Source: Gemmatimonadota bacterium
GTDB lineage: Bacteria; Gemmatimonadota; Gemmatimonadetes; Gemmatimonadales; GWC2-71-9
Assembly: GCA_003223395.1 (NCBI GenBank)
Contig: QHUZ01000040.1
Location: forward strand, 69,381-133,380
Length of the DNA: 64,000 bases
Reading direction: 5' to 3'
Part shown: one piece after another, positions 1-64,000 of the stretch
Layout of the letters: each line of letters starts with the position of its first letter
How positions within the stretch are numbered: the first letter of the stretch is position 1
Notes under the pieces: generated by a model
The model's database searches: none
Seen by the model: the letters and a program-made list of their open reading frames with translations, nothing else
What the model was told of the DNA's origin: nothing
Position numbers and translations under genes: made by a program

Positions 1-720
1 CTGAAGCGCGTCAGTGTGGCGCGCGGCATCGATCCGCGCGGGATGGCGCTGCTGCCGTTTGGCGGCGCGGGGCCGCTGTTCGGTTGTGCCTTGGCCGATG
101 CCCTGGGGATGTCGCGCGTCATCGTGCCCCCGCATCCCGGCGTGTTGAGCGCGCTCGGCCTCGCCGCCGCGCCGGAGCGCGTGGACGTCCTGGCTTCGCT
201 GCACCGCCCATTGGCCGATCTCGCGGGCAGCGACCTGGCGCATGCGTTCGAACCGCTCGTCGCGGCGGCCGGAGCGGCGCTTCCTGACGCTGAGCTCACG
301 CGCTTCGCGGATTGCCGGTTTCGCGGGCAGGGGTACGAAGTCACGGTGCCGGCGCCGCGCGACGATGCCGCGACGCTCGCGACGGCCTTCCGCGCCGCCC
401 ACCGGGCGCGGCACGGTCATGGGGATTCGGACCAGCCCATCGAGCTCGTCAATGTGCGGGTCGTGGCCGAGCGCGCGGTTGGCGCGGCACCCGTCGGCCG
501 GCGCGCCGGCATCGGCATGCCGAGCGCGGGACGCCGCATGGTTGTGACGCGCGACGGCAAGCGGGTCCGCGCCGACGTGTGGCCGCTGGGAGAAATGCCC
601 GCAGGCCGTCTGCTCAACGCCCCCGCGGTTCTCGCTGGGCCCGATGCGACGGGCTTCATCGAGCCGGGCTGGCGCGGCACCGTGCACGCATCGGGCGCGG
701 TGATCGTGGAGCGGGCGTGA
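1..720 (+). CDS. Hydantoinase/oxoprolinase family protein, A-type subunit, C-terminal part (5' end lies left of the window)
   Basis: The frame is open from base 1; the listed M at 16 is an internal GTG. The sequence is hydantoinase_A-like ([37 protein letters not shown]). The stop TGA 718-720 overlaps GTG 717 of the next gene. Confidence 0.8.
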
Positions 721-2252
721 GGCTCGACGCCGTCGGTCTCGAGGTGATGGCGCACGCGTTCGCCGGGGTCGCGGAGGAGATGGGACTCGTGCTCGTGCAC
801 AGCGCGCTGTCGCCGAACATCCGCGAGCGGCGCGACGCCTCGGCCGCCCTGTTCGATGCCGATGGCGAGATGATTGCGCAGGCGGCCCACATTCCGGTGC
901 ATCTGGGGGCATTGGCCGATGCCGTCGCAGCGGTGCGCACCCTCGAGCCCACTCCCGGCGAGCTGTTCCTGCTCAACGATCCCTACGCCGGCGGCAGCCA
1001 TCTTCCTGATCTCACGCTCATCGGCGCGATCGACATCGACGGACACGTCGGAGGCTACAGCGTCGTCCGGGCCCACCATTCCGACATCGGCGGGATGACG
1101 GCGGGCAGCATGCCGGCAGGCGCGCGCGAGCTCTATCAGGAAGGCCTCGTCATTCCGCCCACCCGTCTCACGCCGGATCTCGAGCGTCTGGTCCTGGCCA
1201 ATGTGCGCACGCCGGCGATGCGGCGCGGCGATCTCGCGGCGCAGCGCGCGGCGGTGGAGCGCGGCGCGACCGGCATGCGGTCGTTGGCCAGACGGCACGG
1301 GTGGACTGCGTTGCGCGATGCGGCGCGTGAGCTGCTCGACTACGCCGAACGCCGGACGAGGTCGGCCCTCAGCCGTCTGCCAACAGGAAGCATGACCGCA
1401 ACGGATTATCTGGAAGGCGATGGCGTCGTCGATGACGATCTCGAGATTCACGTGAGCATCGCCATCGAGGACGGAGTCTTTCACGCCGATTTCACGGGGA
1501 CTCGGGGACCGGCGCCGGGCAACGTGAACTGTCCGATTGCCGTGACGCGCTCCGCGGTGTTGTTCGTGGTCCGCACGCTCTTGCCCGACGATGTGCCGAT
1601 GAATGGCGGCGTACCGCGCGCGATCCAGGTGACGGCTCCGCCGGGATGTCTCGTCAATGCGCGGCCACCCAGCGCGGTCGCGGCCGGAAATGTCGAGACG
1701 TCGCAGCGCATCGCCGACACGGTGTTTCGCGCGCTCGCGGCCGGTGGCTGTGTCGTGCCGGCGCAGGGCCAGGGTACGATGAACAACGTGACTTTCGGAG
1801 GGATCGGGAGTCGGGAGTCAGGAGCCTGGACCTACTACGAAACGATTGGTGGCGGGCAGGGTGCGAGTCGCGGTGCCAATGGTCCGTCGGGCGTCCATGT
1901 CGGTATGTCGAACACGCTGAACACGCCGATCGAGGTACTGGAGATGGAGCACCCCCTGCGCGTGCGCACCTACGCGCTGTGCATTGGCAGCGGCGGCCCG
2001 GGGCAGTGGCGGGGGGGCGACGGCGTCGTCCGCGAATTCGAGGCGCTCGCCCCGATGGAGACGACACTGCTCACCGAACGCCGGCGGCACGGGCCTGCCG
2101 GTGGAGCGGGCGGACAGGATGGCAAGGCGGGAGCGAATCTGCTCAACGGTCAGCGACTGGCGTCGAAGATCACCGTGCGGTTGGCCGCGGGGGACGTCCT
2201 CCGCATTGAAACCCCGGGCGGTGGTGGCTGGGGGAAAGGGCACAGCACATGA
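717..2252 (+). CDS. Hydantoinase B/oxoprolinase family protein
   Basis: The listed ORF 312-2252 is Arg/Pro-rich before about 716. GTG 717 (GTGA overlap with the upstream stop) begins [23 protein letters not shown]. The body is hydantoinase_B-like ([21 protein letters not shown]-terminal TPGGGGWG). Confidence 0.8.
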
Positions 2253-2605
2253 CGTGGACACTGGTCTCGTTGCTCGGCCTCCTCGCGGGGGTCATCTCGG
2301 GATTGTTCGGCGTGGGCGGCGCGGTCGTCATCATTCCGGGCCTCGTGCTGATCGCCAAGCTGCCGCAACACACCGCGCATGGGACGTCGCTGGCGGCCCT
2401 GCTCCTGCCGGTCGGCCTGCTCGGCGTACTCGAGTACTCCAAGCGCCAGCAGGTGAACTGGGGTTATGCGGCGGTCGTCGCGGTCGGACTGCTCATCGGC
2501 GCGTATTTCGGAGCACGGCTCGCGGGATCGATTTCGGACGTGACGCTGCGGAAGGCGTTCGGCGGGTTTCTGCTACTGATTTCGGCAAAGTTGCTCTTGA
2601 CCTGA
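2249..2605 (+). CDS. TauE/SafE (DUF81)-like membrane protein, half-size (118 aa)
   Basis: ATGA overlap with the hyuB-like stop. Four hydrophobic helices with Gly-rich blocks (GLFGVGGAVVIIPG) typical of the sulfite-exporter TauE/SafE family. The length is about half the usual family length. Confidence 0.6.
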   Translation: MTWTLVSLLGLLAGVISGLFGVGGAVVIIPGLVLIAKLPQHTAHGTSLAALLLPVGLLGVLEYSKRQQVNWGYAAVVAVGLLIGAYFGARLAGSISDVTLRKAFGGFLLLISAKLLLT

Positions 2606-2609
2606 CCGT

Positions 2610-4538
2610 TCAGGGTTGGGCTGCGTCCTCGACCTGGCGTTGAAACACCTTGCCTTCGATGAAGAGCCTGAAGAGATCCTGGTCGAGCTGGCCTTCCTTC
2701 ACCTCGGTGGTGAGGATGTCGAGCGCGCGATCGATCGAGACGGCGCGTTTGTACGGCCGGTCCTGCGCCGTCAGCGCGTCGTAGATGTCGCTGATCGTCA
2801 TCATCCGCGTCTGAATGGGAATCGCCTCGCCGGTCACGCGCCGCGGGTATCCGCGCCCGTCCATCTTCTCATGATGGCTGTAGGCGATGAGCGGGATCTG
2901 CTGCAGCTCCCGGGTCCAGGGAATGCGCTGCAGAAACTGATATGTGTGGGTGACGTGATTCTCGATCTCGTGGCGCTCGGCGTCGTCCAGGCTGCCTTTC
3001 CGGATCGTCAGGTAGCGCATTTCATCGGGCGAGAGAAACGGCTCCGTCGCCCCGTCGAACGCCAGATAGTTGCGCTTCGACCACGCCTTGAGCTCGTCGA
3101 AGCTGCCGTCCGGGAGAATACTGGGCTCGTTGGCCTGCAGCACGATCTCCAGGAAGCGATCCAGCTCCGCGAGCTCCTGCGTGTGCGCCGCTTCGAGCTC
3201 CGCGACGAAGCTGTGATATCCCTTCTTGTCGTTGCTCTCGAGATACTCGGCCCGCTTCCGCCAGAACTCGCGCTCCGCGGTGCGCCGGATGAACGCGTGG
3301 CGGTGGCGCACCAGCCCGAGGTCCGACGGGTACAACTTCTTTGCTTTGATGAGGACCTGCTCGCGTACGCCGACCTTGCCGAAGTCGTGGAGCAGGGCTG
3401 CGTAACGAATCTCTTTCAGCTGTTCCCGCGTGAACGTGATGTCGCGATAGGGTCCATCGCCGGTGCGGTCCACGATCTCGGCGAGCCCCACCGTCATCCC
3501 CGCGACGCGCCCGCTGTGGCCGTAGGTCGTGGGATCGCGCTGCTCGATCGCGTGCACCGCGGCGAGCACGAACCCCTCGAACAGCTTCTCGATGTCTTCG
3601 TAGAGCCGGCTGTTCTCGATGGCGACCGCGGCCTGACCAGCCAGCGCCGTCACGAGCTCCACCGTGCGCTTGGAGTACGGCACGACCTGGCGGTCCACGT
3701 CGACGGGCGCGGAAAGAATCGCATCGAAGTTGCGCTTGCGGTTGATCAGCTGCAGCACGCCGATGATCTCGTCCTTGTGATCCTTCATCGGAATCACGAG
3801 CATCGATTTCGTGCGATAGCCGTAGCGCTCGTCGAACGACCGGTTGATCGTGTACTCGACGTCGGGCGGCAGGAAGTAGGCGTCGTCGATGACGAGCGGG
3901 TCGCCGGTCACGGCGCAGTAGCCGGCCAGGCTGCCGCGATCCACCGGGATCGTGTGCTCGACGAACGGCGCTTCGGGCTTGGAATATGTTTGCGCCAGCC
4001 GGAACCGCAGTCGCCGGTCGCCGTTCGCGTTCGTCTCGACGAGATACAGGCTGCCCGCATCCGACTGCGTGATGCGGCGCGATTGGGTGAGGATCAGCTC
4101 GAGCAGGATCTTGATATCGCGCTCGGTGCCGAGCGCGACCCCGATGCGCGTCAGCTCGCCGATTTCCCGGGCCCGCTGCGCGGCCTCGCCCCGCGCCCGC
4201 GCCGTTTCCGCGCGCGCCGCGGCCTCGCGGAAGCCGGCGCGAATCGCGACCAGCAACCGCCGCGGGCTCGTCGGCTGCGTCAGAAACCCGGACAGAAACT
4301 CGGTGGGCAGTCCCTCGGGGACGTCCGTCTCGCCGTTGCGTCCCAGCGCCACGATCGCGCCGCCCGCGTCCACGAACGAGCGCATGACGTCCACCGGGAA
4401 CGCGGAGCGGCTCTCGGCGTCGAGCAGGAAGACCGTGGGCCGGTCGTCGGTCACGGCGAGATCTTTCGCCTGGCGCACGGTCCTGGCCTCCACCTGCGAG
4501 GTCTCGAGTGCCGGCGCCACCGCTTCGGGACGCCACAT
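2610..4538 (-). CDS. GAF domain-containing HD-GYP phosphodiesterase (receiver-like N-terminus)
   Basis: HD-GYP motifs LHDFGKVGV and HHEKMDGRGYPRR, with a central GAF-like region. The start is set at ATG 4538 (MWRPEAV) because the upstream part of the 700-aa ORF is Arg-rich and runs into the previous gene. Confidence 0.8.
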   Translation of the reverse strand: MWRPEAVAPALETSQVEARTVRQAKDLAVTDDRPTVFLLDAESRSAFPVDVMRSFVDAGGAIVALGRNGETDVPEGLPTEFLSGFLTQPTSPRRLLVAIRAGFREAAARAETARARGEAAQRAREIGELTRIGVALGTERDIKILLELILTQSRRITQSDAGSLYLVETNANGDRRLRFRLAQTYSKPEAPFVEHTIPVDRGSLAGYCAVTGDPLVIDDAYFLPPDVEYTINRSFDERYGYRTKSMLVIPMKDHKDEIIGVLQLINRKRNFDAILSAPVDVDRQVVPYSKRTVELVTALAGQAAVAIENSRLYEDIEKLFEGFVLAAVHAIEQRDPTTYGHSGRVAGMTVGLAEIVDRTGDGPYRDITFTREQLKEIRYAALLHDFGKVGVREQVLIKAKKLYPSDLGLVRHRHAFIRRTAEREFWRKRAEYLESNDKKGYHSFVAELEAAHTQELAELDRFLEIVLQANEPSILPDGSFDELKAWSKRNYLAFDGATEPFLSPDEMRYLTIRKGSLDDAERHEIENHVTHTYQFLQRIPWTRELQQIPLIAYSHHEKMDGRGYPRRVTGEAIPIQTRMMTISDIYDALTAQDRPYKRAVSIDRALDILTTEVKEGQLDQDLFRLFIEGKVFQRQVEDAAQP

Positions 4539-4599
4539 CGGCGGATGGAGGAGGAGGTATCTCACGGCTTGGCGCCCACCCAGCCGTTGAAGGGGTCCG

Positions 4600-5307
4600 T
4601 TAGGACGACTTCGCCTTCTGCAGGCCTTCCTCCGCCTCAGCGTAGCCGGGGAAGATGACCAGCGCGCGATTGAACATTTCGACCGCCTTGTCCTTCTGAC
4701 CGTGATCGGCATACAGGAGGGCGCGCGAGTAGTATGTCAGCGCCTCGGTCGGCACTTGCCGGCCCATGCGCTGTTCCGACGCTCCGCCTTGTCGCTGCAG
4801 CGCCGGCAGGTTCGCGTCCTTCATGAGCCGCGCCGCGATGTTGCGGATGATGTCGAACATGTGATCGCGCTGCATCCGCTCCGATTCGGTCTTCACGACC
4901 TCCCCGGTCTCCGTATTGATCAGCCGGACGTCGACGCGGAAGTCGCCGTAAAAGTCCACGAACGTACCCATGACCATGTAGCGGGCGCCGACGAGTTTTC
5001 CGATCTTCGAGGCGGTCTGCGGATCGACACGACCCTGCGCGCCGAGATTCTGCTCGTCCACAAGGCGCTGCACTTCCTGGCGCTCGACCACCCGCGCCGC
5101 GGGATTCTGTGACAGCTCCGAAATCATCATCCCGGCAATGCCGCGCTCGAGGGCGTCGAAGTCTTCCTTGCCCTGGCCGTAGGAGCCGCCGTTGTTGAAC
5201 GGAAGAACGGCGATGCCCGGGCGGGTATCCTGGTTGCGCCCTCCCTGCTGCGCTCCGAGGACCACCGGCACCAGGGTCAACACCGTCAGCACTGCACGCG
5301 CGCGCAT
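4600..5307 (-). CDS. Secreted CsgG/TolB-N-like module protein with a C-terminal TPR-like tail
   Basis: ATG 5307 is preceded by AAGGAG. Signal peptide MRARAVLTVLTLVPVVLGAQ. IAVLPFNNGG...YMVMGTFVDFYGDFRVDVRLINTETGEVV resembles the CsgG/FlgO/LpoB-type fold. The C-terminus (ALTYYSRALLYADHGQKDKAVEMFNRAL) is TPR-like. Confidence 0.65.
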   Translation of the reverse strand: MRARAVLTVLTLVPVVLGAQQGGRNQDTRPGIAVLPFNNGGSYGQGKEDFDALERGIAGMMISELSQNPAARVVERQEVQRLVDEQNLGAQGRVDPQTASKIGKLVGARYMVMGTFVDFYGDFRVDVRLINTETGEVVKTESERMQRDHMFDIIRNIAARLMKDANLPALQRQGGASEQRMGRQVPTEALTYYSRALLYADHGQKDKAVEMFNRALVIFPGYAEAEEGLQKAKSS

Positions 5308-5321
5308 AACTACTCCTTGGG

Positions 5322-6206
5322 TCACAGGGTCACCTGCATACCTTCCTGGGCGGCTGCGACGTCGAGCGATCCTCCGCGCGCCTTGGCGAACTTGCACGCC
5401 GCCGCCACCAAGCCATCCATTGCGTCGTCGCCGTGCTCGGGCTCGTGATGGAACAGGACGAGCTTCTTGGCGCCGGCATCGTGGGCGAGGGTCACCGCTT
5501 CTTCATAGGTCGAATGACCCCACCCGCGGTGCTGTTCGAGCTCCTTCGGCGTGTACATGGCGTCGTGAATCAGCAGGTCGACACCCTTCAAGAACGTCAC
5601 GAAGTCGCGCCGCCAGCTCGCCGGGACTTCGTATTGTCCGCCGCCGCCCAGCTCGTTGTCCGTCACGTATGCCATGCTCGGCCCGCCTGACCGCTTCGCG
5701 GGCGTGAGCCGGAATCCCAACGTCGTCCCCGGGTGCCGCAGCTTGATCGTCCGCACGCGGAACTCGCCGATCGAGAACTCGTCCGAGTCCACCTGCTGCA
5801 CCGTCAGCGACGCCGACAGCGCGTCGAGCGGAACCGGGAACACGGCGGGGTCCATCTGTTGTCGCAGGATCGCTTCCAGCGATGCGGTCCCCTGACGTGA
5901 GCCCCAGATGCGCACGGTATTGCCGGGCGCGAAAAACGGCTTGAAGTGCGGCAGTCCCTGAATGTGATCCCAGTGTGCGTGCGACAGCAGAATCTCGACC
6001 TTGGCGGCGCCGTTCTGTTTCGCGACCAGATCCAGCCCCAATGCCCGGATTCCGGTGCCGGCGTCGAGGACGACCAGTTGGCCTTCGCTGCCTTCGACGG
6101 CGACGCACGGCGTGTTGCCGCCGTAGCGCGACGTTGCGGGCCCGGGAGTTGGAATACTCCCCCGGGTTCCCCAGAAGGTCACCGTGTACGTCGTGAGTGT
6201 CGGCAC
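5322..6206 (-). CDS. MBL-fold metallo-hydrolase
   Basis: HxHxDH motif (LSHAHWDHIQG). N-terminal FWGTRGSIPTPG is typical of PhnP/RNase Z-like MBL proteins. GTG start at 6206. Confidence 0.8.
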   Translation of the reverse strand: MPTLTTYTVTFWGTRGSIPTPGPATSRYGGNTPCVAVEGSEGQLVVLDAGTGIRALGLDLVAKQNGAAKVEILLSHAHWDHIQGLPHFKPFFAPGNTVRIWGSRQGTASLEAILRQQMDPAVFPVPLDALSASLTVQQVDSDEFSIGEFRVRTIKLRHPGTTLGFRLTPAKRSGGPSMAYVTDNELGGGGQYEVPASWRRDFVTFLKGVDLLIHDAMYTPKELEQHRGWGHSTYEEAVTLAHDAGAKKLVLFHHEPEHGDDAMDGLVAAACKFAKARGGSLDVAAAQEGMQVTL

Positions 6207-6250
6207 ACCGATACTCGGGCTAAGTTACTGGCAATTAGTGACGTAGAACC

Positions 6251-6264
6251 GTGACGCGAGTCAC
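6251..6264. promoter_or_regulatory. CRP-type palindrome GTGA-N6-TCAC
   Basis: GTGACGCGAGTCAC overlaps the stop codon of the Crp-like gene, 45-58 nt upstream of the MBL gene start (6206). A further GTGAC lies at 6238-6242. Confidence 0.3.
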
Positions 6265-6932
6265 GACCGGCCCGCCGCCTGCTCGAGCGAGCCGCGGTCC
6301 TTGATCACAATGTCCTTGCGACTTACGTCAATCAGTCCCTTATCGACGAGCTCGCGCATGGTGCGCGACACCGTCTCGCGGGACGATCCGATCATCTGGG
6401 CGATCGTGTGATGGGTGAGACGGCGCGTGATGCGCTGGCCGTCCGTTTCATCGGCGAGGTCGAGCAACAGCTGGGCGACGCGGCCATGCACGTCGAGCAG
6501 CACGAGGCTGCCGACTTTTTCATCGACGCGGCGCAGCCGCCGCGACAGCTCGCGCAGCAGCGCGAGCCCGATGCCGGGGGAATGCTCGAGGATGCCCTGA
6601 AAGTCTTCCCGCCGCAGCACGTAGAGCGTCGAGTCTTCCATCGCGATCACGTGCGCCGAGCGGGGCTCGTCGTCGATCAACGCCATCTCGCCGAAGAACT
6701 CTCCCTCGCCGAGCACCGAGAGAATGACTTCGCGCCCGTCCTCGCCGATGAGCACGACTTTGACTTGACCCTTCGCGACGACGTACAGCGCGTCGCCGGG
6801 ATCGTCCTCGAACAGGATGACAGAGTTTTTGGGGTAGGCGCGGTCGCGCGCCACTTCCACCACTCGCTGCAGGTCGGCGGTGGAGAGCTGGCTGAACAGC
6901 GGGACCTTTTGCAGCACCTCAGTGGCAGACAC
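6261..6932 (-). CDS. Crp/Fnr family transcriptional regulator (cNMP-binding domain + HTH)
   Basis: cNMP-binding beta-roll (GEGEFFGEMALIDDEPRSA) and a C-terminal HTH (TIAQMIGSSRETVSRTMRELVDKGLI). Confidence 0.85.
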   Translation of the reverse strand: MSATEVLQKVPLFSQLSTADLQRVVEVARDRAYPKNSVILFEDDPGDALYVVAKGQVKVVLIGEDGREVILSVLGEGEFFGEMALIDDEPRSAHVIAMEDSTLYVLRREDFQGILEHSPGIGLALLRELSRRLRRVDEKVGSLVLLDVHGRVAQLLLDLADETDGQRITRRLTHHTIAQMIGSSRETVSRTMRELVDKGLIDVSRKDIVIKDRGSLEQAAGRS

Positions 6933-6986
6933 GCGAACAGCTTACGGCCTGCGTCTGGCGGTGTCAATCGAAGCAAAGCCCAAGCC

Positions 6987-7016
6987 TTGCAGCCAAGTTG
7001 CTGCGCTGTTTATATT
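6987..7016 (+). promoter_or_regulatory. Sigma70-like promoter candidate for the rpmE operon
   Basis: TTGCAG (6987-6992), 18-nt spacer, TATATT (7011-7016). It lies about 45 nt upstream of the rpmE GTG, in an unusually AT-rich patch. Confidence 0.35.
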
Positions 7017-7060
7017 TCCGCACTTCGTTCTGTCCGACAATTCAGGCAAGGATGTGTGCA

Positions 7061-7273
7061 GTGAAACCCGGGATTCACCCCAAATACCAACGGGCCACCG
7101 TCCAATGCGCGTGCGGCAACAGCTTTGTCACGCGCTCGACTACGCCCGTGATTCACGTCGAAGTCTGCGCCAGCTGCCACCCGTTCTTTACGGGTAAGCA
7201 GAAGCTGCTCGACACCGCTGGCCGCGTGGAGCGCTTCCGCCAGAAGTACGGAACCAAGGCCGGAGCGAGCTAA
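7061..7273 (+). CDS. rpmE: 50S ribosomal protein L31
   Basis: GTG 7061 is preceded by AAGGA 9 nt upstream. VKPGIHPKYQRATVQCACGNSF...CASCHPFFTGKQ is the L31 signature with zinc-ribbon cysteines. Confidence 0.9.
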   Translation: MKPGIHPKYQRATVQCACGNSFVTRSTTPVIHVEVCASCHPFFTGKQKLLDTAGRVERFRQKYGTKAGAS

Positions 7274-7277
7274 TCTC

Positions 7278-8336
7278 GTGGAGACCCGACTCCGCCAGGC
7301 GCTCGCGCGGGCGGAGGAGGTCGCCCGGGAGCTGGCCGACCCCGCCACCACGCGGAATCCCGCCAAACTCAAGCAGCTGGGCCGCGAACACGCGCAGCTC
7401 GACGAAATCCGGCAGACCCACCAACGTATCGAGCGTCTCGAGGCCGAGCTGGGGCAGGCCCAGGAAGTCCTCGCCGACAAGGACCCCGAGCTCTCCCAGC
7501 TCGCCCGCGCCGACGTCGATCGCCTCCGGCCCGAAATCGACCGGCTCGAGGCGGAGCTCGCGGAGCTGCTGACCCCCAGTGATCCGTTCGACGATCGCGA
7601 TGCCATCGTAGAAATCCGGGCCGGCACCGGAGGAGATGAAGCCGCGCTGTTCGCCGCCGATCTCTTCCGGATGTACACGCGCTTCAGCGAGCGGCGGGGA
7701 TGGAAGGTGGACATCCTCTCGCTCTCCGAGGGAACGCTCGGCGGACTCAAGGAAGCGGTGTTCGCGGCCCGAGGTCCCAAAGCATACGGGACGCTGCGCT
7801 ACGAATCTGGCGTGCACCGCGTCCAGCGCGTCCCCGTCACCGAGCAGCAGGGCCGCATCCATACCTCCGCCGCGACCGTCGCCGTCTTGCCGGAAGCGGA
7901 AGAGGTGGACGTCAAGATCGAGGACAAGGATATCCGCATCGACGTGTTTCGTTCGGGCGGGCCGGGGGGCCAGAGCGTGAACACCACCGACAGCGCCGTC
8001 CGCGTGACGCACCTGCCGACCGGCCTCGAGGTGAAGTGCCAGGATCAAAAGTCCCAGCTGCAAAACAAGATCAAGGCGATGGAGATCCTGCGCTCGCGAC
8101 TCCTGGACCGCAGGGTCGCCGAGCAGGAGGCGGCCCGGTCGCGCGAGCGGCGCGCGCAGGTGGGCACCGGTGACCGCTCGCAAAAAGTCCGCACGTACAA
8201 CTTTCCCCAGAACCGCGTAACCGACCATCGCATCCACTTCACGACGCATAGCGTGGATCAGGTGCTGGACGGGAAGCTCGACGATCTGATCGAAGCCGTG
8301 AAGCAGGCGCAGGAGAAGGAGCGGGCGGGTGTTTGA
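7278..8336 (+). CDS. prfA: Peptide chain release factor 1
   Basis: GGQ motif (SGGPGGQSVNTTDSAVRVTHLPTG) and the RF1-type P-x-T tripeptide (RVPVTEQQGRIHTSAATVAVLPE). GTG start 4 nt after the rpmE stop. Confidence 0.95.
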   Translation: METRLRQALARAEEVARELADPATTRNPAKLKQLGREHAQLDEIRQTHQRIERLEAELGQAQEVLADKDPELSQLARADVDRLRPEIDRLEAELAELLTPSDPFDDRDAIVEIRAGTGGDEAALFAADLFRMYTRFSERRGWKVDILSLSEGTLGGLKEAVFAARGPKAYGTLRYESGVHRVQRVPVTEQQGRIHTSAATVAVLPEAEEVDVKIEDKDIRIDVFRSGGPGGQSVNTTDSAVRVTHLPTGLEVKCQDQKSQLQNKIKAMEILRSRLLDRRVAEQEAARSRERRAQVGTGDRSQKVRTYNFPQNRVTDHRIHFTTHSVDQVLDGKLDDLIEAVKQAQEKERAGV

Positions 8337-9204
8337 CCGGTCACGAAGCAGCGGCGGCGGTCGAGAGACACTGCGTCGGTCAAATGGCAAAGGCGGCGGT
8401 CAAGAAACGACTGCGGCGGTCTGGGCGGCCGTGTCAGGTATGACCGTTGGTGAGGCCTGGCTGCGGCGGGACGAACCGAAGTCGCCCGAGCTGTTGGCGC
8501 GATATGATGGGGCGGTAGCGCAGCTCGAGCGCGGCGTTCCGTTCGCATACGCGGTGGGATCCGCCGGCTTTCGGGCATTGGATCTCAAAATCGATCGGCG
8601 CGCGCTCATTCCGCGCCCGGAGACCGAAGGACTCGTCGAGTTGGTACTGGCACGCTGTTCGGGCGGTCTGGTCGCGGACATTGGGACGGGCTCTGGTTGT
8701 ATCGCGCTCGCGCTCGCGGTCGAAGGACAGTTCGCACGAGTGGTCGCCGTCGAGCGGTCGGCCGACGCCGCGGCGCTCGCGCGTGAGAATGTGAAACGTG
8801 TTTCGCCCAAAACGCCGGTCGAGATTCGCGAGGGGGACCTGCTTGCCCCGCTGGCGGATAGAGCGGATCGATATCGCGCCATCGTCTCGAACCCACCCTA
8901 CCTCACTCCGCGAGAGTACGCCGAGCTCGAGCGGTCGGTCGCGGAGTTCGAGCCGCGCGAGGCGCTGGTGAGTGGGAGCGACGGACTCGAAGCGACACGG
9001 GCCATCTTTGCGGGGGCCGCAGCCCTGCTCGAGCCGGATGGGCTGCTCGCCATCGAGATCGACGAACGGCGAGCCGACGCGATTCATGTGCTTGGTCGTG
9101 ATTATGGATGGAACGTTGAAATCCACGCCGACCTGTTCGGTTGCCCGCGCTATGCGCTCGCAACCCCGGGGCATGGCCCCGGTGCTAATACATCGGAGGA
9201 ATAG
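8329..9204 (+). CDS. prmC: Release factor glutamine N5-methyltransferase (PrmC/HemK); start uncertain (GTG 8329 or ATG 8440)
   Basis: NPPY motif (IVSNPPYL), SAM-binding DIGTGSGCIALALA, and PRPETE. Third-position GC is visibly lower in 8329-8439 than downstream, which favours ATG 8440. Confidence 0.85.
   Translation: MFDRSRSSGGGRETLRRSNGKGGGQETTAAVWAAVSGMTVGEAWLRRDEPKSPELLARYDGAVAQLERGVPFAYAVGSAGFRALDLKIDRRALIPRPETEGLVELVLARCSGGLVADIGTGSGCIALALAVEGQFARVVAVERSADAAALARENVKRVSPKTPVEIREGDLLAPLADRADRYRAIVSNPPYLTPREYAELERSVAEFEPREALVSGSDGLEATRAIFAGAAALLEPDGLLAIEIDERRADAIHVLGRDYGWNVEIHADLFGCPRYALATPGHGPGANTSEE
8334..8425. repeat. Five direct copies of a CGGTC-centred motif at 19-20 nt spacing (prfA-prmC junction)
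   Basis: CGGTC at 8338, 8358, 8377, 8397 and 8417. Extended GCGGCGGTC at 8354, 8393 and 8413, with variants TGACCGGTC (8334) and GCGTCGGTC (8373). Each copy is followed by a purine-rich tail. Confidence 0.75.
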
Positions 9205-9557
9205 TGCTCGAGGAGAAAGCGGAAGAACTGGGTCGGCTGCTCGGCCAGACGGACGAGTACAAGGCGCTGCGTCGCGCAACGGAGGCACTCCGGGAAGATC
9301 AGGCGGTGCAAAAGGCGCTCGCGGAAGCGGAGCGCCTGGCGCAGGAGATCGAGCGCGTCGCGCAACAGGGCAAAGAACCGTCGAAGGAGCAGGTCGAGCA
9401 ATACGACCGCGCCCTCCAAAGCGTGCAGGGGAATTCGGTGTATCAGCAGATGGTCGCGGCGCAGTCGAATTTCGAGAAGCTGATGAACCGGATTAATGCG
9501 CGGATTTACGAGGGCATCAAGAAGGGCGCCGCGAGTCCCATCATCACGCTCGGATGA
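9204..9557 (+). CDS. YlbF/YmcA (UPF0342)-like helical protein
   Basis: GTG 9204 overlaps the prmC stop, with GGAGGA upstream. The 117-aa all-helical sequence (EKAEELGRLLGQTDEYKALRRATEAL...VYQQMVAAQSNFEKLMNRINARI) resembles the YlbF family. Confidence 0.55.
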   Translation: MLEEKAEELGRLLGQTDEYKALRRATEALREDQAVQKALAEAERLAQEIERVAQQGKEPSKEQVEQYDRALQSVQGNSVYQQMVAAQSNFEKLMNRINARIYEGIKKGAASPIITLG

Positions 9558-10180
9558 CGTTCGTCGTCGTGGAGGGCCCGGAAGGGGCGGGCAAATCGAC
9601 CTTGGTGCGCTGGCTCGGCACCACGCTACGCGCCGAAGGGCGGGCCGTACTGACGGTCCGCGAGCCGGGCGGGACACCCATCGCCGAGGCTGCGCGGAAA
9701 TTGGCGTTGAAATCGCGCCACGACCGGGCATTTGGCGCCGAGTTGTTCCTGTTCCTGGCGGCGCGCGCCGATCTGGTGGAGCGCGTCATCCGGCCGGCGC
9801 TGGCGAATGGGCAGGTGGTCATTGCCGACCGGTTCGGATTGTCCACGATCGCCTATCAGGTTGCCGGACGAGGGCTGCCGCGCGCCGATGTGGAGGCGGC
9901 GTTGCGCGTGGCGACGGGCGGCTTGGTCCCCGACCTCACGCTCATCCTGGACATCCCGGTGACCGTGGGGCGGGAGCGCCAGCGGTCGGCCGGGAAGGCG
10001 CAAGACCGTATCGAGCGCGAAGATGACGCGTTTCACACACGGGTCCGTGAGGCGTATCGCAGCGCATCCGGGCCCGGGATTGTCCATATTGATGCCAGTC
10101 AACCCAAGAAGGCCGTCCAGGACGCCGCCTGGCGGGAAGTCGCCGCGGCAACAGGAGCGCTTTCACTGAGGAGTACATGA
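9554..10180 (+). CDS. tmk: Thymidylate kinase
   Basis: ATGA overlap. P-loop FVVVEGPEGAGKST, and the DRF motif (VIADRFGLSTIAYQ). Confidence 0.9.
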   Translation: MTFVVVEGPEGAGKSTLVRWLGTTLRAEGRAVLTVREPGGTPIAEAARKLALKSRHDRAFGAELFLFLAARADLVERVIRPALANGQVVIADRFGLSTIAYQVAGRGLPRADVEAALRVATGGLVPDLTLILDIPVTVGRERQRSAGKAQDRIEREDDAFHTRVREAYRSASGPGIVHIDASQPKKAVQDAAWREVAAATGALSLRST

Positions 10181-11808
10181 TGATTCGCCATAAAGGGTTT
10201 GTCGTTGCCGCCGTCGCGTCCGTTGCGCTGGTCTCCGGTGCCTGGTTCCTCCAGCGCGAAACGGAGCCGGCCGGTTCGGTCTACCAGCAGGCGCGCTTGT
10301 TCGACGACGTGCTGGCGCATGTCGCCGACTATTACGTCGATTCGCTCGACGAGCGCCAGCTCTATCAGATGGCGATCGACGGCATGCTCGACCAGCTGCA
10401 CGACCCCTACTCGATCTTCCTGAAGCCTGAGGACTTCCGGCAGCTGTCCGAAGCGACGACCGGCAATTACTCGGGATTGGGCATTCAGATCGACGTGCGT
10501 GGTGGGTGGATCACCGTAGTCGCACCGCTCCCGGACACACCGGCTGAGCGTGCCGGCATTCAAACGGGCGATCTGATCGTCGCGCTCGATGGCAAATCCA
10601 CCGAAGGGTGGAAACAGGACTCGGCGGTGAAAGCGCTGCGGGGCCCGGCGGGAACAAACGCGGAGCTCCAGATCCGGCGCGCCGGCATCGACAAGCCGAT
10701 CACGTACAAACTCACTCGGGCGAATATTCACATCCGCTCGGTCGATCCACGGATCACGATGATGCTCGACGACCGCGTCGGGTACATCGCGCTCAGCCCA
10801 GTTAGCGAGAGCTCGACCCGGGACGTCAGCCAGGCGATCGACACCCTGCTCAAGCAGGGGATGAAGTCGCTCATCTTCGATCTCCGCGGCAACCCGGGGG
10901 GGCTGCTCGATCAGGGCGTCGCGGTGTCGGATCTGTTTCTCGATCCTGGCAAGGCGATCGTGGAGACCCGGGGCCGCGCGCCCGGTTCATCGCACGAGTT
11001 CAGCGACACCAAGCCGCAGCAGTGGCCGCGCCTGCCGATCGTCGTGATCGTGAACGGCGGCTCGGCGAGCGCCGCGGAGATCATTGCCGGCGCGCTGCAG
11101 GATCACGACCGTGCCGTGCTGATCGGGACTCCGACCTTCGGCAAGGGGCTGGTGCAGTCGTTTTGGCGGCTCACGCCCGAAACGGGGCTCAAGCTGACGA
11201 CCGCGCGCTGGTACACGCCCAGTGGCCGGACGATTCAGCGCGTCACGCGCAACGAGTCGGAGCAGGTAGCACAGGTGCTCGCGGCAGACCGCGGGCAAGA
11301 CACGAAGATCGATTCCACGGCGGTGTTCCATACTGACGCCGGCCGGACGATCTACGGGGGCGGCGGGATCCGGCCCGACATCTACGTTGTCCCCGACACC
11401 TTTACGACGGCCGAGCGGGCGTTCGTCAAGGCGCTCGGGGATAAGGTTCCGCTGTTCCGCGATGCGCTGACGACGTACGCGATCGAGCTGAAGGAGGGCA
11501 ACCGCCTCCAGTCGCCGAACTTCACGGTCACGCAGGCCATGGTGGACGACATCGTGCGCCGGCTCCGCACCAAGGGGGCCGACCTGCCGGATTCCGTGAT
11601 CGCGGGTGCGCGGACGCTGATCACGCAGGAATTGGGGTACGAGGCGGCGCGCTACGTCTTCGGCCGGTCCGCGGAGTTCCGCCGCCGCATCGGGGATGAT
11701 GAGCAGATCAAGCGCGCGGTGGCGTTGGCCGACAAGGCCCGCTCGCCGCAGGATCTGCTGACACTCGCAAACCGCCCGCCCGCGCTGCCGACGGTCCGCA
11801 ATCGGTGA
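10177..11808 (+). CDS. S41 family C-terminal processing peptidase with PDZ domain
   Basis: ATGA overlap. PDZ (GLGIQIDVRGGWITVVAPLPDTPAERAGIQTGDLIVALDG). Catalytic Ser block NGGSASAAEIIAGALQD and Lys block GTPTFGKGLVQ. Confidence 0.9.
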   Translation: MMIRHKGFVVAAVASVALVSGAWFLQRETEPAGSVYQQARLFDDVLAHVADYYVDSLDERQLYQMAIDGMLDQLHDPYSIFLKPEDFRQLSEATTGNYSGLGIQIDVRGGWITVVAPLPDTPAERAGIQTGDLIVALDGKSTEGWKQDSAVKALRGPAGTNAELQIRRAGIDKPITYKLTRANIHIRSVDPRITMMLDDRVGYIALSPVSESSTRDVSQAIDTLLKQGMKSLIFDLRGNPGGLLDQGVAVSDLFLDPGKAIVETRGRAPGSSHEFSDTKPQQWPRLPIVVIVNGGSASAAEIIAGALQDHDRAVLIGTPTFGKGLVQSFWRLTPETGLKLTTARWYTPSGRTIQRVTRNESEQVAQVLAADRGQDTKIDSTAVFHTDAGRTIYGGGGIRPDIYVVPDTFTTAERAFVKALGDKVPLFRDALTTYAIELKEGNRLQSPNFTVTQAMVDDIVRRLRTKGADLPDSVIAGARTLITQELGYEAARYVFGRSAEFRRRIGDDEQIKRAVALADKARSPQDLLTLANRPPALPTVRNR

Positions 11809-12704
11809 CCCAACAGTCTTCCCGCGCGATCGGGCTCATCGGGCCCGGTCGCGCGGGAGTCGGACTGGCTCTAGCTCTGGCCCAGGCGGGATACTCCGTC
11901 CGCCTTCACGGGCGAAATAAGAAAAGCGTACCAGCACCCCTCACCTTGACGGTTGGCGACGGGAGCAAGCCACCGTCGTGGATCGCCGACGTCGGGGTCG
12001 TGATCCTCACGGTCCGCGACGACGCCATCACGCCCCTCGCGACGTCCTTGGCGAGCGCGCGTGTCATCAGCGAGCGACACGTCGTCCTGCATCTCTCGGG
12101 CGTCCAGGGTCAGGAGGCGCTCGGCCCACTCGTTACCAGCCGCGCGGCGCTCGGCTCGTTTCATCCCCTGCAAACCATCGTCGAGCCGGAGCTGACGCCG
12201 GCGCGTCTCAAAGGGGCCTGGGCCGCCGTCGAGGGAATGCCGCGTGCGGTCGAGACGGGAGAACAGATCGCCAAGGATCTCCGGATGCGGCCGTTCCGGA
12301 TCGCCACCAAATCCAAGGCGATTTATCACGCGGGTGCCGTGTTTGCCTCGAACTATCTCGTGGTGGTCGAAGCGATCGCGCAGCGTCTGTTGCGCCACGC
12401 CGGGCTATCGGATGCCGACGCCTGGGCGGCGCTGCGGCCGCTGGTCGAAGGGACGTTCGAGAACTTGAGCCGGCACGAGCCGCGCGAAGCCCTCACGGGG
12501 CCGGTCATGCGGGGCGACACCGCCACGATCATCCGGCATCTCGAGTCGCTGGCCATCGACGACGCGAAGCTGTACCGCACGCTCGGGCGCGCGGCGCTCG
12601 AGCTGGCGCAGAAACAGGGGATGGACGATGAGACTGCGGAGAAAGTCGCCGCCGCGCTGGCTACTGATCGACCACCCGTACTCCGGAAGTCGGGCCGAAT
12701 CTAA
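11805..12704 (+). CDS. Rossmann-fold protein, DUF2520/ProC-like putative oxidoreductase
   Basis: GTGA overlap. N-terminal dinucleotide-binding IGLIGPGRAGVGLALALAQAGY. The C-terminal helical domain resembles DUF2520. Confidence 0.55.
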   Translation: MTQQSSRAIGLIGPGRAGVGLALALAQAGYSVRLHGRNKKSVPAPLTLTVGDGSKPPSWIADVGVVILTVRDDAITPLATSLASARVISERHVVLHLSGVQGQEALGPLVTSRAALGSFHPLQTIVEPELTPARLKGAWAAVEGMPRAVETGEQIAKDLRMRPFRIATKSKAIYHAGAVFASNYLVVVEAIAQRLLRHAGLSDADAWAALRPLVEGTFENLSRHEPREALTGPVMRGDTATIIRHLESLAIDDAKLYRTLGRAALELAQKQGMDDETAEKVAAALATDRPPVLRKSGRI

Positions 12705-13323
12705 ACTCGCGAGCGGGAATAGCCCCGTTCACTGTGAGGTTCTGCAGCGTAATCGTGCGCCGTTGTCCCGAATTCTCGACAATCTCGATCCGCCGTATCA
12801 ACCCATCCTGTTTCGCGATCCACACCGTGGCTGCTGAGTAGGGCAGATCGGTCAGGCGCGGCGTCAGCGCGATGACCTCGACCGCCACGTCGCCGATGGA
12901 ATCCGTGCGCACATAGCGGGCATTGTAGCGCTCGCGCGGGTGCTCGACGAATTGCCCGATGAGATTGGGACCCGTGGTTCCCGTGCCGGGAATCGTGCTG
13001 CGAATCACTTGCCCCGGTGTCGTGCTCGGCGTGTAGAGCCAGAGGCGGCGGCCGTCGGCGACGATACGATCGTTCTTGGGGTCCGTGAATCGCATCGCGA
13101 AGTAGTTCGGCTTCTGCTGGTACAGCCGGCCCCGTGTGGTGTCGGGATCGCCGAGCATGGGGTTGTCGATGATCTGGACGAAGTCGGCCGCGAGGGTGCG
13201 GACTGTGTCGAAGGAGGCGCTGGCGCGATCGAGAATCGGCGTGGGATCCTGAGGAATGATGGAATGATGGAATGATGGAATGAGGGCGACCAATGCAATC
13301 ATTCCAACATTCCAACGTTCCAT
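12661..13323 (-). CDS. lolA: LolA-like outer-membrane lipoprotein carrier protein
   Basis: FDTVRTLAADFVQ...GRLYQQKPNYFAMRFTDPKNDRIVADGRRLWLYTP matches the LolA pattern. The N-terminal signal region is encoded by an octamer repeat array. The 3' end overlaps the convergent gene by 44 nt. Confidence 0.7.
   Translation of the reverse strand: MERWNVGMIALVALIPSFHHSIIPQDPTPILDRASASFDTVRTLAADFVQIIDNPMLGDPDTTRGRLYQQKPNYFAMRFTDPKNDRIVADGRRLWLYTPSTTPGQVIRSTIPGTGTTGPNLIGQFVEHPRERYNARYVRTDSIGDVAVEVIALTPRLTDLPYSAATVWIAKQDGLIRRIEIVENSGQRRTITLQNLTVNGAIPAREFRFGPTSGVRVVDQ
13253..13323. repeat. Inverted arrays of tandem octamers (GGAATGAT x4, 15-nt spacer, CATTCCAA-type x3)
   Basis: GGAATGAT at 13253, 13261 and 13269; GGAATGAG at 13277. 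CATTCCAA at 13300 and 13308; CGTTCCAT at 13316, whose CAT is the lolA-like start codon. The patch is AT-rich in a GC-rich genome. Confidence 0.85.
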
Positions 13324-13326
13324 CGT

Positions 13327-14367
13327 TCAGGCGCCCACCGCAGCCGGTTCAGCGACGCGTCGCCCAATCGCCTCAGCGATGATTCGGACCTCCCGCATCA
13401 ATTGCGCAAACTGGTCCGGGAAGAGCGACTGCGCGCCGTCCGACAGCGCTTCTTCGGGGTTCGGATGGACTTCGACCATGATCCCGTCGGCGCCTGCGGC
13501 AATCGCTGCGCGCGCCATCGGGATCACCTTGTCGCGTAAGCCGGTGCCGTGCGACGGGTCGGCGATGATCGGCAGATGCGACAGTTTGTGGACGACCGGG
13601 ATGGCCGTCAGATCGAAGAGATTCCGCGTCGCGGTATCGAAGCTGCGGACGCCCCGCTCGCAGAGAACAACGTCGTGGTTGCCTTCAGCCAGCAAATACT
13701 CGGCCGATAGCAACAGCTCCTGCACCGTCGCGCTGATCCCGCGCTTGAGCAACACCGGCTTGCCGCAGCGCCCAGCGACCTTGAGCAGTGAGAAATTCTG
13801 CATGTTCCGCGCGCCGATCTGCACGATATCGGCCATCTCGGCGACCCAGCCGAGGCCGCTCTCATCCATCGCCTCGGTGCAGATCAGCAGTCCCGTTTCT
13901 TCGCGCGCCTTCGCGAGCAGCCGCAGGCCGGGCTTGCCGAGTCCCTGGAAGGAGTAGGGCGAGCTGCGCGGTTTCCAGGCACCCCCACGAAGGACGACGG
14001 CACCGGCTTCCTTTACTTGCCGTGCGGCCTCGATGATCTGCCGTTCGGTTTCGACGGAGCAGGGACCCGCGATCACAACGACTTCGCTGCCGCCGAATGT
14101 GACCCCTCCGGCGAGACGGACAATGGTCGGCTCGGCTTTCCATTCCCGGCTGACCTGCTTGTACGGCTGCGAGACGTGGATGACCTCCTGGACGCCTGGC
14201 AGTCCTTCGAGACGTGACGCGTCGACGCGGCCGTCGTTGCCCACAAGGCCGACCGCCGTGCGCTGCGCGCCGGGCATGGGCTGCGCCTGATAGCCCATCT
14301 CCTCGATGACAGAGATGACTTTCTGGACTTCATTGGGCGTGGCTCCATGCCGCATCACGATCAGCAC
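13327..14367 (-). CDS. 3-deoxy-7-phosphoheptulonate (DAHP) synthase, type I-beta with an N-terminal ferredoxin-like regulatory domain
   Basis: GTG 14367 sits 9 nt after GGAG and 2 nt after the upstream stop. [14 protein letters not shown]...VIAGPCSVE...[19 protein letters not shown]...DPSHG matches Thermotoga-type DAHPS/KDO8PS-fold enzymes. Confidence 0.85.
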
Positions 14368-14369
14368 GA

Positions 14370-15149
14370 CTAGCGTCTCCCGTCTCCAATGGTGAAACGA
14401 TCTCCGTCCTTCGCCGCGGATACCGGTCCGCGAAAGCGGGTACCGGCAAGTTTTGCCGGGTCCGAAGTCTCTACCGGAGGATAGAAGTGCGTCAAGACGA
14501 GACGCTTTGCCGCCGCCTCTTTGGCGAGGTCCCCAGCCCGTTCGGGCGTCAGGTGGTTGTCCATGGCCATCGACTCGGGGAGCGAGCACTCCGCGAGCAG
14601 CAGATCACACCCAGTCGCCCAGCGCGCCAGCTCGCTGCTGGGCCCAGTGTCGCCGGTGTAGACGAGACGGCCCTCCGGTGCGACGAGCGAGACGGCCACG
14701 CTCTCCGTGGTATGCGGCACCGGAAAAGTCTCGAGACTCACATCGGCGTTCAGCGGAAATGGCTCACCGTCGCGCACGTCGAGAATGCCGATCGGGAATC
14801 CCGGATCGAGCAGCCAACCGCCGTAGCCTTCGGCCAGGGTGCGGAGCAGCTGCACGACCCCCGGCGGGCCGAGGATGACGAACGGTTCGCGGCGCGGCGG
14901 GTCGGTCGTGTACTTGAGCGCGTACACGAGCATCGGCAGCTCACCCCAATGGTCGGGGTGGAAGTGGGTCAGGATGACGTGCGAGACCTGATGCCAGGGC
15001 AGCCCGAACTCCGCGAGCCGGTGCAAGGCGCCGGCCCCGCAGTCGAGCAGGATCCGGAGGTCGCCGCGCTGGACCCAGTGACAGGCTGCGGTGCGGCGGG
15101 CTGATGGTGCGACAGTCCCGGTGCCGACGGTAACGAGTTCCATACTCAC
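14370..15149 (-). CDS. MBL-fold metallo-hydrolase (RNase Z-like)
   Basis: HxHxDH motif ([10 protein letters not shown]). GTGA overlap with the upstream S8 peptidase stop; the alternative start is ATG 15143. Confidence 0.8.
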
Positions 15150-17416
15150 TTTCCCCGAAAGACGATCCGCTTGAATACGAGCAAGCCCGGCGCCTTGAGC
15201 TTGGCGAGATACACGCCGGCCGGCAACGGGTGCCCATCATCGGCGCGGCCATCCCACATCAGCCGCGGGTCGCAGATGCCGCCCGCCCCGCTACCGCGCC
15301 CGTAGCGGCCCGGGGCCAAAACGCCCGGGAAATCGGGGCCGGGAACGAAGCGGCGGACCCGGTTGCCCCGCAGGTCGAGGATGTCGAGCTGCACGTTGCC
15401 GGCGATCGCCAGGTCGAACCACAGGCACGTCGAGTCCCGGCCGGCGGCGGGGAAGGGGTTCGGGAAATTCTGGTAGAGCAGCGTGGCCGTCGGCATACCC
15501 AGATCTACGACGAGAAACGATCCCTGGCTTCGGACGATGCTGGTATCGGTTCCGGCGTGGACCACAAGCAGCCACCGGTACGCGGTATTGCGCTCGAGCG
15601 GTTGGGGGAGCTGGAACGTGGAGTCGGTCAGATTCGTGAAGGTGGATTCGATCACACTCGTCGCCACGCGCTGCACTTCGAGGTCGAACGTCAGTGGTCC
15701 CGGCGGTGACGACACCTGGAGAGGCTTCCAGGTGAACGTGGGTTGTGCCGTGTCGATGACCATGCCGGCGGGATTGCTGAGCGACTTCAGTGTTGCCCAG
15801 GGAGGAATGACCACTGGACCGATCAGGCCGGTCGTCGCGGTCTCGCCGCCCGGCGCACTGGCGTCTACTCGCCAGAACACACTCCCGGGCTTGAGCGCGC
15901 GCGGCGGCACGAACGTCTCGGTGGTGAGCAGCGTGTCGACGAGTGCCGGAGACAGGCTCGAATCTCGACTGAGGCGCAGGCGGTACGTCACCGGGGTGGC
16001 GAACGGCGGTATGGGTCCCACCATCCACGAGAACGTTGGGGTGATCGTCGACACGGGACCGCCCGCGGGCAGTGGGCTGGTCGCCGTCACGCCGTTCGGG
16101 AATACCGCGGCTGCGGCGACGTCTGGACGACCCCAGCCGTAGCTCGAGTCGGGTGCGGCCCGCTTGGTGGCCGTGCGCCGAAATGCCGCGCGCAGGTCCA
16201 TGGGAAGCAGCGTCGGATGTATCTGTTTCACGAGTGCCGCGCCGGCAGCGAGGATGGGTGTGGCGAACGACGTACCATCCTCGCGCAGAACATGATTGAC
16301 TCCCGTCAGCACGCAGACCGCGACTCCTGGTGCGGTGAAGTCCGGCTTGATGCGCCCGTCCGCGGTGGGCCCGCGCGACGAAAAGCCCGCAATCGTTCCT
16401 AGCGAGTCCTCCGCGCCGATCGCGAGCACGGAATCACCATCGGCCGGAGTCGAGATCGATCGCGGGAGCGGTCCGTCGTTGCCGGCGGCGGTGACGACCA
16501 GGATGCCGCGCTGTGCGGCCATGTCGGCGGCGACCGTCGTGACGGCGACGTCGCCGTTCAGCTGCGACGGCGTGTAGCTGAAGCCGTTGTCGAAGCTCAG
16601 GTAGCCGAGGCTCGACGACACAATGTCCACGCCGATCGAATCGGCCCACTCCAGCGCGGCGACGTAGTTGTCCTCCTCGACGCGTGTCTCGCTGCGGATG
16701 TCCTCGGTCTTGGCGAGCAGGAAGCTCGCGCCGCGTGCGATCCCATGGAGCCGGCCCGCGACCTCAGCGGCGAAGAGGGACCAGGTGGAGGTGCCATGGG
16801 ACTGGGCGCCCAGGACATCCTTGCCAGGCTCGTCTCGTACGATGTCGTCATTGAAAACGAAATCGTGCTGGGCGGTGATCGTGATCCCGTTGAACGCGGG
16901 ATTCGCGGTATCGAAGCCGGTATCGAAGATCCCCACGCGAACACCGGTCCCGTCGATCCCGGGGTCGGTGAGCGGCCGCAGATGCAGCTGGCGGTATGGC
17001 ATCTCGGAGGGGCCCAGCACCGGATCGTCGCCAGGCGAGACACCGCAGGTGTCCCCCGGTCCTGCGCCGGGCGCGGCAATGATGCGTGGTGCGGGCAGCG
17101 GGCGCCGCAGCTTGAAGCGTCCGAGCGGCTGAACGCGCTTCAGATCACGGTCTTCGAGGAGCCGGCGCAGGGCGGCCGCAGGCACATCGGCGCTGACGGC
17201 GTGCAGCCAGCGGCTCTGGACGCGGACCCGTGCCCCGAGCGCCGCGACGCGCGCGCTGATCGTATCGAGCGAAGCCGTTGGGCGCGCGAACAGCCAGACC
17301 GAAACTGTGGTGTCTTGCACGCGACTGAGCAGGCGCGGCAAGACTGGGGAAACGGCTGGCCGCTGCGCGGCCAACCCAGCAGGCAGGAAAACGAGCCAGA
17401 TGAACCGCCGGATCAC
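15146..17416 (-). CDS. Secreted S8 (subtilisin-like) serine peptidase with a C-terminal FlgD-Ig/T9SS-like sorting domain
   Basis: Catalytic triad blocks VRVGIFDTGFD, SHGTSTWS and GTSFATPILAG. Signal peptide MIRRFIWLVFLPAGLAAQ. C-terminal LYQNFPNPFP...AGVYLAKLKA block. Confidence 0.85.
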   Translation of the reverse strand: MIRRFIWLVFLPAGLAAQRPAVSPVLPRLLSRVQDTTVSVWLFARPTASLDTISARVAALGARVRVQSRWLHAVSADVPAAALRRLLEDRDLKRVQPLGRFKLRRPLPAPRIIAAPGAGPGDTCGVSPGDDPVLGPSEMPYRQLHLRPLTDPGIDGTGVRVGIFDTGFDTANPAFNGITITAQHDFVFNDDIVRDEPGKDVLGAQSHGTSTWSLFAAEVAGRLHGIARGASFLLAKTEDIRSETRVEEDNYVAALEWADSIGVDIVSSSLGYLSFDNGFSYTPSQLNGDVAVTTVAADMAAQRGILVVTAAGNDGPLPRSISTPADGDSVLAIGAEDSLGTIAGFSSRGPTADGRIKPDFTAPGVAVCVLTGVNHVLREDGTSFATPILAAGAALVKQIHPTLLPMDLRAAFRRTATKRAAPDSSYGWGRPDVAAAAVFPNGVTATSPLPAGGPVSTITPTFSWMVGPIPPFATPVTYRLRLSRDSSLSPALVDTLLTTETFVPPRALKPGSVFWRVDASAPGGETATTGLIGPVVIPPWATLKSLSNPAGMVIDTAQPTFTWKPLQVSSPPGPLTFDLEVQRVATSVIESTFTNLTDSTFQLPQPLERNTAYRWLLVVHAGTDTSIVRSQGSFLVVDLGMPTATLLYQNFPNPFPAAGRDSTCLWFDLAIAGNVQLDILDLRGNRVRRFVPGPDFPGVLAPGRYGRGSGAGGICDPRLMWDGRADDGHPLPAGVYLAKLKAPGLLVFKRIVFRGK

Positions 17417-17418
17417 TC

Positions 17419-17457
17419 GGGGCTAGGGGCTAGGGGTTAGGGCTTGGGGCCTCGGGG
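17419..17457 (+). repeat. G-tract heptamer microsatellite / G-quadruplex motif
   Basis: GGGGCTA GGGGCTA GGGGTTA GGGCTT GGGGCCTC GGGG gives six G3-4 tracts with 3-4 nt loops. It fills the 44-nt gap between the smc stop (17461) and the S8 peptidase start (17416). Confidence 0.85.
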
Positions 17458-17460
17458 AAC

Positions 17461-20400
17461 CTAGGCGGGTTCCATTTGACCGAGACGGACTCCAACGATA
17501 GTGGAGACCCCCGGCTCCTGCATGGTGACGCCATAGACCGCGTCGGCGGCTTGCATCGTCCGCGGGTTGTGCGTGATCACGATGAACTGCGTCTGGTCCT
17601 TGAACTCCGCCAGCAGGCGGACGTAGCGGCCGACGTTCGCGTCGTCGAGCGGCGCGTCCACCTCGTCCAGCAGACAGAAGGGGCTCGGCTTGGCGAGGAA
17701 AATCGCGAACAGCAGCGAAACCGCGACCAGCGTACGCTCGCCCGAGGAGAGCAAGTGGATCCGCTGGGTGCGTTTACCGCGGGGCGCCGCGTGAATCTCG
17801 ATCTCGCTTTCGAGCGGCTCGTCCTCGTTCGCCAGGCGCACGTCGCATTCGCCGCCGCCGAACAGGGTCTGAAAGACCGACCGGAAATGCTCGCGGACCT
17901 TCGAGAACGACTCGAGGAACAGCGTCTTGGCCGTCTGATCGATCTCCCGCGCCGCTTGCTGCAGCGAGTTTCGCGCGGTCACGAGGTCGTCGCGCTGCGT
18001 CTGCAAGAAATCGAGCCGTTTGGTTGCCTCGGCGTGCTCCTCTACGGCAAGCGCGTTCACCGGTCCGACGTCGTCGATGGCGCCACGCAGCCGGTCGTTC
18101 TCCTGCCGCAGCCACTCGAGGTCGCCCGCGACCTCGGGCGCGTTGGCCAGCAGCTGGTCGAGCGGCTTGCGCCATTCGGTCTCGACGCGCTCGACCAGAC
18201 CGCGCTTGCGACCTTCGATCTCGGTACGCTCGAGCTGCAACCGGTGCTCTTCTTCGCCCAGGGTGGCCAGCGCCTTGCGCGCCTGATCGAGCGCGCCCTC
18301 CGCCTGGCCAACGTCAGCATCGGTCATCCCCACGTGTGTCTCGGCGTCCCGCGCGGCGGTGTCGAGCTCCGTCACAGCCAAACGGCGCTCCTGGAGCGTG
18401 TCTTCCCACTGCGCGCGTTGCGCCGTCAGCGACGCCGTCTCGCGTTCGATCCGGGCGATCTCCTCGGCGCGCGCTCCCGCCTGCTCGCGCGACGCTTTCG
18501 CGTCGCCGCCGGCGCGGGCAGCGCGCTCGGAGGCCGCGGCCAGCCGCGCCTCGACCTGGGCTGCTTCCACCTGCCAGCGCACGCGCTGCTCGCGCGCCGC
18601 CTCCTGCTGCGCCTCGAGGTCGGCCAGACCGACGCGCTCGGCGCTGAGCTGCTCGGCGGAGCGCACGCGCTCGACCTCGCGCTCCTGCAGCTCGACGTGC
18701 AGCGCGCCGAGCCGTGCCTCGACTTCGGCGAGTCGCTTGGTGAGCCGCTCGACAAGTGTGGCGGCTTCTTCCGCCTCCCGCCGGGCGTGAATCAGACCGC
18801 GATCCGCTTCGCCCTTTTCCGCGCCGGCTTCGAGCTCGACGCGACGCGCCTGCTCGGCGCCCTGACCCGCCGCCGTCAGCGCGGCATCAGCGGCGGCGAG
18901 CTCTTTGACCGTGGACTCCTCGGTCGCGCGCGCGCGATCGAGATTCGTCGTCGCCTCACGCACGTCCTTCTCCAGCGCCTCGAGCTCGGCGCGGCGTTGC
19001 AGCGGTCCGGCGGCCGGTGCGCCGCTGTCGAGGAAAACTGCCCCATTCGCACGGCGCAGCGCGCCCGCCCCGATCACCTCATGGCCGGCGAGTAGGGCGC
19101 GCACCCACGCGGCCGCGGGACCGTCCACGCGCAGCTCGTCTTTGAGCGGATTGCCGTCGGCGCCGAGCCGCGGCCCCGGTACGCAGGGCAGCAGCACCAG
19201 CGGGCCGGGTTGATTCTCGGCATGCCAGGCGCTGATCGCCTCGATAGCGGACGCATCGTTCACGAGGACGGCATGGAGCCATTCTCCCAGCAGGCGCTCG
19301 GCCAGCTCGGCGTCGCGCCGGCTGGTTCGGACGAAGTCAGCGAGGGGTCCCAGGACGCCCGGCAGTCGAGCTTTGAGTAGTGCCTGGGCGGCGGGCGCCA
19401 GCCCGACGTGCTCGCGGTCGAGCTCGTTGAGCGCGTCGCGTCGCGCCTCGAGTTGTGCGAGCGCCGCCTCGGCCTGTCGTCGGGCGGACCGGGCGCTCAT
19501 CTCCTGTTCATGCAGCGTGCCGACGTGCCGACGGGCATGTTGGAGCGCTTCGACGGCTCGCACTGCCGCCTGCGCATCGCGATGGACGCGCTGTGTGGCC
19601 GCGGCCGCGTCGCCGGCGGCGTCGGTTGCCGCGGCGTCGCGCGCCCGGCGTTCTTCGGCCGCCAGTGCCAGCTGATCCCGCAGCTCGCTCCGCTCGCGGT
19701 CCAACGCGCCGCCCTCGATTTCCAGCGCCCGCGCCGTCTCGGCGCGACGCTGCAGCCCCTCCTCGAGCTCGCGCACCGCGAGCCGCTCCGCGGTGAGCCG
19801 TCCGCGGACGTTGTCCTCTTCGCCGGTCCGCGCGGCCAGCGCCACATGCACCGCGCTGAGATCACGGTCGGCGGCGGCGCGCTCCGCGGCCGCCGCTTCG
19901 TGCTCGCGCTCGGCCTGCGCCGCGCGCCGCTCGGCCTGGATGCGTTCTTCGGCGGCGGTCTGACGACGCTGGCCCGCGTTGCCCAGCCGCTCGGCGGCGA
20001 GCGCGAGGTCGCTCTCGAGCCTTCCCACTTCGAGCTTGGCGTCGCCCAGCCCGCGCTCGACTTCGGTGCGCCGCGCTTCGGCGGTGTGCCGAGCCTGAAC
20101 CCGCCCTTCGCGCTGATGCTCGGCGGCGTCGAGGCGCGCGCGTGCCGCGGGGAGCTGCTCGGCCACCTCGCGCGCGCGAACCCCGAGCGATCCGAGCGAC
20201 AGATCGAAATCTTCGATTTCGCGGCGCACCAACGTCATCGCGATGCCAAACCGCTCTTCGATCATCTTGCCGTAGCGCTCGGCTCGGCCGCGCTGGCGCG
20301 CGAGGCTGCGGACCTGCGTCTGCACCTCGGCGATCAAGTCCTCGAGGCGGGCGAGGTCGGCCGCGGTCTCCTCGAGCCGCCGCTCCGTGCTTTTCTTGCG

Positions 20401-20916
20401 GTCGCGATACAACCCGATGCCCGCGGCTTCTTCGAAGAGCGCCCGCCGCTCTTCGGCTTTCTCCGACAACAGGGCCTCGATCATCTTCGCTTCCATGACG
20501 ACGGCGGCATCCGCGCCCAGGCCCGTCCCGCGCAACATGTCCTGGATGTCCCGGAGTCGTACCGGCGAACGATTCAGCATGTATTCGCTCTGACCCGAGC
20601 GCGACAGGCGGCGCGTGACGACGACTTCCTGATATGCGATCGGCAGGCTCCCGTCGGAGTTGTCGAAGACGAGCGACACTTCGGCGACGTTCACGGGCCG
20701 GCGGCCGGTCGATCCCTGGAAGATCACGTCTTCCATTTTTCCGCCGCGCAGCAGGCGTGGCGACTGCTCGCCGAGCACCCAGCGCACCGCGTCGGAGATG
20801 TTCGACTTGCCGCAGCCGTTGGGGCCGACGATGGCGGTCACGCCCTGATCGAAGGGCAGCTCCACCGAACCGGCGAACGATTTGAAGCCTGAGAGCTCGA
20901 GCCTGCTCAGTCTCAT
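17461..20916 (-). CDS. smc: Chromosome partition protein Smc
   Basis: ATG 20916 (MRLSRLELSGFKSF) with ATGA overlap to the upstream stop. Walker A GPNGCGKSN, long coiled coils, signature block LLSSGERTL (a variant of LSGGE), and Walker B FCLLDEVDAPLD. The listed 1386-aa ORF extension is Arg-rich and overlaps the SPOR gene. Confidence 0.95.
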   Translation of the reverse strand: MRLSRLELSGFKSFAGSVELPFDQGVTAIVGPNGCGKSNISDAVRWVLGEQSPRLLRGGKMEDVIFQGSTGRRPVNVAEVSLVFDNSDGSLPIAYQEVVVTRRLSRSGQSEYMLNRSPVRLRDIQDMLRGTGLGADAAVVMEAKMIEALLSEKAEERRALFEEAAGIGLYRDRKKSTERRLEETAADLARLEDLIAEVQTQVRSLARQRGRAERYGKMIEERFGIAMTLVRREIEDFDLSLGSLGVRAREVAEQLPAARARLDAAEHQREGRVQARHTAEARRTEVERGLGDAKLEVGRLESDLALAAERLGNAGQRRQTAAEERIQAERRAAQAEREHEAAAAERAAADRDLSAVHVALAARTGEEDNVRGRLTAERLAVRELEEGLQRRAETARALEIEGGALDRERSELRDQLALAAEERRARDAAATDAAGDAAAATQRVHRDAQAAVRAVEALQHARRHVGTLHEQEMSARSARRQAEAALAQLEARRDALNELDREHVGLAPAAQALLKARLPGVLGPLADFVRTSRRDAELAERLLGEWLHAVLVNDASAIEAISAWHAENQPGPLVLLPCVPGPRLGADGNPLKDELRVDGPAAAWVRALLAGHEVIGAGALRRANGAVFLDSGAPAAGPLQRRAELEALEKDVREATTNLDRARATEESTVKELAAADAALTAAGQGAEQARRVELEAGAEKGEADRGLIHARREAEEAATLVERLTKRLAEVEARLGALHVELQEREVERVRSAEQLSAERVGLADLEAQQEAAREQRVRWQVEAAQVEARLAAASERAARAGGDAKASREQAGARAEEIARIERETASLTAQRAQWEDTLQERRLAVTELDTAARDAETHVGMTDADVGQAEGALDQARKALATLGEEEHRLQLERTEIEGRKRGLVERVETEWRKPLDQLLANAPEVAGDLEWLRQENDRLRGAIDDVGPVNALAVEEHAEATKRLDFLQTQRDDLVTARNSLQQAAREIDQTAKTLFLESFSKVREHFRSVFQTLFGGGECDVRLANEDEPLESEIEIHAAPRGKRTQRIHLLSSGERTLVAVSLLFAIFLAKPSPFCLLDEVDAPLDDANVGRYVRLLAEFKDQTQFIVITHNPRTMQAADAVYGVTMQEPGVSTIVGVRLGQMEPA

Positions 20917-22163
20917 GGTGTCCCCATGCGAGGGAGTAGGTTCGCGCGCACACCGGCGCGCTTGAGTGCGGCTTGCGTGAACGCCGCCTGGTCGGGTGCT
21001 TCGAAAGCGCCCAGCAGGATCACGCCGTTGGACCAGCGCACCGCAGGGAGTCCGCGGCGCCGCAACGTATCGAGCGACGCGCCCGCGGGGGCATGATAGG
21101 AGTACGGGGCGAGCAACAGATCGCCGACGCCTTCGGACGCGAGGCCGCGGCGCCACAGGCCGGCGCGCGCGGTGCCGGCCGCCGCCCGTGTCGCGTAGGA
21201 ACCCGCGAGCACGCGATACCAGACGGACCCATTGCCACCCTGCCGCACCGGCGTCACGAGCGCCGGCACGCCTGCATCCGCCGCGAGCCGGTCGGCGTGC
21301 GCCAGGGCTTTGTCGAGTGACGCGTACGCCGCGAGCTGGATCGTCCAGCCGAGGGTATCGCGTGGGACGGCGAGCGGCTTCGGAGGAGCGTTGGTGGAGG
21401 GTGTGGAGGTTGTCGAGGTTGTGGAGGAAGTCGGCGGGGCGACAGGCGGGGCGGGCGGCGCGACGAACGACTCGCGCGCTCGCGCGAGCAGCGCCCATCC
21501 TCCGACCGCCAGCGCCGCCACGATCAGCGCTGCAAGTGCCAGCCGTAAACCGCGCCGCGGTTCGTGCTCCACCGCCACAGTCATCGCCGGTGGCGAGACG
21601 CGCGGACTGGATGGGAGCCATCGATCGCGCACGACGCCAAGCAGCGGCACATCGCGCGGCAGCGCGAACTCGGGACCCACGCCTTCGGGTGCCAGCAGGA
21701 GCACGCCGTCAGGCGCCGCCGACAACTGTGCGAGTCCGGTGAGCGGCAGTAATGCGAGAAGCAGGGCGCCCTCGGAGCGGAAACCCGCCTGCAACTTCGG
21801 CCACCGCGCATGCGCATAGACCTCCGCCGGATGTGCGGTCTCGGAGCCGGCGGGGATGATGAATACACCTGTCACCTCATGCGCAGCCTTGTTGAGCGAG
21901 ACCCCGTACTCGAATGCGTCCACGATGCCTTCGGTCGCATGCAGCCCGGCGATCTCGTGGAGCGCGGGGTTCTCGAGGCACAAATCCACCAGTGCGACGC
22001 GTCGGCCGTCGCGTGCGGCGATGCGGGCGATGTCCCAGGCGGCTTTAGCCGCCCACGGCGGATCGCCCGCCAACGTCACCAGCGCGACCAGTGCCGCGTC
22101 ATCCACGAGCGGCGGAACCAGATGACCGAGCCGCGAGAGCGGCAACTGGCGGACGCTGGTCAC
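20913..22163 (-). CDS. Bitopic membrane protein: degenerate MinD/BY-kinase-like P-loop domain, TM helix, Pro/Thr/Ser linker, two SPOR-like domains
   Basis: GTG 22163 (GTGA overlap). LVALVTLAGDPPWAAKAAWDIARIAARDGRRVALVDL follows the strand/P-loop/helix/strand pattern but lacks GK[ST]. TM helix LALAALIVAALAVGGWALL. C-terminal WTIQLAAYASLDKALAHADRL...WYRVLAGSY is SPOR-like. Confidence 0.65.
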   Translation of the reverse strand: MTSVRQLPLSRLGHLVPPLVDDAALVALVTLAGDPPWAAKAAWDIARIAARDGRRVALVDLCLENPALHEIAGLHATEGIVDAFEYGVSLNKAAHEVTGVFIIPAGSETAHPAEVYAHARWPKLQAGFRSEGALLLALLPLTGLAQLSAAPDGVLLLAPEGVGPEFALPRDVPLLGVVRDRWLPSSPRVSPPAMTVAVEHEPRRGLRLALAALIVAALAVGGWALLARARESFVAPPAPPVAPPTSSTTSTTSTPSTNAPPKPLAVPRDTLGWTIQLAAYASLDKALAHADRLAADAGVPALVTPVRQGGNGSVWYRVLAGSYATRAAAGTARAGLWRRGLASEGVGDLLLAPYSYHAPAGASLDTLRRRGLPAVRWSNGVILLGAFEAPDQAAFTQAALKRAGVRANLLPRMGTP

Positions 22164-23584
22164 TGTCCGGGCTGGTAGATCCAGAAGGGGCGGCCCAGGC
22201 GGCGTCCTGTCGCTTCGGCCTGCGCGCGCGTGGGGTATGGGCCGAGCACGACGCGATAGCCGTCGTCCGGGTGCTGCGGCGGCAGGACGCGCGCCGCCAA
22301 CCCTGCCCGCGTGAGATCGTCGGCGAGGTGGCCCGACCACTCGGGGTTCTGTGACGTGGAGACCTGTACGTACAACGGCCCTTCCGCGCCGGCGCCCGAG
22401 CTATCGGAAGCCGCCGAGGCCACAGTACTCGCGGGAACCCCACGAGGGAGCCACGTGGTCAGCACCCAGATATCGGCGGCGCCATTCGTCACCTTGCCGA
22501 CGTCGGTCAGCGAATCGGGCCGCGCCGACACCACGTCCTTGCCGCTCCGGTAGATCAGCATCCCGTCCGGCGAGATGGCCGGCAGATCCCATTTCCATGC
22601 CGTCGGGACGATGCCGGTGTGGCGCTTGATCGGGAGATCGACAATCCATGCCGAGTCGCCGACCGCGGGGCGGGCCAGCAGCCAGCGGCCAAGCGGGTCG
22701 AGGCGCAGCGCCGCGACGGGACCGGGCAGCGCGACGCCGTCGAGCTCCTTGCGTTCGTAGCGATCGACCACCGCGAGTCCCGGCATGTTGCGCCGTGCCA
22801 CATAGATCCGATGACCCGATGGCGAGAATGCGAGTGCGCGCGGCGCGTCCGTCAGTCTCACGAACGCCGGGTCACGGCGTCCGATCGGATCGTAAAACGT
22901 CACGCCGGAGTCGCTCGCGACGGCGACAAGGTCGCCCCAGCGGGTCGCGGCGACGTCGCCACCGGCGGCGATGGGGCGTACGGTCGGCGGTTGATCGGCC
23001 GCGGCGACGAGCAAGCGATCCTGCGGGATCACGCCGACGAGATGCTGATCGGCGGCGCCGAACAGATCGCGCGGGAGCGCCGTCAGCGCCTGCGGCCACG
23101 CAAATCGCGTCCGGCGCGAGAGCGAGACCACGTGACGGGACGAATCGACGGCGTATAGCGTCCCATCGGGCCCGAGGGCGGCCTGCTTGATGTTGCTGCC
23201 GACGGTGTCCACGCGGCCGCTGCCGAGATCGAGCGCGAGCAAGTCGTGTTTGCCGGTCGTGACAAAGAGGAATTCGGATTCAGGGTCGAGGCCGATGACC
23301 CGCTCGAGGGGCGGCAGTTTGCCCTTCAGCACCCCCTCGACCGGAGTGAGCCGCGGCAGCCGGTAGAGCTGCGGTGTGCCGCCTTTGGCGGGCAGCCGGA
23401 TCGCGACTCCCGGGGAACGCGCGAGAATCTGGAGCTGGCTAACCAGTTGCGGCGACTGCTGTTGTGACGATCCAGCCGCCGGCGCCCGAGGGCCACAGCC
23501 CCAAAGCGTGAGAGACGCGAACAGAAGGAAGCGGGAGATAGACAATTGGCCTCGCCGGACAAAATAGATAACCGGCGAGGCCAT
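22160..23584 (-). CDS. Lipoprotein with beta-propeller-like repeats and a C-terminal SPOR domain
   Basis: Lipobox SLTLWGC. Repeats of the SPDG/LYAVD type. C-terminal LYVQVSTSQNPEWSGHLADDLTRAGLAARVLP...YRVVLGPYPTRAQAEA is SPOR-like. Confidence 0.65.
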   Translation of the reverse strand: MASPVIYFVRRGQLSISRFLLFASLTLWGCGPRAPAAGSSQQQSPQLVSQLQILARSPGVAIRLPAKGGTPQLYRLPRLTPVEGVLKGKLPPLERVIGLDPESEFLFVTTGKHDLLALDLGSGRVDTVGSNIKQAALGPDGTLYAVDSSRHVVSLSRRTRFAWPQALTALPRDLFGAADQHLVGVIPQDRLLVAAADQPPTVRPIAAGGDVAATRWGDLVAVASDSGVTFYDPIGRRDPAFVRLTDAPRALAFSPSGHRIYVARRNMPGLAVVDRYERKELDGVALPGPVAALRLDPLGRWLLARPAVGDSAWIVDLPIKRHTGIVPTAWKWDLPAISPDGMLIYRSGKDVVSARPDSLTDVGKVTNGAADIWVLTTWLPRGVPASTVASAASDSSGAGAEGPLYVQVSTSQNPEWSGHLADDLTRAGLAARVLPPQHPDDGYRVVLGPYPTRAQAEATGRRLGRPFWIYQPGQ

Positions 23585-23608
23585 TGCAACTGTTTTATTG
23601 AAGCGGAG

Positions 23609-26600
23609 TTAGAACGTCGGACCTAAACTGATGGTCCAATAAGAGTGTTTGAGCGGCCGGTCGAGCGGCTTCGTGTAGTCGAGCCGCATGATCAGCAGGC
23701 CGAAGACGTTCGCGCGGATCGAGCCACCCCAACTCCGCAGCGGCGTCCGAACCAGCACCGGGTCGTCTCCGACCTGTCGATGCCATTTGACGGTGCTCGC
23801 GTCGTCCCACGCCATCCCGATGTCGTAGAAGAACGCGCCTTCGATCGGGGGGAATCCCACCGGCAGGAAGCCGAGCACCAGGCTGCGCGTCAGCGGGAAG
23901 CGCAGCTCCACGTTGCCCACCGCGATCTTCGATCCGATCAGCTGGTCGAGCTCGGCGCATCCGGTTTGCGACCTCGACTGCGGATTCGCGACGCACTCAT
24001 GGTTGCGGAACGACCCGGCGGTGTAGCCGCGAATCAACTCGGTGCTGCCGAGGAATACCGGGAAGCGATCGGCGTCGCGACCGAAGCGGCCGAACATCAG
24101 CCCGCGGACGGCGATCGTGAACGGCCGGAAGAAGAGATACCGCCGGTAATCGATCAGGCCCGCGGTGAATTGCCAGCTGCCGATTGCCGGCGAGATGGAG
24201 AATCGCGACCGCGAACCCGCGAACGGCCCGACGTACCCGAACAGCGTGTTGTCGTGCACGTGCGCGATCGACGGCTGTACGAACGTCGCGGACGGCCCGC
24301 CGCCCTGCACGAGCCGCTGATTGAACGGCCCCGAGGCGTCATACAGTGTCTGTAGATCGAGTGTCGCTTCCGAGATGTTGACCGCGTGCAGGCCGAGCTC
24401 GATGCGGTTGAAGCGGCTGAACGGATACGACGATTCCGCAAACGCGTCGCGAATGACGAAGCGCCGAATGCGCGTCGAGAAGACGTCGACGCTGTCACCA
24501 ACACCGGGGTTGCGCGAATCGTCGATCCGCGTCCAGTCGCTGCCGCCGTAGAAGTACAGTGGATCCTGCGAGAAGCCGCCCGCCCAATTCAGGCGATGTG
24601 ACTGATTGACGTACAGACCGAGGAACTGGGCCTCGCTGATGCGTCCGTTGATCGAGCCGGCGAACACGACCGAGTGATTGCCCAGGATGTCCGAAAGCGC
24701 GATCGCCGTCCCGCCGAACACGCCGCGGCCGAAATTGTCGCGCTGGTACCCGACGGTCGGCCGCACGACGTAGTCGGCCGTAAACCGCACCTTGTAGGGC
24801 CGGAACGTGAATTCGTTCGTGTCGGGGAGCGACAGCGTCGCGGAGTCGAGCAGCGCCCGAACCGTGAGGGGCGGAGGCGCCGCCGAAGATTCGGCGCGCT
24901 GCGGCAGCGCCGATGGCCGGAATCCGGTCGCCGAGCGATAGATCGAGACTCCGGTGGAGAACGTCGGCAGGTTGGACGCGGACCCCGCCCCGGTGCCGCC
25001 GAGTGCCACCAACGCCGCTCGGGGCGCCTGCAAGATGGTATCCCGTTCTTCCGCCTGCAGCAGCGTCACGACCGGCTGCGTGGTGGGACCGTGATAGGGC
25101 CCGCGACGCAGCGAGCGCGGGTTCTCCAGCGAGTACACGCTGTACTGGCCGTCCTCGTAATAGACGAACGCCATGCGGTCGGCCTGCGGCGCCCACGTGA
25201 GCACGGGAGACAGCGGTGTGATGCCCTGGACCCCGGTGAACATGTTCGTGAGCTGATAGATCTGCCCATCGGCCAAGTCGTAGAGGAAGACATTGGCGAT
25301 GCCGGTGCGGTCGGAAACGAACGCCAGCGAACGGCCGTCGGGTGCCCACACGGGATTGATGTTCTTCCCGATCTCCATGTTGCCGAGCATATCGATCGCG
25401 CCGCTCTCGAGATGGAGCAGCGCAATCCGCAGATTCCCGAAGCGCAGCAGATCGAAATCGGTCTCGCCGCCGCGGTCGGTCACGAACGCGATGGTCTTGC
25501 CGTCGGGCGACCAGGCGGGGTGGAGGTCGGCGAACTTGTCGTTGGTGAGGCGCCGCAGCCCCGTGCCGTCCCGATTGATAATGAAGAGATCGGTGAAGCC
25601 GTTGCTGAAGCCGGTGAAAACGAGCTGCGTGCCGTCCGGCGACCATTGCGGTGTCTGCAGCGCGCTCAGGCCGACCTGAATGCGGCGATCCTCCCGGCCG
25701 CGCTTCACGTCGAGAATCACGAGATCATCGCGGTCCTTGCGCTTTGCGGCGATCGCGAAATAGCGGCCGTCAGGAGAGAACGCCCCCGCTGAATTGATGA
25801 AGCGCAGGCTCTCGTAATTGTTGTTCTGCGTCGACTTCACCAGCCGGCGCTTGACGCGTCCCGTCTCGGCATCCGCGAGCCAGAGATCGATGAAGAAGCC
25901 GCCCTGATCGCCGAAGTACGCGATGTCCTTGCCGTCCGGCGTGAGCGCCGGCGCGAGGAAGATGCGCCCGCGCGAGTGCCGCTGCGTGAGCGTCGGCTGC
26001 GCGATACGGCGGGCCCGGTAATGATCGCCCAGCTGCGGCAGGAACGTCGTTTGGATCGCGTCACGCCAGTCGTTGGAGAGATCCTCGAGCGAGCGGCCGA
26101 GCGCGCGCTTGAACGCGGCGTCGAGCCCCGAGGTCGCGGAGCTCTGCAGTATTTCGCCGATCACTTCATCGCCCCACTTCTCGCCGATGTAGGCCCAGAG
26201 GGCGTGGCCGTAGCGATACGGGAAGATGTAGGGATCGGTCGTCATCTCTTCGATCGAGGGGAGATGGCCCTCGAGTGCCGCGTCGCGCAGCCACATCGAG
26301 GTCTCGGGATTGATGGGGCCAAGCGACAGATACTCCGCCATCCCTTCCATGAACCAGAGCGGCGGATTGACGGCCACCAGCGTCTGCACGCCCGCGCCGG
26401 GGCGGCCGCGGCTGTATACGTCGTACTGGAACTGGTGTACCATCTCGTGCTGCAGCACGTGCTCGAACTCGGCGTACGACCCGGTGAACGGCAGCACGGC
26501 GCGGTGCTTGAAGAACTCCGTCACCCCGCCGAGGCCTTCGCCCGATGCATCGACGACGTTCGTCTGCTGGAAATCGGACTGCGAGGCGTACAGGATGATC

Positions 26601-26854
26601 GGCTTGCGGCTCAGGAAGTTGTGGTGGAGGATGCGCGACAGACGGGCGTACGCGCGTTCGGCCATGCGCGCCGCGTCGAGCGCGCCGCCGCGCTCATCCG
26701 GATAGTAGTAGATGTCGAAGTGTTCGGTCTGAATCGATTGGAAGTTGAAGCTGCGGTACTGCACCTTGTTCTGACCGAAGTACTGTGCCGCCGCCGCTTG
26801 CGCAGTGACCAGAAGCGCGGTGCCGACCATCAGCCCAACCATGCTACGTCTCAT
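23609..26854 (-). CDS. Outer-membrane fusion protein: peptidase_MA-like (HExxH) domain, TolB/PD40 beta-propeller repeats, C-terminal Omp85/surface-antigen beta-barrel
   Basis: Signal peptide MRRSMVGLMVGTALLVTAQAAAAQ. HEMVHQFQ...LWFMEGMAEYLS (gluzincin-like). Multiple SPDG/DIY/DLF PD40 blades. C-terminal GGSIRANVFGLLIMRLDYTKPL...ISLGPTF is Omp85-like and ends in Phe. Confidence 0.75.
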   Translation of the reverse strand: MRRSMVGLMVGTALLVTAQAAAAQYFGQNKVQYRSFNFQSIQTEHFDIYYYPDERGGALDAARMAERAYARLSRILHHNFLSRKPIILYASQSDFQQTNVVDASGEGLGGVTEFFKHRAVLPFTGSYAEFEHVLQHEMVHQFQYDVYSRGRPGAGVQTLVAVNPPLWFMEGMAEYLSLGPINPETSMWLRDAALEGHLPSIEEMTTDPYIFPYRYGHALWAYIGEKWGDEVIGEILQSSATSGLDAAFKRALGRSLEDLSNDWRDAIQTTFLPQLGDHYRARRIAQPTLTQRHSRGRIFLAPALTPDGKDIAYFGDQGGFFIDLWLADAETGRVKRRLVKSTQNNNYESLRFINSAGAFSPDGRYFAIAAKRKDRDDLVILDVKRGREDRRIQVGLSALQTPQWSPDGTQLVFTGFSNGFTDLFIINRDGTGLRRLTNDKFADLHPAWSPDGKTIAFVTDRGGETDFDLLRFGNLRIALLHLESGAIDMLGNMEIGKNINPVWAPDGRSLAFVSDRTGIANVFLYDLADGQIYQLTNMFTGVQGITPLSPVLTWAPQADRMAFVYYEDGQYSVYSLENPRSLRRGPYHGPTTQPVVTLLQAEERDTILQAPRAALVALGGTGAGSASNLPTFSTGVSIYRSATGFRPSALPQRAESSAAPPPLTVRALLDSATLSLPDTNEFTFRPYKVRFTADYVVRPTVGYQRDNFGRGVFGGTAIALSDILGNHSVVFAGSINGRISEAQFLGLYVNQSHRLNWAGGFSQDPLYFYGGSDWTRIDDSRNPGVGDSVDVFSTRIRRFVIRDAFAESSYPFSRFNRIELGLHAVNISEATLDLQTLYDASGPFNQRLVQGGGPSATFVQPSIAHVHDNTLFGYVGPFAGSRSRFSISPAIGSWQFTAGLIDYRRYLFFRPFTIAVRGLMFGRFGRDADRFPVFLGSTELIRGYTAGSFRNHECVANPQSRSQTGCAELDQLIGSKIAVGNVELRFPLTRSLVLGFLPVGFPPIEGAFFYDIGMAWDDASTVKWHRQVGDDPVLVRTPLRSWGGSIRANVFGLLIMRLDYTKPLDRPLKHSYWTISLGPTF

Positions 26855-26860
26855 ACATCC

Positions 26861-27223
26861 CTAACCTTTCGCGCTCTGTCCGTCTGGGTCGCCAGCGGCG
26901 ACAACTGGCGCGTCCCCCCACAGCCGTTCGAGCTGATAGAACTCACGCAGCTCGGGATGAAACACGTGCACCACGAAGTCCACATAGTCGAGCAATACCC
27001 AGCGCCCCTGTGCGAGCCCTTCCACATGATGGGGCTCGACCCCCGCCGGCGCGAGGGCCGTCACGAGGTGCTCCGCCATTCCCCGCACATGGGCGTTCGA
27101 CGTTCCAGAAACGATCACGAAGTAGTCGGTAGCCTCGCACAAGCCGCGTAGATCCAATACTACTGGATCGACCGCCTTACGGTCGACCAGCGCGTCCACA
27201 ACCTGTGAGAGCTCAGTCTTCAT
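26861..27223 (-). CDS. rsfS: Ribosomal silencing factor RsfS
   Basis: KAVDPVVLDLRGLCEATDYFVIVSGTSNAHVRGMAEHL...WVLLDYVDFVVHVFHPELREFYQLERLW matches the RsfS/Iojap family. Confidence 0.9.
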   Translation of the reverse strand: MKTELSQVVDALVDRKAVDPVVLDLRGLCEATDYFVIVSGTSNAHVRGMAEHLVTALAPAGVEPHHVEGLAQGRWVLLDYVDFVVHVFHPELREFYQLERLWGDAPVVAAGDPDGQSAKG

Positions 27224-27236
27224 TCTGAAAGAGCGC

Positions 27237-27258
27237 GCCGATCACGGGTGTGATCGGC
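27237..27258 (-). terminator. 9-bp perfect hairpin between rplI and rsfS (terminator/attenuator or processing site candidate)
   Basis: GCCGATCAC-gggt-GTGATCGGC, 1 nt after the rplI stop, followed on the minus strand by GCGCUCUUUC. There is no long U tract. Confidence 0.35.
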
Positions 27259-27259
27259 G

Positions 27260-27703
27260 TCACTCCTTCACCACCGTGACATGCACTTCGGGCCGCACTT
27301 CGGGATGGAGCTTGATCCCGACCTTGTATTCACCCAGCTCGCGAATCGGCTCCGCCAGATCGATCTTGCGCTTGTCCACGTGGATCCCCAGCTCCTCGAG
27401 CTTACGCTGGATGTCGCTCGCCGTGACGGACCCGTACAGCTTCTCCTCTTCACCGACCTTCACCTCGAAGCTGAGCTTGACCTCGGCCAGGCGCGTGGCT
27501 TCGGTCTCCGCCGCCGACTTCTCGGCGGCGTGTTGCTTCGCGAGGCGTTCGCCTTCGTAGGTGATCCGTTTCTTGTTCGCCTCCGTGGCCGGATAGGCGA
27601 GCCCGTTGGGCAGGAGGTAGTTGCGGGCGTAGCCGTCCTTCACCTTCACGACCTCACCGATCTTGCCCAGATGTTGCACGTCTGCCCGCAGAATGATTTC
27701 CAT
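27260..27703 (-). CDS. rplI: 50S ribosomal protein L9
   Basis: ATG 27703 starts MEIILRADVQHLGKIGEVVKVKDGYARNYLLPNGLA. 147 aa. The listed 345-aa ORF extension is Arg-rich. Confidence 0.95.
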   Translation of the reverse strand: MEIILRADVQHLGKIGEVVKVKDGYARNYLLPNGLAYPATEANKKRITYEGERLAKQHAAEKSAAETEATRLAEVKLSFEVKVGEEEKLYGSVTASDIQRKLEELGIHVDKRKIDLAEPIRELGEYKVGIKLHPEVRPEVHVTVVKE

Positions 27704-27714
27704 CGCTTGAGCCC

Positions 27715-28638
27715 TCAAGTTGTATTGGACCGCTGCCGCTCGCGCGCTTCTGCCAGGCGGCGCCGGTATTGGTACCACGTATCGGTGATGCCGAGCGTGC
27801 AGAGACCGGGGAGTACGAACACCAGCGGCACGGCGAGCGCCGCGGCCGCGGCCGCGACGATCACGAGCGTCAGCGCCGAGATGCCGAACGCCTCCGCGAA
27901 TGTCGCGACGATGGCGGCGCCTCGCAGCACGTACAGCGTGCTCACGACGAGTCCCAGATTCGTCCCCGCCACCTGCAGCACGCTCGACACCGGCAGGATC
28001 AAGACGCCCAGCCAGGCGACGATCCCCCATACCCACCCGTCGCCCATGTAGAAGTCCCGGAACCGCGCCGGCGCGGGCGTCACGCTTTCGCCGGTGGTGC
28101 GCGCGGCGATGCGCCGGTACAGTTGCCACGCGAGCGCCAGCCCCGCGAGGGTCTGCAGCGCCAGCATCCCCGGCCAAGTGAGGCTGACGAACCGCACCAT
28201 CGGCTCGTAGATCGGGTACGCGTCGGGGGCAGCTTCGACGATCGTGCGCATCGCGAGGCTCGCCTGGCGGGTGGCTTCCCATCCGAGCGCGCCCCACGCT
28301 TCGGACCCCCAGATCGCCTGAATCAGCAGCGCCGCTGCGAGTCCGGCCACCACGATCGAGCGGATCGCCTGGCGCAGGATCGGGGCGGGTTTGAGCAGGA
28401 CGAACGACACGAACGCCGCAGTCACGAGCACGACGTACGCGCTCGTCGCGGCGGCGAGGCGGCTGCCGCTCCCAGCACTCAAGACGAGCAGCGCCAGACT
28501 CACCGCGCCGATCAATCCCGCGATCGGTTGCGACCAGCCGGCTCCCCCCCGCTCAGGCGTGCCGTCGCCGGGCGCGATGATCAGGAGTGCCGCGCACGGC
28601 AGACCGACCAGACTGGGGTGCGCCCACAGCACGAACAC
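27715..28638 (-). CDS. Polytopic membrane protein (DUF2232/YybS-like position between rpsR and rplI); start uncertain (GTG about 28638, up to 28770)
   Basis: Multiple hydrophobic helices. It occupies the rpsR-rplI position where DUF2232 proteins occur in other bacteria. There is no ATG/GTG between the rpsR stop and 28638 in this frame. Confidence 0.55.
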   Translation of the reverse strand: MFVLWAHPSLVGLPCAALLIIAPGDGTPERGGAGWSQPIAGLIGAVSLALLVLSAGSGSRLAAATSAYVVLVTAAFVSFVLLKPAPILRQAIRSIVVAGLAAALLIQAIWGSEAWGALGWEATRQASLAMRTIVEAAPDAYPIYEPMVRFVSLTWPGMLALQTLAGLALAWQLYRRIAARTTGESVTPAPARFRDFYMGDGWVWGIVAWLGVLILPVSSVLQVAGTNLGLVVSTLYVLRGAAIVATFAEAFGISALTLVIVAAAAAALAVPLVFVLPGLCTLGITDTWYQYRRRLAEARERQRSNTT

Positions 28639-28679
28639 CGTGAGCGCCAGCAGCGGGCGCCACCACGACTCTTTGGTAG

Positions 28680-28901
28680 CTATGCGGTGTGACCCTTGAT
28701 GTAAGGAATCAGCGCCAGCTGCCGCGCGCGTTTGATCGCGGTGGCGAGCTGCCGTTGATGGCGCGCGCACATCCCCGACAACCGGCTCGGCAGAATCTTG
28801 CCCCGTTCCGTGAGGAAGCGGCTCAGCGTCCGGTCATCCTTGTAATCGAGCACGCGTGCCCCGGATTCGCACACGGGGCAGGTCTTGGCCGGCCGTCTCA
28901 C
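28680..28901 (-). CDS. rpsR: 30S ribosomal protein S18
   Basis: GTG 28901 overlaps the rpsF stop (GTGA). [60 protein letters not shown]. Confidence 0.93.
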
Positions 28902-29260
28902 GCTTCCTCCTCTTCCAACTCTTCTTCTTCGGGAGCGACGACCGCGGCCGCCACCGGCTTGGGCTGTTCGCGCGCGGCTTCGACGCACATGTACCGCAAC
29001 ACGCCTTCATCGAGCTTCACGGCGCGCTCGTACTCGGGCAGCAGATCGCCCGTCGCCTGAAACTCGGCGACGACGTAGTAGCCCGTGTCTTTCTTTTTGA
29101 TCTTGTACGCCATCGTCCGCTTGCCCCAGTGCGACACGTTGGAGAGCGTGCCTTTTCCGTCCTTGGTCAGCAGGGCGTGAAAGCGGGTGAGTTTTTCGTT
29201 GATGGCCGGCTCGTCCAGGGCACTATCGAAAATGTAGACCGTCTCGTACCGACGATTCAT
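28898..29260 (-). CDS. rpsF: 30S ribosomal protein S6 (acidic C-terminal tail [10 protein letters not shown])
   Basis: [31 protein letters not shown]...[25 protein letters not shown] precedes the ATG. No ssb gene lies between rpsF and rpsR. Confidence 0.93.
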
Positions 29261-29377
29261 GCCACCTCCCTTTGGTCATAGGTGACCCGATGCGGTGGAA
29301 GGCACCGAGTAGGGGATATGTTGAGGGGCGAAAGATAGAGGAGGCAGCAAGTTAGCGGAAGTGGTATTGTAGGGCGC

Positions 29378-30157
29378 ATGCGGCCCTACCGCGTGGTCGC
29401 GATCTCGCTCTCTGTCCTGGTCCTCCTCGCAGGATCCGCTCCTGCGCAGGCGCCGTCCGATACCAGCGCGCGCATTCGCGGCTCGGCCATTTCCGATTTC
29501 AACGGTCGTCCCATTGCGGGTGTGATGATTTCCGTGCCCGAAGTCAAGAAGTTCGTGGTGACCGACTCGGACGGACAGTTTGCGCTCGCCGGCTTGCCGG
29601 CCGGCAAGCGGTCCATCCGCGTTTCGTACGAAGGTCGCCAGACCCAGGACTACATGTTCACCCTGCAGGGCCAGCAAACGAAACAGATTGCCGTTGTGCT
29701 CGACGTCGATGCCGAGGATCTCAATCCGCTCGTTGTGGAGGCGCGGCAAGCGAACATCTGGCGCGATCTGGCCGGATTCTACGAGCGCCGGCGGACCTAT
29801 GGCGCCTTTGCGCATTTCTTCACGCGCGAGGAGATCGCGAAGATGCGGCCCACGCGCTTGAGCGGGCTCCTCACCCTCGAGGGCATCGTGACCCGCTGTT
29901 ATCAGGATTGTCGCCCGACCCGATACACGCGCGGCAAGCTGTGCACGGTCCCGGTGAGCGTCGATGGCGTGGCGTTGCGCGAGATGGACTACGATCAGAT
30001 CGCCGTGGCGGACGTCGCCGGTGTCGAAGTCTACCGTGGTGTGCCGCCGACCGATCTGAATCATTCCCTGGTCCCGACGGTCGGTTCGTCGATCTGGATG
30101 GGGACCGGACTGTCAGCGGCAGGCCAGTGCGGCCTGGTGGAGATCTGGACGCGCTAG
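29378..30157 (+). CDS. Secreted CarboxypepD_reg-like + TonB-dependent-receptor plug-like protein (no beta-barrel)
   Basis: Signal peptide MRPYRVVAISLSVLVLLAGSAPAQA. IRGSAISDFNGRPIAGVMISV...TDSDGQFALAGLPAGKRSIRVSYEG (CarboxypepD_reg). FTREEIAKMRPTRLSGLLTLEGI...VSVDGVAL...VAGVEVYRG (plug-like). It ends at 259 aa. Confidence 0.6.
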   Translation: MRPYRVVAISLSVLVLLAGSAPAQAPSDTSARIRGSAISDFNGRPIAGVMISVPEVKKFVVTDSDGQFALAGLPAGKRSIRVSYEGRQTQDYMFTLQGQQTKQIAVVLDVDAEDLNPLVVEARQANIWRDLAGFYERRRTYGAFAHFFTREEIAKMRPTRLSGLLTLEGIVTRCYQDCRPTRYTRGKLCTVPVSVDGVALREMDYDQIAVADVAGVEVYRGVPPTDLNHSLVPTVGSSIWMGTGLSAAGQCGLVEIWTR

Positions 30158-31257
30158 ACGTTGAAGCGAAATAGCAGGATGTCGCCGTCCTTCACCACGT
30201 AGTCGCGTCCTTCACTTCGGACCAATCCCTGTTCGCGGGCAGCCTTGTAGCTGCCCGCGTTCACAAATTCTGCAAACCCGACCGTTTCGGCGCGGATGAA
30301 CCCGCGCTGAAAGTCGGAGTGGATCTCGCCGGCCGCGTCGTACGCGGTGTCACCGCGATGCATCGTCCAGGCGCGCACCTCGTTCTCCCCGACCGTGAAG
30401 AACGTCTGCAAGCCGAGGAGCCGGTGACCGGCGTGAATCAGCCGGTCGAGCCCCGGCTCCGACACGCCGGCGCTCGCGAGATACTCGCGACGCTCATCGC
30501 CGGTCAGCTCGCCCAGCTCGGCTTCGAATTTGGCGGAGAACGGAACGATTTCCGCTTCTTCGTGATGGGTCTGCACCGCGGCCCGGAGCTTGTCGATCCA
30601 GCGGCCGCCACCGGAGGCGAGATCGTCTTCGTTGACGTTGGCGGCGTAGAGAATCGGCTTGGCGGTCAGGAGGCCGAGCGTCCGCAGGAACTTGATCGCG
30701 TCGGGGTTTTCGCCGGCTTCGCGCGCGCCGCGCCCCGCGTTCAGCTCCTGCACGACACGCTCGAGCAGGACCAGCTCGAGCTGGGCGTCCTTGTCGCCGG
30801 CGCGCGCCGATTTGCGCGTCTTGTCGAGCCGCCGCTCGACCACCGCGAGATCGGCGAGCGCCAGCTCGCTCGTGATGACGTCGTGATCGCGCACCGGATC
30901 GACCGGTCCCATGACGTGCACGACATCGGGGTCCTCGAACGCGCGAATCACGTGCACCACGGCGTCGACCTCGCGGATGTGCGAGAGAAACTGGTTGCCG
31001 AGGCCCTCGCCTTGAGACGCACCCTTCACCAGCCCGGCGATATCCACGAACTCGACGACGGCGGGGACTTTCTTTTTGGGTTTGACGACCTGGTTCAGCG
31101 TCTCGAGGCGGGGGTCCGGCACTTCGACGACGCCGACATTGGGCTCGACGGTGCAGAACGGATAATTCTCCGCGGCCGCGGCTTTGGAAGACGTCAGCGC
31201 GTTGAACAGAGTCGACTTCCCGACGTTCGGCAGGCCAACGATGCCAAGACGCAGCAT
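30154..31257 (-). CDS. ychF: Ribosome-binding ATPase YchF
   Basis: [19 protein letters not shown], the NVNEDD motif, and a C-terminal TGS-like domain ([11 protein letters not shown]). Confidence 0.95.
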
Positions 31258-31790
31258 CAGGCTTTAAGCCACTTATCGACCGCGTCGATCATCTGGGGGA
31301 TCAAGGACTCGACCTGCTCCAGCTCGGCCGGTTCGAAGGCGTTGAGCACGTAGTCGGCCCAATCGCCGATGCCTTCCGGAAGCGGTCCTACGCCCACGCG
31401 CAGCCGGGCATACTGCTGCGATTGCAGCGCGCCCTCGACGCTCTTGAGGCCGTTGTGCCCACCGGCCGAGCCGTCAGGCCGGAAGCGGAACGTGCCGAGC
31501 GGGATCTGGAAGTCGTCCACGAGAATGAGGAGATCGCGAGCCGGCGTGAAGGTCGGGTCGGCGCGCAGCGACGCGAGCGCCGCGCCGCTGCGGTTCATGA
31601 ACGTCGTGGGTTTGAGGATGCGCACGGGAACGCCGAACACCGTGCCTTCCGTCGCGCGTGCGCGCTCGGCGCGACGGAAGGGAGGAAGCTGCCAATGCTC
31701 GGCGACGGCGTCGGCGAGGAGAAAGCCGGCATTGTGGCGCGTCGCCGCGTATTCCGGACCCGGATTGCCCAGGCCGACGACGGCGCGCAG
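31257..31790 (-). CDS. pth: Peptidyl-tRNA hydrolase; probable non-canonical CTG start at 31790
   Basis: The conserved N-terminus AVVGLGNPGPEYAATRHNAGF is encoded directly after the rplY TAG, in the same frame. The first ATG/GTG/TTG (31640) would remove it. The CTG lies 6 nt after AAGGAAGAG. Confidence 0.8.
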   Translation of the reverse strand: MRAVVGLGNPGPEYAATRHNAGFLLADAVAEHWQLPPFRRAERARATEGTVFGVPVRILKPTTFMNRSGAALASLRADPTFTPARDLLILVDDFQIPLGTFRFRPDGSAGGHNGLKSVEGALQSQQYARLRVGVGPLPEGIGDWADYVLNAFEPAELEQVESLIPQMIDAVDKWLKA

Positions 31791-31793
31791 AAA

Positions 31794-32525
31794 CTACTCT
31801 TCCTTCTTGCCCTTGGGCTTCTCCTCGGCTTTTGGAGCGGCTTTCGCCTCGGGTGCCCCCGCAGCTGCTTCGACTTCCTCGCCTTCCTCGCCCTCGCGGA
31901 CCTTGCGGATGAGCTCGGGCTCGGCGACTTCGGTCGTGGCCTCAGCGGTCGGCGCGGCGACTTCCTCGGCGCGCGGCGGCACCACGGTCGCGATCGTCAG
32001 ATCGGCGCCCGTCAGGATGGCGGCGTTGGGGATCGACAGATCCCGCACGTGGAGCGAGTCGCCGATCTTGAGCGCGGTCACGTCGAGCTCGACGTGGTCG
32101 GGGATGTTTTCGGGCAACACTTCGATTTCGACCTCGCGCGTCACCTGATCGAGCACGCCGCCCGCGTTGCGCACACCGTCGGGCGTCCCCACGAGGTGCA
32201 CGGGAACCTTGAGCGTGAGCTTCTCGCCGCTCTTGATCTCGTAGAAGTCCACGTGGATGATGTCGGGGCGGAGCGGGTGGCGCTGAATCTCGCGAATCAG
32301 CGTTCGGGTCGTCTTGCCGTCGACGCTCAGCTCGATGAGCGTGCTCGCCGGCTCGATGCCGGTCAGCGCTTGCTCGAGCGCGAGCGCGTCCACCATCAAT
32401 GTCTGGGTGGCGCGGCCGTGGCCGTAGATCACGGCCGGAATCTTCTTCTGGAAGCGCGCCTGGCGCGCCGCGCCTTTGCCCGTTTTCTCTCGTGCGGTAG
32501 CACTGAGAGCCACTGTCTGCGCCAT
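31794..32525 (-). CDS. rplY: 50S ribosomal protein L25 / general stress protein Ctc
   Basis: MAQTVALSATAREKTGKGAARQARFQKKIPAVIYGHG..., and a C-terminal Ala/Glu/Lys-rich tail typical of the long Ctc form. Confidence 0.9.
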   Translation of the reverse strand: MAQTVALSATAREKTGKGAARQARFQKKIPAVIYGHGRATQTLMVDALALEQALTGIEPASTLIELSVDGKTTRTLIREIQRHPLRPDIIHVDFYEIKSGEKLTLKVPVHLVGTPDGVRNAGGVLDQVTREVEIEVLPENIPDHVELDVTALKIGDSLHVRDLSIPNAAILTGADLTIATVVPPRAEEVAAPTAEATTEVAEPELIRKVREGEEGEEVEAAAGAPEAKAAPKAEEKPKGKKEE

Positions 32526-32554
32526 ACACCTATTCCTCTGTTAGCGTCGCTGGA

Positions 32555-33508
32555 TCAATCAAACAACGAGCTCACCGACTGATTCGAATGTTCATAGCCG
32601 ATGGCCTTGGCCATCAAACTTGCGATCGACAACACCTTCAGCTTTTCGAACTGCTTCTCCTCGGGAATCCGGATCGTATTCGTCACGGTCACTTCTTCGA
32701 TCGGGGCCGCCCGCAGCCGTTCGACGGCGGGGCCCGACAACAGCGCGTGCGTCGCGAACGCGAAGATGCGCTTGGCGCCCAGTCGCTTCAGCGCCGCCGC
32801 GGCCTCCGAGATCGTGCCCGCGGTGTCGATCATGTCGTCGGGGATGAGGCAGTCCCGATTTTCGACTTCCCCGACCACGTTCAGCACTTCCGCGATATTC
32901 GCCGACGGGCGCCGCTTGTCGATGATCGCGAGCGACGCGTCGAGCCGTTTCGCAAACCCGCGGGCCATCTTCGCCGACCCGACGTCCGGCGCGACGACCA
33001 CCGGCTGATACAGCTGCTTCGTCCGGTAGTGGCTCACGAACGCCGGCGCCGCGTACAGATGGTCCACCGGGATATCGAAGAATCCCTGGACCTGGTGGGA
33101 ATGAAAATCCATTCCCAACACGCGGTCGGCTCCGGCGTGGGTGATCAGGTTCGCCACCAGCTTGGCGCTGATCGCCACGCGCGGTTGGTCCTTCCGGTCC
33201 TGCCGCGCGTAGCCGAAGTACGGAAGCACCGCGGTGATGCGGGCGGCGCTCGCCCGGCGCGCTGCGTCGATCAGCAGTAACAGCTCCATATAGTTTTCCG
33301 CCGGCGGGTTCGTGGGCTGGATGATGAAGACATCCCGCCCGCGCACGTTCTCGTCGATCTTGACGAAGATTTCGCCGTCGGCAAACCGCCGCATCGTCAC
33401 CGCGCACAGCGGCTGTCCCAAATGCTGGGCCATCTCCTCGGCGAGAGGCCGGTTGGCCGTACCGGCGAGGAGCAGCAACTGGCTGCGTGACAACGACAGG
33501 TCCCGCAT
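32555..33508 (-). CDS. prs: Ribose-phosphate pyrophosphokinase
   Basis: Start set at ATG 33508 (MRDLSLSRSQLLLLAGTANRPLAEEMA). Motifs YFGYARQDRK, DFHSHQVQGFFDIPVDHL and DDMIDTAGT. Confidence 0.93.
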   Translation of the reverse strand: MRDLSLSRSQLLLLAGTANRPLAEEMAQHLGQPLCAVTMRRFADGEIFVKIDENVRGRDVFIIQPTNPPAENYMELLLLIDAARRASAARITAVLPYFGYARQDRKDQPRVAISAKLVANLITHAGADRVLGMDFHSHQVQGFFDIPVDHLYAAPAFVSHYRTKQLYQPVVVAPDVGSAKMARGFAKRLDASLAIIDKRRPSANIAEVLNVVGEVENRDCLIPDDMIDTAGTISEAAAALKRLGAKRIFAFATHALLSGPAVERLRAAPIEEVTVTNTIRIPEEKQFEKLKVLSIASLMAKAIGYEHSNQSVSSLFD

Positions 33509-33575
33509 CGGGCCACGGAAAGTAGTCGGCAAAGCGCGTGAAGCCAAGACCTTAACCGGCAGGGTGGGGTGCCGT

Positions 33576-36011
33576 ATGTTAGAGCCCGTGGACGACCTTC
33601 AGGCGCGGCTCGCCGCTGCACTGGCAGGCCACTACACGATTGAGCGCGAGATCGGCCGCGGTGGGATGTCCATCGTATACCAGGCGCGGGACCTCCGCAA
33701 CGACCGGTGGGTGGCCCTGAAAGTCCTGCGGCCGGAGCTCGCCGGCGCGCTCGGTCCCGCGCGCTTCCTGCGAGAGATCAAGGTCGCCGCCGGCCTCGCG
33801 CACCCCCACATCCTCCCGCTCTTCGAGTCCGATGTCGCCGATCGTCTGCTGTTCTACACCATGCCGTACGTGGAGGGGGAGTCGCTCCGCCACCGCCTGC
33901 AGCGCGAGCGGCGGCTGCCGATTGGCGACGCCGTGGCCATCGCCTGCGATGTCGCCGATGCGCTGTCGTATGCACACGCCCAGAACATCGTCCATCGCGA
34001 CATCAAGCCCGAGAACATCCTGATCGAAGCGGGGCATGCCGTCGTCAGCGATTTCGGCATCGCGCGCGCGATCAGCGCGGCGAACGAATCCCGCATGACG
34101 GGGGTCGGCATCGTCATCGGGACGGTGGACTACATGAGTCCCGAGCAGGCGAGCGGCGAGGAGCTCGACGGCCGCAGTGACATCTACAGCCTCGGGCGCG
34201 TGCTGTATGAGATGCTCATCGGATCGGTGCCGGCCGGCGGGCGGAGGTCAACCGGGATTGAGCGGCGCGATATCCCGCTCGAGATCGACCTCGCGATCCA
34301 AACCGCGCTGGCCGAGGTGCAGAATGAGCGGTTTGCAACCGCAGGCGAATTCGCGGCGACGCTGCGACAATCGAGCAGCGTCTCACCGTCCGGCTGGCAG
34401 CGGCGGCGCATCCGGCGTCGGTGGCGGATCGCCGCGGCGGCGGCGGGCGTCGCGGCCGTGGCGCTGCTCCTGTGGACGATCGCGAAACCCAAGTCGATTG
34501 CGCCACTCGATCCGACCCATATCGCCGTGCTGTACTTCGATGATCTGAGTGCGGGCGGCACGCTCGCCCACGTCGCCAACGGGATTACCTACGACCTCAT
34601 CGAGGCATTGGCGCGCGTGCCCACCCTGCGCGTGATCTCGCCGGACGGCGTGAAGCCGTTTCGAGGCCACGCGGTCGCACCGGATTCCATCGCGCGGGCA
34701 CTCGGCGTCGGCACGATCGTCGCCGGCAGCATCTCCGCGTCGCAGGATCGCCTGCGAGTTGCGTTTCGACTCGTGGATCCGACGAGCGGGGCGCTCATCT
34801 CGAGTGAGACATTCGAGCGTCCGGAAGGCGAGCTTTTCGCGCTGCAGGACACCCTGACGGCGGAAGTATCGACCGCATTACGTGAGCGTCTCGGCGCGGA
34901 TATCCGTGCACGTTCAAGCCGGGCGGGAACGCAGAGCGCGCGAGCGTGGGAGCTGCTGCAGCGCGCGGAAGCACTCCGGGATGAGGTCGCCCTCGGCACC
35001 GGAGCTGGGTCACCGGCGGAGCAGCTGCTGTCGGCGGACTCCTTGGCGGCGCAAGCGGAGCGTGAAGACACCCGCTGGGCGGAGCCGATCGTACTGCGTG
35101 GTTGGCTGGACTACGATTTGGCCAGTGTCCCGTGGCGCGGGAGTCCAATCAAAGGGATAGCAGCAGGCGTGACGACGCAGGAATGGTTGCGCCGCGCCCG
35201 TGCGCACGCGGACCGGGCACTCACGCTGCAACCGAACGATCCGGGCGCGCTCGAGCTGCGCGGTACGGTCCTTTATCGGACGTGGTGGGTTCAGGATCGG
35301 ACGGACTCGACTGGCGTGTCACTGAAGGATGCGGAACGTGATCTTCGCGCTGCAGCGCAGATTCCGAGTCCGGTGCAGGCTCGCGCGTGGGGCCTGCTGA
35401 GCGCCGCGCTCCAGTTTGACGGGAACACCCAGCAAGCGCTCGACGCTGCGCAGCGGGCGTACAGTGCGGACGCATTCCTGACGAATGCGAACGAGATCGT
35501 TTACCGGTTGTTCTACGCTTCGTTTCAGCTAGAGCGCTATTCAGATGCGCTCAAGTGGTGCGACACCGGCCGACGACGGTTCGCCACGGATTGGCTGTTT
35601 CTCCACTGCGAGCTCACGTTGCTGGCGTGGGCGCCCGATTTGCCAGCCAGCGTATCAGCCGCCTGGCGGGCCGTCGCCAGCACCCGCCAGATCGAACCTC
35701 CCCAGATCCGGGACTGGGCCGAACCGCGGTTGCGAATGATCGCCGCGACGGTCATTGCGCGCGCCGGCCTGCGCGACAGCGCCGAGCACGTGATTCGGGA
35801 TGCACGCGCGTCGGCCCCGGACGATCCGGAGCTCCTGTATCTCGAAGCATTGGCCAGAGTGCGTCTGGGTGATGCCGATTCCGCGGTGCAGCTCCTCTCG
35901 GCCCGTCTGCGTGGTGCGCCCGACGTACGACCCTATCTGCGCAAGGACGTCCAGCTGCGCGCACTTGCCGGCGACACCGCGTTTCAGAGACTGGTTGGTA
36001 CCGCCCACTAG
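33576..36011 (+). CDS. Transmembrane Ser/Thr protein kinase with a periplasmic TolB-N/CsgG-like module and TPRs
   Basis: ATG 33576. GRGGMSIVYQA, HRDIKPENIL, DFGIARA. TM helix WRIAAAAAGVAAVALLLWTI. Then IAVLYFDDLS...IVAGSISASQDRLRVAFRLVD and TPR-like repeats. Confidence 0.88.
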   Translation: MLEPVDDLQARLAAALAGHYTIEREIGRGGMSIVYQARDLRNDRWVALKVLRPELAGALGPARFLREIKVAAGLAHPHILPLFESDVADRLLFYTMPYVEGESLRHRLQRERRLPIGDAVAIACDVADALSYAHAQNIVHRDIKPENILIEAGHAVVSDFGIARAISAANESRMTGVGIVIGTVDYMSPEQASGEELDGRSDIYSLGRVLYEMLIGSVPAGGRRSTGIERRDIPLEIDLAIQTALAEVQNERFATAGEFAATLRQSSSVSPSGWQRRRIRRRWRIAAAAAGVAAVALLLWTIAKPKSIAPLDPTHIAVLYFDDLSAGGTLAHVANGITYDLIEALARVPTLRVISPDGVKPFRGHAVAPDSIARALGVGTIVAGSISASQDRLRVAFRLVDPTSGALISSETFERPEGELFALQDTLTAEVSTALRERLGADIRARSSRAGTQSARAWELLQRAEALRDEVALGTGAGSPAEQLLSADSLAAQAEREDTRWAEPIVLRGWLDYDLASVPWRGSPIKGIAAGVTTQEWLRRARAHADRALTLQPNDPGALELRGTVLYRTWWVQDRTDSTGVSLKDAERDLRAAAQIPSPVQARAWGLLSAALQFDGNTQQALDAAQRAYSADAFLTNANEIVYRLFYASFQLERYSDALKWCDTGRRRFATDWLFLHCELTLLAWAPDLPASVSAAWRAVASTRQIEPPQIRDWAEPRLRMIAATVIARAGLRDSAEHVIRDARASAPDDPELLYLEALARVRLGDADSAVQLLSARLRGAPDVRPYLRKDVQLRALAGDTAFQRLVGTAH

Positions 36012-36571
36012 TACGGGGCTCGGGGCAACCACAGGAGACTATCGGACATGCACGGCATGCTGAATGCGTGGCACGGTGGTCGCGGAAGCGGCACGCCCAA
36101 GATTATCGCCTGCACTGTATCAGCGACCGCGGCTCCATAGAGGCGCCTGTAGTACGGCAGCATGAATTTTCGAACGGCGCTGACGCTGAGAAACACAGCG
36201 TCCACCGTGCGCGGATCGTAGTGGAGTTCCCGCTCGCCGCTGTCCGTCCGGACGCGCACGGTGATCGCGAGGACCTGCCACGGGTCGCGCGTGGCTAGCC
36301 CGCGGTAGGGTCCGTAGGCGCGGTAACTCGCACCGGCGCGCGTCGCCGCGGAATCGGCCGCCGCGCGCGTCGGATAGTAGCCGATCACGGTGAACGGCCG
36401 GACCGTCGCCCCGACCAGAAAGACTTGCCCCGTGTCGCCGTAACTACTCACGGCCTCGGCCAGCACGCGCTCCTGGGTCAGACGGGGGCGCTCGGACAGT
36501 GCAGCGCGAATGACTGTGGCGGCCGCGGCGCCAACAACGGCGGCGATTGCGGCGACGACCATGGGGCGCAT
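36008..36571 (-). CDS. Hypothetical membrane-anchored protein
   Basis: ATG 36571 (MRPMVVAAIAAVVGAAAATVI) gives an N-terminal TM helix. No family recognised. GC-rich third codon positions support coding. Confidence 0.4.
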   Translation of the reverse strand: MRPMVVAAIAAVVGAAAATVIRAALSERPRLTQERVLAEAVSSYGDTGQVFLVGATVRPFTVIGYYPTRAAADSAATRAGASYRAYGPYRGLATRDPWQVLAITVRVRTDSGERELHYDPRTVDAVFLSVSAVRKFMLPYYRRLYGAAVADTVQAIILGVPLPRPPCHAFSMPCMSDSLLWLPRAPY

Positions 36572-36673
36572 GTAACGCCTCCGGGTGTGGAAGGGTCGTA
36601 AGCGTGCGCCTGGCCGCTTCAACAGTCAAGGCGCGCCAGGCGTAAGCAGGACGAACCCATTCATGGAGTGCTC

Positions 36674-37141
36674 ATGCGTCGTGTAGCCGCTTTCGCTGTC
36701 CTCTCTCTTCTCGCTGCGGCGCCCGCAGTCGCGCAGACCGCGCAGGGCGAGCCGCCGCGTCGCTTCCAGCCACCGCCGGATCACTGGATGACGATCGACT
36801 CGCTGAACCAGGCCCTCAGCCTGACTCCCGCGCAACGCACGAAGATCACGCCCGCCTACACCGCGCTGAACGGCGTGATGAAAGACGCCGCCGCGCGCCG
36901 GCAGGCGATCCGGCAGCAGATGCAGGCATCGGGTGGCTTCACGCCCGGGCAGGAGCCCACGCCGGAGCAGCGCGCCAAGTTCGACAGTGTCCGCACCGAG
37001 ATGCAGGGGTTTCAGGCTGAAGCGGACCAATGGTATGCCGCGATCCGTAATAATCTGACGCCCGATCAGCAAACGAAGTTCGACGCGCTGCCCAAGCCGA
37101 TGGTCTTTCGTCCGATGGGAGGCGGCGCGCCGCGGCAGTAG
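36674..37141 (+). CDS. Periplasmic Spy/CpxP-like (LTxxQ motif) protein
   Basis: GGAG lies 5 nt before ATG 36674. Signal peptide MRRVAAFAVLSLLAAAPAVAQ. Two LTxxQ motifs (LTPAQRTKI, LTPDQQTKF). Confidence 0.65.
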   Translation: MRRVAAFAVLSLLAAAPAVAQTAQGEPPRRFQPPPDHWMTIDSLNQALSLTPAQRTKITPAYTALNGVMKDAAARRQAIRQQMQASGGFTPGQEPTPEQRAKFDSVRTEMQGFQAEADQWYAAIRNNLTPDQQTKFDALPKPMVFRPMGGGAPRQ

Positions 37142-37178
37142 GTATCGTTCGGGTCCCACTTCAATCGGATCCTGAGCG

Positions 37179-39311
37179 ATGCGTCGTCTTTGTCTTCTTG
37201 CTCTCGTCAGTGCCGGGCTGGGCGGCACAGTAGCCGCCCAACGCCCGGCTCCTGACTCCTCAATCCTCACAGTCGATCGCATCTTCGGGTCGCCCGAATT
37301 CCGTGGCGGCACAGTCGGCCCGCTCGCGTGGCTTTCGGATGGCACCGGGTACTCGACGCTCGAGCGTGCCGTCGGCGGGAAGCCCGGCCAGGACATCGTG
37401 CGCTACGACGCCGAAACTGGCCTCAAGACGATTCTGGTGCCGGCCGCGCGGCTCGTGCCGCCGGGGGATTCGACGCCGCTCGAGATCGAAGCGTACACGT
37501 GGTCGCCCGATGGGCGCCGGCTGCTGATCTTCACGAATTCGCAGCAGGTGTGGCGCACGAACACCCGCGGCGACTACTGGGTCCTCGATCTCGCGGGGTG
37601 GACCCTCAAGAAGCTGGGCGGCAAGGGTCCCGCCGCGACGCTCATGTTCGCGAAGTTTTCGCCCGACGGCGGCCGAGTGGGTTGGGTGCGCTACGGCGAG
37701 TACAACATCTACGTCGAGGACATCGCCAGCGGCACCACCACACAGCTGACGCGTGACGGCTCGCGCACCACGATCAACGGCACCTTCGACTGGGTGTACG
37801 AAGAGGAGCTGGGGCTGCAGGACGGCTGGCGCTGGAACCCCGACGGCCAGTCGATCGCGTACTGGCAGCTCGATGCCACCGGCGTGCGGGATTTCCTGCT
37901 CTACAACGTGACGGACTCGTTGTACGCCTTCACGACGCCCGTAGAGCTCGTCATTCAGCACATCAACCGGTTGCAGGACACACTGCACGTCATGATCGCC
38001 AACGCTCAGACTGGTGAGGCGCGGACGGTCATCACCGAGACGGACAGCGCGTGGATCGAGCAGTTCGACGAGCTGCGATTCCTGAACGGCGGCAAAGACG
38101 TTCTGTGGGAGTCGGAGCGCAGCGGTTGGACGCAGCTCTATCTCTTCCCCCGCGACGGCGGCGCGCCGCGGCCCCTGACCACCGGCAACTTCGACGTGCT
38201 CGGCGTGCAGCGCGTGGACACCATCGGCAAATGGGTCTACTACACGGCCTCACCCGACAATCCCACGCAGCGCTACCTGTACCGCATCAGCTACGACAAA
38301 CGGGGGCCGGCGCAGCGCATCACGCCGACGGGTGAGCCGGGCTTTCACACGTACAACTTCTCTCCCTCCGGCCGGTACGCGATCCACGTCTACTCGCGCT
38401 TCGGGGTCCCGCCGACGACGACGCTCGTGAGCCTGCCGGATAACCACCTGTTTCGCACGCTCGACGACAACGCGGCGCTGAAGGCAAAAGTCGCCGGCCT
38501 GCGGCTCGGCACGAGCGACTTCCGTCAGGTCGAGATCGGCAACGGGATCAAGCTCAACGCGTGGTTCATCAAGCCGCCGAATTTCGATTCCACGTCCAAG
38601 TATCCCGTGCTCTTCTATGTCTACGGCGGGCCCGGCTCGCAGACGGTCACGGACGCCTGGGGCGGGCAGAACTATCTCTGGTACCAGATGCTGGCGCAGC
38701 GCGGCTACATCGTCGCCAGCGTCGACAATCGCGGCACGGGCGCGCGCGGCCGCGCGTGGCGCAAGCTCATCTATCGACAGATGGGCGTCGTCGAGACGCA
38801 GGATCAGGCGGCGGCGGCACGGGCCGTCGGCCGGTTCTCCTACGTCGACTCGACGCGGCTGGGAATCTGGGGCTGGAGCTACGGCGGCTTCATGACGCTC
38901 AACACGCTCACGCAGTTCCCGGACGTCTATCGCATGGGCATCGCCGTCGCGCCGGTGACGCACTGGAAGTACTACGACACCATCTACACCGAGCGCTACA
39001 ACGGCCTGCCGCAGGACAACGCCGCGGGCTATGACAAGGGCTCACCGCTCACGTATGCCAAGAACCTGAAGGGCCGGTTGCTGATCGTGCACGGCTCGGG
39101 CGATGACAACGTGCACTTCCAGAACACCGAGGCGATGGTGAACGCGCTGGTGGCGGCGAACCGGCCGTTTTCGCTGATGGTGTATCCGAACCGCACCCAC
39201 TCGATTTCGGGTGGGACGACGCGGCAGCATCTGTTCACGCTGCTGACGAAGTTCGTCGAGGAGAATCTGCCGGCCACGACGCGGGGAGCGACGGGGGCGG
39301 CGCTGCCGTAA
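37179..39311 (+). CDS. S9B family dipeptidyl-peptidase IV-like serine peptidase
   Basis: DWVYEEEL (propeller). Catalytic GWSYGGFMT, HGSGDDNVH and NRTHSI. Signal peptide MRRLCLLALVSAGLGGTVAAQ. Confidence 0.88.
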   Translation: MRRLCLLALVSAGLGGTVAAQRPAPDSSILTVDRIFGSPEFRGGTVGPLAWLSDGTGYSTLERAVGGKPGQDIVRYDAETGLKTILVPAARLVPPGDSTPLEIEAYTWSPDGRRLLIFTNSQQVWRTNTRGDYWVLDLAGWTLKKLGGKGPAATLMFAKFSPDGGRVGWVRYGEYNIYVEDIASGTTTQLTRDGSRTTINGTFDWVYEEELGLQDGWRWNPDGQSIAYWQLDATGVRDFLLYNVTDSLYAFTTPVELVIQHINRLQDTLHVMIANAQTGEARTVITETDSAWIEQFDELRFLNGGKDVLWESERSGWTQLYLFPRDGGAPRPLTTGNFDVLGVQRVDTIGKWVYYTASPDNPTQRYLYRISYDKRGPAQRITPTGEPGFHTYNFSPSGRYAIHVYSRFGVPPTTTLVSLPDNHLFRTLDDNAALKAKVAGLRLGTSDFRQVEIGNGIKLNAWFIKPPNFDSTSKYPVLFYVYGGPGSQTVTDAWGGQNYLWYQMLAQRGYIVASVDNRGTGARGRAWRKLIYRQMGVVETQDQAAAARAVGRFSYVDSTRLGIWGWSYGGFMTLNTLTQFPDVYRMGIAVAPVTHWKYYDTIYTERYNGLPQDNAAGYDKGSPLTYAKNLKGRLLIVHGSGDDNVHFQNTEAMVNALVAANRPFSLMVYPNRTHSISGGTTRQHLFTLLTKFVEENLPATTRGATGAALP

Positions 39312-39320
39312 GGGCGTCCC

Positions 39321-42300
39321 TCAGAACGCGAATCGCGCGCCGAGCTGCATGCGCCAGCGCGATAGGGCATCCTCCACGACGCCGGGCTTCGGCAGCTCGA
39401 GCTGATAGACTCCGCGCAGATTGGCCGGGTCCCATCCGACGAGCTTCAGCAGCGGCACGGATGGGCCTGTGGTGACGTCGCGATATTGTCCCCACCGTGG
39501 TTCAATCAGGTTCGGCACGTTGAAGATGTCGGCGGTGATCTCGAGGTAGCGCCCCCCGCGGAGCGCGACCGTCGTGCCGAGTCGCGCGTTCAACGATCCC
39601 AGCCACCCATTGCGGCAGCTGTTGCGCCCCATGATCCGCCCCCGTTGCTTCTCGAGACATGGCTGCTGGGCGATGAAGTTCTGCAGCTTCGCATGCTCCG
39701 CAGGGGTTGCGGGGGTGCTATCGGACATCCGCAGGGTGATGTCGCTGCTGTCGCGCGGCACGTAGACGATGTCGTTGAACAGCGAGCCGCCGCCGCCGAG
39801 GCGATCGGCATTGGCGTCGCCGTCGATGACGTACGTGTAAGCCGGCTGCGATGCGCCGTCATACAGGAGCGAGAGTTGCACTCGGTGGGCGAGCTCGACC
39901 GTCGCAGCAACGGCAAGCTTGTGCGGAGTCTCGAAGAAAGAGGGAGCGAGCCGGCGATCCTCGAGCGTCCCGTCCACCGGTGTGTTGCTGAAGTTTGCCC
40001 GAGTCGGGAGGTTGATCAGCGACATGCGGTCATAGGCTTGCGAAAACGCGTACGCCGCATAGACCGACATGGTCTCGCCAAATCGCTTGCGCGCCTGCAC
40101 CGAGAGCGAGACACTGTGGTCCCCGCTGCGGTTCGACACGCGGAAGACCTCTTGGAAGTATGTTGAGTCGCGCCAGGTGGGTTTCGCCAGACCGGTTGCG
40201 TCAACCGTTCCATACATTGGACGACCGCCCTCGCCGTACGCGGCACCGACCGGCGCGCCGAGGTTCGCTTCGCCGATGTAGATCTGGTGGACGGCGCGTG
40301 TATAGAGGAGGTCGATGCTCGCCGTGATCCCTCCCGGGAAGCGACGGTCCACCCCCAGCGCCAGCTTCAGGTTTTGCGGCAGTTTCAGATCTGGATCGAA
40401 GAAACCGAGGCGGGGCGTGGCGCCACCCGTGGGGTTGCAGGTCGCGGGCTGAGTGAGATTGAACCGGGGCACCCGCGTTCCATTGCAATTGACGACACTC
40501 TCCAAGCCCCCATCCCGGTAGCCATTGCCCAGCCAGCGATACGGCGGCGGACCACTGAACAGTCCGATCCCGCCGCGGAGGAACGCTGTGCCCTTGCCGC
40601 TGAGATCGTAGTTGAGCCCGAGACGCGGAGACCAGAGGACGTTGCCGCTCGGCAGCCGTCCGGTATTCGCGCCGAGCTTGATGAACACCGAGTCGTCGGT
40701 GTGGGCGGCGTCCGGCAGGAACGGAATGTCGGCGCGGAGCCCCGCGGTAACGGTCAGGCGAGGGATCGGCATCCAACGGTCCTGCGCGTAGAAGCCGACG
40801 CCGACCGCGGTGAAATCGGCGCCAGGCGTCGGTCCTGGGAGGCCCCGGTCGTAATGGGACGCGACACCCTTAGCGAGCGCATCGAGGGTCGCGAAGAACC
40901 ACCGGCCGGCCGATACCTGAACGAGCGGATCGTGGAAATGGAGCAGCTCGCCGTGCAGGCCGAGGGTCAGCAGGTGCCCTGCCGTGCTGATCGTCAGATT
41001 CTCAGTGACCTCGAGGCCGTACTGATTCACGGCGGTCGTTGGGCACACCGAGTTGGAACCGGCGATGAGGAAGCCAGCGTCGGCGTTGACCTGAATGAGC
41101 GGGAACGGACCGTTCGGCTCGCACGTGTCGAGCAGGCGTTGATAACTCACGATGACTTCGTTCTGCGCCTGGCCCCGCAGGTTCGTGCTCCAGATCAGGC
41201 GTGTCGTGTGAGCGGTGGATCGGCTCCGGCCGGCGACGGACGAGAGCGCCGTCGTATCGAACGTGCGGCCCGCGTCGACGAAGTCACGACGGTCCCCGTG
41301 CGCGTAGTGGTGCGAGAGCTCCAAGTGTCCGTTGGCGCCCAGTTGGACCGTGATCTTCCCGAAGACGTCCTGGGCCGGCAGATGTCCCTCGGATGGCCCC
41401 GGTGTGCCCGGCGCGAGGCCAAACGAATCGGCGAGAATGTGTTGGAATTTGACGGCGCTCGACTCGCTGACCGCAGTCCGCCCAACCTGTGCCGGAAACG
41501 GTCCAGCGTCGGGCACAACGCGCTGCTGCAGATCAACATTTAGAAAGAAATGCACCCGGTCACGCACGACGGGACCGGATAGGGTGCCGCCGAACTGCCC
41601 GCTCGTGAATTCGGGATGGCTGCCGTCCCAATTACTCGCGGTCAGACTGCCGTCTTGCAGGAAAGCGAACACCGATCCGTGGACAAAGTTGGTCCCGGAC
41701 TTCGTCACGGTGTTGAGCAATCCACCCGCGAAGCTGCCGAGCCGAACATCGAACGGCGCGGCGAGGACCTGAAATTCGCTGACCGTTTCCAGCGAGATCG
41801 CGTGCGGCAGCACTTCCGGAATCGCGCCGCTCGGAATCGCCCCGCCGGGCGTGCGCCCGAGATACAGGTCTGTGTTCACGCCGCCGTCAACCTGGAGGTT
41901 GTTGTAGCCCTGATTCTGACCGCCGACGGCGACGCCCCCGAATGGCCGGAGGGCGGCGAGGGGACCGAGTGCCGCGGCGACGCTCAAGTCTCGGGTCAGA
42001 TTCGGCAGCCGCTCGAGCTCTGTCGCCGACACAATGTGCGCGGGTCCGGTGCGTCCGGCGTTCAACAGGGCATCGACGTTTGCGCTGATCGTCAGCGTGG
42101 GCAATTCGATGGCCATCGATTCGAGCGTGAAGTCGGCGTGGTAGCGTTGACCGAGCCCGAGAAAGACGCCGGTCTGGCCGGCCGACCTGAATCCCACCGC
42201 TCGCGCCTCGAGAACGTAAGGTCCGCCGACCCCCATGTTCTCCACGAAGTATCGCCCCGAAGCGTCGGTCACCACTTGCCAGTGTGCGCCGCTGGCCGGC

Positions 42301-42431
42301 AGGATAGCCGTCACGACGGCGCCGGCGATGGGCGCGTTGTCGGCTTGGAGAACGCGGCCCTGCAATGCGGCGGATGTGATCCCCTGGGCGCAGAGCGGTG
42401 GGACGAGGCTCAGCCCCAAGAGTCCGATCAT
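39321..42431 (-). CDS. Oar-like TonB-dependent outer-membrane receptor with an N-terminal CarboxypepD_reg domain
   Basis: LQGRVLQADNAPIAGAVVTAI...TDASGRYFVENMGVGGPYVLEARAVGF. About 1000 aa of beta-barrel-type sequence ending LGARFAF. ATGA overlap with the upstream regulator stop. Confidence 0.8.
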   Translation of the reverse strand: MIGLLGLSLVPPLCAQGITSAALQGRVLQADNAPIAGAVVTAILPASGAHWQVVTDASGRYFVENMGVGGPYVLEARAVGFRSAGQTGVFLGLGQRYHADFTLESMAIELPTLTISANVDALLNAGRTGPAHIVSATELERLPNLTRDLSVAAALGPLAALRPFGGVAVGGQNQGYNNLQVDGGVNTDLYLGRTPGGAIPSGAIPEVLPHAISLETVSEFQVLAAPFDVRLGSFAGGLLNTVTKSGTNFVHGSVFAFLQDGSLTASNWDGSHPEFTSGQFGGTLSGPVVRDRVHFFLNVDLQQRVVPDAGPFPAQVGRTAVSESSAVKFQHILADSFGLAPGTPGPSEGHLPAQDVFGKITVQLGANGHLELSHHYAHGDRRDFVDAGRTFDTTALSSVAGRSRSTAHTTRLIWSTNLRGQAQNEVIVSYQRLLDTCEPNGPFPLIQVNADAGFLIAGSNSVCPTTAVNQYGLEVTENLTISTAGHLLTLGLHGELLHFHDPLVQVSAGRWFFATLDALAKGVASHYDRGLPGPTPGADFTAVGVGFYAQDRWMPIPRLTVTAGLRADIPFLPDAAHTDDSVFIKLGANTGRLPSGNVLWSPRLGLNYDLSGKGTAFLRGGIGLFSGPPPYRWLGNGYRDGGLESVVNCNGTRVPRFNLTQPATCNPTGGATPRLGFFDPDLKLPQNLKLALGVDRRFPGGITASIDLLYTRAVHQIYIGEANLGAPVGAAYGEGGRPMYGTVDATGLAKPTWRDSTYFQEVFRVSNRSGDHSVSLSVQARKRFGETMSVYAAYAFSQAYDRMSLINLPTRANFSNTPVDGTLEDRRLAPSFFETPHKLAVAATVELAHRVQLSLLYDGASQPAYTYVIDGDANADRLGGGGSLFNDIVYVPRDSSDITLRMSDSTPATPAEHAKLQNFIAQQPCLEKQRGRIMGRNSCRNGWLGSLNARLGTTVALRGGRYLEITADIFNVPNLIEPRWGQYRDVTTGPSVPLLKLVGWDPANLRGVYQLELPKPGVVEDALSRWRMQLGARFAF

Positions 42432-44917
42432 CCCTTGGGCCGCAACAACATTTCGAACCGTGGGTCCCTGCGCAGCGTGGCGAAACTCGGCTCGACATGC
42501 GCATCGAGGAAGCGGACTTGGTATACGTATCCGGCGTCCAGTGCCCGCGTCAGCAGATCCACGGCGGCATCTCGCTCACCCAGCCGGGCGGCTATGCAAG
42601 CGCGCCAGTAGCTGGCCTCCCCGCGCCCGAAGGGCCGCTCGAGCGCGACCAGCAACCCGCTGACTCGAACGGCTTCAGCGCGGTCGCCGCGCTGCGCCGC
42701 CAGCGTGCCGAGCAAACCTGTGTAGCGCGCGTCGCGCGGGTGACGGCGCGCCAGCTCCGCGGCGATGGCGTGGGCGGAGTCTGCATTGCCGGCCGCATAG
42801 TGTGTCAGGGCGCGCTCGAAGCGCTGGTCTTCGTTCGCGCGTTCCGCTGCGGGTTGGCTCTCCAACCAGGCAAGGGTTCGAGCGAACGCGATACCAGCGG
42901 CCACGCTGTCGCCGTGCGCTGCGAGGTCGAGCGCCGTTTCACGCATCACCGGTGCCGGCAGTCGGATCGGGTCCGGTGGCAGCGTCTCGATCTCGTCGAG
43001 GCGCTCGATCACCTCACGCCCGCGCCCCAGCCCGGACAAGGCCAGCAGCTCCATGCGGAGCGTCGCGAGGTTTCTCGGAAAGCGTTGGCGGGCTCGGCGC
43101 GCCGCTCGCAGCTCCCGATCGTGCTCGCCGAGCAGATGGTACGCGTTCGTTAGCCAATTGTAGTAGCCGGCGCGGCCGCTGAGGGCGCCGTTGTCGGGAT
43201 GCAGTCGCTCGAGAATCGTTATCGCCTCCCGCAGACGATTGAAATCGAGTGCGTCGCGGGCGAGCTGCTCCCACATCAGCTCAGAGCTGGGAAGCGCGTC
43301 GGTCAGTCGCTTGCCGAGGGCATACGCGGCGGGAAGGTCGCCGTGACAGCGGGCCATCACGCGGTCGATCTGCAGCTGCTCGAGTGGCGTGAGATTCATC
43401 CCACCCAGGCGCTTGGCGAGCACCGCGGTCGAATCGCACTGATCGAGTGCGGTTCCGCCGTATGCCCACGCAGCCCAGATCAGCGGTTGCGCGTACGTCG
43501 AGTCGAGTGCCGCCGCGCGCCTGAAATACGGCAAGGCATCAGCTGCTCTCCGACCACCGTAGAAGATCTCCACGCCGGCACTGAATGCGAGGTACGCTTC
43601 GTAGCGCGGTGGGTTACCGGCCTGTACGGGCCCGCCGAGTCGTAGGTCCACCGCCTCGGCGAGGGCAGACATGATGCGCTCACGCAGGACCTTCAGCGCC
43701 GCCCGCGGCTCGTGCGGATCCCCGAATACCGGCTCGAGCGGGTGCACCACGCTGCCGCTCCGCACGTCGGTGATCCTGGCGTTGAGCTCGATCTGACCCC
43801 TGCGCAGGTACAGAGAGCCCGACACCAGCATTCCGGAGCCGGTGGCGCGTGCCAGTTCTTCCGGGTCGGAGACAGCGATCCGATTAGCTCCCACCACGAT
43901 TGCGCCGGGGTCCACAGGTTCGAGCACTTCCGTTGATGCGAGACCGCGCGTGATCCAGTCGGCGGCAAGGTTGCCGAGGGGATCGAGGGTGCTATCGCCC
44001 GTGCGGTTGGTGAACGGCACGACCAGCACGCGCTTTGGGTTGAGCGACGGCGTGGAGCGCAGAGTCACGCCCAACACCACACCTGCGATTCCCAGCACCG
44101 CAACCGCGAGGCCGAACAGTGGTCGGCGAGCGCGCGCGACCGGCATCGCCTGCGGCGACTGCCTGGGGCTTGGCTCCGGCGCGGTGGGACGGGCGGTCTT
44201 CCGCTCGCGGATACTGTTCGCGAGCGTGGCTGTCTCGGGCGCCGGATCGGCCTCCAGCTCCCCTTTGAGGCGCTGTGTGAAAGCGGCGTAAACGTCCAGC
44301 GCCCCGGCCCGGTCGCCGAGGCTGTCGAGTGTCCGGATAAGCCGGCGCAACGTCGGCTCGTCGAACGGGGCGATCCGCAGGGCCTGCCGCGTCCACTGCG
44401 CGGATTCACGAAGGTCGCCCCCTGCCTGGCGCTGCTCCGCCAGCGCCGTGGCGCTGCGCAGCGCCACGGTTCTGAGACGCGCGCGCTCGTCTTCGAGCCA
44501 TTGCTCGAAACCGATTGCACCGCGAATGAAGAAGCCCTCGAGGAGTTCTCCCCGATAGAGCTCGAGCGCGTCCGCCAGCTGCCCTTGCTGGGTGGCGCGT
44601 TCGAACTCGACGACGTCGCAGCGGAGCCGCTCCACGTCGAGACCGACTTCCTCGTCGCCGCGACTCACGAGCACCCCTTCACCGAGCTCTTGCCGCAGGC
44701 CGTGCAGCGCTTGCCGCAGCGCGGCCCGGGCATGCTCCTGATCGAGCTCGGGCCAGAACAATGCGATGAGAGAATCGCGCCGGTGCAATCGGCGGGGTGT
44801 CGCGGCAGCGAGGTACGCGAGCAGCGCGACCCGTTTGGGTTGGGCCAGGATCGCCTTGAGCTCGTGCCCGTCTGCGCTGAGGAGGTTCAGCGCACCGAGA
44901 ATGCGGAATTCGACCAC
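42428..44917 (-). CDS. SARP/BTAD-type transcriptional regulator with a TM helix, periplasmic TolB-N/CsgG-like module and TPRs
   Basis: MVEFRILGALNLLSADGHELK...KRVALLAYLA (winged helix). BTAD (FERATQQGQLADALELYRGELLEGF). TM helix LFGLAVAVLGIAGVVLGV. VLVVPFTNRTGD... followed by TPRs. Confidence 0.8.
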   Translation of the reverse strand: MVEFRILGALNLLSADGHELKAILAQPKRVALLAYLAAATPRRLHRRDSLIALFWPELDQEHARAALRQALHGLRQELGEGVLVSRGDEEVGLDVERLRCDVVEFERATQQGQLADALELYRGELLEGFFIRGAIGFEQWLEDERARLRTVALRSATALAEQRQAGGDLRESAQWTRQALRIAPFDEPTLRRLIRTLDSLGDRAGALDVYAAFTQRLKGELEADPAPETATLANSIRERKTARPTAPEPSPRQSPQAMPVARARRPLFGLAVAVLGIAGVVLGVTLRSTPSLNPKRVLVVPFTNRTGDSTLDPLGNLAADWITRGLASTEVLEPVDPGAIVVGANRIAVSDPEELARATGSGMLVSGSLYLRRGQIELNARITDVRSGSVVHPLEPVFGDPHEPRAALKVLRERIMSALAEAVDLRLGGPVQAGNPPRYEAYLAFSAGVEIFYGGRRAADALPYFRRAAALDSTYAQPLIWAAWAYGGTALDQCDSTAVLAKRLGGMNLTPLEQLQIDRVMARCHGDLPAAYALGKRLTDALPSSELMWEQLARDALDFNRLREAITILERLHPDNGALSGRAGYYNWLTNAYHLLGEHDRELRAARRARQRFPRNLATLRMELLALSGLGRGREVIERLDEIETLPPDPIRLPAPVMRETALDLAAHGDSVAAGIAFARTLAWLESQPAAERANEDQRFERALTHYAAGNADSAHAIAAELARRHPRDARYTGLLGTLAAQRGDRAEAVRVSGLLVALERPFGRGEASYWRACIAARLGERDAAVDLLTRALDAGYVYQVRFLDAHVEPSFATLRRDPRFEMLLRPKG

Positions 44918-45096
44918 GCGAATCTCTCACGGCACTTCGGGTAGCGCGCACCCTTCACGCTGCGCGACCGGCGTCATCCCCCCGTTACGGCGGGCGTAAC
45001 AGGCCCTTCACACGGCGCCCCTACCGTTGCTCGTGACTCGCGAAGGTATCGCGCACGACGTCGACACCGCAATGGCTCGAAAAACGGAGGAACACT

Positions 45097-46494
45097 GTGA
45101 AAGCCACGCGCGCAACGCACCTCGCTCTCGTCGCCGTGCTCGGCGGAACGGGATCACTGACGACGGCTTGCAGGGACATCGCACAACCGGCCGCACCGGC
45201 CCCGGCGGTCAGGGCGACCGTCACGACGATCGGCGTCGATATCGATCCCGACGGTTACCGCGTGAGTGTAGACGACGGATCTGAGCGAGCGATCGGCACG
45301 AACGCAACCGTCACGATCGCGGATATCCCCGCCGGTGACCACGCAGTGCGGCTCGAGGGAGCGGCAGCGAACTGCACCGTGGACGGTAGCAACCCGCGCG
45401 CGGTGACTGTCGTCGCTGCCGGCACCGCCGACGTGGCGTTCACCGTCGCGTGCATCGCGCTCACTGGCAGCGCGGCGTTTGCGTCGGTGAGCGCGGGCTA
45501 CTTCTACAGCTGTGCTGTGAACACGGACGGCGTCGCGTACTGCTGGGGAAGTAATGCGTACGGACAACTCGGCGACGGCTCCACGATCGATAGACGAACG
45601 CCCGCGGTCGTCGCCGGCGGTCTCACGTTCACGCTCGTCAGCCCCGGCGTGGGTACGACGTGTGGGCTCACGACCGGGAGGCGCGCGTACTGCTGGGGTG
45701 ACGGCTACGGCCCGACGCCAGTGGCCGTCGCTGGGGGGATTTCATTTGTCGCCATCACCGTCGGCAAGCAGCATGTCTGTGGCTTGACGGCTGAGGGCGG
45801 TGGGTATTGCTGGGGGGACAACTGGCTGGGCGCGCTCGGCACGGGCGACGCGGCGAGTAGCCCGACGCCGGCGCCCGTCGCCGGCGGTCTCACCTTCACG
45901 TCGCTGAGCGCCGGCTGGTACTACACCTGCGGCGTCACCACGGGCGGAGCAGCCTATTGCTGGGGTGTGGACGGGGCCCTGGGGTTTTCCGCAACCGAGG
46001 TGTGCGACTGGGATGAGCCAACCCAGGGACCTCTGAAGTGCAGCAGGCGGCCCGCAGCCGTGGAAGGCGGGCCTAGCCTCGCGCTGATCGGGACAGGCGA
46101 GGGCTTCACGTGCGGACTTACGCCCGACGGCGCTGCCTATTGCTGGGGCAGCTATCCCGAATCCGGAAGCGTCAATCCTGTGCCGGTCCCGGGCGGGCTC
46201 ACGTTCGCCGGGTTCGGCGTCGCCGCGCAACGCGGCTGCGGGGTCGCGACCGGTGGTGGCGCCCAGTGTTGGGGTTGGATTCCCGTTGCTCCCTATCAAG
46301 GTGAGTTCAGCGCTCGGCCCACCGCAGTGCCCGGTGGGCTCAGCTTCGCGGCCGTCAGCGTGGGGTGGTACCACACCTGTGGAGTCACTCCCAACGGCAC
46401 AGCGTACTGCTGGGGCGCCAATGCGAACGGCGAGCTCGGGAACGGCTCGCAGACGTCCAGCATCATCCCCGTGAAGGTGACGGGGCAACCGTAG
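45097..46494 (+). CDS. RCC1-repeat (7-bladed propeller-type) putative lipoprotein with an N-terminal Ig-like domain
   Basis: GTG 45097 is preceded by GGAGGAA. Lipobox-like LTTAC. Repeated YCWG(S/D)N..GQLG/ALG motifs (YCWGSNAYGQLGDGS, YCWGDNWLGALGTGD, YCWGANANGELGNGS). Confidence 0.8.
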   Translation: MKATRATHLALVAVLGGTGSLTTACRDIAQPAAPAPAVRATVTTIGVDIDPDGYRVSVDDGSERAIGTNATVTIADIPAGDHAVRLEGAAANCTVDGSNPRAVTVVAAGTADVAFTVACIALTGSAAFASVSAGYFYSCAVNTDGVAYCWGSNAYGQLGDGSTIDRRTPAVVAGGLTFTLVSPGVGTTCGLTTGRRAYCWGDGYGPTPVAVAGGISFVAITVGKQHVCGLTAEGGGYCWGDNWLGALGTGDAASSPTPAPVAGGLTFTSLSAGWYYTCGVTTGGAAYCWGVDGALGFSATEVCDWDEPTQGPLKCSRRPAAVEGGPSLALIGTGEGFTCGLTPDGAAYCWGSYPESGSVNPVPVPGGLTFAGFGVAAQRGCGVATGGGAQCWGWIPVAPYQGEFSARPTAVPGGLSFAAVSVGWYHTCGVTPNGTAYCWGANANGELGNGSQTSSIIPVKVTGQP

Positions 46495-46503
46495 GAGGGG
46501 ACC

Positions 46504-47610
46504 ATGTTACGCATCGCACGCTTCACCCTCGTTGTCGCCTCGATCGCGCTTGCGTTCGCGGGCTGCCGAGATGCCGCCAGGTCGCTGACCGCCCCGTCGA
46601 GCGATCGCTTGGCGATGTCACGGGCGCTGGACCAATCCGCTCCGCTCGTGCCGCGCATCATCGCGCCTCGCACGACAGATCCGGACATCGACTACGTCCC
46701 CGTGCTCAATCCCCAGGTCAACCACCACTACGTCTGGCTCGATCCTTCCCAGAAGCCTCGCCCCAAGCTGCTCGTGTTTATGCCTGGCGCCGGCGGCACC
46801 GCTCGACCGGCGAGCTTCCTGCTCGTGCAGGAGGAGGCGGCCCGGCTCGGTTACCGGGTTATCGGCCTGATGTATCAGAACGACGCGGAGGTCGTCGTCA
46901 AATGCGGCGGCAGCGCCAACCCGGTCGGACATAGCCTCGATCCCGACTGCTCGAGCAACATGCGGCTGGAGATCTTGGACGGCATCGATCACTCGAGCGC
47001 CGTAACCGTGACGCGAGCTAACAGCATCGAGAACCGGTTGGCGAAACTGCTCGCGTACCTCGGCGACCAATTCCCGGACGAAGGATGGTCGCGGTTTTTG
47101 GAAGATGACGGAACGCCGAGGTGGTCGCAGATCGCGTTTAGCGGCCAGTCCCAAGGGTCCGGGCAGGCGGCGTTGATCGGGACGCTCCATCACGTCGATC
47201 GCGTCGTCATGTTCTCCGGACCACCCGACGCGCGCGTGCCCGAGGAGGTCGACCCGTGGATCTCCATTGGGGCGACGCCCGCGGCGAAATACTTCGCGCT
47301 CTTCCACGACCGCGATCATCTCGTCGTCGGCATCCGCGCGAATCTCACGGCCCTCATAGGGCAGTTCGGGGATCCGGTCATCGCGGAGTTGAATGACCCG
47401 CCGTACGGTGGGACGCACATCGTGTACACCGACCTCCGGCCTACGTTGGGATACGACGCTCCCAACGCGCCGCACCAGAGCACGGCTCGGGACAACAACA
47501 CGCCAGTCGATGCGAACGGCACGCCATTGTTGCGCGACGCCTGGCGCTACCTGCTCGGCGACGAGCCGCGTGGAGGAAGTGAGAAGGCGGTTACGCTCAG
47601 GACTCCGTAA
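46504..47610 (+). CDS. Putative lipoprotein, possible alpha/beta-hydrolase (GxSxG)
   Basis: Lipobox LAFAGC. A nucleophile-elbow-like FSGQSQGSG. No firmer family recognition. Confidence 0.5.
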   Translation: MLRIARFTLVVASIALAFAGCRDAARSLTAPSSDRLAMSRALDQSAPLVPRIIAPRTTDPDIDYVPVLNPQVNHHYVWLDPSQKPRPKLLVFMPGAGGTARPASFLLVQEEAARLGYRVIGLMYQNDAEVVVKCGGSANPVGHSLDPDCSSNMRLEILDGIDHSSAVTVTRANSIENRLAKLLAYLGDQFPDEGWSRFLEDDGTPRWSQIAFSGQSQGSGQAALIGTLHHVDRVVMFSGPPDARVPEEVDPWISIGATPAAKYFALFHDRDHLVVGIRANLTALIGQFGDPVIAELNDPPYGGTHIVYTDLRPTLGYDAPNAPHQSTARDNNTPVDANGTPLLRDAWRYLLGDEPRGGSEKAVTLRTP

Positions 47611-47618
47611 CTGACCGT

Positions 47619-47715
47619 TCTCCGATGATGGGTGATCCGGTGTCCTAGCGCACCTAGGTACCGGATCTCCATCAAGCGACAGTCATCGACGTCGTTGCAA
47701 GTTGCCGGGTCATGA
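47619..47715 (-). pseudogene. Decayed fragment of a BRCT-domain gene 3' end (copy of 49827-49881 and flanks)
   Basis: 47619-47674 aligns to 49827-49881 at about 49 of 55 positions by hand, with one inserted G and an in-frame TAG. Its translation, RLMEIRYLGALGHRIT, compares with KLMEIRRLAALGHRIT in the intact kinase-BRCT gene. Confidence 0.55.
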
Positions 47716-47767
47716 TTGTGACGATACGTTACTCCTCGTCGAGCCCGCCGGCCCCTGATGCCGAATC

Positions 47768-47791
47768 GACGCCCCTCCAGGACGCCCCTCC
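47768..47791 (+). repeat. Tandem direct repeat GACGCCCCTCC x2 upstream of the PD40 gene pair
   Basis: GACGCCCCTCC at 47768-47778 and 47781-47791, 55-78 nt upstream of ATG 47846. Confidence 0.6.
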
Positions 47792-47845
47792 GACACCGAG
47801 ACCGTAACCGCGCGCCGCGCGGGCTTCCCACCTACGGGGGAGGCT

Positions 47846-48808
47846 ATGACCATCACACGCCGCCATCTCGCTGCATTGACGGTGCTAGGACTGCTGGTCG
47901 CTTGCAGGCCGAATTCCGACCAGGTCGTATATCAGCTTCAGGCCGACCGCTTCGCAGGCTCCGAATGGTCCGAGCCGGTGAATCTCGGTCCCGTGGTGAA
48001 CTCGAACGCCCTCGACGCCAACGCCGGCCTCTCGTCCGACGCGCATACGCTCTTCTTCGTCTCGACACGCACCGGCGGTCTCGGCAACCTCGATATCTGG
48101 ATGTCGCGTCGCCGCTGTCTGGCGTGCGATTGGGAAGTCCCGGTGAATCTCGGTGCGCCGATCAACAGCGACGCGATCGACGCCGCACCGACGATGTCTG
48201 AAGACGGCCGCCTCCTGTTCTTCTATAGTGCGCGCGCTGGTGGTTTCGGCCTCGGCGACGTTTACGTCTCCCATCGCGTGAGCACCGGCGCGGACGGGGA
48301 CGTCTGGGGCCCTCCGGTGAACCTCGGACCGGATGTGAATACGGCGGCCAACGAGCAGGGCACGTTTTACGTGCATGAGCCGGGAGAGCCGAACGCCTTC
48401 GTGTACTTCAATCGACCGACCGCCGGCGGCAGCGTCGACGTCTATCGAGTCGCGGTGTCGAATGACGGCGACGCGCTCGGCCCTGCGGTTCTCGTCCCGG
48501 AGTTGAGCGACCCGGCCACGTTCGACCAAAAAGTGGCGGTGAGCGCGGACGGTCACGAGCTGCTGCTCTCCTCGTTGCGGGCGGGAGGCTTCGGCAACTT
48601 CGACATCTGGCGCTTCACCCGCCAGTCCGCCCAAGACCCCTGGTCGAATCCAACCCATTTGGACGCGCCGATCAACACTCCAGACGTCGATTCGCAACCG
48701 GTGCTCTCGCGCGACGGGCGCACACTGATCTTCACGTCGATCCGGCCAGGCGGCGTCGGCGTGCAGGATCTCTGGATGTCGACGCGCCAGCCGGGTCTGC
48801 AGCCATGA
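47846..48808 (+). CDS. PD40/TolB-like beta-propeller lipoprotein, paralog 1 (320 aa)
   Basis: GGGGGAGG precedes the ATG. Lipobox LLVAC. Five repeats of W..PVNLG..VN....(D/E)..P.LS.DG..L.F.S.R.GG.G..D.W. Confidence 0.8.
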   Translation: MTITRRHLAALTVLGLLVACRPNSDQVVYQLQADRFAGSEWSEPVNLGPVVNSNALDANAGLSSDAHTLFFVSTRTGGLGNLDIWMSRRRCLACDWEVPVNLGAPINSDAIDAAPTMSEDGRLLFFYSARAGGFGLGDVYVSHRVSTGADGDVWGPPVNLGPDVNTAANEQGTFYVHEPGEPNAFVYFNRPTAGGSVDVYRVAVSNDGDALGPAVLVPELSDPATFDQKVAVSADGHELLLSSLRAGGFGNFDIWRFTRQSAQDPWSNPTHLDAPINTPDVDSQPVLSRDGRTLIFTSIRPGGVGVQDLWMSTRQPGLQP

Positions 48809-49767
48809 CGCCGACTTCCCGGACGCTCGCTGCGGTGGCTTCGCTCGCGCTGCTCCCTGCCTGTGGAATAGAGTCCGATCGGAGCACTACGGCGAACCTC
48901 GTCGTGAACCCCACGGCGCACTTCTCCACGTGGTCCGAGCCCGTAAACCTCGGCTCGACGATCAACACGACGTTCAACGAACAAGGTCCGACGCTCTCGA
49001 ACGACGAGCTGAGCCTCTACTTCGGCTCCGATCGACCCGGCGGAATCGGTGGATTCGACGTTTGGGTTTCCCAGCGCGCCTGCAAGGACTGCGCGTGGGA
49101 AGCTCCACTGGACCTCGGACCGGCCGTTAATACAGCCTCGGACGAGACTGGACCAGGATTATCCGTGGACGGGCATCTGCTCTTCTTCAGAAGCACTCGG
49201 CCAGGCGGGGCGGGCCTCGGGGATGTCTTCCTCTCAAAACGCGCCAACCCGAAGGACGACTTCGGCTGGGGTGTCCCCGTTGCACTCGGGCCGGGCGTCA
49301 ACACCGCGGCGGCGGAGGCTGGTGCGGAGTTCTTGCAGAGCGCCGAGGACGGCGCGGCGAACCTCTACTTCAATCGAGCGCCACCGGGCGGGACCGCGGA
49401 TCTCTACTATGCAGCGATCACGCGGGACGGAGAGACTCTGGGGCCCGCCGTGCTGATTTCCGAGCTCAGTGACCCGATTGCCACCGATCAAGGTCCGACG
49501 CTGCGCTCGGATGGCAGGGAGGTGTTCTTCTTTTCAACCCGACCCGGTGGGCTCGGGGGGGCGGATCTCTGGACATCCACGCGGCGCAGCGTTCACGATC
49601 CCTGGACGCCGCCGATGAACGTGGGGGCGCCCCTGAACTCGCCGGCCGCCGAACAGCAGCCCAGCCTTTCGAGCGGCGGCTTGACGCTGCTTTTCGCATC
49701 GAGTCGCGGCGGCGGTTTTGGCGGTACGGATATCTGGATGTCGACGCGTGCGCGAGGTGCGCAGTAG
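48805..49767 (+). CDS. PD40/TolB-like beta-propeller lipoprotein, paralog 2 (320 aa)
   Basis: ATGA overlap with paralog 1. Lipobox LLPAC. It has the same five-repeat layout and the same Cys pair (CKDCAW versus CLACDW). Confidence 0.8.
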   Translation: MTPTSRTLAAVASLALLPACGIESDRSTTANLVVNPTAHFSTWSEPVNLGSTINTTFNEQGPTLSNDELSLYFGSDRPGGIGGFDVWVSQRACKDCAWEAPLDLGPAVNTASDETGPGLSVDGHLLFFRSTRPGGAGLGDVFLSKRANPKDDFGWGVPVALGPGVNTAAAEAGAEFLQSAEDGAANLYFNRAPPGGTADLYYAAITRDGETLGPAVLISELSDPIATDQGPTLRSDGREVFFFSTRPGGLGGADLWTSTRRSVHDPWTPPMNVGAPLNSPAAEQQPSLSSGGLTLLFASSRGGGFGGTDIWMSTRARGAQ

Positions 49768-49768
49768 C

Positions 49769-50869
49769 TCAGCCCTTGCGCCGTCGCGCCTGCGTCTTGA
49801 GCGCGGCGAGTTTCCAGAACTGCTGCTCTCCGATGATGGTGATCCGGTGTCCCAGCGCCGCCAGGCGCCGGATCTCCATCAGCTTCGTCCCACCATCTTC
49901 GCCGGCGATCTGCAGCTGGTTCGGCCGGCCACGCACGAGCACATCGGTCGTCCGCCCGGGTTTCGATTGGATGATCGCGCCGGCCTTGCGGGCCGCGGCG
50001 AAGGCCTCGCTCCGCGGGCGTCGCAGGAATCCGGTGATCGACAGCCGTTTTCCCGCCAGAGTCGCGACGCGCCCCTTCGCCAGCTCCTTGGGCCGATGTC
50101 GCAGCGCCGCGATCAGCTCGCCGGCGGCTTCGTAGCGCCTGCCGCGGCTCCCCAGACAGCGGTGAATGACTTCCTTCAAATGGTCGCTGCAGGGAAGGCC
50201 ACGGACGTCCTTACTGCGCATGGGACTGGTGATGTCACCGCGCAACAGCATCGCCGCGAGTTGGCCGACCTGATAGATGTCGTCCCGCTGTTGCCACCTC
50301 CGAATCCAGCCCCACGCGATCTCCGTCGGCGCATTGAGCGGGTTGAACGCGTCGGCGGTGACCCCGTGGCGATTGCGCTGATGCCGGGCGATGCCGAAGT
50401 CGCCGAGCTTGAGCTGCTCCTTCTCGCACACGAACACGTTGAAGGGCGTGAGGTCGCGATGGAGCGCCTGGCCGCGATGCAGCGTGTCGAGCGCGCCGAG
50501 GAGCGCGGCGATCTCGCGGCGGACAAAGCGCTCGGGCTGCGGGCCGCGCTGCTTGAGCCACGCGCCCACGTCGCCGTGCTCGGCGTACTCCATCACCATG
50601 CAGTAGCGCATGCCGTCGCCGTCGACTTCCGCAAACCGGTCGAACACGCGCAGCGCGCGCGGTTCCTGCTCGAGCAGCTCGGCGAAGTACGCCTCGCGCA
50701 GCCACGCGGTGAGACGGTGGCTGATCTTGATGCAGACCCGCGGCGGTAGCCCGCCCTGAGGTATGGGAGTCGACAGGTAGACCTCGCCGAATCCTCCCTG
50801 GCCGATGAGGCGGTCCAGCCGGTAGGTGCGACCGGTCTCGGAGCTCTTGGCCTCGGCTCTCTTTCCCAT
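49769..50869 (-). CDS. Soluble Ser/Thr protein kinase fused to a C-terminal BRCT-like domain
   Basis: IGQGGFGEVY, VCIKIS, HRDLTPFNVFV, DFGIAR. The C-terminal LAGKRLSITGFL...KPGRTTDVLVRG...TKLMEIRRLAALGHRITIIGEQQFWKL resembles the LigA-type BRCT. No TM helix. Confidence 0.75.
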   Translation of the reverse strand: MGKRAEAKSSETGRTYRLDRLIGQGGFGEVYLSTPIPQGGLPPRVCIKISHRLTAWLREAYFAELLEQEPRALRVFDRFAEVDGDGMRYCMVMEYAEHGDVGAWLKQRGPQPERFVRREIAALLGALDTLHRGQALHRDLTPFNVFVCEKEQLKLGDFGIARHQRNRHGVTADAFNPLNAPTEIAWGWIRRWQQRDDIYQVGQLAAMLLRGDITSPMRSKDVRGLPCSDHLKEVIHRCLGSRGRRYEAAGELIAALRHRPKELAKGRVATLAGKRLSITGFLRRPRSEAFAAARKAGAIIQSKPGRTTDVLVRGRPNQLQIAGEDGGTKLMEIRRLAALGHRITIIGEQQFWKLAALKTQARRRKG

Positions 50870-50924
50870 GCGACTTACTTGCCGCTCATCCAGGCGGCCG
50901 TCAAGCCGACGGCAGCCCTTCGCC

Positions 50925-50952
50925 TTGACACCCCGTCGCGCCCGGCTATATC
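50925..50952 (+). promoter_or_regulatory. Sigma70-like promoter candidate for the ECF sigma operon
   Basis: TTGACA (50925-50930), 16-nt spacer, TATATC (50947-50952), about 25 nt upstream of GTG 50978. Confidence 0.4.
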
Positions 50953-50977
50953 CGGCTGCACTCCCTCAAGGCCGGCC

Positions 50978-51763
50978 GTGGAAGATTGGGTTGCCGAGCT
51001 AGAGCGGGGCAGGTTCGACGCCGCATGGGACCTGTTCCTCGATCGGTACCGGCGTCTCATCTTCGCGGCCATCCGGCACTATGCCCAGGACTACGATGAT
51101 GTGATGGACGTGTTCGCGCGCGCGTGCGAGGCGCTGCGCGCGGACGATCTCCGGCGGCTGCGGTCCTGGGTCGAGCAGCCCGAGCATCGTGCCAGGTTCT
51201 CCACCTGGCTCGTCACGGTGGTTCGCCACCTCACCGTGGATTGGTTTCGCCACCGCGATGGCCGCCGCCGACTGTCCGTCGTTGCCGAAGAACTGCCGCC
51301 GCTGCGCCGCCGGATCTTCGAGCTCGTGTTCCTGGATCAGCGCAGTCACATCGAAGCCTACGAGCTCATCCACACCGGCGAAGCCGCCCCGCTCACGTTT
51401 CGGGAGTTCCTCAGCGAGCTGCGCGCGACCTATCACGCCGTAGCAACGGGACGACGGGGCCAGATCCTCCGCGATCTCGCTCCCACGTCCGAGGCTGTAG
51501 AGAATCTCCCGGCCGATCCTGCCGGTCCGAGCGCGACGAGTGCTGCCGAACAGAGTCAGCTGATGGAGCGGGCACTGGGTATGCTCGCCCCCGACGATCG
51601 CCTGATCGTGGAGTTGTACGTCCTGGAAGAGCTTCCCGCCGAGACGGTCGCAACGGTGCTGGGGTTGGCGAACGCGAAAGCGGTTTACAACCGCGCCTAC
51701 CGTGCCTTGGCGGTGGTGCGTGAGCATCTGGAACGGGCCGGCGTGGGACGAGAGGACCTGTGA
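50978..51763 (+). CDS. ECF-type RNA polymerase sigma factor with an extended region-2/region-4 linker
   Basis: Start set at GTG 50978, downstream of the promoter candidate; ORF-track start 50879 would leave only 9 nt to the divergent gene. Region 2 DVMDVFARACEAL...FSTWLVTVVRHLTVDWFRHR. Region 4 LIVELYVLEELPAETVATVLGLANAKAVYNRAYRAL. Confidence 0.8.
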   Translation: MEDWVAELERGRFDAAWDLFLDRYRRLIFAAIRHYAQDYDDVMDVFARACEALRADDLRRLRSWVEQPEHRARFSTWLVTVVRHLTVDWFRHRDGRRRLSVVAEELPPLRRRIFELVFLDQRSHIEAYELIHTGEAAPLTFREFLSELRATYHAVATGRRGQILRDLAPTSEAVENLPADPAGPSATSAAEQSQLMERALGMLAPDDRLIVELYVLEELPAETVATVLGLANAKAVYNRAYRALAVVREHLERAGVGREDL

Positions 51764-52446
51764 GCAGTCGGGACCCTCGGGACCGTCTCATGATGCCTGA
51801 CGAATCCTTCGAGGAGTTGAAGCGCGTGCTCGATACCCGGGTGCGGTCTGAAACGCCAACACCGGACTGCTTGCAGGACGACCTGATCGCGGCGCTCGCG
51901 TATGGATCCCTGGCTCCGGATGCGAGCGCAGCGGTCCTCCCGCACGTCGCTTCATGCTCCCGCTGCCGAGCGGCCGTGGCGTCAGTCGCGAGGGCACTCG
52001 CGGATCCGGTGATCGCCCGGGAATTGCCCGGCGCTCGCGCCGGGCGCCGTTGGTTCCGCATCGCGGTACCGCTTGCGGCCGCCGCGGTCCTGCTCCTCCT
52101 GCTCTCCTCACCCTGGGGTGACCGATTGCCCGGACACCGCGGGCCGCCACCTCCGCCCCCCGCAACCACGCCGATTCCTCGGTCACCGGTTGGGAGTGTG
52201 GCCGCCGCAAAGGACCTCCGGTGGAGTCCCGTCGTCGGGGCGGATCGCTATCGGGTGACGGTCTTTGACGTGACGGGGGGCGTGGTGTACGCGTCGGAAT
52301 CGTCCGACACCGTCGTCGCGTTCCCCGATTCCGTCGCGTTGGTGCCTGGCGCTTCGTATCTGTGGAAGGTAGAGGCGCGCACGGGCTTTGATCGGTGGTC
52401 GCCGTCGGAGCTGGCCGAGTTCAAAATCGCGTTGCAGCAGCGATGA
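51760..52446 (+). CDS. ZAS-type (zf-HC2) transmembrane anti-sigma factor with an Ig/FN3-like extracytoplasmic domain
   Basis: GTGA overlap. H-x3-C-x2-C motif (HVASCSRC). TM helix WFRIAVPLAAAAVLLLLLSS. C-terminal LRWSPVVGADRYRVTVFD...ASYLWKVEA. Confidence 0.8.
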   Translation: MSSRDPRDRLMMPDESFEELKRVLDTRVRSETPTPDCLQDDLIAALAYGSLAPDASAAVLPHVASCSRCRAAVASVARALADPVIARELPGARAGRRWFRIAVPLAAAAVLLLLLSSPWGDRLPGHRGPPPPPPATTPIPRSPVGSVAAAKDLRWSPVVGADRYRVTVFDVTGGVVYASESSDTVVAFPDSVALVPGASYLWKVEARTGFDRWSPSELAEFKIALQQR

Positions 52447-55400
52447 TAGTCGCCGGGATTGGCTGTCTCCTCGCTGTCTTGCAATCGCCTGCCTCCGATT
52501 CACTCCGCCTGCTCGCGCTCAGCCTGCCTCAGACCTCGCTCGTCCTTACCGTGCGGCAGCGGCCACTTGCGGTGCGCGACGCCATCACCGAGTCGCTGCG
52601 GCGCGGGGACCTCGATGCCGCGGGAAAGATCGCCGCCGCGTACGCGCTGGCGTGGCGCGACTCGTTTCTGGTGCGCGAGGTTGCGCGCTTTGTCGCGTGG
52701 CCGGCGGCGCGACGATCGGCGAAGGTGGCCGTCGACTCCATGCGGCGGGTGGGCATCAAAGCGTTCGGAGCAGAAGGCCCGCATGCCGCGGTCCAGCTCT
52801 GGCAACGTGCGCTCACACGCGCAGCGACGAACGGCGATTCGGCGGGAATGGCGGCGCTCCTGGGCAACATCGGGGCAGGGCTCCTCGAAGACGGCCAGCT
52901 CGATAGTGCGACGACCTATCTCGAGCGGGCGCGGGCACTGGCCACGGCGGTTGGAGACCTGCGCGTCGAGGCGAATGCGGTTGGGGCGTTAGCCGGTGCG
53001 CGCGAAGAACGCGGCGACCTCTCGGCGGCGCGCGCAGACTACGTCCATGCGCTCGCGCTGCGCGACCGCATCGGCGACACGCGGGGCAGCGCCGCCGACC
53101 ACAACAATCTCGGTCTGTTGGCTCAACGGCTCGGCGATCTCGAGGAAGCGCGGCGGCAGTTCGACAGCGCGCTCGTGTTCAATCGCCACGATGGTCGCGA
53201 TGAGGTCGCGGCGACGAATCTCGTCAACCTCGCGGGTCTGGCGAGTCTCGCCGGAGACTTCGCGCGCGCCGAGGCGCTGTATCGCGACGCGCTCGCGACC
53301 TGGCGGGCCCACGAGTCGTGGGCCGATGCCGCGGTGGCGCTCCACGGTCTCGGGCAGCTCGAGCTGCGGCGCGGGGACTACCCGGCGGCCGCTATCGCGT
53401 TGCGTGAGGCACTCGCCATCTACGCACGCACCGGACCCGTGGCCGAAGAGCTGGCCGTGCGGCGCGATCTCGCCGGGGCGCTCGCGGCCACCGGTGACCT
53501 TCAGAGCGCGCGGGATGAGCTGAGTCGGGCGCAGCGCCGCGCTGATTCCACGCGCGCGCCGCCCGCCGCGCGCGCCGGGATCGCGCTGGCGCGGGCAGAC
53601 CTCGCGCTCCAGCTGAATACGCTGGCCGAGGCCCAGCGCTTGTACGCGCGCGCGGAGGGGCTGTATCGACTGGGGGCCGAGCCCGCCGGTGAGGCCGAGG
53701 CGCAGGAGGGACGCGCGTTGCTGTTGCTGGAGCGCGACGACGCGGTCCACGCCCAGGCGTTGCTGGAGACCGCGCTGCGCACGCAACTGGGCGCGGGAAG
53801 TTTGCGCGCTGCCGCCTTGACGCGCGTCTCGCTGGGGCGCGCGGTCCTGGCGCGCGGCGATACCGGTGCGGCTCGACGCCATCTGGCGCAAGCGGTCGCC
53901 GAAATGACGCGGGGTGGCGATCCCGTGGCGGCCGCGGCCGCGCTTGGTGAATGGGCGGCGCTCGAGGCACACGCCGGCGCACCCATCGCGGCCGATTCGC
54001 TGTATCGCGCGGCGCTGGAGCGGCTCGGCGACCGCAGCGCGCCGGAGGTCGCGTGGCAGCTGCATGCGGGTTGGGCGAGCGTGCTCAAGAGCCAGGGCGC
54101 GACCGATGCCGCCGCGCGCGAGCTGCGGAGCGCGCTCAACGAGATCGATCGTACCAGCCGTTCGCTCGCCTTGCCGGAGCGGCGCTCGGCGTTCCTCGCC
54201 GACAAGTGGGACGTGTACGCGCAACTCGCGCTGATCGAGCGCGACCGTGGTCACGTTGGAGCGGCGTTCGATGCGAGCGAGCGGCTGCGGGCGCGCGAGA
54301 TGCTGGAGCTGCTCGCGCGAGGCCGCGTCTCGGCCCCACTGGACACCTCTCAGGATCTCGTTGCGCGGGAGCAGGACCTGCGCCGTCGCATCGGCGAGCT
54401 GACACATGACTTGGAGCAGTCGGACGCGACGGACCAGACACTCCGCGGTTCCGAAGTCTCCCTCAACGCCAGCACGACCCGCGAGTCGCTGCTGCGCGCA
54501 CAAGAGACCTACACCGACCTCCTGCTCGAAGCCCGCGAGCGCGCTCCTCGCCACGCGGCACTCGTCGCGCCCGACCTCGCCACCTGGCGCGGCGTCGCAC
54601 GGCGTCTGGCGCCCGAGGCGGCGTTCATCGAGTACCTCGTGAGCGACTCGACCACGCTCGCCTTCGTCGTGACCAGCGATACGCTTGCCGTCCTGGAACT
54701 CGGGACGCGCCGGCAGGAGCTGGCGCGCCTGGTTGACTTCACTCGCGCCGTCCTCACCCCCCGTCCCCCTCTCCGCGATGCGGAGAGGGGGAGCGATTCT
54801 CTGTGGCGCGCGCCGTTGCGACGTCTCCACGCGGCGTTGATCGCGCCTGTCGAAGCGACGGGATTACTCGCCGGCAAGAGCCGGTTGGTCCTCGTTCCGC
54901 ACGTTGAGCTGCAGTACCTGCCGTTCGCAGCGTTGATGGATACCGCGGGACACTTTCTCGTCGAACGCTACGAGCTCGCGCTGACTCCCTCGGCGTCGGT
55001 GTGGCTTGCCTTGGGGGAACGGTCCACGGAACCTGCCGGCGCCGGCCTGCTGGCATTCGCGCCGCGTCCCGCGACGCTTCCCGGGTCGAGCCAGGAAGTT
55101 GCGACCATTCAGCGCCTTGCTGGAACGGACGCGCAAGTCCTGACCGGCACGGCCGCGACGGAGTCGGCGTTTCGCCGCCTCGCGCCCACCCGGCGCGTAC
55201 TGCACCTCGCGACCTACGGTGTGCTCAACAAGCAAAATCCGCTGTTCTCGTTCGTTCAGCTCGCGCCAGATGGTGCGGAGGACGGGCGTCTCGAGGTGCA
55301 CGAGGTGTTCGGTCTGCACCTCGTGGCCGATCTCGTCGTGTTGTCCGCGTGCCAGACGGGACTTGGCTCGGGCGCGCTCGCCGATGTCCCCGCGGGCGAC

Positions 55401-55640
55401 GACTGGGTGGGGCTGACGCGCGCGTTCCTGCACGCTGGCGCGCGCCACGTTGTGGCGACGCTTTGGCCGGTGGACGACTGGGCGACGGCGGAGTTGATGG
55501 AGCGGTTCTATGGCGTGGGCGACGTCGCGGCCGACCCGGCGCGGGCGCTGGCCGAAGCGCAGCGCGCGTTGCTCGCGGCGCCGGCGACGCGGCATCCGTT
55601 TTACTGGGCGGGGTTTGAGAGTGTGGGAGGAGCGAGGTGA
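52443..55640 (+). CDS. TPR-repeat CHAT domain protein (caspase-fold peptidase family)
   Basis: ATG 52443 (ATGA overlap). Many TPR_12-like repeats (NLGLLAQRLGDLEEARRQFDSAL and similar). C-terminal CHAT domain: RLVLVPHVELQYLPFAAL, VLHLATYG, LVVLSACQTGLG, HPFYWAGFESVG. Confidence 0.85.
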   Translation: MIVAGIGCLLAVLQSPASDSLRLLALSLPQTSLVLTVRQRPLAVRDAITESLRRGDLDAAGKIAAAYALAWRDSFLVREVARFVAWPAARRSAKVAVDSMRRVGIKAFGAEGPHAAVQLWQRALTRAATNGDSAGMAALLGNIGAGLLEDGQLDSATTYLERARALATAVGDLRVEANAVGALAGAREERGDLSAARADYVHALALRDRIGDTRGSAADHNNLGLLAQRLGDLEEARRQFDSALVFNRHDGRDEVAATNLVNLAGLASLAGDFARAEALYRDALATWRAHESWADAAVALHGLGQLELRRGDYPAAAIALREALAIYARTGPVAEELAVRRDLAGALAATGDLQSARDELSRAQRRADSTRAPPAARAGIALARADLALQLNTLAEAQRLYARAEGLYRLGAEPAGEAEAQEGRALLLLERDDAVHAQALLETALRTQLGAGSLRAAALTRVSLGRAVLARGDTGAARRHLAQAVAEMTRGGDPVAAAAALGEWAALEAHAGAPIAADSLYRAALERLGDRSAPEVAWQLHAGWASVLKSQGATDAAARELRSALNEIDRTSRSLALPERRSAFLADKWDVYAQLALIERDRGHVGAAFDASERLRAREMLELLARGRVSAPLDTSQDLVAREQDLRRRIGELTHDLEQSDATDQTLRGSEVSLNASTTRESLLRAQETYTDLLLEARERAPRHAALVAPDLATWRGVARRLAPEAAFIEYLVSDSTTLAFVVTSDTLAVLELGTRRQELARLVDFTRAVLTPRPPLRDAERGSDSLWRAPLRRLHAALIAPVEATGLLAGKSRLVLVPHVELQYLPFAALMDTAGHFLVERYELALTPSASVWLALGERSTEPAGAGLLAFAPRPATLPGSSQEVATIQRLAGTDAQVLTGTAATESAFRRLAPTRRVLHLATYGVLNKQNPLFSFVQLAPDGAEDGRLEVHEVFGLHLVADLVVLSACQTGLGSGALADVPAGDDWVGLTRAFLHAGARHVVATLWPVDDWATAELMERFYGVGDVAADPARALAEAQRALLAAPATRHPFYWAGFESVGGAR

Positions 55641-57703
55641 GCAAGCATCCCGGGATGTCCGTCGCATATGGGACGACTCGCGAAGGGGCCGCTGTGCGCG
55701 CTGAACGAAGGGTCCGGCGTCGGATCGTCACACTTGCCTGCGTGGCCCTGTTCGGCGCGTGCACCGACGGCGTCGGCCCCACCCCCCCGCCCCCCGCTGG
55801 CCTGCTGGTCTCGAACCCCGTGCCAGCACCCGCAACAACGTGGGCGAGTGGTGGCGCCGTCCGGTCCGCGACCGCGCCGACGAGCGCGGAGGTTGTGTAC
55901 GTGTCGTTGCCGCCAGACTCAATCCCGGACGGTGGAATCGCGAGGATTACCAACATCCGTACGGGGGCGACGGTTCAGGTAGCGATGGCTAACGGCGGCT
56001 TCGATCCCGTGGCCGTCATGGCCCACGCCGGCGATTCACTGACGATCCGGGTCGAAGTAGAAGGGGGTGGCCTCAGGACACTTGGCTTGACCGTCCCGCT
56101 CGTACGGGCACCCGTGGTCGTGCGCACCCAGCCGCCACCGCGCAAGCGCGATGTGCCCCTGAACTCGTCCGTAGTCGTCGTCTTCAGCGAGCCGATGAGT
56201 CCAAGCACCGCAGCCAGAATCCAACTGTTGCGCGACGGCGCGCCTGTGAGCGGCACCGCCACGCTGTCGTCCAACGGTCTCCGCGTAACAATCGAACCGA
56301 GCGCGAACCTCGATCAGAATACGGACTACGTGGTATCGGTGCCGGCGAGCGTCGCAGACCTGAGCGGAGATTCCCTCCAAGAGTCGGTGGCCGCAGAGTT
56401 CACCACCGGCACCACAACCGCAGTGGCAAGCGTGTTCACGGCGTTACCGGCACTGTTCATCAATCCCCTCAGAAACGAGGAGCGCACGTTTGACTTCGAC
56501 GCCTTTCTCGATGCCGATGGGCGAGTGAATGGCTCGTGGAGTCTTTTTTACGCCGCCTCGGGGGTGCGTGCATCGGGACACGTCACCTGCTTTGCTATCG
56601 CGGATGGCAACGCGGCCTGGGTCGGCGGAGTCGTCGACTACGACAACTCCGGCATGACTCCTGCGATTGAGCAGGGCTGGCGGCTAGTGGACAACGGTCC
56701 CCCGGACAGCGGCGTGGCCGACCAACTCAGCTTCGTCTACGCGCTCGCCGAAGACGACTTTGGTACGGCCCAGAATTGGTGTGCGACCAGGCCCATGTTC
56801 GGCCCGTCAGCGTACTTCCCGAACGGCGACTCGGCCGATCTCAAACTCTTCAACCTGAGCGGGGGCGACCTGGTTGTTGCGGGAGCCACCCCGTCACCGC
56901 CACCGTGGCTCCCCCCCGGAGTCGGGATGAGTCAGATCGCGTACACGGCCCCCTCTGGCCGCATCTGGGTCAGGCGCGCCGACGGGACAGGGGTCAGGGC
57001 GCTCACCACGGACACGGGTGATTCCCACCCCGCATGGTCGCCGGACGGCCTCAAGCTGGCATTTCACGGCGAGCGTGCAACGCCGGGCAATGGAGATATC
57101 TACGTGATGAACTACGACGGGTCGGCCCTCACGCAGTTGACGAGCGGACCCCCTGACGATCGCGAGCCGGCGTGGTCGCCCGACGGCAGCCGGATGGCGT
57201 TCGATCGTGACGGGACGATTCAGGTCATGAGTGCGGTGGATGGTTCGGGCATTCAGCAGCTCACGGCCGGGCCGGATCATCACCCCTCTTGGTCACCGGA
57301 CGGCACTAAGATTGCGTTTGCGCATGCGCACCAGATCTACGTGATGAATGCGGACGGATCGGGGGTCAATCAACTGACGACTGGCCCGGGGCTCGATGAC
57401 ACGCCGGCGTGGTCACCGGATGGGACAAGAATTGCGTTCCAGCGTACCATGATCGACGACGGCAACGTCTTCAGGGATCTTACCGTTATGAACGCCGACG
57501 GCACAGGAGTGATCCAGCTAGGGATAGTTTTTTACGGCCAGCCTGCGTGGTCCCCGGACGGGAAGGAGATCGTGTACGCAAATGTCAGGGACCTCTCCAC
57601 CGTGAATGCGGACGGCACGGGCATGCGATGGCTCGGGAAGGGCTATGCGCCCGCGTGGTCGCCCGTCGGCACCATGCCTTCCCGTTCGGCAACCGTCCGG
57701 TGA
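55637..57703 (+). CDS. Lipoprotein with an Ig-like (SbsA/Big_5-type) domain and C-terminal PD40/TolB-like propeller
   Basis: GTGA overlap (alternative ATG 55655). Lipobox ALFGAC. VVVFSEPMSPSTAARIQLLRDGAPVSGTATL. Six AWSPDG/SWSPDG-type blades with IYVMN.DGSG. Confidence 0.8.
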   Translation: MSKHPGMSVAYGTTREGAAVRAERRVRRRIVTLACVALFGACTDGVGPTPPPPAGLLVSNPVPAPATTWASGGAVRSATAPTSAEVVYVSLPPDSIPDGGIARITNIRTGATVQVAMANGGFDPVAVMAHAGDSLTIRVEVEGGGLRTLGLTVPLVRAPVVVRTQPPPRKRDVPLNSSVVVVFSEPMSPSTAARIQLLRDGAPVSGTATLSSNGLRVTIEPSANLDQNTDYVVSVPASVADLSGDSLQESVAAEFTTGTTTAVASVFTALPALFINPLRNEERTFDFDAFLDADGRVNGSWSLFYAASGVRASGHVTCFAIADGNAAWVGGVVDYDNSGMTPAIEQGWRLVDNGPPDSGVADQLSFVYALAEDDFGTAQNWCATRPMFGPSAYFPNGDSADLKLFNLSGGDLVVAGATPSPPPWLPPGVGMSQIAYTAPSGRIWVRRADGTGVRALTTDTGDSHPAWSPDGLKLAFHGERATPGNGDIYVMNYDGSALTQLTSGPPDDREPAWSPDGSRMAFDRDGTIQVMSAVDGSGIQQLTAGPDHHPSWSPDGTKIAFAHAHQIYVMNADGSGVNQLTTGPGLDDTPAWSPDGTRIAFQRTMIDDGNVFRDLTVMNADGTGVIQLGIVFYGQPAWSPDGKEIVYANVRDLSTVNADGTGMRWLGKGYAPAWSPVGTMPSRSATVR

Positions 57704-57758
57704 ACGGTAGGGTCGACGTGACCTGAGCAACCCCTCCGTGAGCGTCCGTCTCACAGAA

Positions 57759-57785
57759 CACGGTCGTTTCGACGGTCGAGTTTTT
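57759..57785 (+). terminator. Weak intrinsic terminator candidate after the Ig-PD40 gene
   Basis: ACGGTCG-ttt-CGACGGT (one mismatch), followed by CGAG and a T5 run (57781-57785), which is rare in this GC-rich sequence. Confidence 0.25.
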
Positions 57786-57811
57786 GAGAACGCTCCAGTC
57801 ACGGAGGTTCT

Positions 57812-58777
57812 ATGCCCTGGTGCCGCAGTCGCCTGATTCTCCCCCTCGTCGTCGCATTCGTCGTCGCGTGTGACCGGCGCGGCCCTGTCGAGCCCGCGCT
57901 CGACCTGCGCGCCGCCAATGCTCCGGGCTCGACACTCAACGCGCCGTCAAATCTCACCGCCCTCGTTGTGTCAATGAGCCGTATCGACCTCTCATGGCAG
58001 GACAATTCGTCCAACGAGAACGGGTTCGAAGTGCAGCGCTCCACGACCGGGCCGAGCGGCGCTTTCTCGTTGCGCGCGAGTCTGCCGGTGAACACGACGG
58101 CGTTCAGCGACTCAGGACTCACCGCCAGCACTCAATACTGCTACAAAGTGCGCGCCTATCAGACGAAAGGGCCCAAGACCTACTTCTCGCCCTTCTCGGC
58201 CGTCGTGTGTGCGGCCACTCCGTCGCCGCCCCCGCCGCCCCAACCAGGTGCGCCCAGCAGCGTCTCCGCGGCACTGGTGCCTGGTATCACCGTCCGGGTC
58301 GTGTGGGCCGACAACTCGACGAACGAGGATGGCTTCCGCCTGGAGCGGTCGGCGGATCAGGTAACGTGGGCCACGGTGGCGACCCTCGGTCCGTCGAGTG
58401 ACACCTCGGTGTCGTTCACGGACGACACATGGACCATCGAGCAACAGGCGTGCTACCGCGTCTTCGCGTTCAACGGCGCAGGCGACTCGCCGGCGGCCGC
58501 CGCGTGCACGGCACCCTTGTTAGGTCCGACGAGTCTCACGCTGATCGACGGCGGGCTGGCGTGGATCGACAACTCGTCGATCGAGGACGGCTACGAGGTT
58601 TGGGTCCGGTTCGGCCCCTACTGTTCGGTTCAGCCCGTCGCCCTGCTCGCTGTTCTACCCGCCGACGCAACCTCCGCACCAACCTACTGGTATAGCGACT
58701 GCCCAGTCGTCAGTTACCTCGTGGCGGCCACGAAGGATGGCGCGTATTCGGATTGGGCCGAGGTGGCAGTGCCGTGA
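57812..58777 (+). CDS. Lipoprotein with three fibronectin type III-like repeats
   Basis: Lipobox FVVAC. Three repeats carrying W.DNS.NE.GF...R (LSWQDNSSNENGFEVQRS, VVWADNSTNEDGFRLERS, LAWIDNSSIEDGYEVWVR). Confidence 0.75.
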   Translation: MPWCRSRLILPLVVAFVVACDRRGPVEPALDLRAANAPGSTLNAPSNLTALVVSMSRIDLSWQDNSSNENGFEVQRSTTGPSGAFSLRASLPVNTTAFSDSGLTASTQYCYKVRAYQTKGPKTYFSPFSAVVCAATPSPPPPPQPGAPSSVSAALVPGITVRVVWADNSTNEDGFRLERSADQVTWATVATLGPSSDTSVSFTDDTWTIEQQACYRVFAFNGAGDSPAAAACTAPLLGPTSLTLIDGGLAWIDNSSIEDGYEVWVRFGPYCSVQPVALLAVLPADATSAPTYWYSDCPVVSYLVAATKDGAYSDWAEVAVP

Positions 58778-58811
58778 AGGCCGACTTCCATCGAGTGGGA
58801 AGGAGACATCC

Positions 58812-60248
58812 ATGAAGCGTCACGCATCGTGCATCCTGATCCTGTCCCTCGTCGGGCTATCGCTCCAGGGCTGCCAGGATCAACCAGCGCTGACGGAGTC
58901 CCGCGCCAGCGGCGCACTCGCCGCCACGCCCGCCGACCCGGCCGGGCGCCAGCTCGTCGTCTTCACGGCCGAGCGCGTGCCGGCGGCCTTCGCGGACCGC
59001 ATTGCCCGGCTGGGCGGAACCATTGAGGCCGCGCTCGACAGCATCGGCGTCGCCGCGGTGACCGGGCTGTCAGACGTCGCAGTGACCGAGCTGGGGGCCG
59101 CCGCGGACATCCGTGCGGTGGAGCCCGACCCAATGACAAGCCCGCGGGATGACGGCGAGTCCACCGACGGTCTCGCCGACGAGGCCGCGAGCGAGGCCGC
59201 CGTGCCAGCCGATGCCACCGCGTCCCCGACCGCGGCGCAATTTTACGCGCGGCAGTGGAACCTGCGAGCGGTGTTCGCCCCCGATGCGTGGGCGGCAGGC
59301 CACCTTGGCTCCCGTGACGTCGTGGTCGCGATCCTCGACACCGGCATTGACTATACGAACCCGGACCTGGCCGGACTCGTGGATCTCGACCGCTCGATAT
59401 CATTCGTGCCCGAGGACGTGACGCGGCACTATCCCGGCCGACTCCCGTTCAGCGACCTATTCTGGCACGGGACCGCAGTTGCGTCCGTCGTCGCGAGCAA
59501 CGCCATCCTCCTGGCGGGCGTGAACCGCTACGTCACGCTCCTCGCAGTGAAGGTCGCCGACTCCACGAACAACCACACCGTCGGCCGGCTGATCAGCGGC
59601 ATCGTGTACGCTGCCGACCAGGGCGCCGACGTGATCAACCTCAGCAGAGGCAGCGAGCGCCACAAGAGTCAGAGCCCGGGCTTTGTGGCGGCATTCGAGC
59701 GCGCCGTGAACTACGCGTTCCGGAAGGGCGCGCTCGTGGTCAGCGTCCCCTTCAACGACGGCGCCGACCTCGATCACAACGGCGACATCGTGCGACTGCC
59801 GTGTGAGGCCGCGAATGCGATCTGCGCGGCCGCCACTGGGCCGACCGGCGCGGCCGGCATCAACGGGCCGTGGGTAGACGTGGACGCAATCGCTCCATAC
59901 AGCGCCTTCGGCCGCTCAGCCGTCAGCGTCGCCGCGCCGGGCGGCGCAGGCGAAGTCGGTCAGTTCCGGAGAATGTGGACGATCTGCACGACGACGCCGA
60001 CTGCGACCACCGGTGCCCCAGCATGCCGCGCCCATCAAGCCATCGCGCAGCCCGCCGGTACGAGCTTCGCGGCACCACACGTGGCAGGGCTTGCGGCGCT
60101 GCTCGTGGCACAACTGGGCCACGGCAATCCCGCGCTAATCAGGGCCCGGATTCTCCAGTCAGCGGACGACCTCGGCGAACCCGGTGTGGACCCGTACTAC
60201 GGGAAGGGGCGCATCAACGTCGCACGCGCACTGGGACTGATCAATTGA
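58812..60248 (+). CDS. S8 (subtilisin-like) serine peptidase lipoprotein
   Basis: GGAAGGAG precedes ATG 58812. Lipobox LSLQGC. Catalytic triad blocks VVAILDTGIDY, WHGTAVASVVA and GTSFAAPHVAG. Confidence 0.88.
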   Translation: MKRHASCILILSLVGLSLQGCQDQPALTESRASGALAATPADPAGRQLVVFTAERVPAAFADRIARLGGTIEAALDSIGVAAVTGLSDVAVTELGAAADIRAVEPDPMTSPRDDGESTDGLADEAASEAAVPADATASPTAAQFYARQWNLRAVFAPDAWAAGHLGSRDVVVAILDTGIDYTNPDLAGLVDLDRSISFVPEDVTRHYPGRLPFSDLFWHGTAVASVVASNAILLAGVNRYVTLLAVKVADSTNNHTVGRLISGIVYAADQGADVINLSRGSERHKSQSPGFVAAFERAVNYAFRKGALVVSVPFNDGADLDHNGDIVRLPCEAANAICAAATGPTGAAGINGPWVDVDAIAPYSAFGRSAVSVAAPGGAGEVGQFRRMWTICTTTPTATTGAPACRAHQAIAQPAGTSFAAPHVAGLAALLVAQLGHGNPALIRARILQSADDLGEPGVDPYYGKGRINVARALGLIN

Positions 60249-60282
60249 GGGAGCAAGACTTCTTTCGCGGGAGGGGGACACC

Positions 60283-61477
60283 ATGAACACGCTCCGCAGG
60301 TCCACGACGCTTCCTTTGGCAACTCTCGGTCTCCTGGTCGCGTGCGCGGGCAACGGACCGACCCCACCGCCCCAGGGGATCACGGTGAGCGGATCGGTAC
60401 GAGACCGGGTCGCCGAACCAATCAGCGGCGCGACGGTGCTCCTAGGCAAAAGCTCAGTGACGAGCAGCTCGGATGGGACGTTCTGTGTTCTTCGCCAGCA
60501 GCGGCCGCTACGCCTTGGGCGTGGGTCGCGCCGATGCGACGACGGGTCAGTACGCGTTCACAGTCCGGTGGCACGGCTCCTACGATACCGACGCGGGACA
60601 GCTCTACCTCCTTCGGTGGACGACCGACGCTACGGGGCTGCCCACGAGCTATGACGGGTTTGCGAGCAGGCCACTGACGATCATGGCCGGAGGGGACTTC
60701 TCCGGCAATGTCTTCGCCGCGGACGAGTTGACCGATCCACCCGAGCAAAGCATCAGCGGGGCGATAACCGTGCCCGCGAGCTACACGCTGAACGTCCGCC
60801 AGTTTATCATCGATATCGCGCGTGTCGGTTTCTACTGGGAAGAGAAGAATGCGCCGTCGAATGCGTTCACGTACACCGTGCCTGCTCAGAGCGGACTGGC
60901 ATTCACCGTGGCGGCGCAGGCCGTTGATGGTTCCTCGCGGTGGTCGGCCTTCTTCAAGGTAGGGATCAACGGGAACACCAGCAACGTCAGCGTCCCGCTT
61001 GCAGCGGCACCACAGCTCGCCTTGCCGGCGAACGGCGCCTCCGGCGTGGACGCCACCACCCCGTTCAGTTGGAGTCAAGGAGGAGGAACCGGGGTGAACC
61101 TCTTCGAGGTGTGGCCTGGCAACTCCACCAGCCCGACATACTTCGTGTTCACGACGGGAGCCGACGCGAAGATCCCAGACCTGGCAGACGAAGGGATGGG
61201 ACTGCCGGCGAGCGCAAGTTACAACTGGCACGTCGAGAGATTTTTCCCCGTTGCGTCCGTGGACGCTGCGGCGGGGGAGGGCTTCCGACGGCTCATCGTC
61301 GACCAGGACGCCGGGGACGTCGGCGAGACCTTATCGGAGCGTTTCGGCTTCACGACGAAGACAGCTGCCGGCACCGCCGTCGCAGCACCTACCACAGGTC
61401 CGGGCGCGGCCGCCGCAGGGGGAGCGCAACATCGGGGATTACTGATGAAAGCGCCAATCCTGGCTGGCCCTCGCTAA
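60283..61477 (+). pseudogene. CarboxypepD_reg-like lipoprotein gene interrupted by a +1 frameshift near 60481-60490 (or a sequencing indel)
   Basis: The 60283 frame gives lipobox LLVAC and ITVSGSVRDRVAEPISGATVLLGKSSVTSSSDGTF, then turns Arg-rich. The +1 frame (open from 60461) continues VFFASSGRYALGV with GC-rich third positions to TAA 61477. Confidence 0.6.
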
Positions 61478-61503
61478 CGGCGCACGGCCAGAACACGGGC
61501 GAT

Positions 61504-61535
61504 GGCATCAGCAGCGCCCCAACGCTGCTGATGCC
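61504..61535. terminator. Perfect 13-bp hairpin between convergent genes (bidirectional terminator candidate)
   Basis: GGCATCAGCAGCG-ccccaa-CGCTGCTGATGCC, located between stop 61477 (+) and stop 61552 (-). There is no U tract. Confidence 0.5.
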
Positions 61536-61551
61536 CGCCCGCGCGCCCGCA

Positions 61552-64000
61552 TCACTTACCAACGAGTTTCTGGAAGCGCGGATGGCCACGCAGCGGATCC
61601 CAGGCTGGATCAATGCGGAGCCAGGCAGGAGTCAGCCACCCGGGGATCGAAAGGAGGTACTCGAGGCGGCTGACAGCGGTGTCGTACTCTCCGACCATCG
61701 TGTAGATGCGAGCCAAGTCGTGCTCATGGCGGTACCCTCGAAACGCCTCCCTCGTGACTGGCAGAAGGTCGACCGCTTTCTTCCCTTCTGCGATCGCCTC
61801 ATCCTTTCGGCCGAGGCCTGCCCAAGCGATCCCGAGCGCGCTATGCAACCGGGGATCGTCGGGATGCTCCCGAAGCTTCCGAGCCACGACATTGCGCGCC
61901 GAATCGTAATAGACCCGCGCCCGCTCGCGATTTCCCATCAGTCCGTAGACCTCTGCGTAGAGCTCGGTTCGCGGGACAAAGCGATTCTGGTCTTGGAACA
62001 CCTCCGGAGGCACGGAAGAGAGCACGTCGAGCGCCGCTTGGTACCGGCGGTCGAAGAGCTCGACCAACTCCCGGGCAATGACGAGGTACGGTTCGTCGGC
62101 GATGCCTTCCCTGCGGGCCTCGTCGAGAATCACCCGAGCCCGCTGCGTGCTGCCGTAGCCACGGAGCGCGACCATCACCCTATTCAAGTACTGTTGAACC
62201 GCGTCGGGCGCAAGCGCCATCGCCCGCTCAAATTGGGCTTCCGCGCGCGGAAAATCCCGCAGCATCATGTAGGTCATACCATAGCCGCCGGCAATTCCGG
62301 GCGAAGCCGGATCGAGTTGCTGTGCTCTCTCGAAATCCACCAGCGACTCACGGAGCCTGCCCTGCCGCTGTCGGAGAGTTGCCCGAGCTTCGAGCAGCTG
62401 GCTGTCGTTGGGGCGACTCGCCTCCACAATCGCGAATTCCCGCAGCGCCCGGTCGTAATCCAAAAAACCGAGCCAGTAGTAAGTGCCCAAGGAGTGGTGT
62501 GCTTCCGGCAGATCAGGAGCCAGCTCCAAGGCCTTGTCGACCGCTCGCTTCGCTGCTGCGAGCCCCTCCGGCGACCGATCGTAGTGAAACAGGTACAAGC
62601 GGGAGCGGATCCGGGAGACCATGGCGTAGGCGAGGGCGAAGCCGGAATCCAGCTCTACTGCCTTCTCGTACATGCGCAGAGCCGTCCGTTGGAACCGCTC
62701 GTCGGGGCCGCGATGCCGGTATTCGTTCCCGCGCAGGTAGTAGTCGTACGCCTGGACGTTGCGGGTCGGCACCGCCTCGATCGTGCGTCGTTGCGGCTCG
62801 AGCAAGGTCAGGTCGAGCGCCTGCACCACCCTCTGGGCGATGTCGGACTGGACCCGGAAAATCTCGTCCGCCGGGTCGTCGTAGACCTCGGCCCACACAT
62901 GCGCGCCGTCCGCTGTGCTCACGAGCTGCGGTGTGACGCGCACCCGGGCTCGACCGTGTGACGGTTGCTCCCAACGGACGCTGCCCTCCAAGATGTACGC
63001 GACCCCGAGCTCCCTACCGATGTCGAGGATCGTCTTCTTGGTGCCCTTGTAGGCAGTGGCGCTCGTGCTCCCGATGACCCGCAAGGCGCTGACTGCGGCC
63101 AGCCGGGCGGTGATCTCCTCCGTCACCCCGTCCGCGAAATACTCCTGCCCGGCGGGACCCAGGTTGGTAAAGGGGAGCACCACGATCCTCTTCGGTGCCC
63201 GCGCGGTCTCCGCCGTGCGAGCACCGAACGAGGGGCGGAAGAGGAACCACCCACCTGTGAGCAGGCCTGCCACGACCAAGGCGAGCGCGACGCTGGCACG
63301 CTTCCAGGCCGCCCGGGAGAGCTGGGTATCGCCCGCCGTGACTGAGGCGTGCAGGGCCGCGCCAGGCTCGGTCGCGGCGCCGCCGCCGGGCGGCACGGCC
63401 TCGGTGGCTGCTGGCTCGGGGGCGGCTGGACGGCGTGGACGGGGAGAGCGTTCCGTTTCTGCTCGCAAGCGCTCGGTAAGGTCCACGACCGCCGGATCGA
63501 GCGCGACGCCCACGTCCTCGCGCAGCTGGCTCTCGTGCACCCGCGCGGTCTGGAGCGCCCCGGCCCGGTCGCCCGCGGCCGCGAGGGCTTTCATCAGGCC
63601 GAGCGCCACGTGTGAGTTGAGGGGATCGAGCGCCGCTAGGCGGCGCCACCACGCGACCGCGGTCTGCTGGTCGCCGCCGGCCGCCGCCTCCGTCGCGAGG
63701 CGCTCCAGCGCCGCGGTGGCGCGCTCGCGCAGCCGGCGTCGCTCCGCCTCCACCCAGCGTTCGAACTCCGCCGCATCGCTGAGATAGAAGCCGTCGAGAA
63801 ACGGGCCCCCGTAGAGCGCGGCCGCCTGCGCCGCGTCACCGCGCTCGAGCGCGGCCTCGAAGGTCTGCATATCGCTGGTGATGACGTCCGGATTGAGCCG
63901 CAGCTGAGTCGTGCCGAGGATGAGATCGGGCTCTCGGAGGTCGCGCCGCAGCACGTAGCAGGCCTGCTTGAGGAGGCCGCGGGCGTGCTCGGCGTCCGCC
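61552..64000 (-). CDS. SARP/BTAD-type regulator with a TM helix, periplasmic TolB-N/CsgG-like module and TPRs (5' end lies right of the window)
   Basis: The frame stays open past listed start 63954 to the window edge (...ADAEHARGLLKQACYVLRRDL). BTAD (FEAALERGDAAQAAALYGGPFLDGF). TM helix VALALVVAGLLTGGWFLF. IVVLPFTNLGP...AYILEGSVRWEQ followed by many TPRs. Confidence 0.8.
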   Translation of the reverse strand, partial: ADAEHARGLLKQACYVLRRDLREPDLILGTTQLRLNPDVITSDMQTFEAALERGDAAQAAALYGGPFLDGFYLSDAAEFERWVEAERRRLRERATAALERLATEAAAGGDQQTAVAWWRRLAALDPLNSHVALGLMKALAAAGDRAGALQTARVHESQLREDVGVALDPAVVDLTERLRAETERSPRPRRPAAPEPAATEAVPPGGGAATEPGAALHASVTAGDTQLSRAAWKRASVALALVVAGLLTGGWFLFRPSFGARTAETARAPKRIVVLPFTNLGPAGQEYFADGVTEEITARLAAVSALRVIGSTSATAYKGTKKTILDIGRELGVAYILEGSVRWEQPSHGRARVRVTPQLVSTADGAHVWAEVYDDPADEIFRVQSDIAQRVVQALDLTLLEPQRRTIEAVPTRNVQAYDYYLRGNEYRHRGPDERFQRTALRMYEKAVELDSGFALAYAMVSRIRSRLYLFHYDRSPEGLAAAKRAVDKALELAPDLPEAHHSLGTYYWLGFLDYDRALREFAIVEASRPNDSQLLEARATLRQRQGRLRESLVDFERAQQLDPASPGIAGGYGMTYMMLRDFPRAEAQFERAMALAPDAVQQYLNRVMVALRGYGSTQRARVILDEARREGIADEPYLVIARELVELFDRRYQAALDVLSSVPPEVFQDQNRFVPRTELYAEVYGLMGNRERARVYYDSARNVVARKLREHPDDPRLHSALGIAWAGLGRKDEAIAEGKKAVDLLPVTREAFRGYRHEHDLARIYTMVGEYDTAVSRLEYLLSIPGWLTPAWLRIDPAWDPLRGHPRFQKLVGK

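Follow-up and report, generated by a model that had tools for sequence, protein, structure and literature searches.

A gene for a soluble Ser/Thr kinase lies back to back with an ECF sigma operon in the window, by which we mean the whole 64,000-nucleotide stretch of Gemmatimonadota DNA analyzed here. This arrangement raises the question whether the kinase serves its neighbors or acts on its own, and what the domain fused to its C terminus might bind. The first-pass annotation of this DNA had described the fused domain as a BRCT of the kind found in LigA and had proposed that the kinase adds a phosphorylation layer to the adjacent sigma/anti-sigma/CHAT operon. We addressed both points by looking at the protein itself, at its homologues, and at the genes that surround them.

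A conserved fusion of a bacterial kinase with a BRCT domain

The gene is complete in the list of open reading frames (49769..50869, minus strand), beginning with ATG and ending with a stop codon at 49769-49771, and it encodes a soluble protein of 366 amino acids with a net charge of +25. The highest Kyte-Doolittle mean over 19 residues is 0.52, and no transmembrane helix was found by this measure, as had been noted before. AlphaFold2 modeled the full-length protein with a pLDDT of 94.3 and a pTM of 0.90. Homologues run into the thousands, with identities of up to 96%, and the family falls into 164 clusters (50% identity, E<1e-30) from Gemmatimonadota and Bryobacteraceae. Among members from Gemmatimonadales and Gemmatimonadaceae identity ranges from 72 to 96%, and judged by such comparisons the protein is slowly evolving. 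One subfamily carries an additional N-terminal TY-Chap3 domain, and an alignment of 31 distant homologues revealed a conserved N-terminal motif, [VI]xSxx[ST]GxxY, ahead of the G-loop.

Searches of the literature for kinase-BRCT fusions, for HRDLTP, and for Gemmatimonadetes in combination with BRCT returned no description of this architecture, and a 2025 atlas that covers 42 families of bacterial STKs makes no mention of BRCT in its main text. According to a 2023 review, BRCT domains occur in bacteria essentially only in LigA and in a DNA polymerase III subunit (PMC10386641). The earlier impression that the architecture is unusual was thus borne out, and the gene encodes a genuine, strongly conserved, and unstudied fusion of a bacterial protein kinase with a BRCT domain.

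A complete kinase fold with threonine in the catalytic loop

The N-terminal part of the protein is a Hanks-type kinase domain with both lobes complete (residues 16-257; 50099..50824, minus strand), as identified with Pfam and Foldseek. The Pfam Pkinase model (PF00069) matched residues 16-219 with a score of 74 bits (cut-off, 31.7; E=1.7e-20), and the Hanks motifs reported previously, IGQGGFGEVY, VCIKIS, and DFGIAR, were all found. The kinase residues identified comprise the G-loop GQGGFG, K48, E59, D139, N144, the DFG at positions 157-159, and D197. Across the 31 distant homologues, conservation extends to G25, G28, K48, E59, H137, D139, N144, D157-G159, and D197, with the G-loop, K48, E59, D139, N144, and D157 being invariant or at least 90% conserved. 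Foldseek superposed the kinase model on PknB of M. tuberculosis (E=3.8e-16; TM-score of 0.75 on the target), and PknB, CDK6, and Aurora were matched with E values of about 1e-16 over 265 to 290 columns. The kinase fold is complete, and all catalytic residues are present except the lysine of the catalytic loop. The protein shares with PknB-type Hanks kinases (PknB catalytic domain, PDB 1mru) the two-lobed fold, the G-loop, the K48-E59 pair, HRD, N144, and DFG. In contrast to bacterial Hanks kinases such as PknB, it has neither a TM segment nor a PASTA, TPR, or FHA partner, and it combines a threonine in place of the catalytic-loop lysine with a C-terminal BRCT.

Direct translation of the catalytic loop gives HRDLTPFN (residues 137-144; 50438..50461, minus strand), in which Thr141 occupies the position of the lysine in the HRDxKxxN signature of Ser/Thr kinases. 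This substitution had been pointed out from the single sequence, and it proved to be conserved: Thr141 is invariant across 20 close homologues, and HRD[LI]TPxN is the rule among the 31 distant ones, where a small subclade keeps HRDIKPxN. It is thus no sequencing quirk, and on the strength of these alignments HRD[LI]TPxN is a hallmark of the family. In the other Hanks-type kinases encoded by all fetched loci, the same position is lysine in 89 cases and threonine in 2. Thr141 might mean that kinase activity is weak or lacking, and an invariant threonine at this site is a natural experiment in the ways in which a kinase of the Hanks type can do without the lysine. No conserved activation-loop Ser/Thr was seen across the family in the alignment of the 31 distant homologues.

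The C-terminal domain resembles the BRCTs of LigA and RFC1

Residues 271-352 (49814..50059, minus strand) were assigned to a BRCT domain of the LigA/RFC1 class on the basis of profile searches, Foldseek, PF00533, conservation, and charge. The single sequence scored below the Pfam BRCT cut-off of 21.3 bits (PF00533; 14.1 bits for the whole protein and 17.8 bits for the C-terminal 111 amino acids), yet 25 of 31 family members matched the model (E<=0.01), and one relative (L226) passed the cut-off with 24.2 bits. In addition, the NCBIfam model PRK06195 (DnaQ-BRCT) matched residues 257-354 (E=7.5e-6). A profile built from 31 family C termini and compared with PDB sequences retrieved the BRCT of E. 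coli LigA (2owo, residues 598-669) with an E value of 2.9e-11 and that of RFC1 (2k6g) with 9.3e-11; the phosphopeptide-binding BRCTs of Rad4/TopBP1 came next, at only about 2e-3, some eight orders of magnitude behind the LigA/RFC1 class.

The predicted structure pointed the same way. Among the best 50 PDB matches listed by Foldseek for the C-terminal model, 49 were BRCT domains (best E value, 6.9e-5; probability mostly 1.00), the sole exception being peptidase E (6a4r_B) at rank 47. The best matches were LigA, RFC1 on nicked or gapped DNA, and a model of the RFC p140 BRCT with double-stranded DNA, and phosphopeptide-bound Rad4 BRCT1,2 and the Dbf4 BRCT were matched as well. The predicted secondary structure fits the BRCT order beta1-alpha1-beta2-beta3-alpha2-beta4-alpha3. 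Family profile and predicted fold thus agree with the earlier reading of the last 85 or so residues as a LigA-type BRCT.

The residues expected to line the phosphate pocket, T279, G280, R286, and K329, align with the TG...R...K of LigA, and in homologues with 31 to 54% identity each of them is either invariant or conserved to at least 90%. The BRCT region (residues 258-352) has a net charge of +12 and a pI of 11.8, and the BRCTs of the family are net positive in 31 of 31 cases (+4 to +19), compared with a net charge of 0 for the BRCT of E. coli LigA. It is followed by a basic tail, KLAALKTQARRRKG (residues 353-366; 49772..49813, minus strand; net charge, +6), which was delimited by its charge and by comparison with homologues. 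All 20 close homologues examined end in such a tail, of 11 to 43 residues and a net charge of +3 to +12, and in relatives it is longer and equally basic. The pLDDT drops to 73 at the C-terminal end of the full-length model, and the tail is probably disordered. The BRCT itself reaches a pLDDT of about 96 within the full-length model, compared with 84 when modeled alone, and the model predicts a rigid packing of the kinase domain on the BRCT domain.

The BRCTs of LigA and RFC1 (p140) are thus the best matches by profile (E values of about 1e-11) and by fold, and they share the TG...R...K pocket. The BRCT of LigA is single and C-terminal, as it is here; in LigA and RFC1, however, the domain sits on a ligase or a clamp loader, while in this family it sits on a kinase. 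Relative to the LigA BRCT, it also has an insertion of about eight residues (in the NQLQIAGEDGG region) and another of five residues. The LigA BRCT has been described as flexible (PMC10504179), whereas the domain modeled here packs on the catalytic domain. Deletion of the BRCT lowers the affinity of LigA for DNA, and the prokaryotic BRCT pocket has been associated with phosphates located at nicks and at ends (PMC10504179); the isolated RFC1 BRCT binds 5'-phosphorylated DNA with a Kd of about 10 nM (PMC9293009).

Linkage to the sigma operon is confined to few relatives

The kinase gene and the sigma gene diverge from a spacer of 108 nt (50870..50977), which we report as context. This distance, also given in the first-pass annotation, holds if the sigma gene starts at the GTG at 50978, which is the likely start because that residue is precisely where alignments of ECF sigma orthologues begin; a TTG that lies in frame farther upstream, at 50879, would, if it were the start, shrink the gap to 9 nt. 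No match to a sigma-70-like promoter was found in the 108-nt spacer. The sigma gene (50978-51763) is followed by a gene for a zf-HC2-like anti-sigma with a TM segment (51760-52446), whose start overlaps the sigma stop at 51760-51763 and whose Pfam zf-HC2 score of 19.4 lies below the cut-off of 22.2. The TPR-CHAT protein is encoded at 52395-55640. An ECF sigma with its own overlapping anti-sigma is a case of classical control. Kinase-regulated ECF groups are usually without an anti-sigma, the kinase taking its place, while here a zf-HC2-like anti-sigma is present. In Vibrio parahaemolyticus, an ECF sigma (EcfP, ECF43) is reportedly controlled by the Ser/Thr kinase PknT. The window resembles such systems in that a Hanks kinase gene adjoins an ECF sigma gene; it differs from them in that the linkage is unconserved, the sigma has an anti-sigma, and the kinase family is mostly without a sigma neighbor.

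Linkage was assessed by tblastn of the sigma, anti-sigma, CHAT, PD40, and other neighboring proteins of the window against 80 GTDB loci and then 166 loci. Only 3 of the 166 family loci (1.62 Mb), representing two genomes (L005 and L081/L082), have an orthologous sigma/anti-sigma pair at a distance of up to 8 kb from the kinase. In L005 the pair lies 1.4 kb from the kinase, with an open reading frame of about 360 amino acids and no Pfam match between them; in L081/L082 it lies 3.4 kb away, on the opposite side and in convergent orientation. The pair is missing in L001, the closest relative (kinase identity, 96%), and likewise in L003, L006 to L010, and every more distant locus among the 166 searched. 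CHAT is the third gene only in the window and in L005. Against the 96% of the kinase, the two PD40 proteins of L001 are 89% and 69% identical to those of the window, and in L005 the identities are 91% for the kinase, 86% for CHAT, 62% for the sigma, and 61% for the anti-sigma. By these identities the kinase is the best-conserved gene locally.

Absence of the adjacency in relatives had been named at the outset as one of the observations that would refute the link to the sigma operon, and most relatives lack it. With 3 of 166 loci linked, and with distance and orientation varying among them, the proposed phosphorylation layer on the sigma/anti-sigma/CHAT operon is not upheld. The placement of the kinase beside this operon appears to be a matter of labile synteny at this locus, and the genes do not appear to form a functional unit. 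The gene discloses no additional layer of control over ECF sigmas, and the corresponding part of the first-pass proposal should be abandoned.

Absence of a conserved partner gene

Flanking open reading frames from genome and metagenome loci were clustered all against all, using a crude GC3-based gene calling that may miss short genes. No conserved neighbor emerged, clusters other than the kinase spanning at most 9 of 80 genome loci and at most 5 of 82 loci of the metagenome set, and nine look-ups of Pfam-annotated neighborhoods of relatives gave no recurrent gene. The contexts are mostly made up of core chromosomal genes, such as those for fumarase, ClpS, LptD, ZapA, ribosomal proteins, and P5C reductase. 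No member of the family was found in 2.9 million viral contigs, which yielded only generic kinases, mostly from giant viruses. As far as gene neighborhoods can tell, the kinase-BRCT gene is a stand-alone, housekeeping-like gene.

A proposed DNA tether for the kinase and the competing explanations

The reading that we favor, with a probability of roughly 0.4, is that the product is a stand-alone cytoplasmic Hanks-type kinase tethered by its C-terminal half to nucleic acid, most probably chromosomal DNA. Nucleic acid is favored as the ligand because the BRCT is closest to the DNA-binding LigA/RFC1 class and is extremely basic; from its charge of +12 and pI of 11.8, binding to 5'-phosphorylated, nicked, or gapped DNA is predicted. 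The pocket and the basic surface would bind the backbone of DNA or the 5'-phosphate termini found where DNA is nicked, gapped, or ends, in the way of the BRCTs of RFC1 and LigA, and binding would place, and perhaps activate, the kinase on DNA, where it could phosphorylate DNA-bound proteins or itself. The replacement of lysine by threonine would alter the hold on the gamma-phosphate and may make activity conditional on a ligand or on a basic residue from another source. Counting against a DNA tether, other BRCTs use this pocket for poly(ADP-ribose) or for peptides with phosphoserine, and the high positive charge would suit RNA, ribosomes, or acidic proteins equally. A more specific version, which we regard as doubtful, makes the family a Hanks-type bacterial counterpart of a DNA damage checkpoint kinase: the BRCT would recognize nicks, gaps, or 5'-phosphate ends in the chromosome and place or switch on the rigidly attached HRDxTPxN kinase, which would phosphorylate nucleoid, repair, or replication proteins. 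If this were true, it would constitute a route of DNA lesion signaling independent of SOS (RecA/LexA) and conserved in Gemmatimonadota and Acidobacteriota.

The pocket could instead bind a pSer/pThr peptide, located either on the kinase itself, in autoregulation or dimerization, or on a primed substrate, following a logic like that of FHA kinases (Chk2/Rad53) or polo-box kinases. Such a role is possible but unlikely. BRCTs of the BRCA1 type use the S/T-G...K pocket for pSer, and this pocket is conserved in the family; the structural matches to phosphopeptide-bound Rad4 and to the BRCT of Dbf4, which docks a kinase partner, fit this idea, the tight predicted packing of the two domains (pTM of 0.90) would suit intramolecular regulation, and the conserved N-terminal [VI]xSxx[ST]GxxY could, speculatively, be a phosphosite. 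However, the well-studied phosphopeptide readers are mostly tandem pairs, whereas the BRCT is single here, and both the far closer profile similarity to LigA/RFC1 and the missing activation-loop Ser/Thr speak against peptide reading, for which neither a net charge of +12 nor a basic tail is required. Chk2/Rad53, Plk1, and Dbf4 with Cdc7 offer a works-like analogy of a kinase joined to a DNA damage or replication module, but no architectural homology, since the reader is an FHA domain in Chk2/Rad53 and a polo-box in Plk1, and the Dbf4 BRCT is on a separate subunit from Cdc7. The protein could also be an ATPase or scaffold in which Thr141 is the mark of a function in hydrolyzing ATP, or in switching on DNA according to the bound nucleotide, and not in phosphotransfer to protein. 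Bud32 (HGDLTTSN) and Rio kinases (HGDLSEYN) have Thr or Ser at the position of the catalytic-loop lysine, weak matches to NCBIfam Bud32 models cover the catalytic region (TIGR03724, E=5.8e-5, residues 89-168), and the invariance of Thr141 in close homologues would be in keeping with such a function. We nevertheless hold it to be improbable, since the remaining domain is a canonical ePK, with the HRD arginine, DFG, a motif resembling APE, and a full C-lobe that aligns with PknB over about 265 to 290 columns, and since the subclade that keeps HRDIKPxN with the same architecture suggests ordinary kinase ancestry and function.

The gene neighborhoods bear on two further explanations. An anti-phage or conflict kinase, whose BRCT would sense foreign DNA ends and whose kinase would trigger growth arrest, in the manner proposed for Stk2, PD-T4-6, and MAD6, would be in line with the matches to PADLOC kinase models (mad6, 93 bits; PD-T4-6, 90 bits), with the very variable flanks, with the restriction-like genes that adjoin some distant relatives (L167, L085, and P0139), and with the TY-Chap3 domain of one subfamily, a domain described in conflict systems. 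The PADLOC matches are, however, confined to the generic N-lobe and catalytic core (residues 7-166 against 44-205 of 659 in mad6) and are thus no proof of membership in a defense system, and assignment to the mad6, PD-T4-6, or Stk2 system was rejected, the kinase alone matching and its neighbors giving no PADLOC system matches. The core chromosomal contexts, the lack of a conserved partner, the absence from the 2.9 million viral contigs, and the slow evolution, which is unlike that of typical defense genes, also make this role a long shot. Very improbable, finally, is regulation of the adjacent ECF sigma/anti-sigma/TPR-CHAT module through phosphorylation of one of its proteins. ECF sigmas regulated by Ser/Thr kinases exist (EcfP/PknT, ECF43), the two genes diverge from a short spacer in the window, and of about 10 closest genomes that could be evaluated, 3 (those of the window, L005, and L081) have the sigma/anti-sigma pair within 8 kb of the kinase, but the remaining loci lack the pair, its placement varies, CHAT rarely accompanies it, the sigma has an anti-sigma of its own, and the module is both much less widespread and less well conserved than the kinase.

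Seen as a DNA-tethered kinase, the product has a possible functional analogue in RqkA of Deinococcus radiodurans, a bacterial kinase of the Hanks type that is connected with DNA damage. RqkA senses via a PQQ-binding beta-propeller, is membrane associated, and has no BRCT. A DNA damage sensor STPK of D. radiodurans is mentioned in a preprint (10.64898/2026.01.23.701218). A large and slowly evolving kinase-BRCT family would carry the biology of bacterial BRCTs beyond DNA enzymes and into signaling, and it is a candidate for kinase signaling triggered by or localized to DNA in Gemmatimonadota and Acidobacteriota, soil phyla that have received little study.

Flanks of the kinase-BRCT genes

Use of the 3' end of the kinase gene as an integration site was considered as the source of the variable flanks; it was rejected as a general explanation, since a 66-bp remnant is confined to this window. 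DNA repair genes lie near some relatives (Ku/LigD in L084 and UvrB in L249), an anecdotal observation that does not recur. Restriction-like genes were seen beside some distant relatives, namely, GmrSD in L167, SNF2 in L085 together with genes for a PLD nuclease and a transposase, and a cluster of helicase genes at P0139.

A Hanks-type kinase fused to a LigA/RFC1-class BRCT domain

The kinase-BRCT ORF (window 49769-50869, minus strand) opens with ATG and comprises 366 codons. All motifs quoted in the first-pass annotation were found in its translation, and Pfam Pkinase matched residues 16-219 with 74 bits (cut-off, 31.7), confirming that the gene encodes a Hanks kinase. Direct translation of positions 50438-50461 (minus strand) likewise gave the unusual catalytic loop HRDLTPFN, and the predicted lack of a membrane helix agreed with a highest Kyte-Doolittle mean of 0.52 in 19-residue windows over the whole protein. 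In the structural model, the kinase half could be superposed with PknB and with kinases of eukaryotes across some 265 to 290 columns (Foldseek). The G-loop, K48, E59, H137, R138, D139, N144, DFG, and D197 are invariant or near-invariant throughout the family (31 to 52% identity), indicating at the sequence level that the catalytic apparatus is intact.

In an alignment of distant family members, HRD[LI]TPxN was the catalytic loop of most proteins, while a small subclade of the same architecture (P0205, P0244, P0254, and P0262) retains the canonical HRDIKPxN; one further member, P0268, reads HGGITPAN. These proteins should be of use in dating and testing the Lys-to-Thr switch. Among 91 other Hanks-like kinases in all loci examined, the position is occupied by Lys in 89 and by Thr in 2, both on viral contigs. 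The latter two read HRDITPSN (locus L124, ~985, IMGVR_UViG_3300045988_149728; locus L126, ~1010, IMGVR_UViG_3300045988_169712), and the BRCT-like TG...R...GxK motif was absent from the 230 residues downstream. Another Hanks-kinase-like segment lies at window 33960-34370 (plus strand; tblastn E=2.7e-6), where 147 aa align to kinase residues 126-258 with 28.6% identity, so that at least one kinase besides this one is encoded in the window.

We then considered the C-terminal domain, which had been described as resembling the BRCT domain of DNA ligases. With Pfam, the single sequence stays under the BRCT threshold (14.1 to 17.8 bits versus 21.3); 25 of 31 family members individually matched PF00533, and some relatives exceeded the threshold (e.g., L226, 24.2 bits). 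The NCBIfam DnaQ-BRCT model matched residues 257-354 (E=7.5e-6). A profile built from 31 C-terminal domains of the family and run against PDB sequences retrieved the Escherichia coli LigA BRCT (2owo, residues 598-669; E=2.9e-11) and human RFC1 BRCT (E=9.3e-11), but the phosphopeptide-binding BRCTs of Rad4 and TopBP1 at only about 2e-3. Modeled by itself with AlphaFold2 (pLDDT, 84), the domain had BRCT folds as 49 of its 50 best PDB matches, the exception being a peptidase at rank 47, and the top matches were LigA, RFC1 in complex with nicked or gapped DNA, and an RFC p140-dsDNA model (Foldseek). Both profile and predicted fold thus bear out the LigA-like pattern. The full-length model was very confident (pLDDT, 94.3; pTM, 0.90), which implies that kinase and BRCT would be held in a fixed mutual arrangement.

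Distribution and novelty of the family

At least 225 GTDB species representatives, almost all of them labeled Gemmatimonadales, Gemmatimonadaceae, or Gemmatimonadota, have homologues 72 to 96% identical to the kinase-BRCT protein. When 50%-identity representatives were searched exhaustively, 164 clusters emerged at E<1e-30, many of them full length, with both domains covered at 31 to 52% identity. The protein is thus no oddity of this genome. The named distant members come from Bryobacteraceae (Acidobacteriota), taxon assignment covering only part of the family. Some distant homologues (L226, positions 7884-9563; P0139, P0394, and others) form a subfamily of about 500 to 550 aa with an additional N-terminal TY-Chap3 domain (PF22552) before the kinase-BRCT core. 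Two short contigs carry other labels and are probably mis-binned Gemmatimonadota, namely, L002 (VBJV01000112.1, Chloroflexi; kinase 96% identical, PD40 neighbor also present) and L075 (CAYLTE010000265.1, Burkholderiales; kinase 74% identical).

In full-text literature searches, no paper dealing with a kinase-BRCT fusion in bacteria came up, in line with the initial impression of an unusual architecture, and none on an HRDxTPxN catalytic loop. BRCT goes unmentioned in the main text of a 2025 atlas of bacterial STK families, and a 2023 review confines BRCT in most bacteria to DNA ligase and one subunit of Pol III (PMC10386641). Since public precomputed Pfam hits already mark both Pkinase and BRCT on some relatives, the architecture is discoverable yet uncharacterized.

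Linkage to the sigma module is labile

The divergent spacing of 108 nt between the kinase and ECF sigma genes stands, since the most likely sigma start is GTG 50978 (plus strand), exactly where the alignments of the L005 and L081 orthologues begin. Window positions 50978-55640 (plus strand) hold a three-gene unit with overlapping start and stop codons, encoding the sigma factor, whose stretch between regions 2 and 4 exceeds that of TIGR02937 by about 70 residues, an anti-sigma of the zf-HC2 type with a single TM segment, and a 1081-aa TPR-CHAT protein (CHAT, 212 bits). The membrane-spanning zf-HC2-like protein, whose start overlaps the sigma stop, gives the sigma factor a conventional partner.

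When the window's neighbors were searched by tblastn in 80 genome loci, sigma, anti-sigma, and CHAT orthologues were found in L005 only. There the unit recurs (CHAT 86% identical), with the sigma/anti-sigma pair 1.4 kb from the kinase and separated from it by an ORF that encodes about 360 aa and has no Pfam match. Widening to 166 loci (1.62 Mb) added only L081/L082; in L081, the sigma/anti-sigma pair lies 3.4 kb past the kinase 3' end, convergent, and the third gene encodes a 431-aa protein without Pfam match, not CHAT. In the closest relative, L001 (kinase 96% identical), class-III aminotransferase genes lie upstream of the kinase, as they do in L081, where a gene of the DinB family and an ORF of 95 aa come between them and it. 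Unsupervised clustering of flanking ORFs, heuristically called, revealed no conserved neighbor in either the genome or the metagenome set; many loci are short, so that a missing neighbor there is weak evidence, and the argument is carried by the long loci and the closest relative. Pfam-annotated contexts were mutually unrelated (CoA-transferases, sulfatase, fumarase, ClpS/LptD/ZapA, P5C reductase, KatG, and ABC transporters). The kinase-sigma adjacency is residual, labile synteny inside one subclade, and the kinase gene is located at a synteny breakpoint.

Proposed function and alternatives

Our best model, held tentatively (probability about 0.4), is that of a stand-alone kinase that would be tethered to DNA or the nucleoid, perhaps with a preference for nicks, gaps, or ends, and whose targets would be proteins bound to DNA. 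It rests on the class, pocket, and charge of the BRCT, an intact catalytic apparatus, the lack of a conserved partner gene, and slow evolution; from the BRCT class we infer DNA binding and, further, DNA-bound substrates. The nearest class, LigA/RFC1, consists of known DNA binders, and the LigA pocket TG...R...K aligns with the family-conserved T279, G280, R286, and K329. The BRCT is net positive in 31 of 31 members, in contrast to the neutral E. coli LigA BRCT; here it carries +12 (pI 11.8), the tail +6, and the whole protein +25, and relatives have Lys-, Arg-, and Ala-rich tails of up to 43 residues. Class, pocket, and charge together point to nucleic acid as the ligand. The isolated RFC1 BRCT prefers 5'-phosphorylated ends (Kd, ~10 nM; PMC9293009), removal of the BRCT costs LigA affinity for dsDNA, and in prokaryotes the pocket is tied to phosphates at nicks and ends (PMC10504179). 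The kinase is also better conserved than its neighbors, both in L001 (96% versus 89 and 69%) and in L005 (91% versus 86, 62, and 61%).

A phosphopeptide reader would use the same BRCT pocket, and we regard this reading as doubtful. The suggestion that the kinase forms a phosphorylation layer on the sigma/anti-sigma/CHAT operon is highly improbable, as among 166 loci the sigma/anti-sigma pair lies near the kinase only in L005 and L081/L082. A role as a defense kinase, to which a few defense-like contexts near relatives and the TY-Chap3 variant could point, seems improbable given core chromosomal contexts, slow evolution, PADLOC matches confined to the kinase domain, and the absence of family members from 2.9 million viral contigs scanned. 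Thr141 might instead mark an ATPase or scaffold, for which the catalytic loops of Bud32 and Rio offer precedent and to which weak NCBIfam Bud32 matches would fit; the otherwise canonical core and the existence of the Lys-retaining subclade make this quite unlikely.

Neighboring genes and local DNA

DNA-repair-type genes lie near the kinase in single loci, encoding Ku and LigD, UvrB, and DinB-family proteins (L084 13708-17248; L249 1-117; L081 6843-7382; L247 3871-4428); they are not recurrent and were left out of the evidence. A 66-bp copy of part of the kinase gene was found at window 47609-47674, on the same strand and 85% identical to positions 49818-49881, which encode KLMEIRRLAALGHRITIIGEQQ (BRCT alpha2-beta4). 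It lies 2.1 kb downstream of the original, directly past the stop of a 368-aa ORF (46504-47610), and was present in none of the 80 genome (GTDB) loci. Copy and original bracket two tandem PD40 (WD40-like beta-propeller) paralogues of 320 aa each (47846-49767, plus strand; 4-nt overlap), which suggests that a duplication or insertion once occurred at the kinase 3' end. The paralogues, probably lipoproteins, are convergent with the kinase gene, the second stop lying 1 nt from that of the kinase; the pair is kept in L001 and L003, farther from the kinase.
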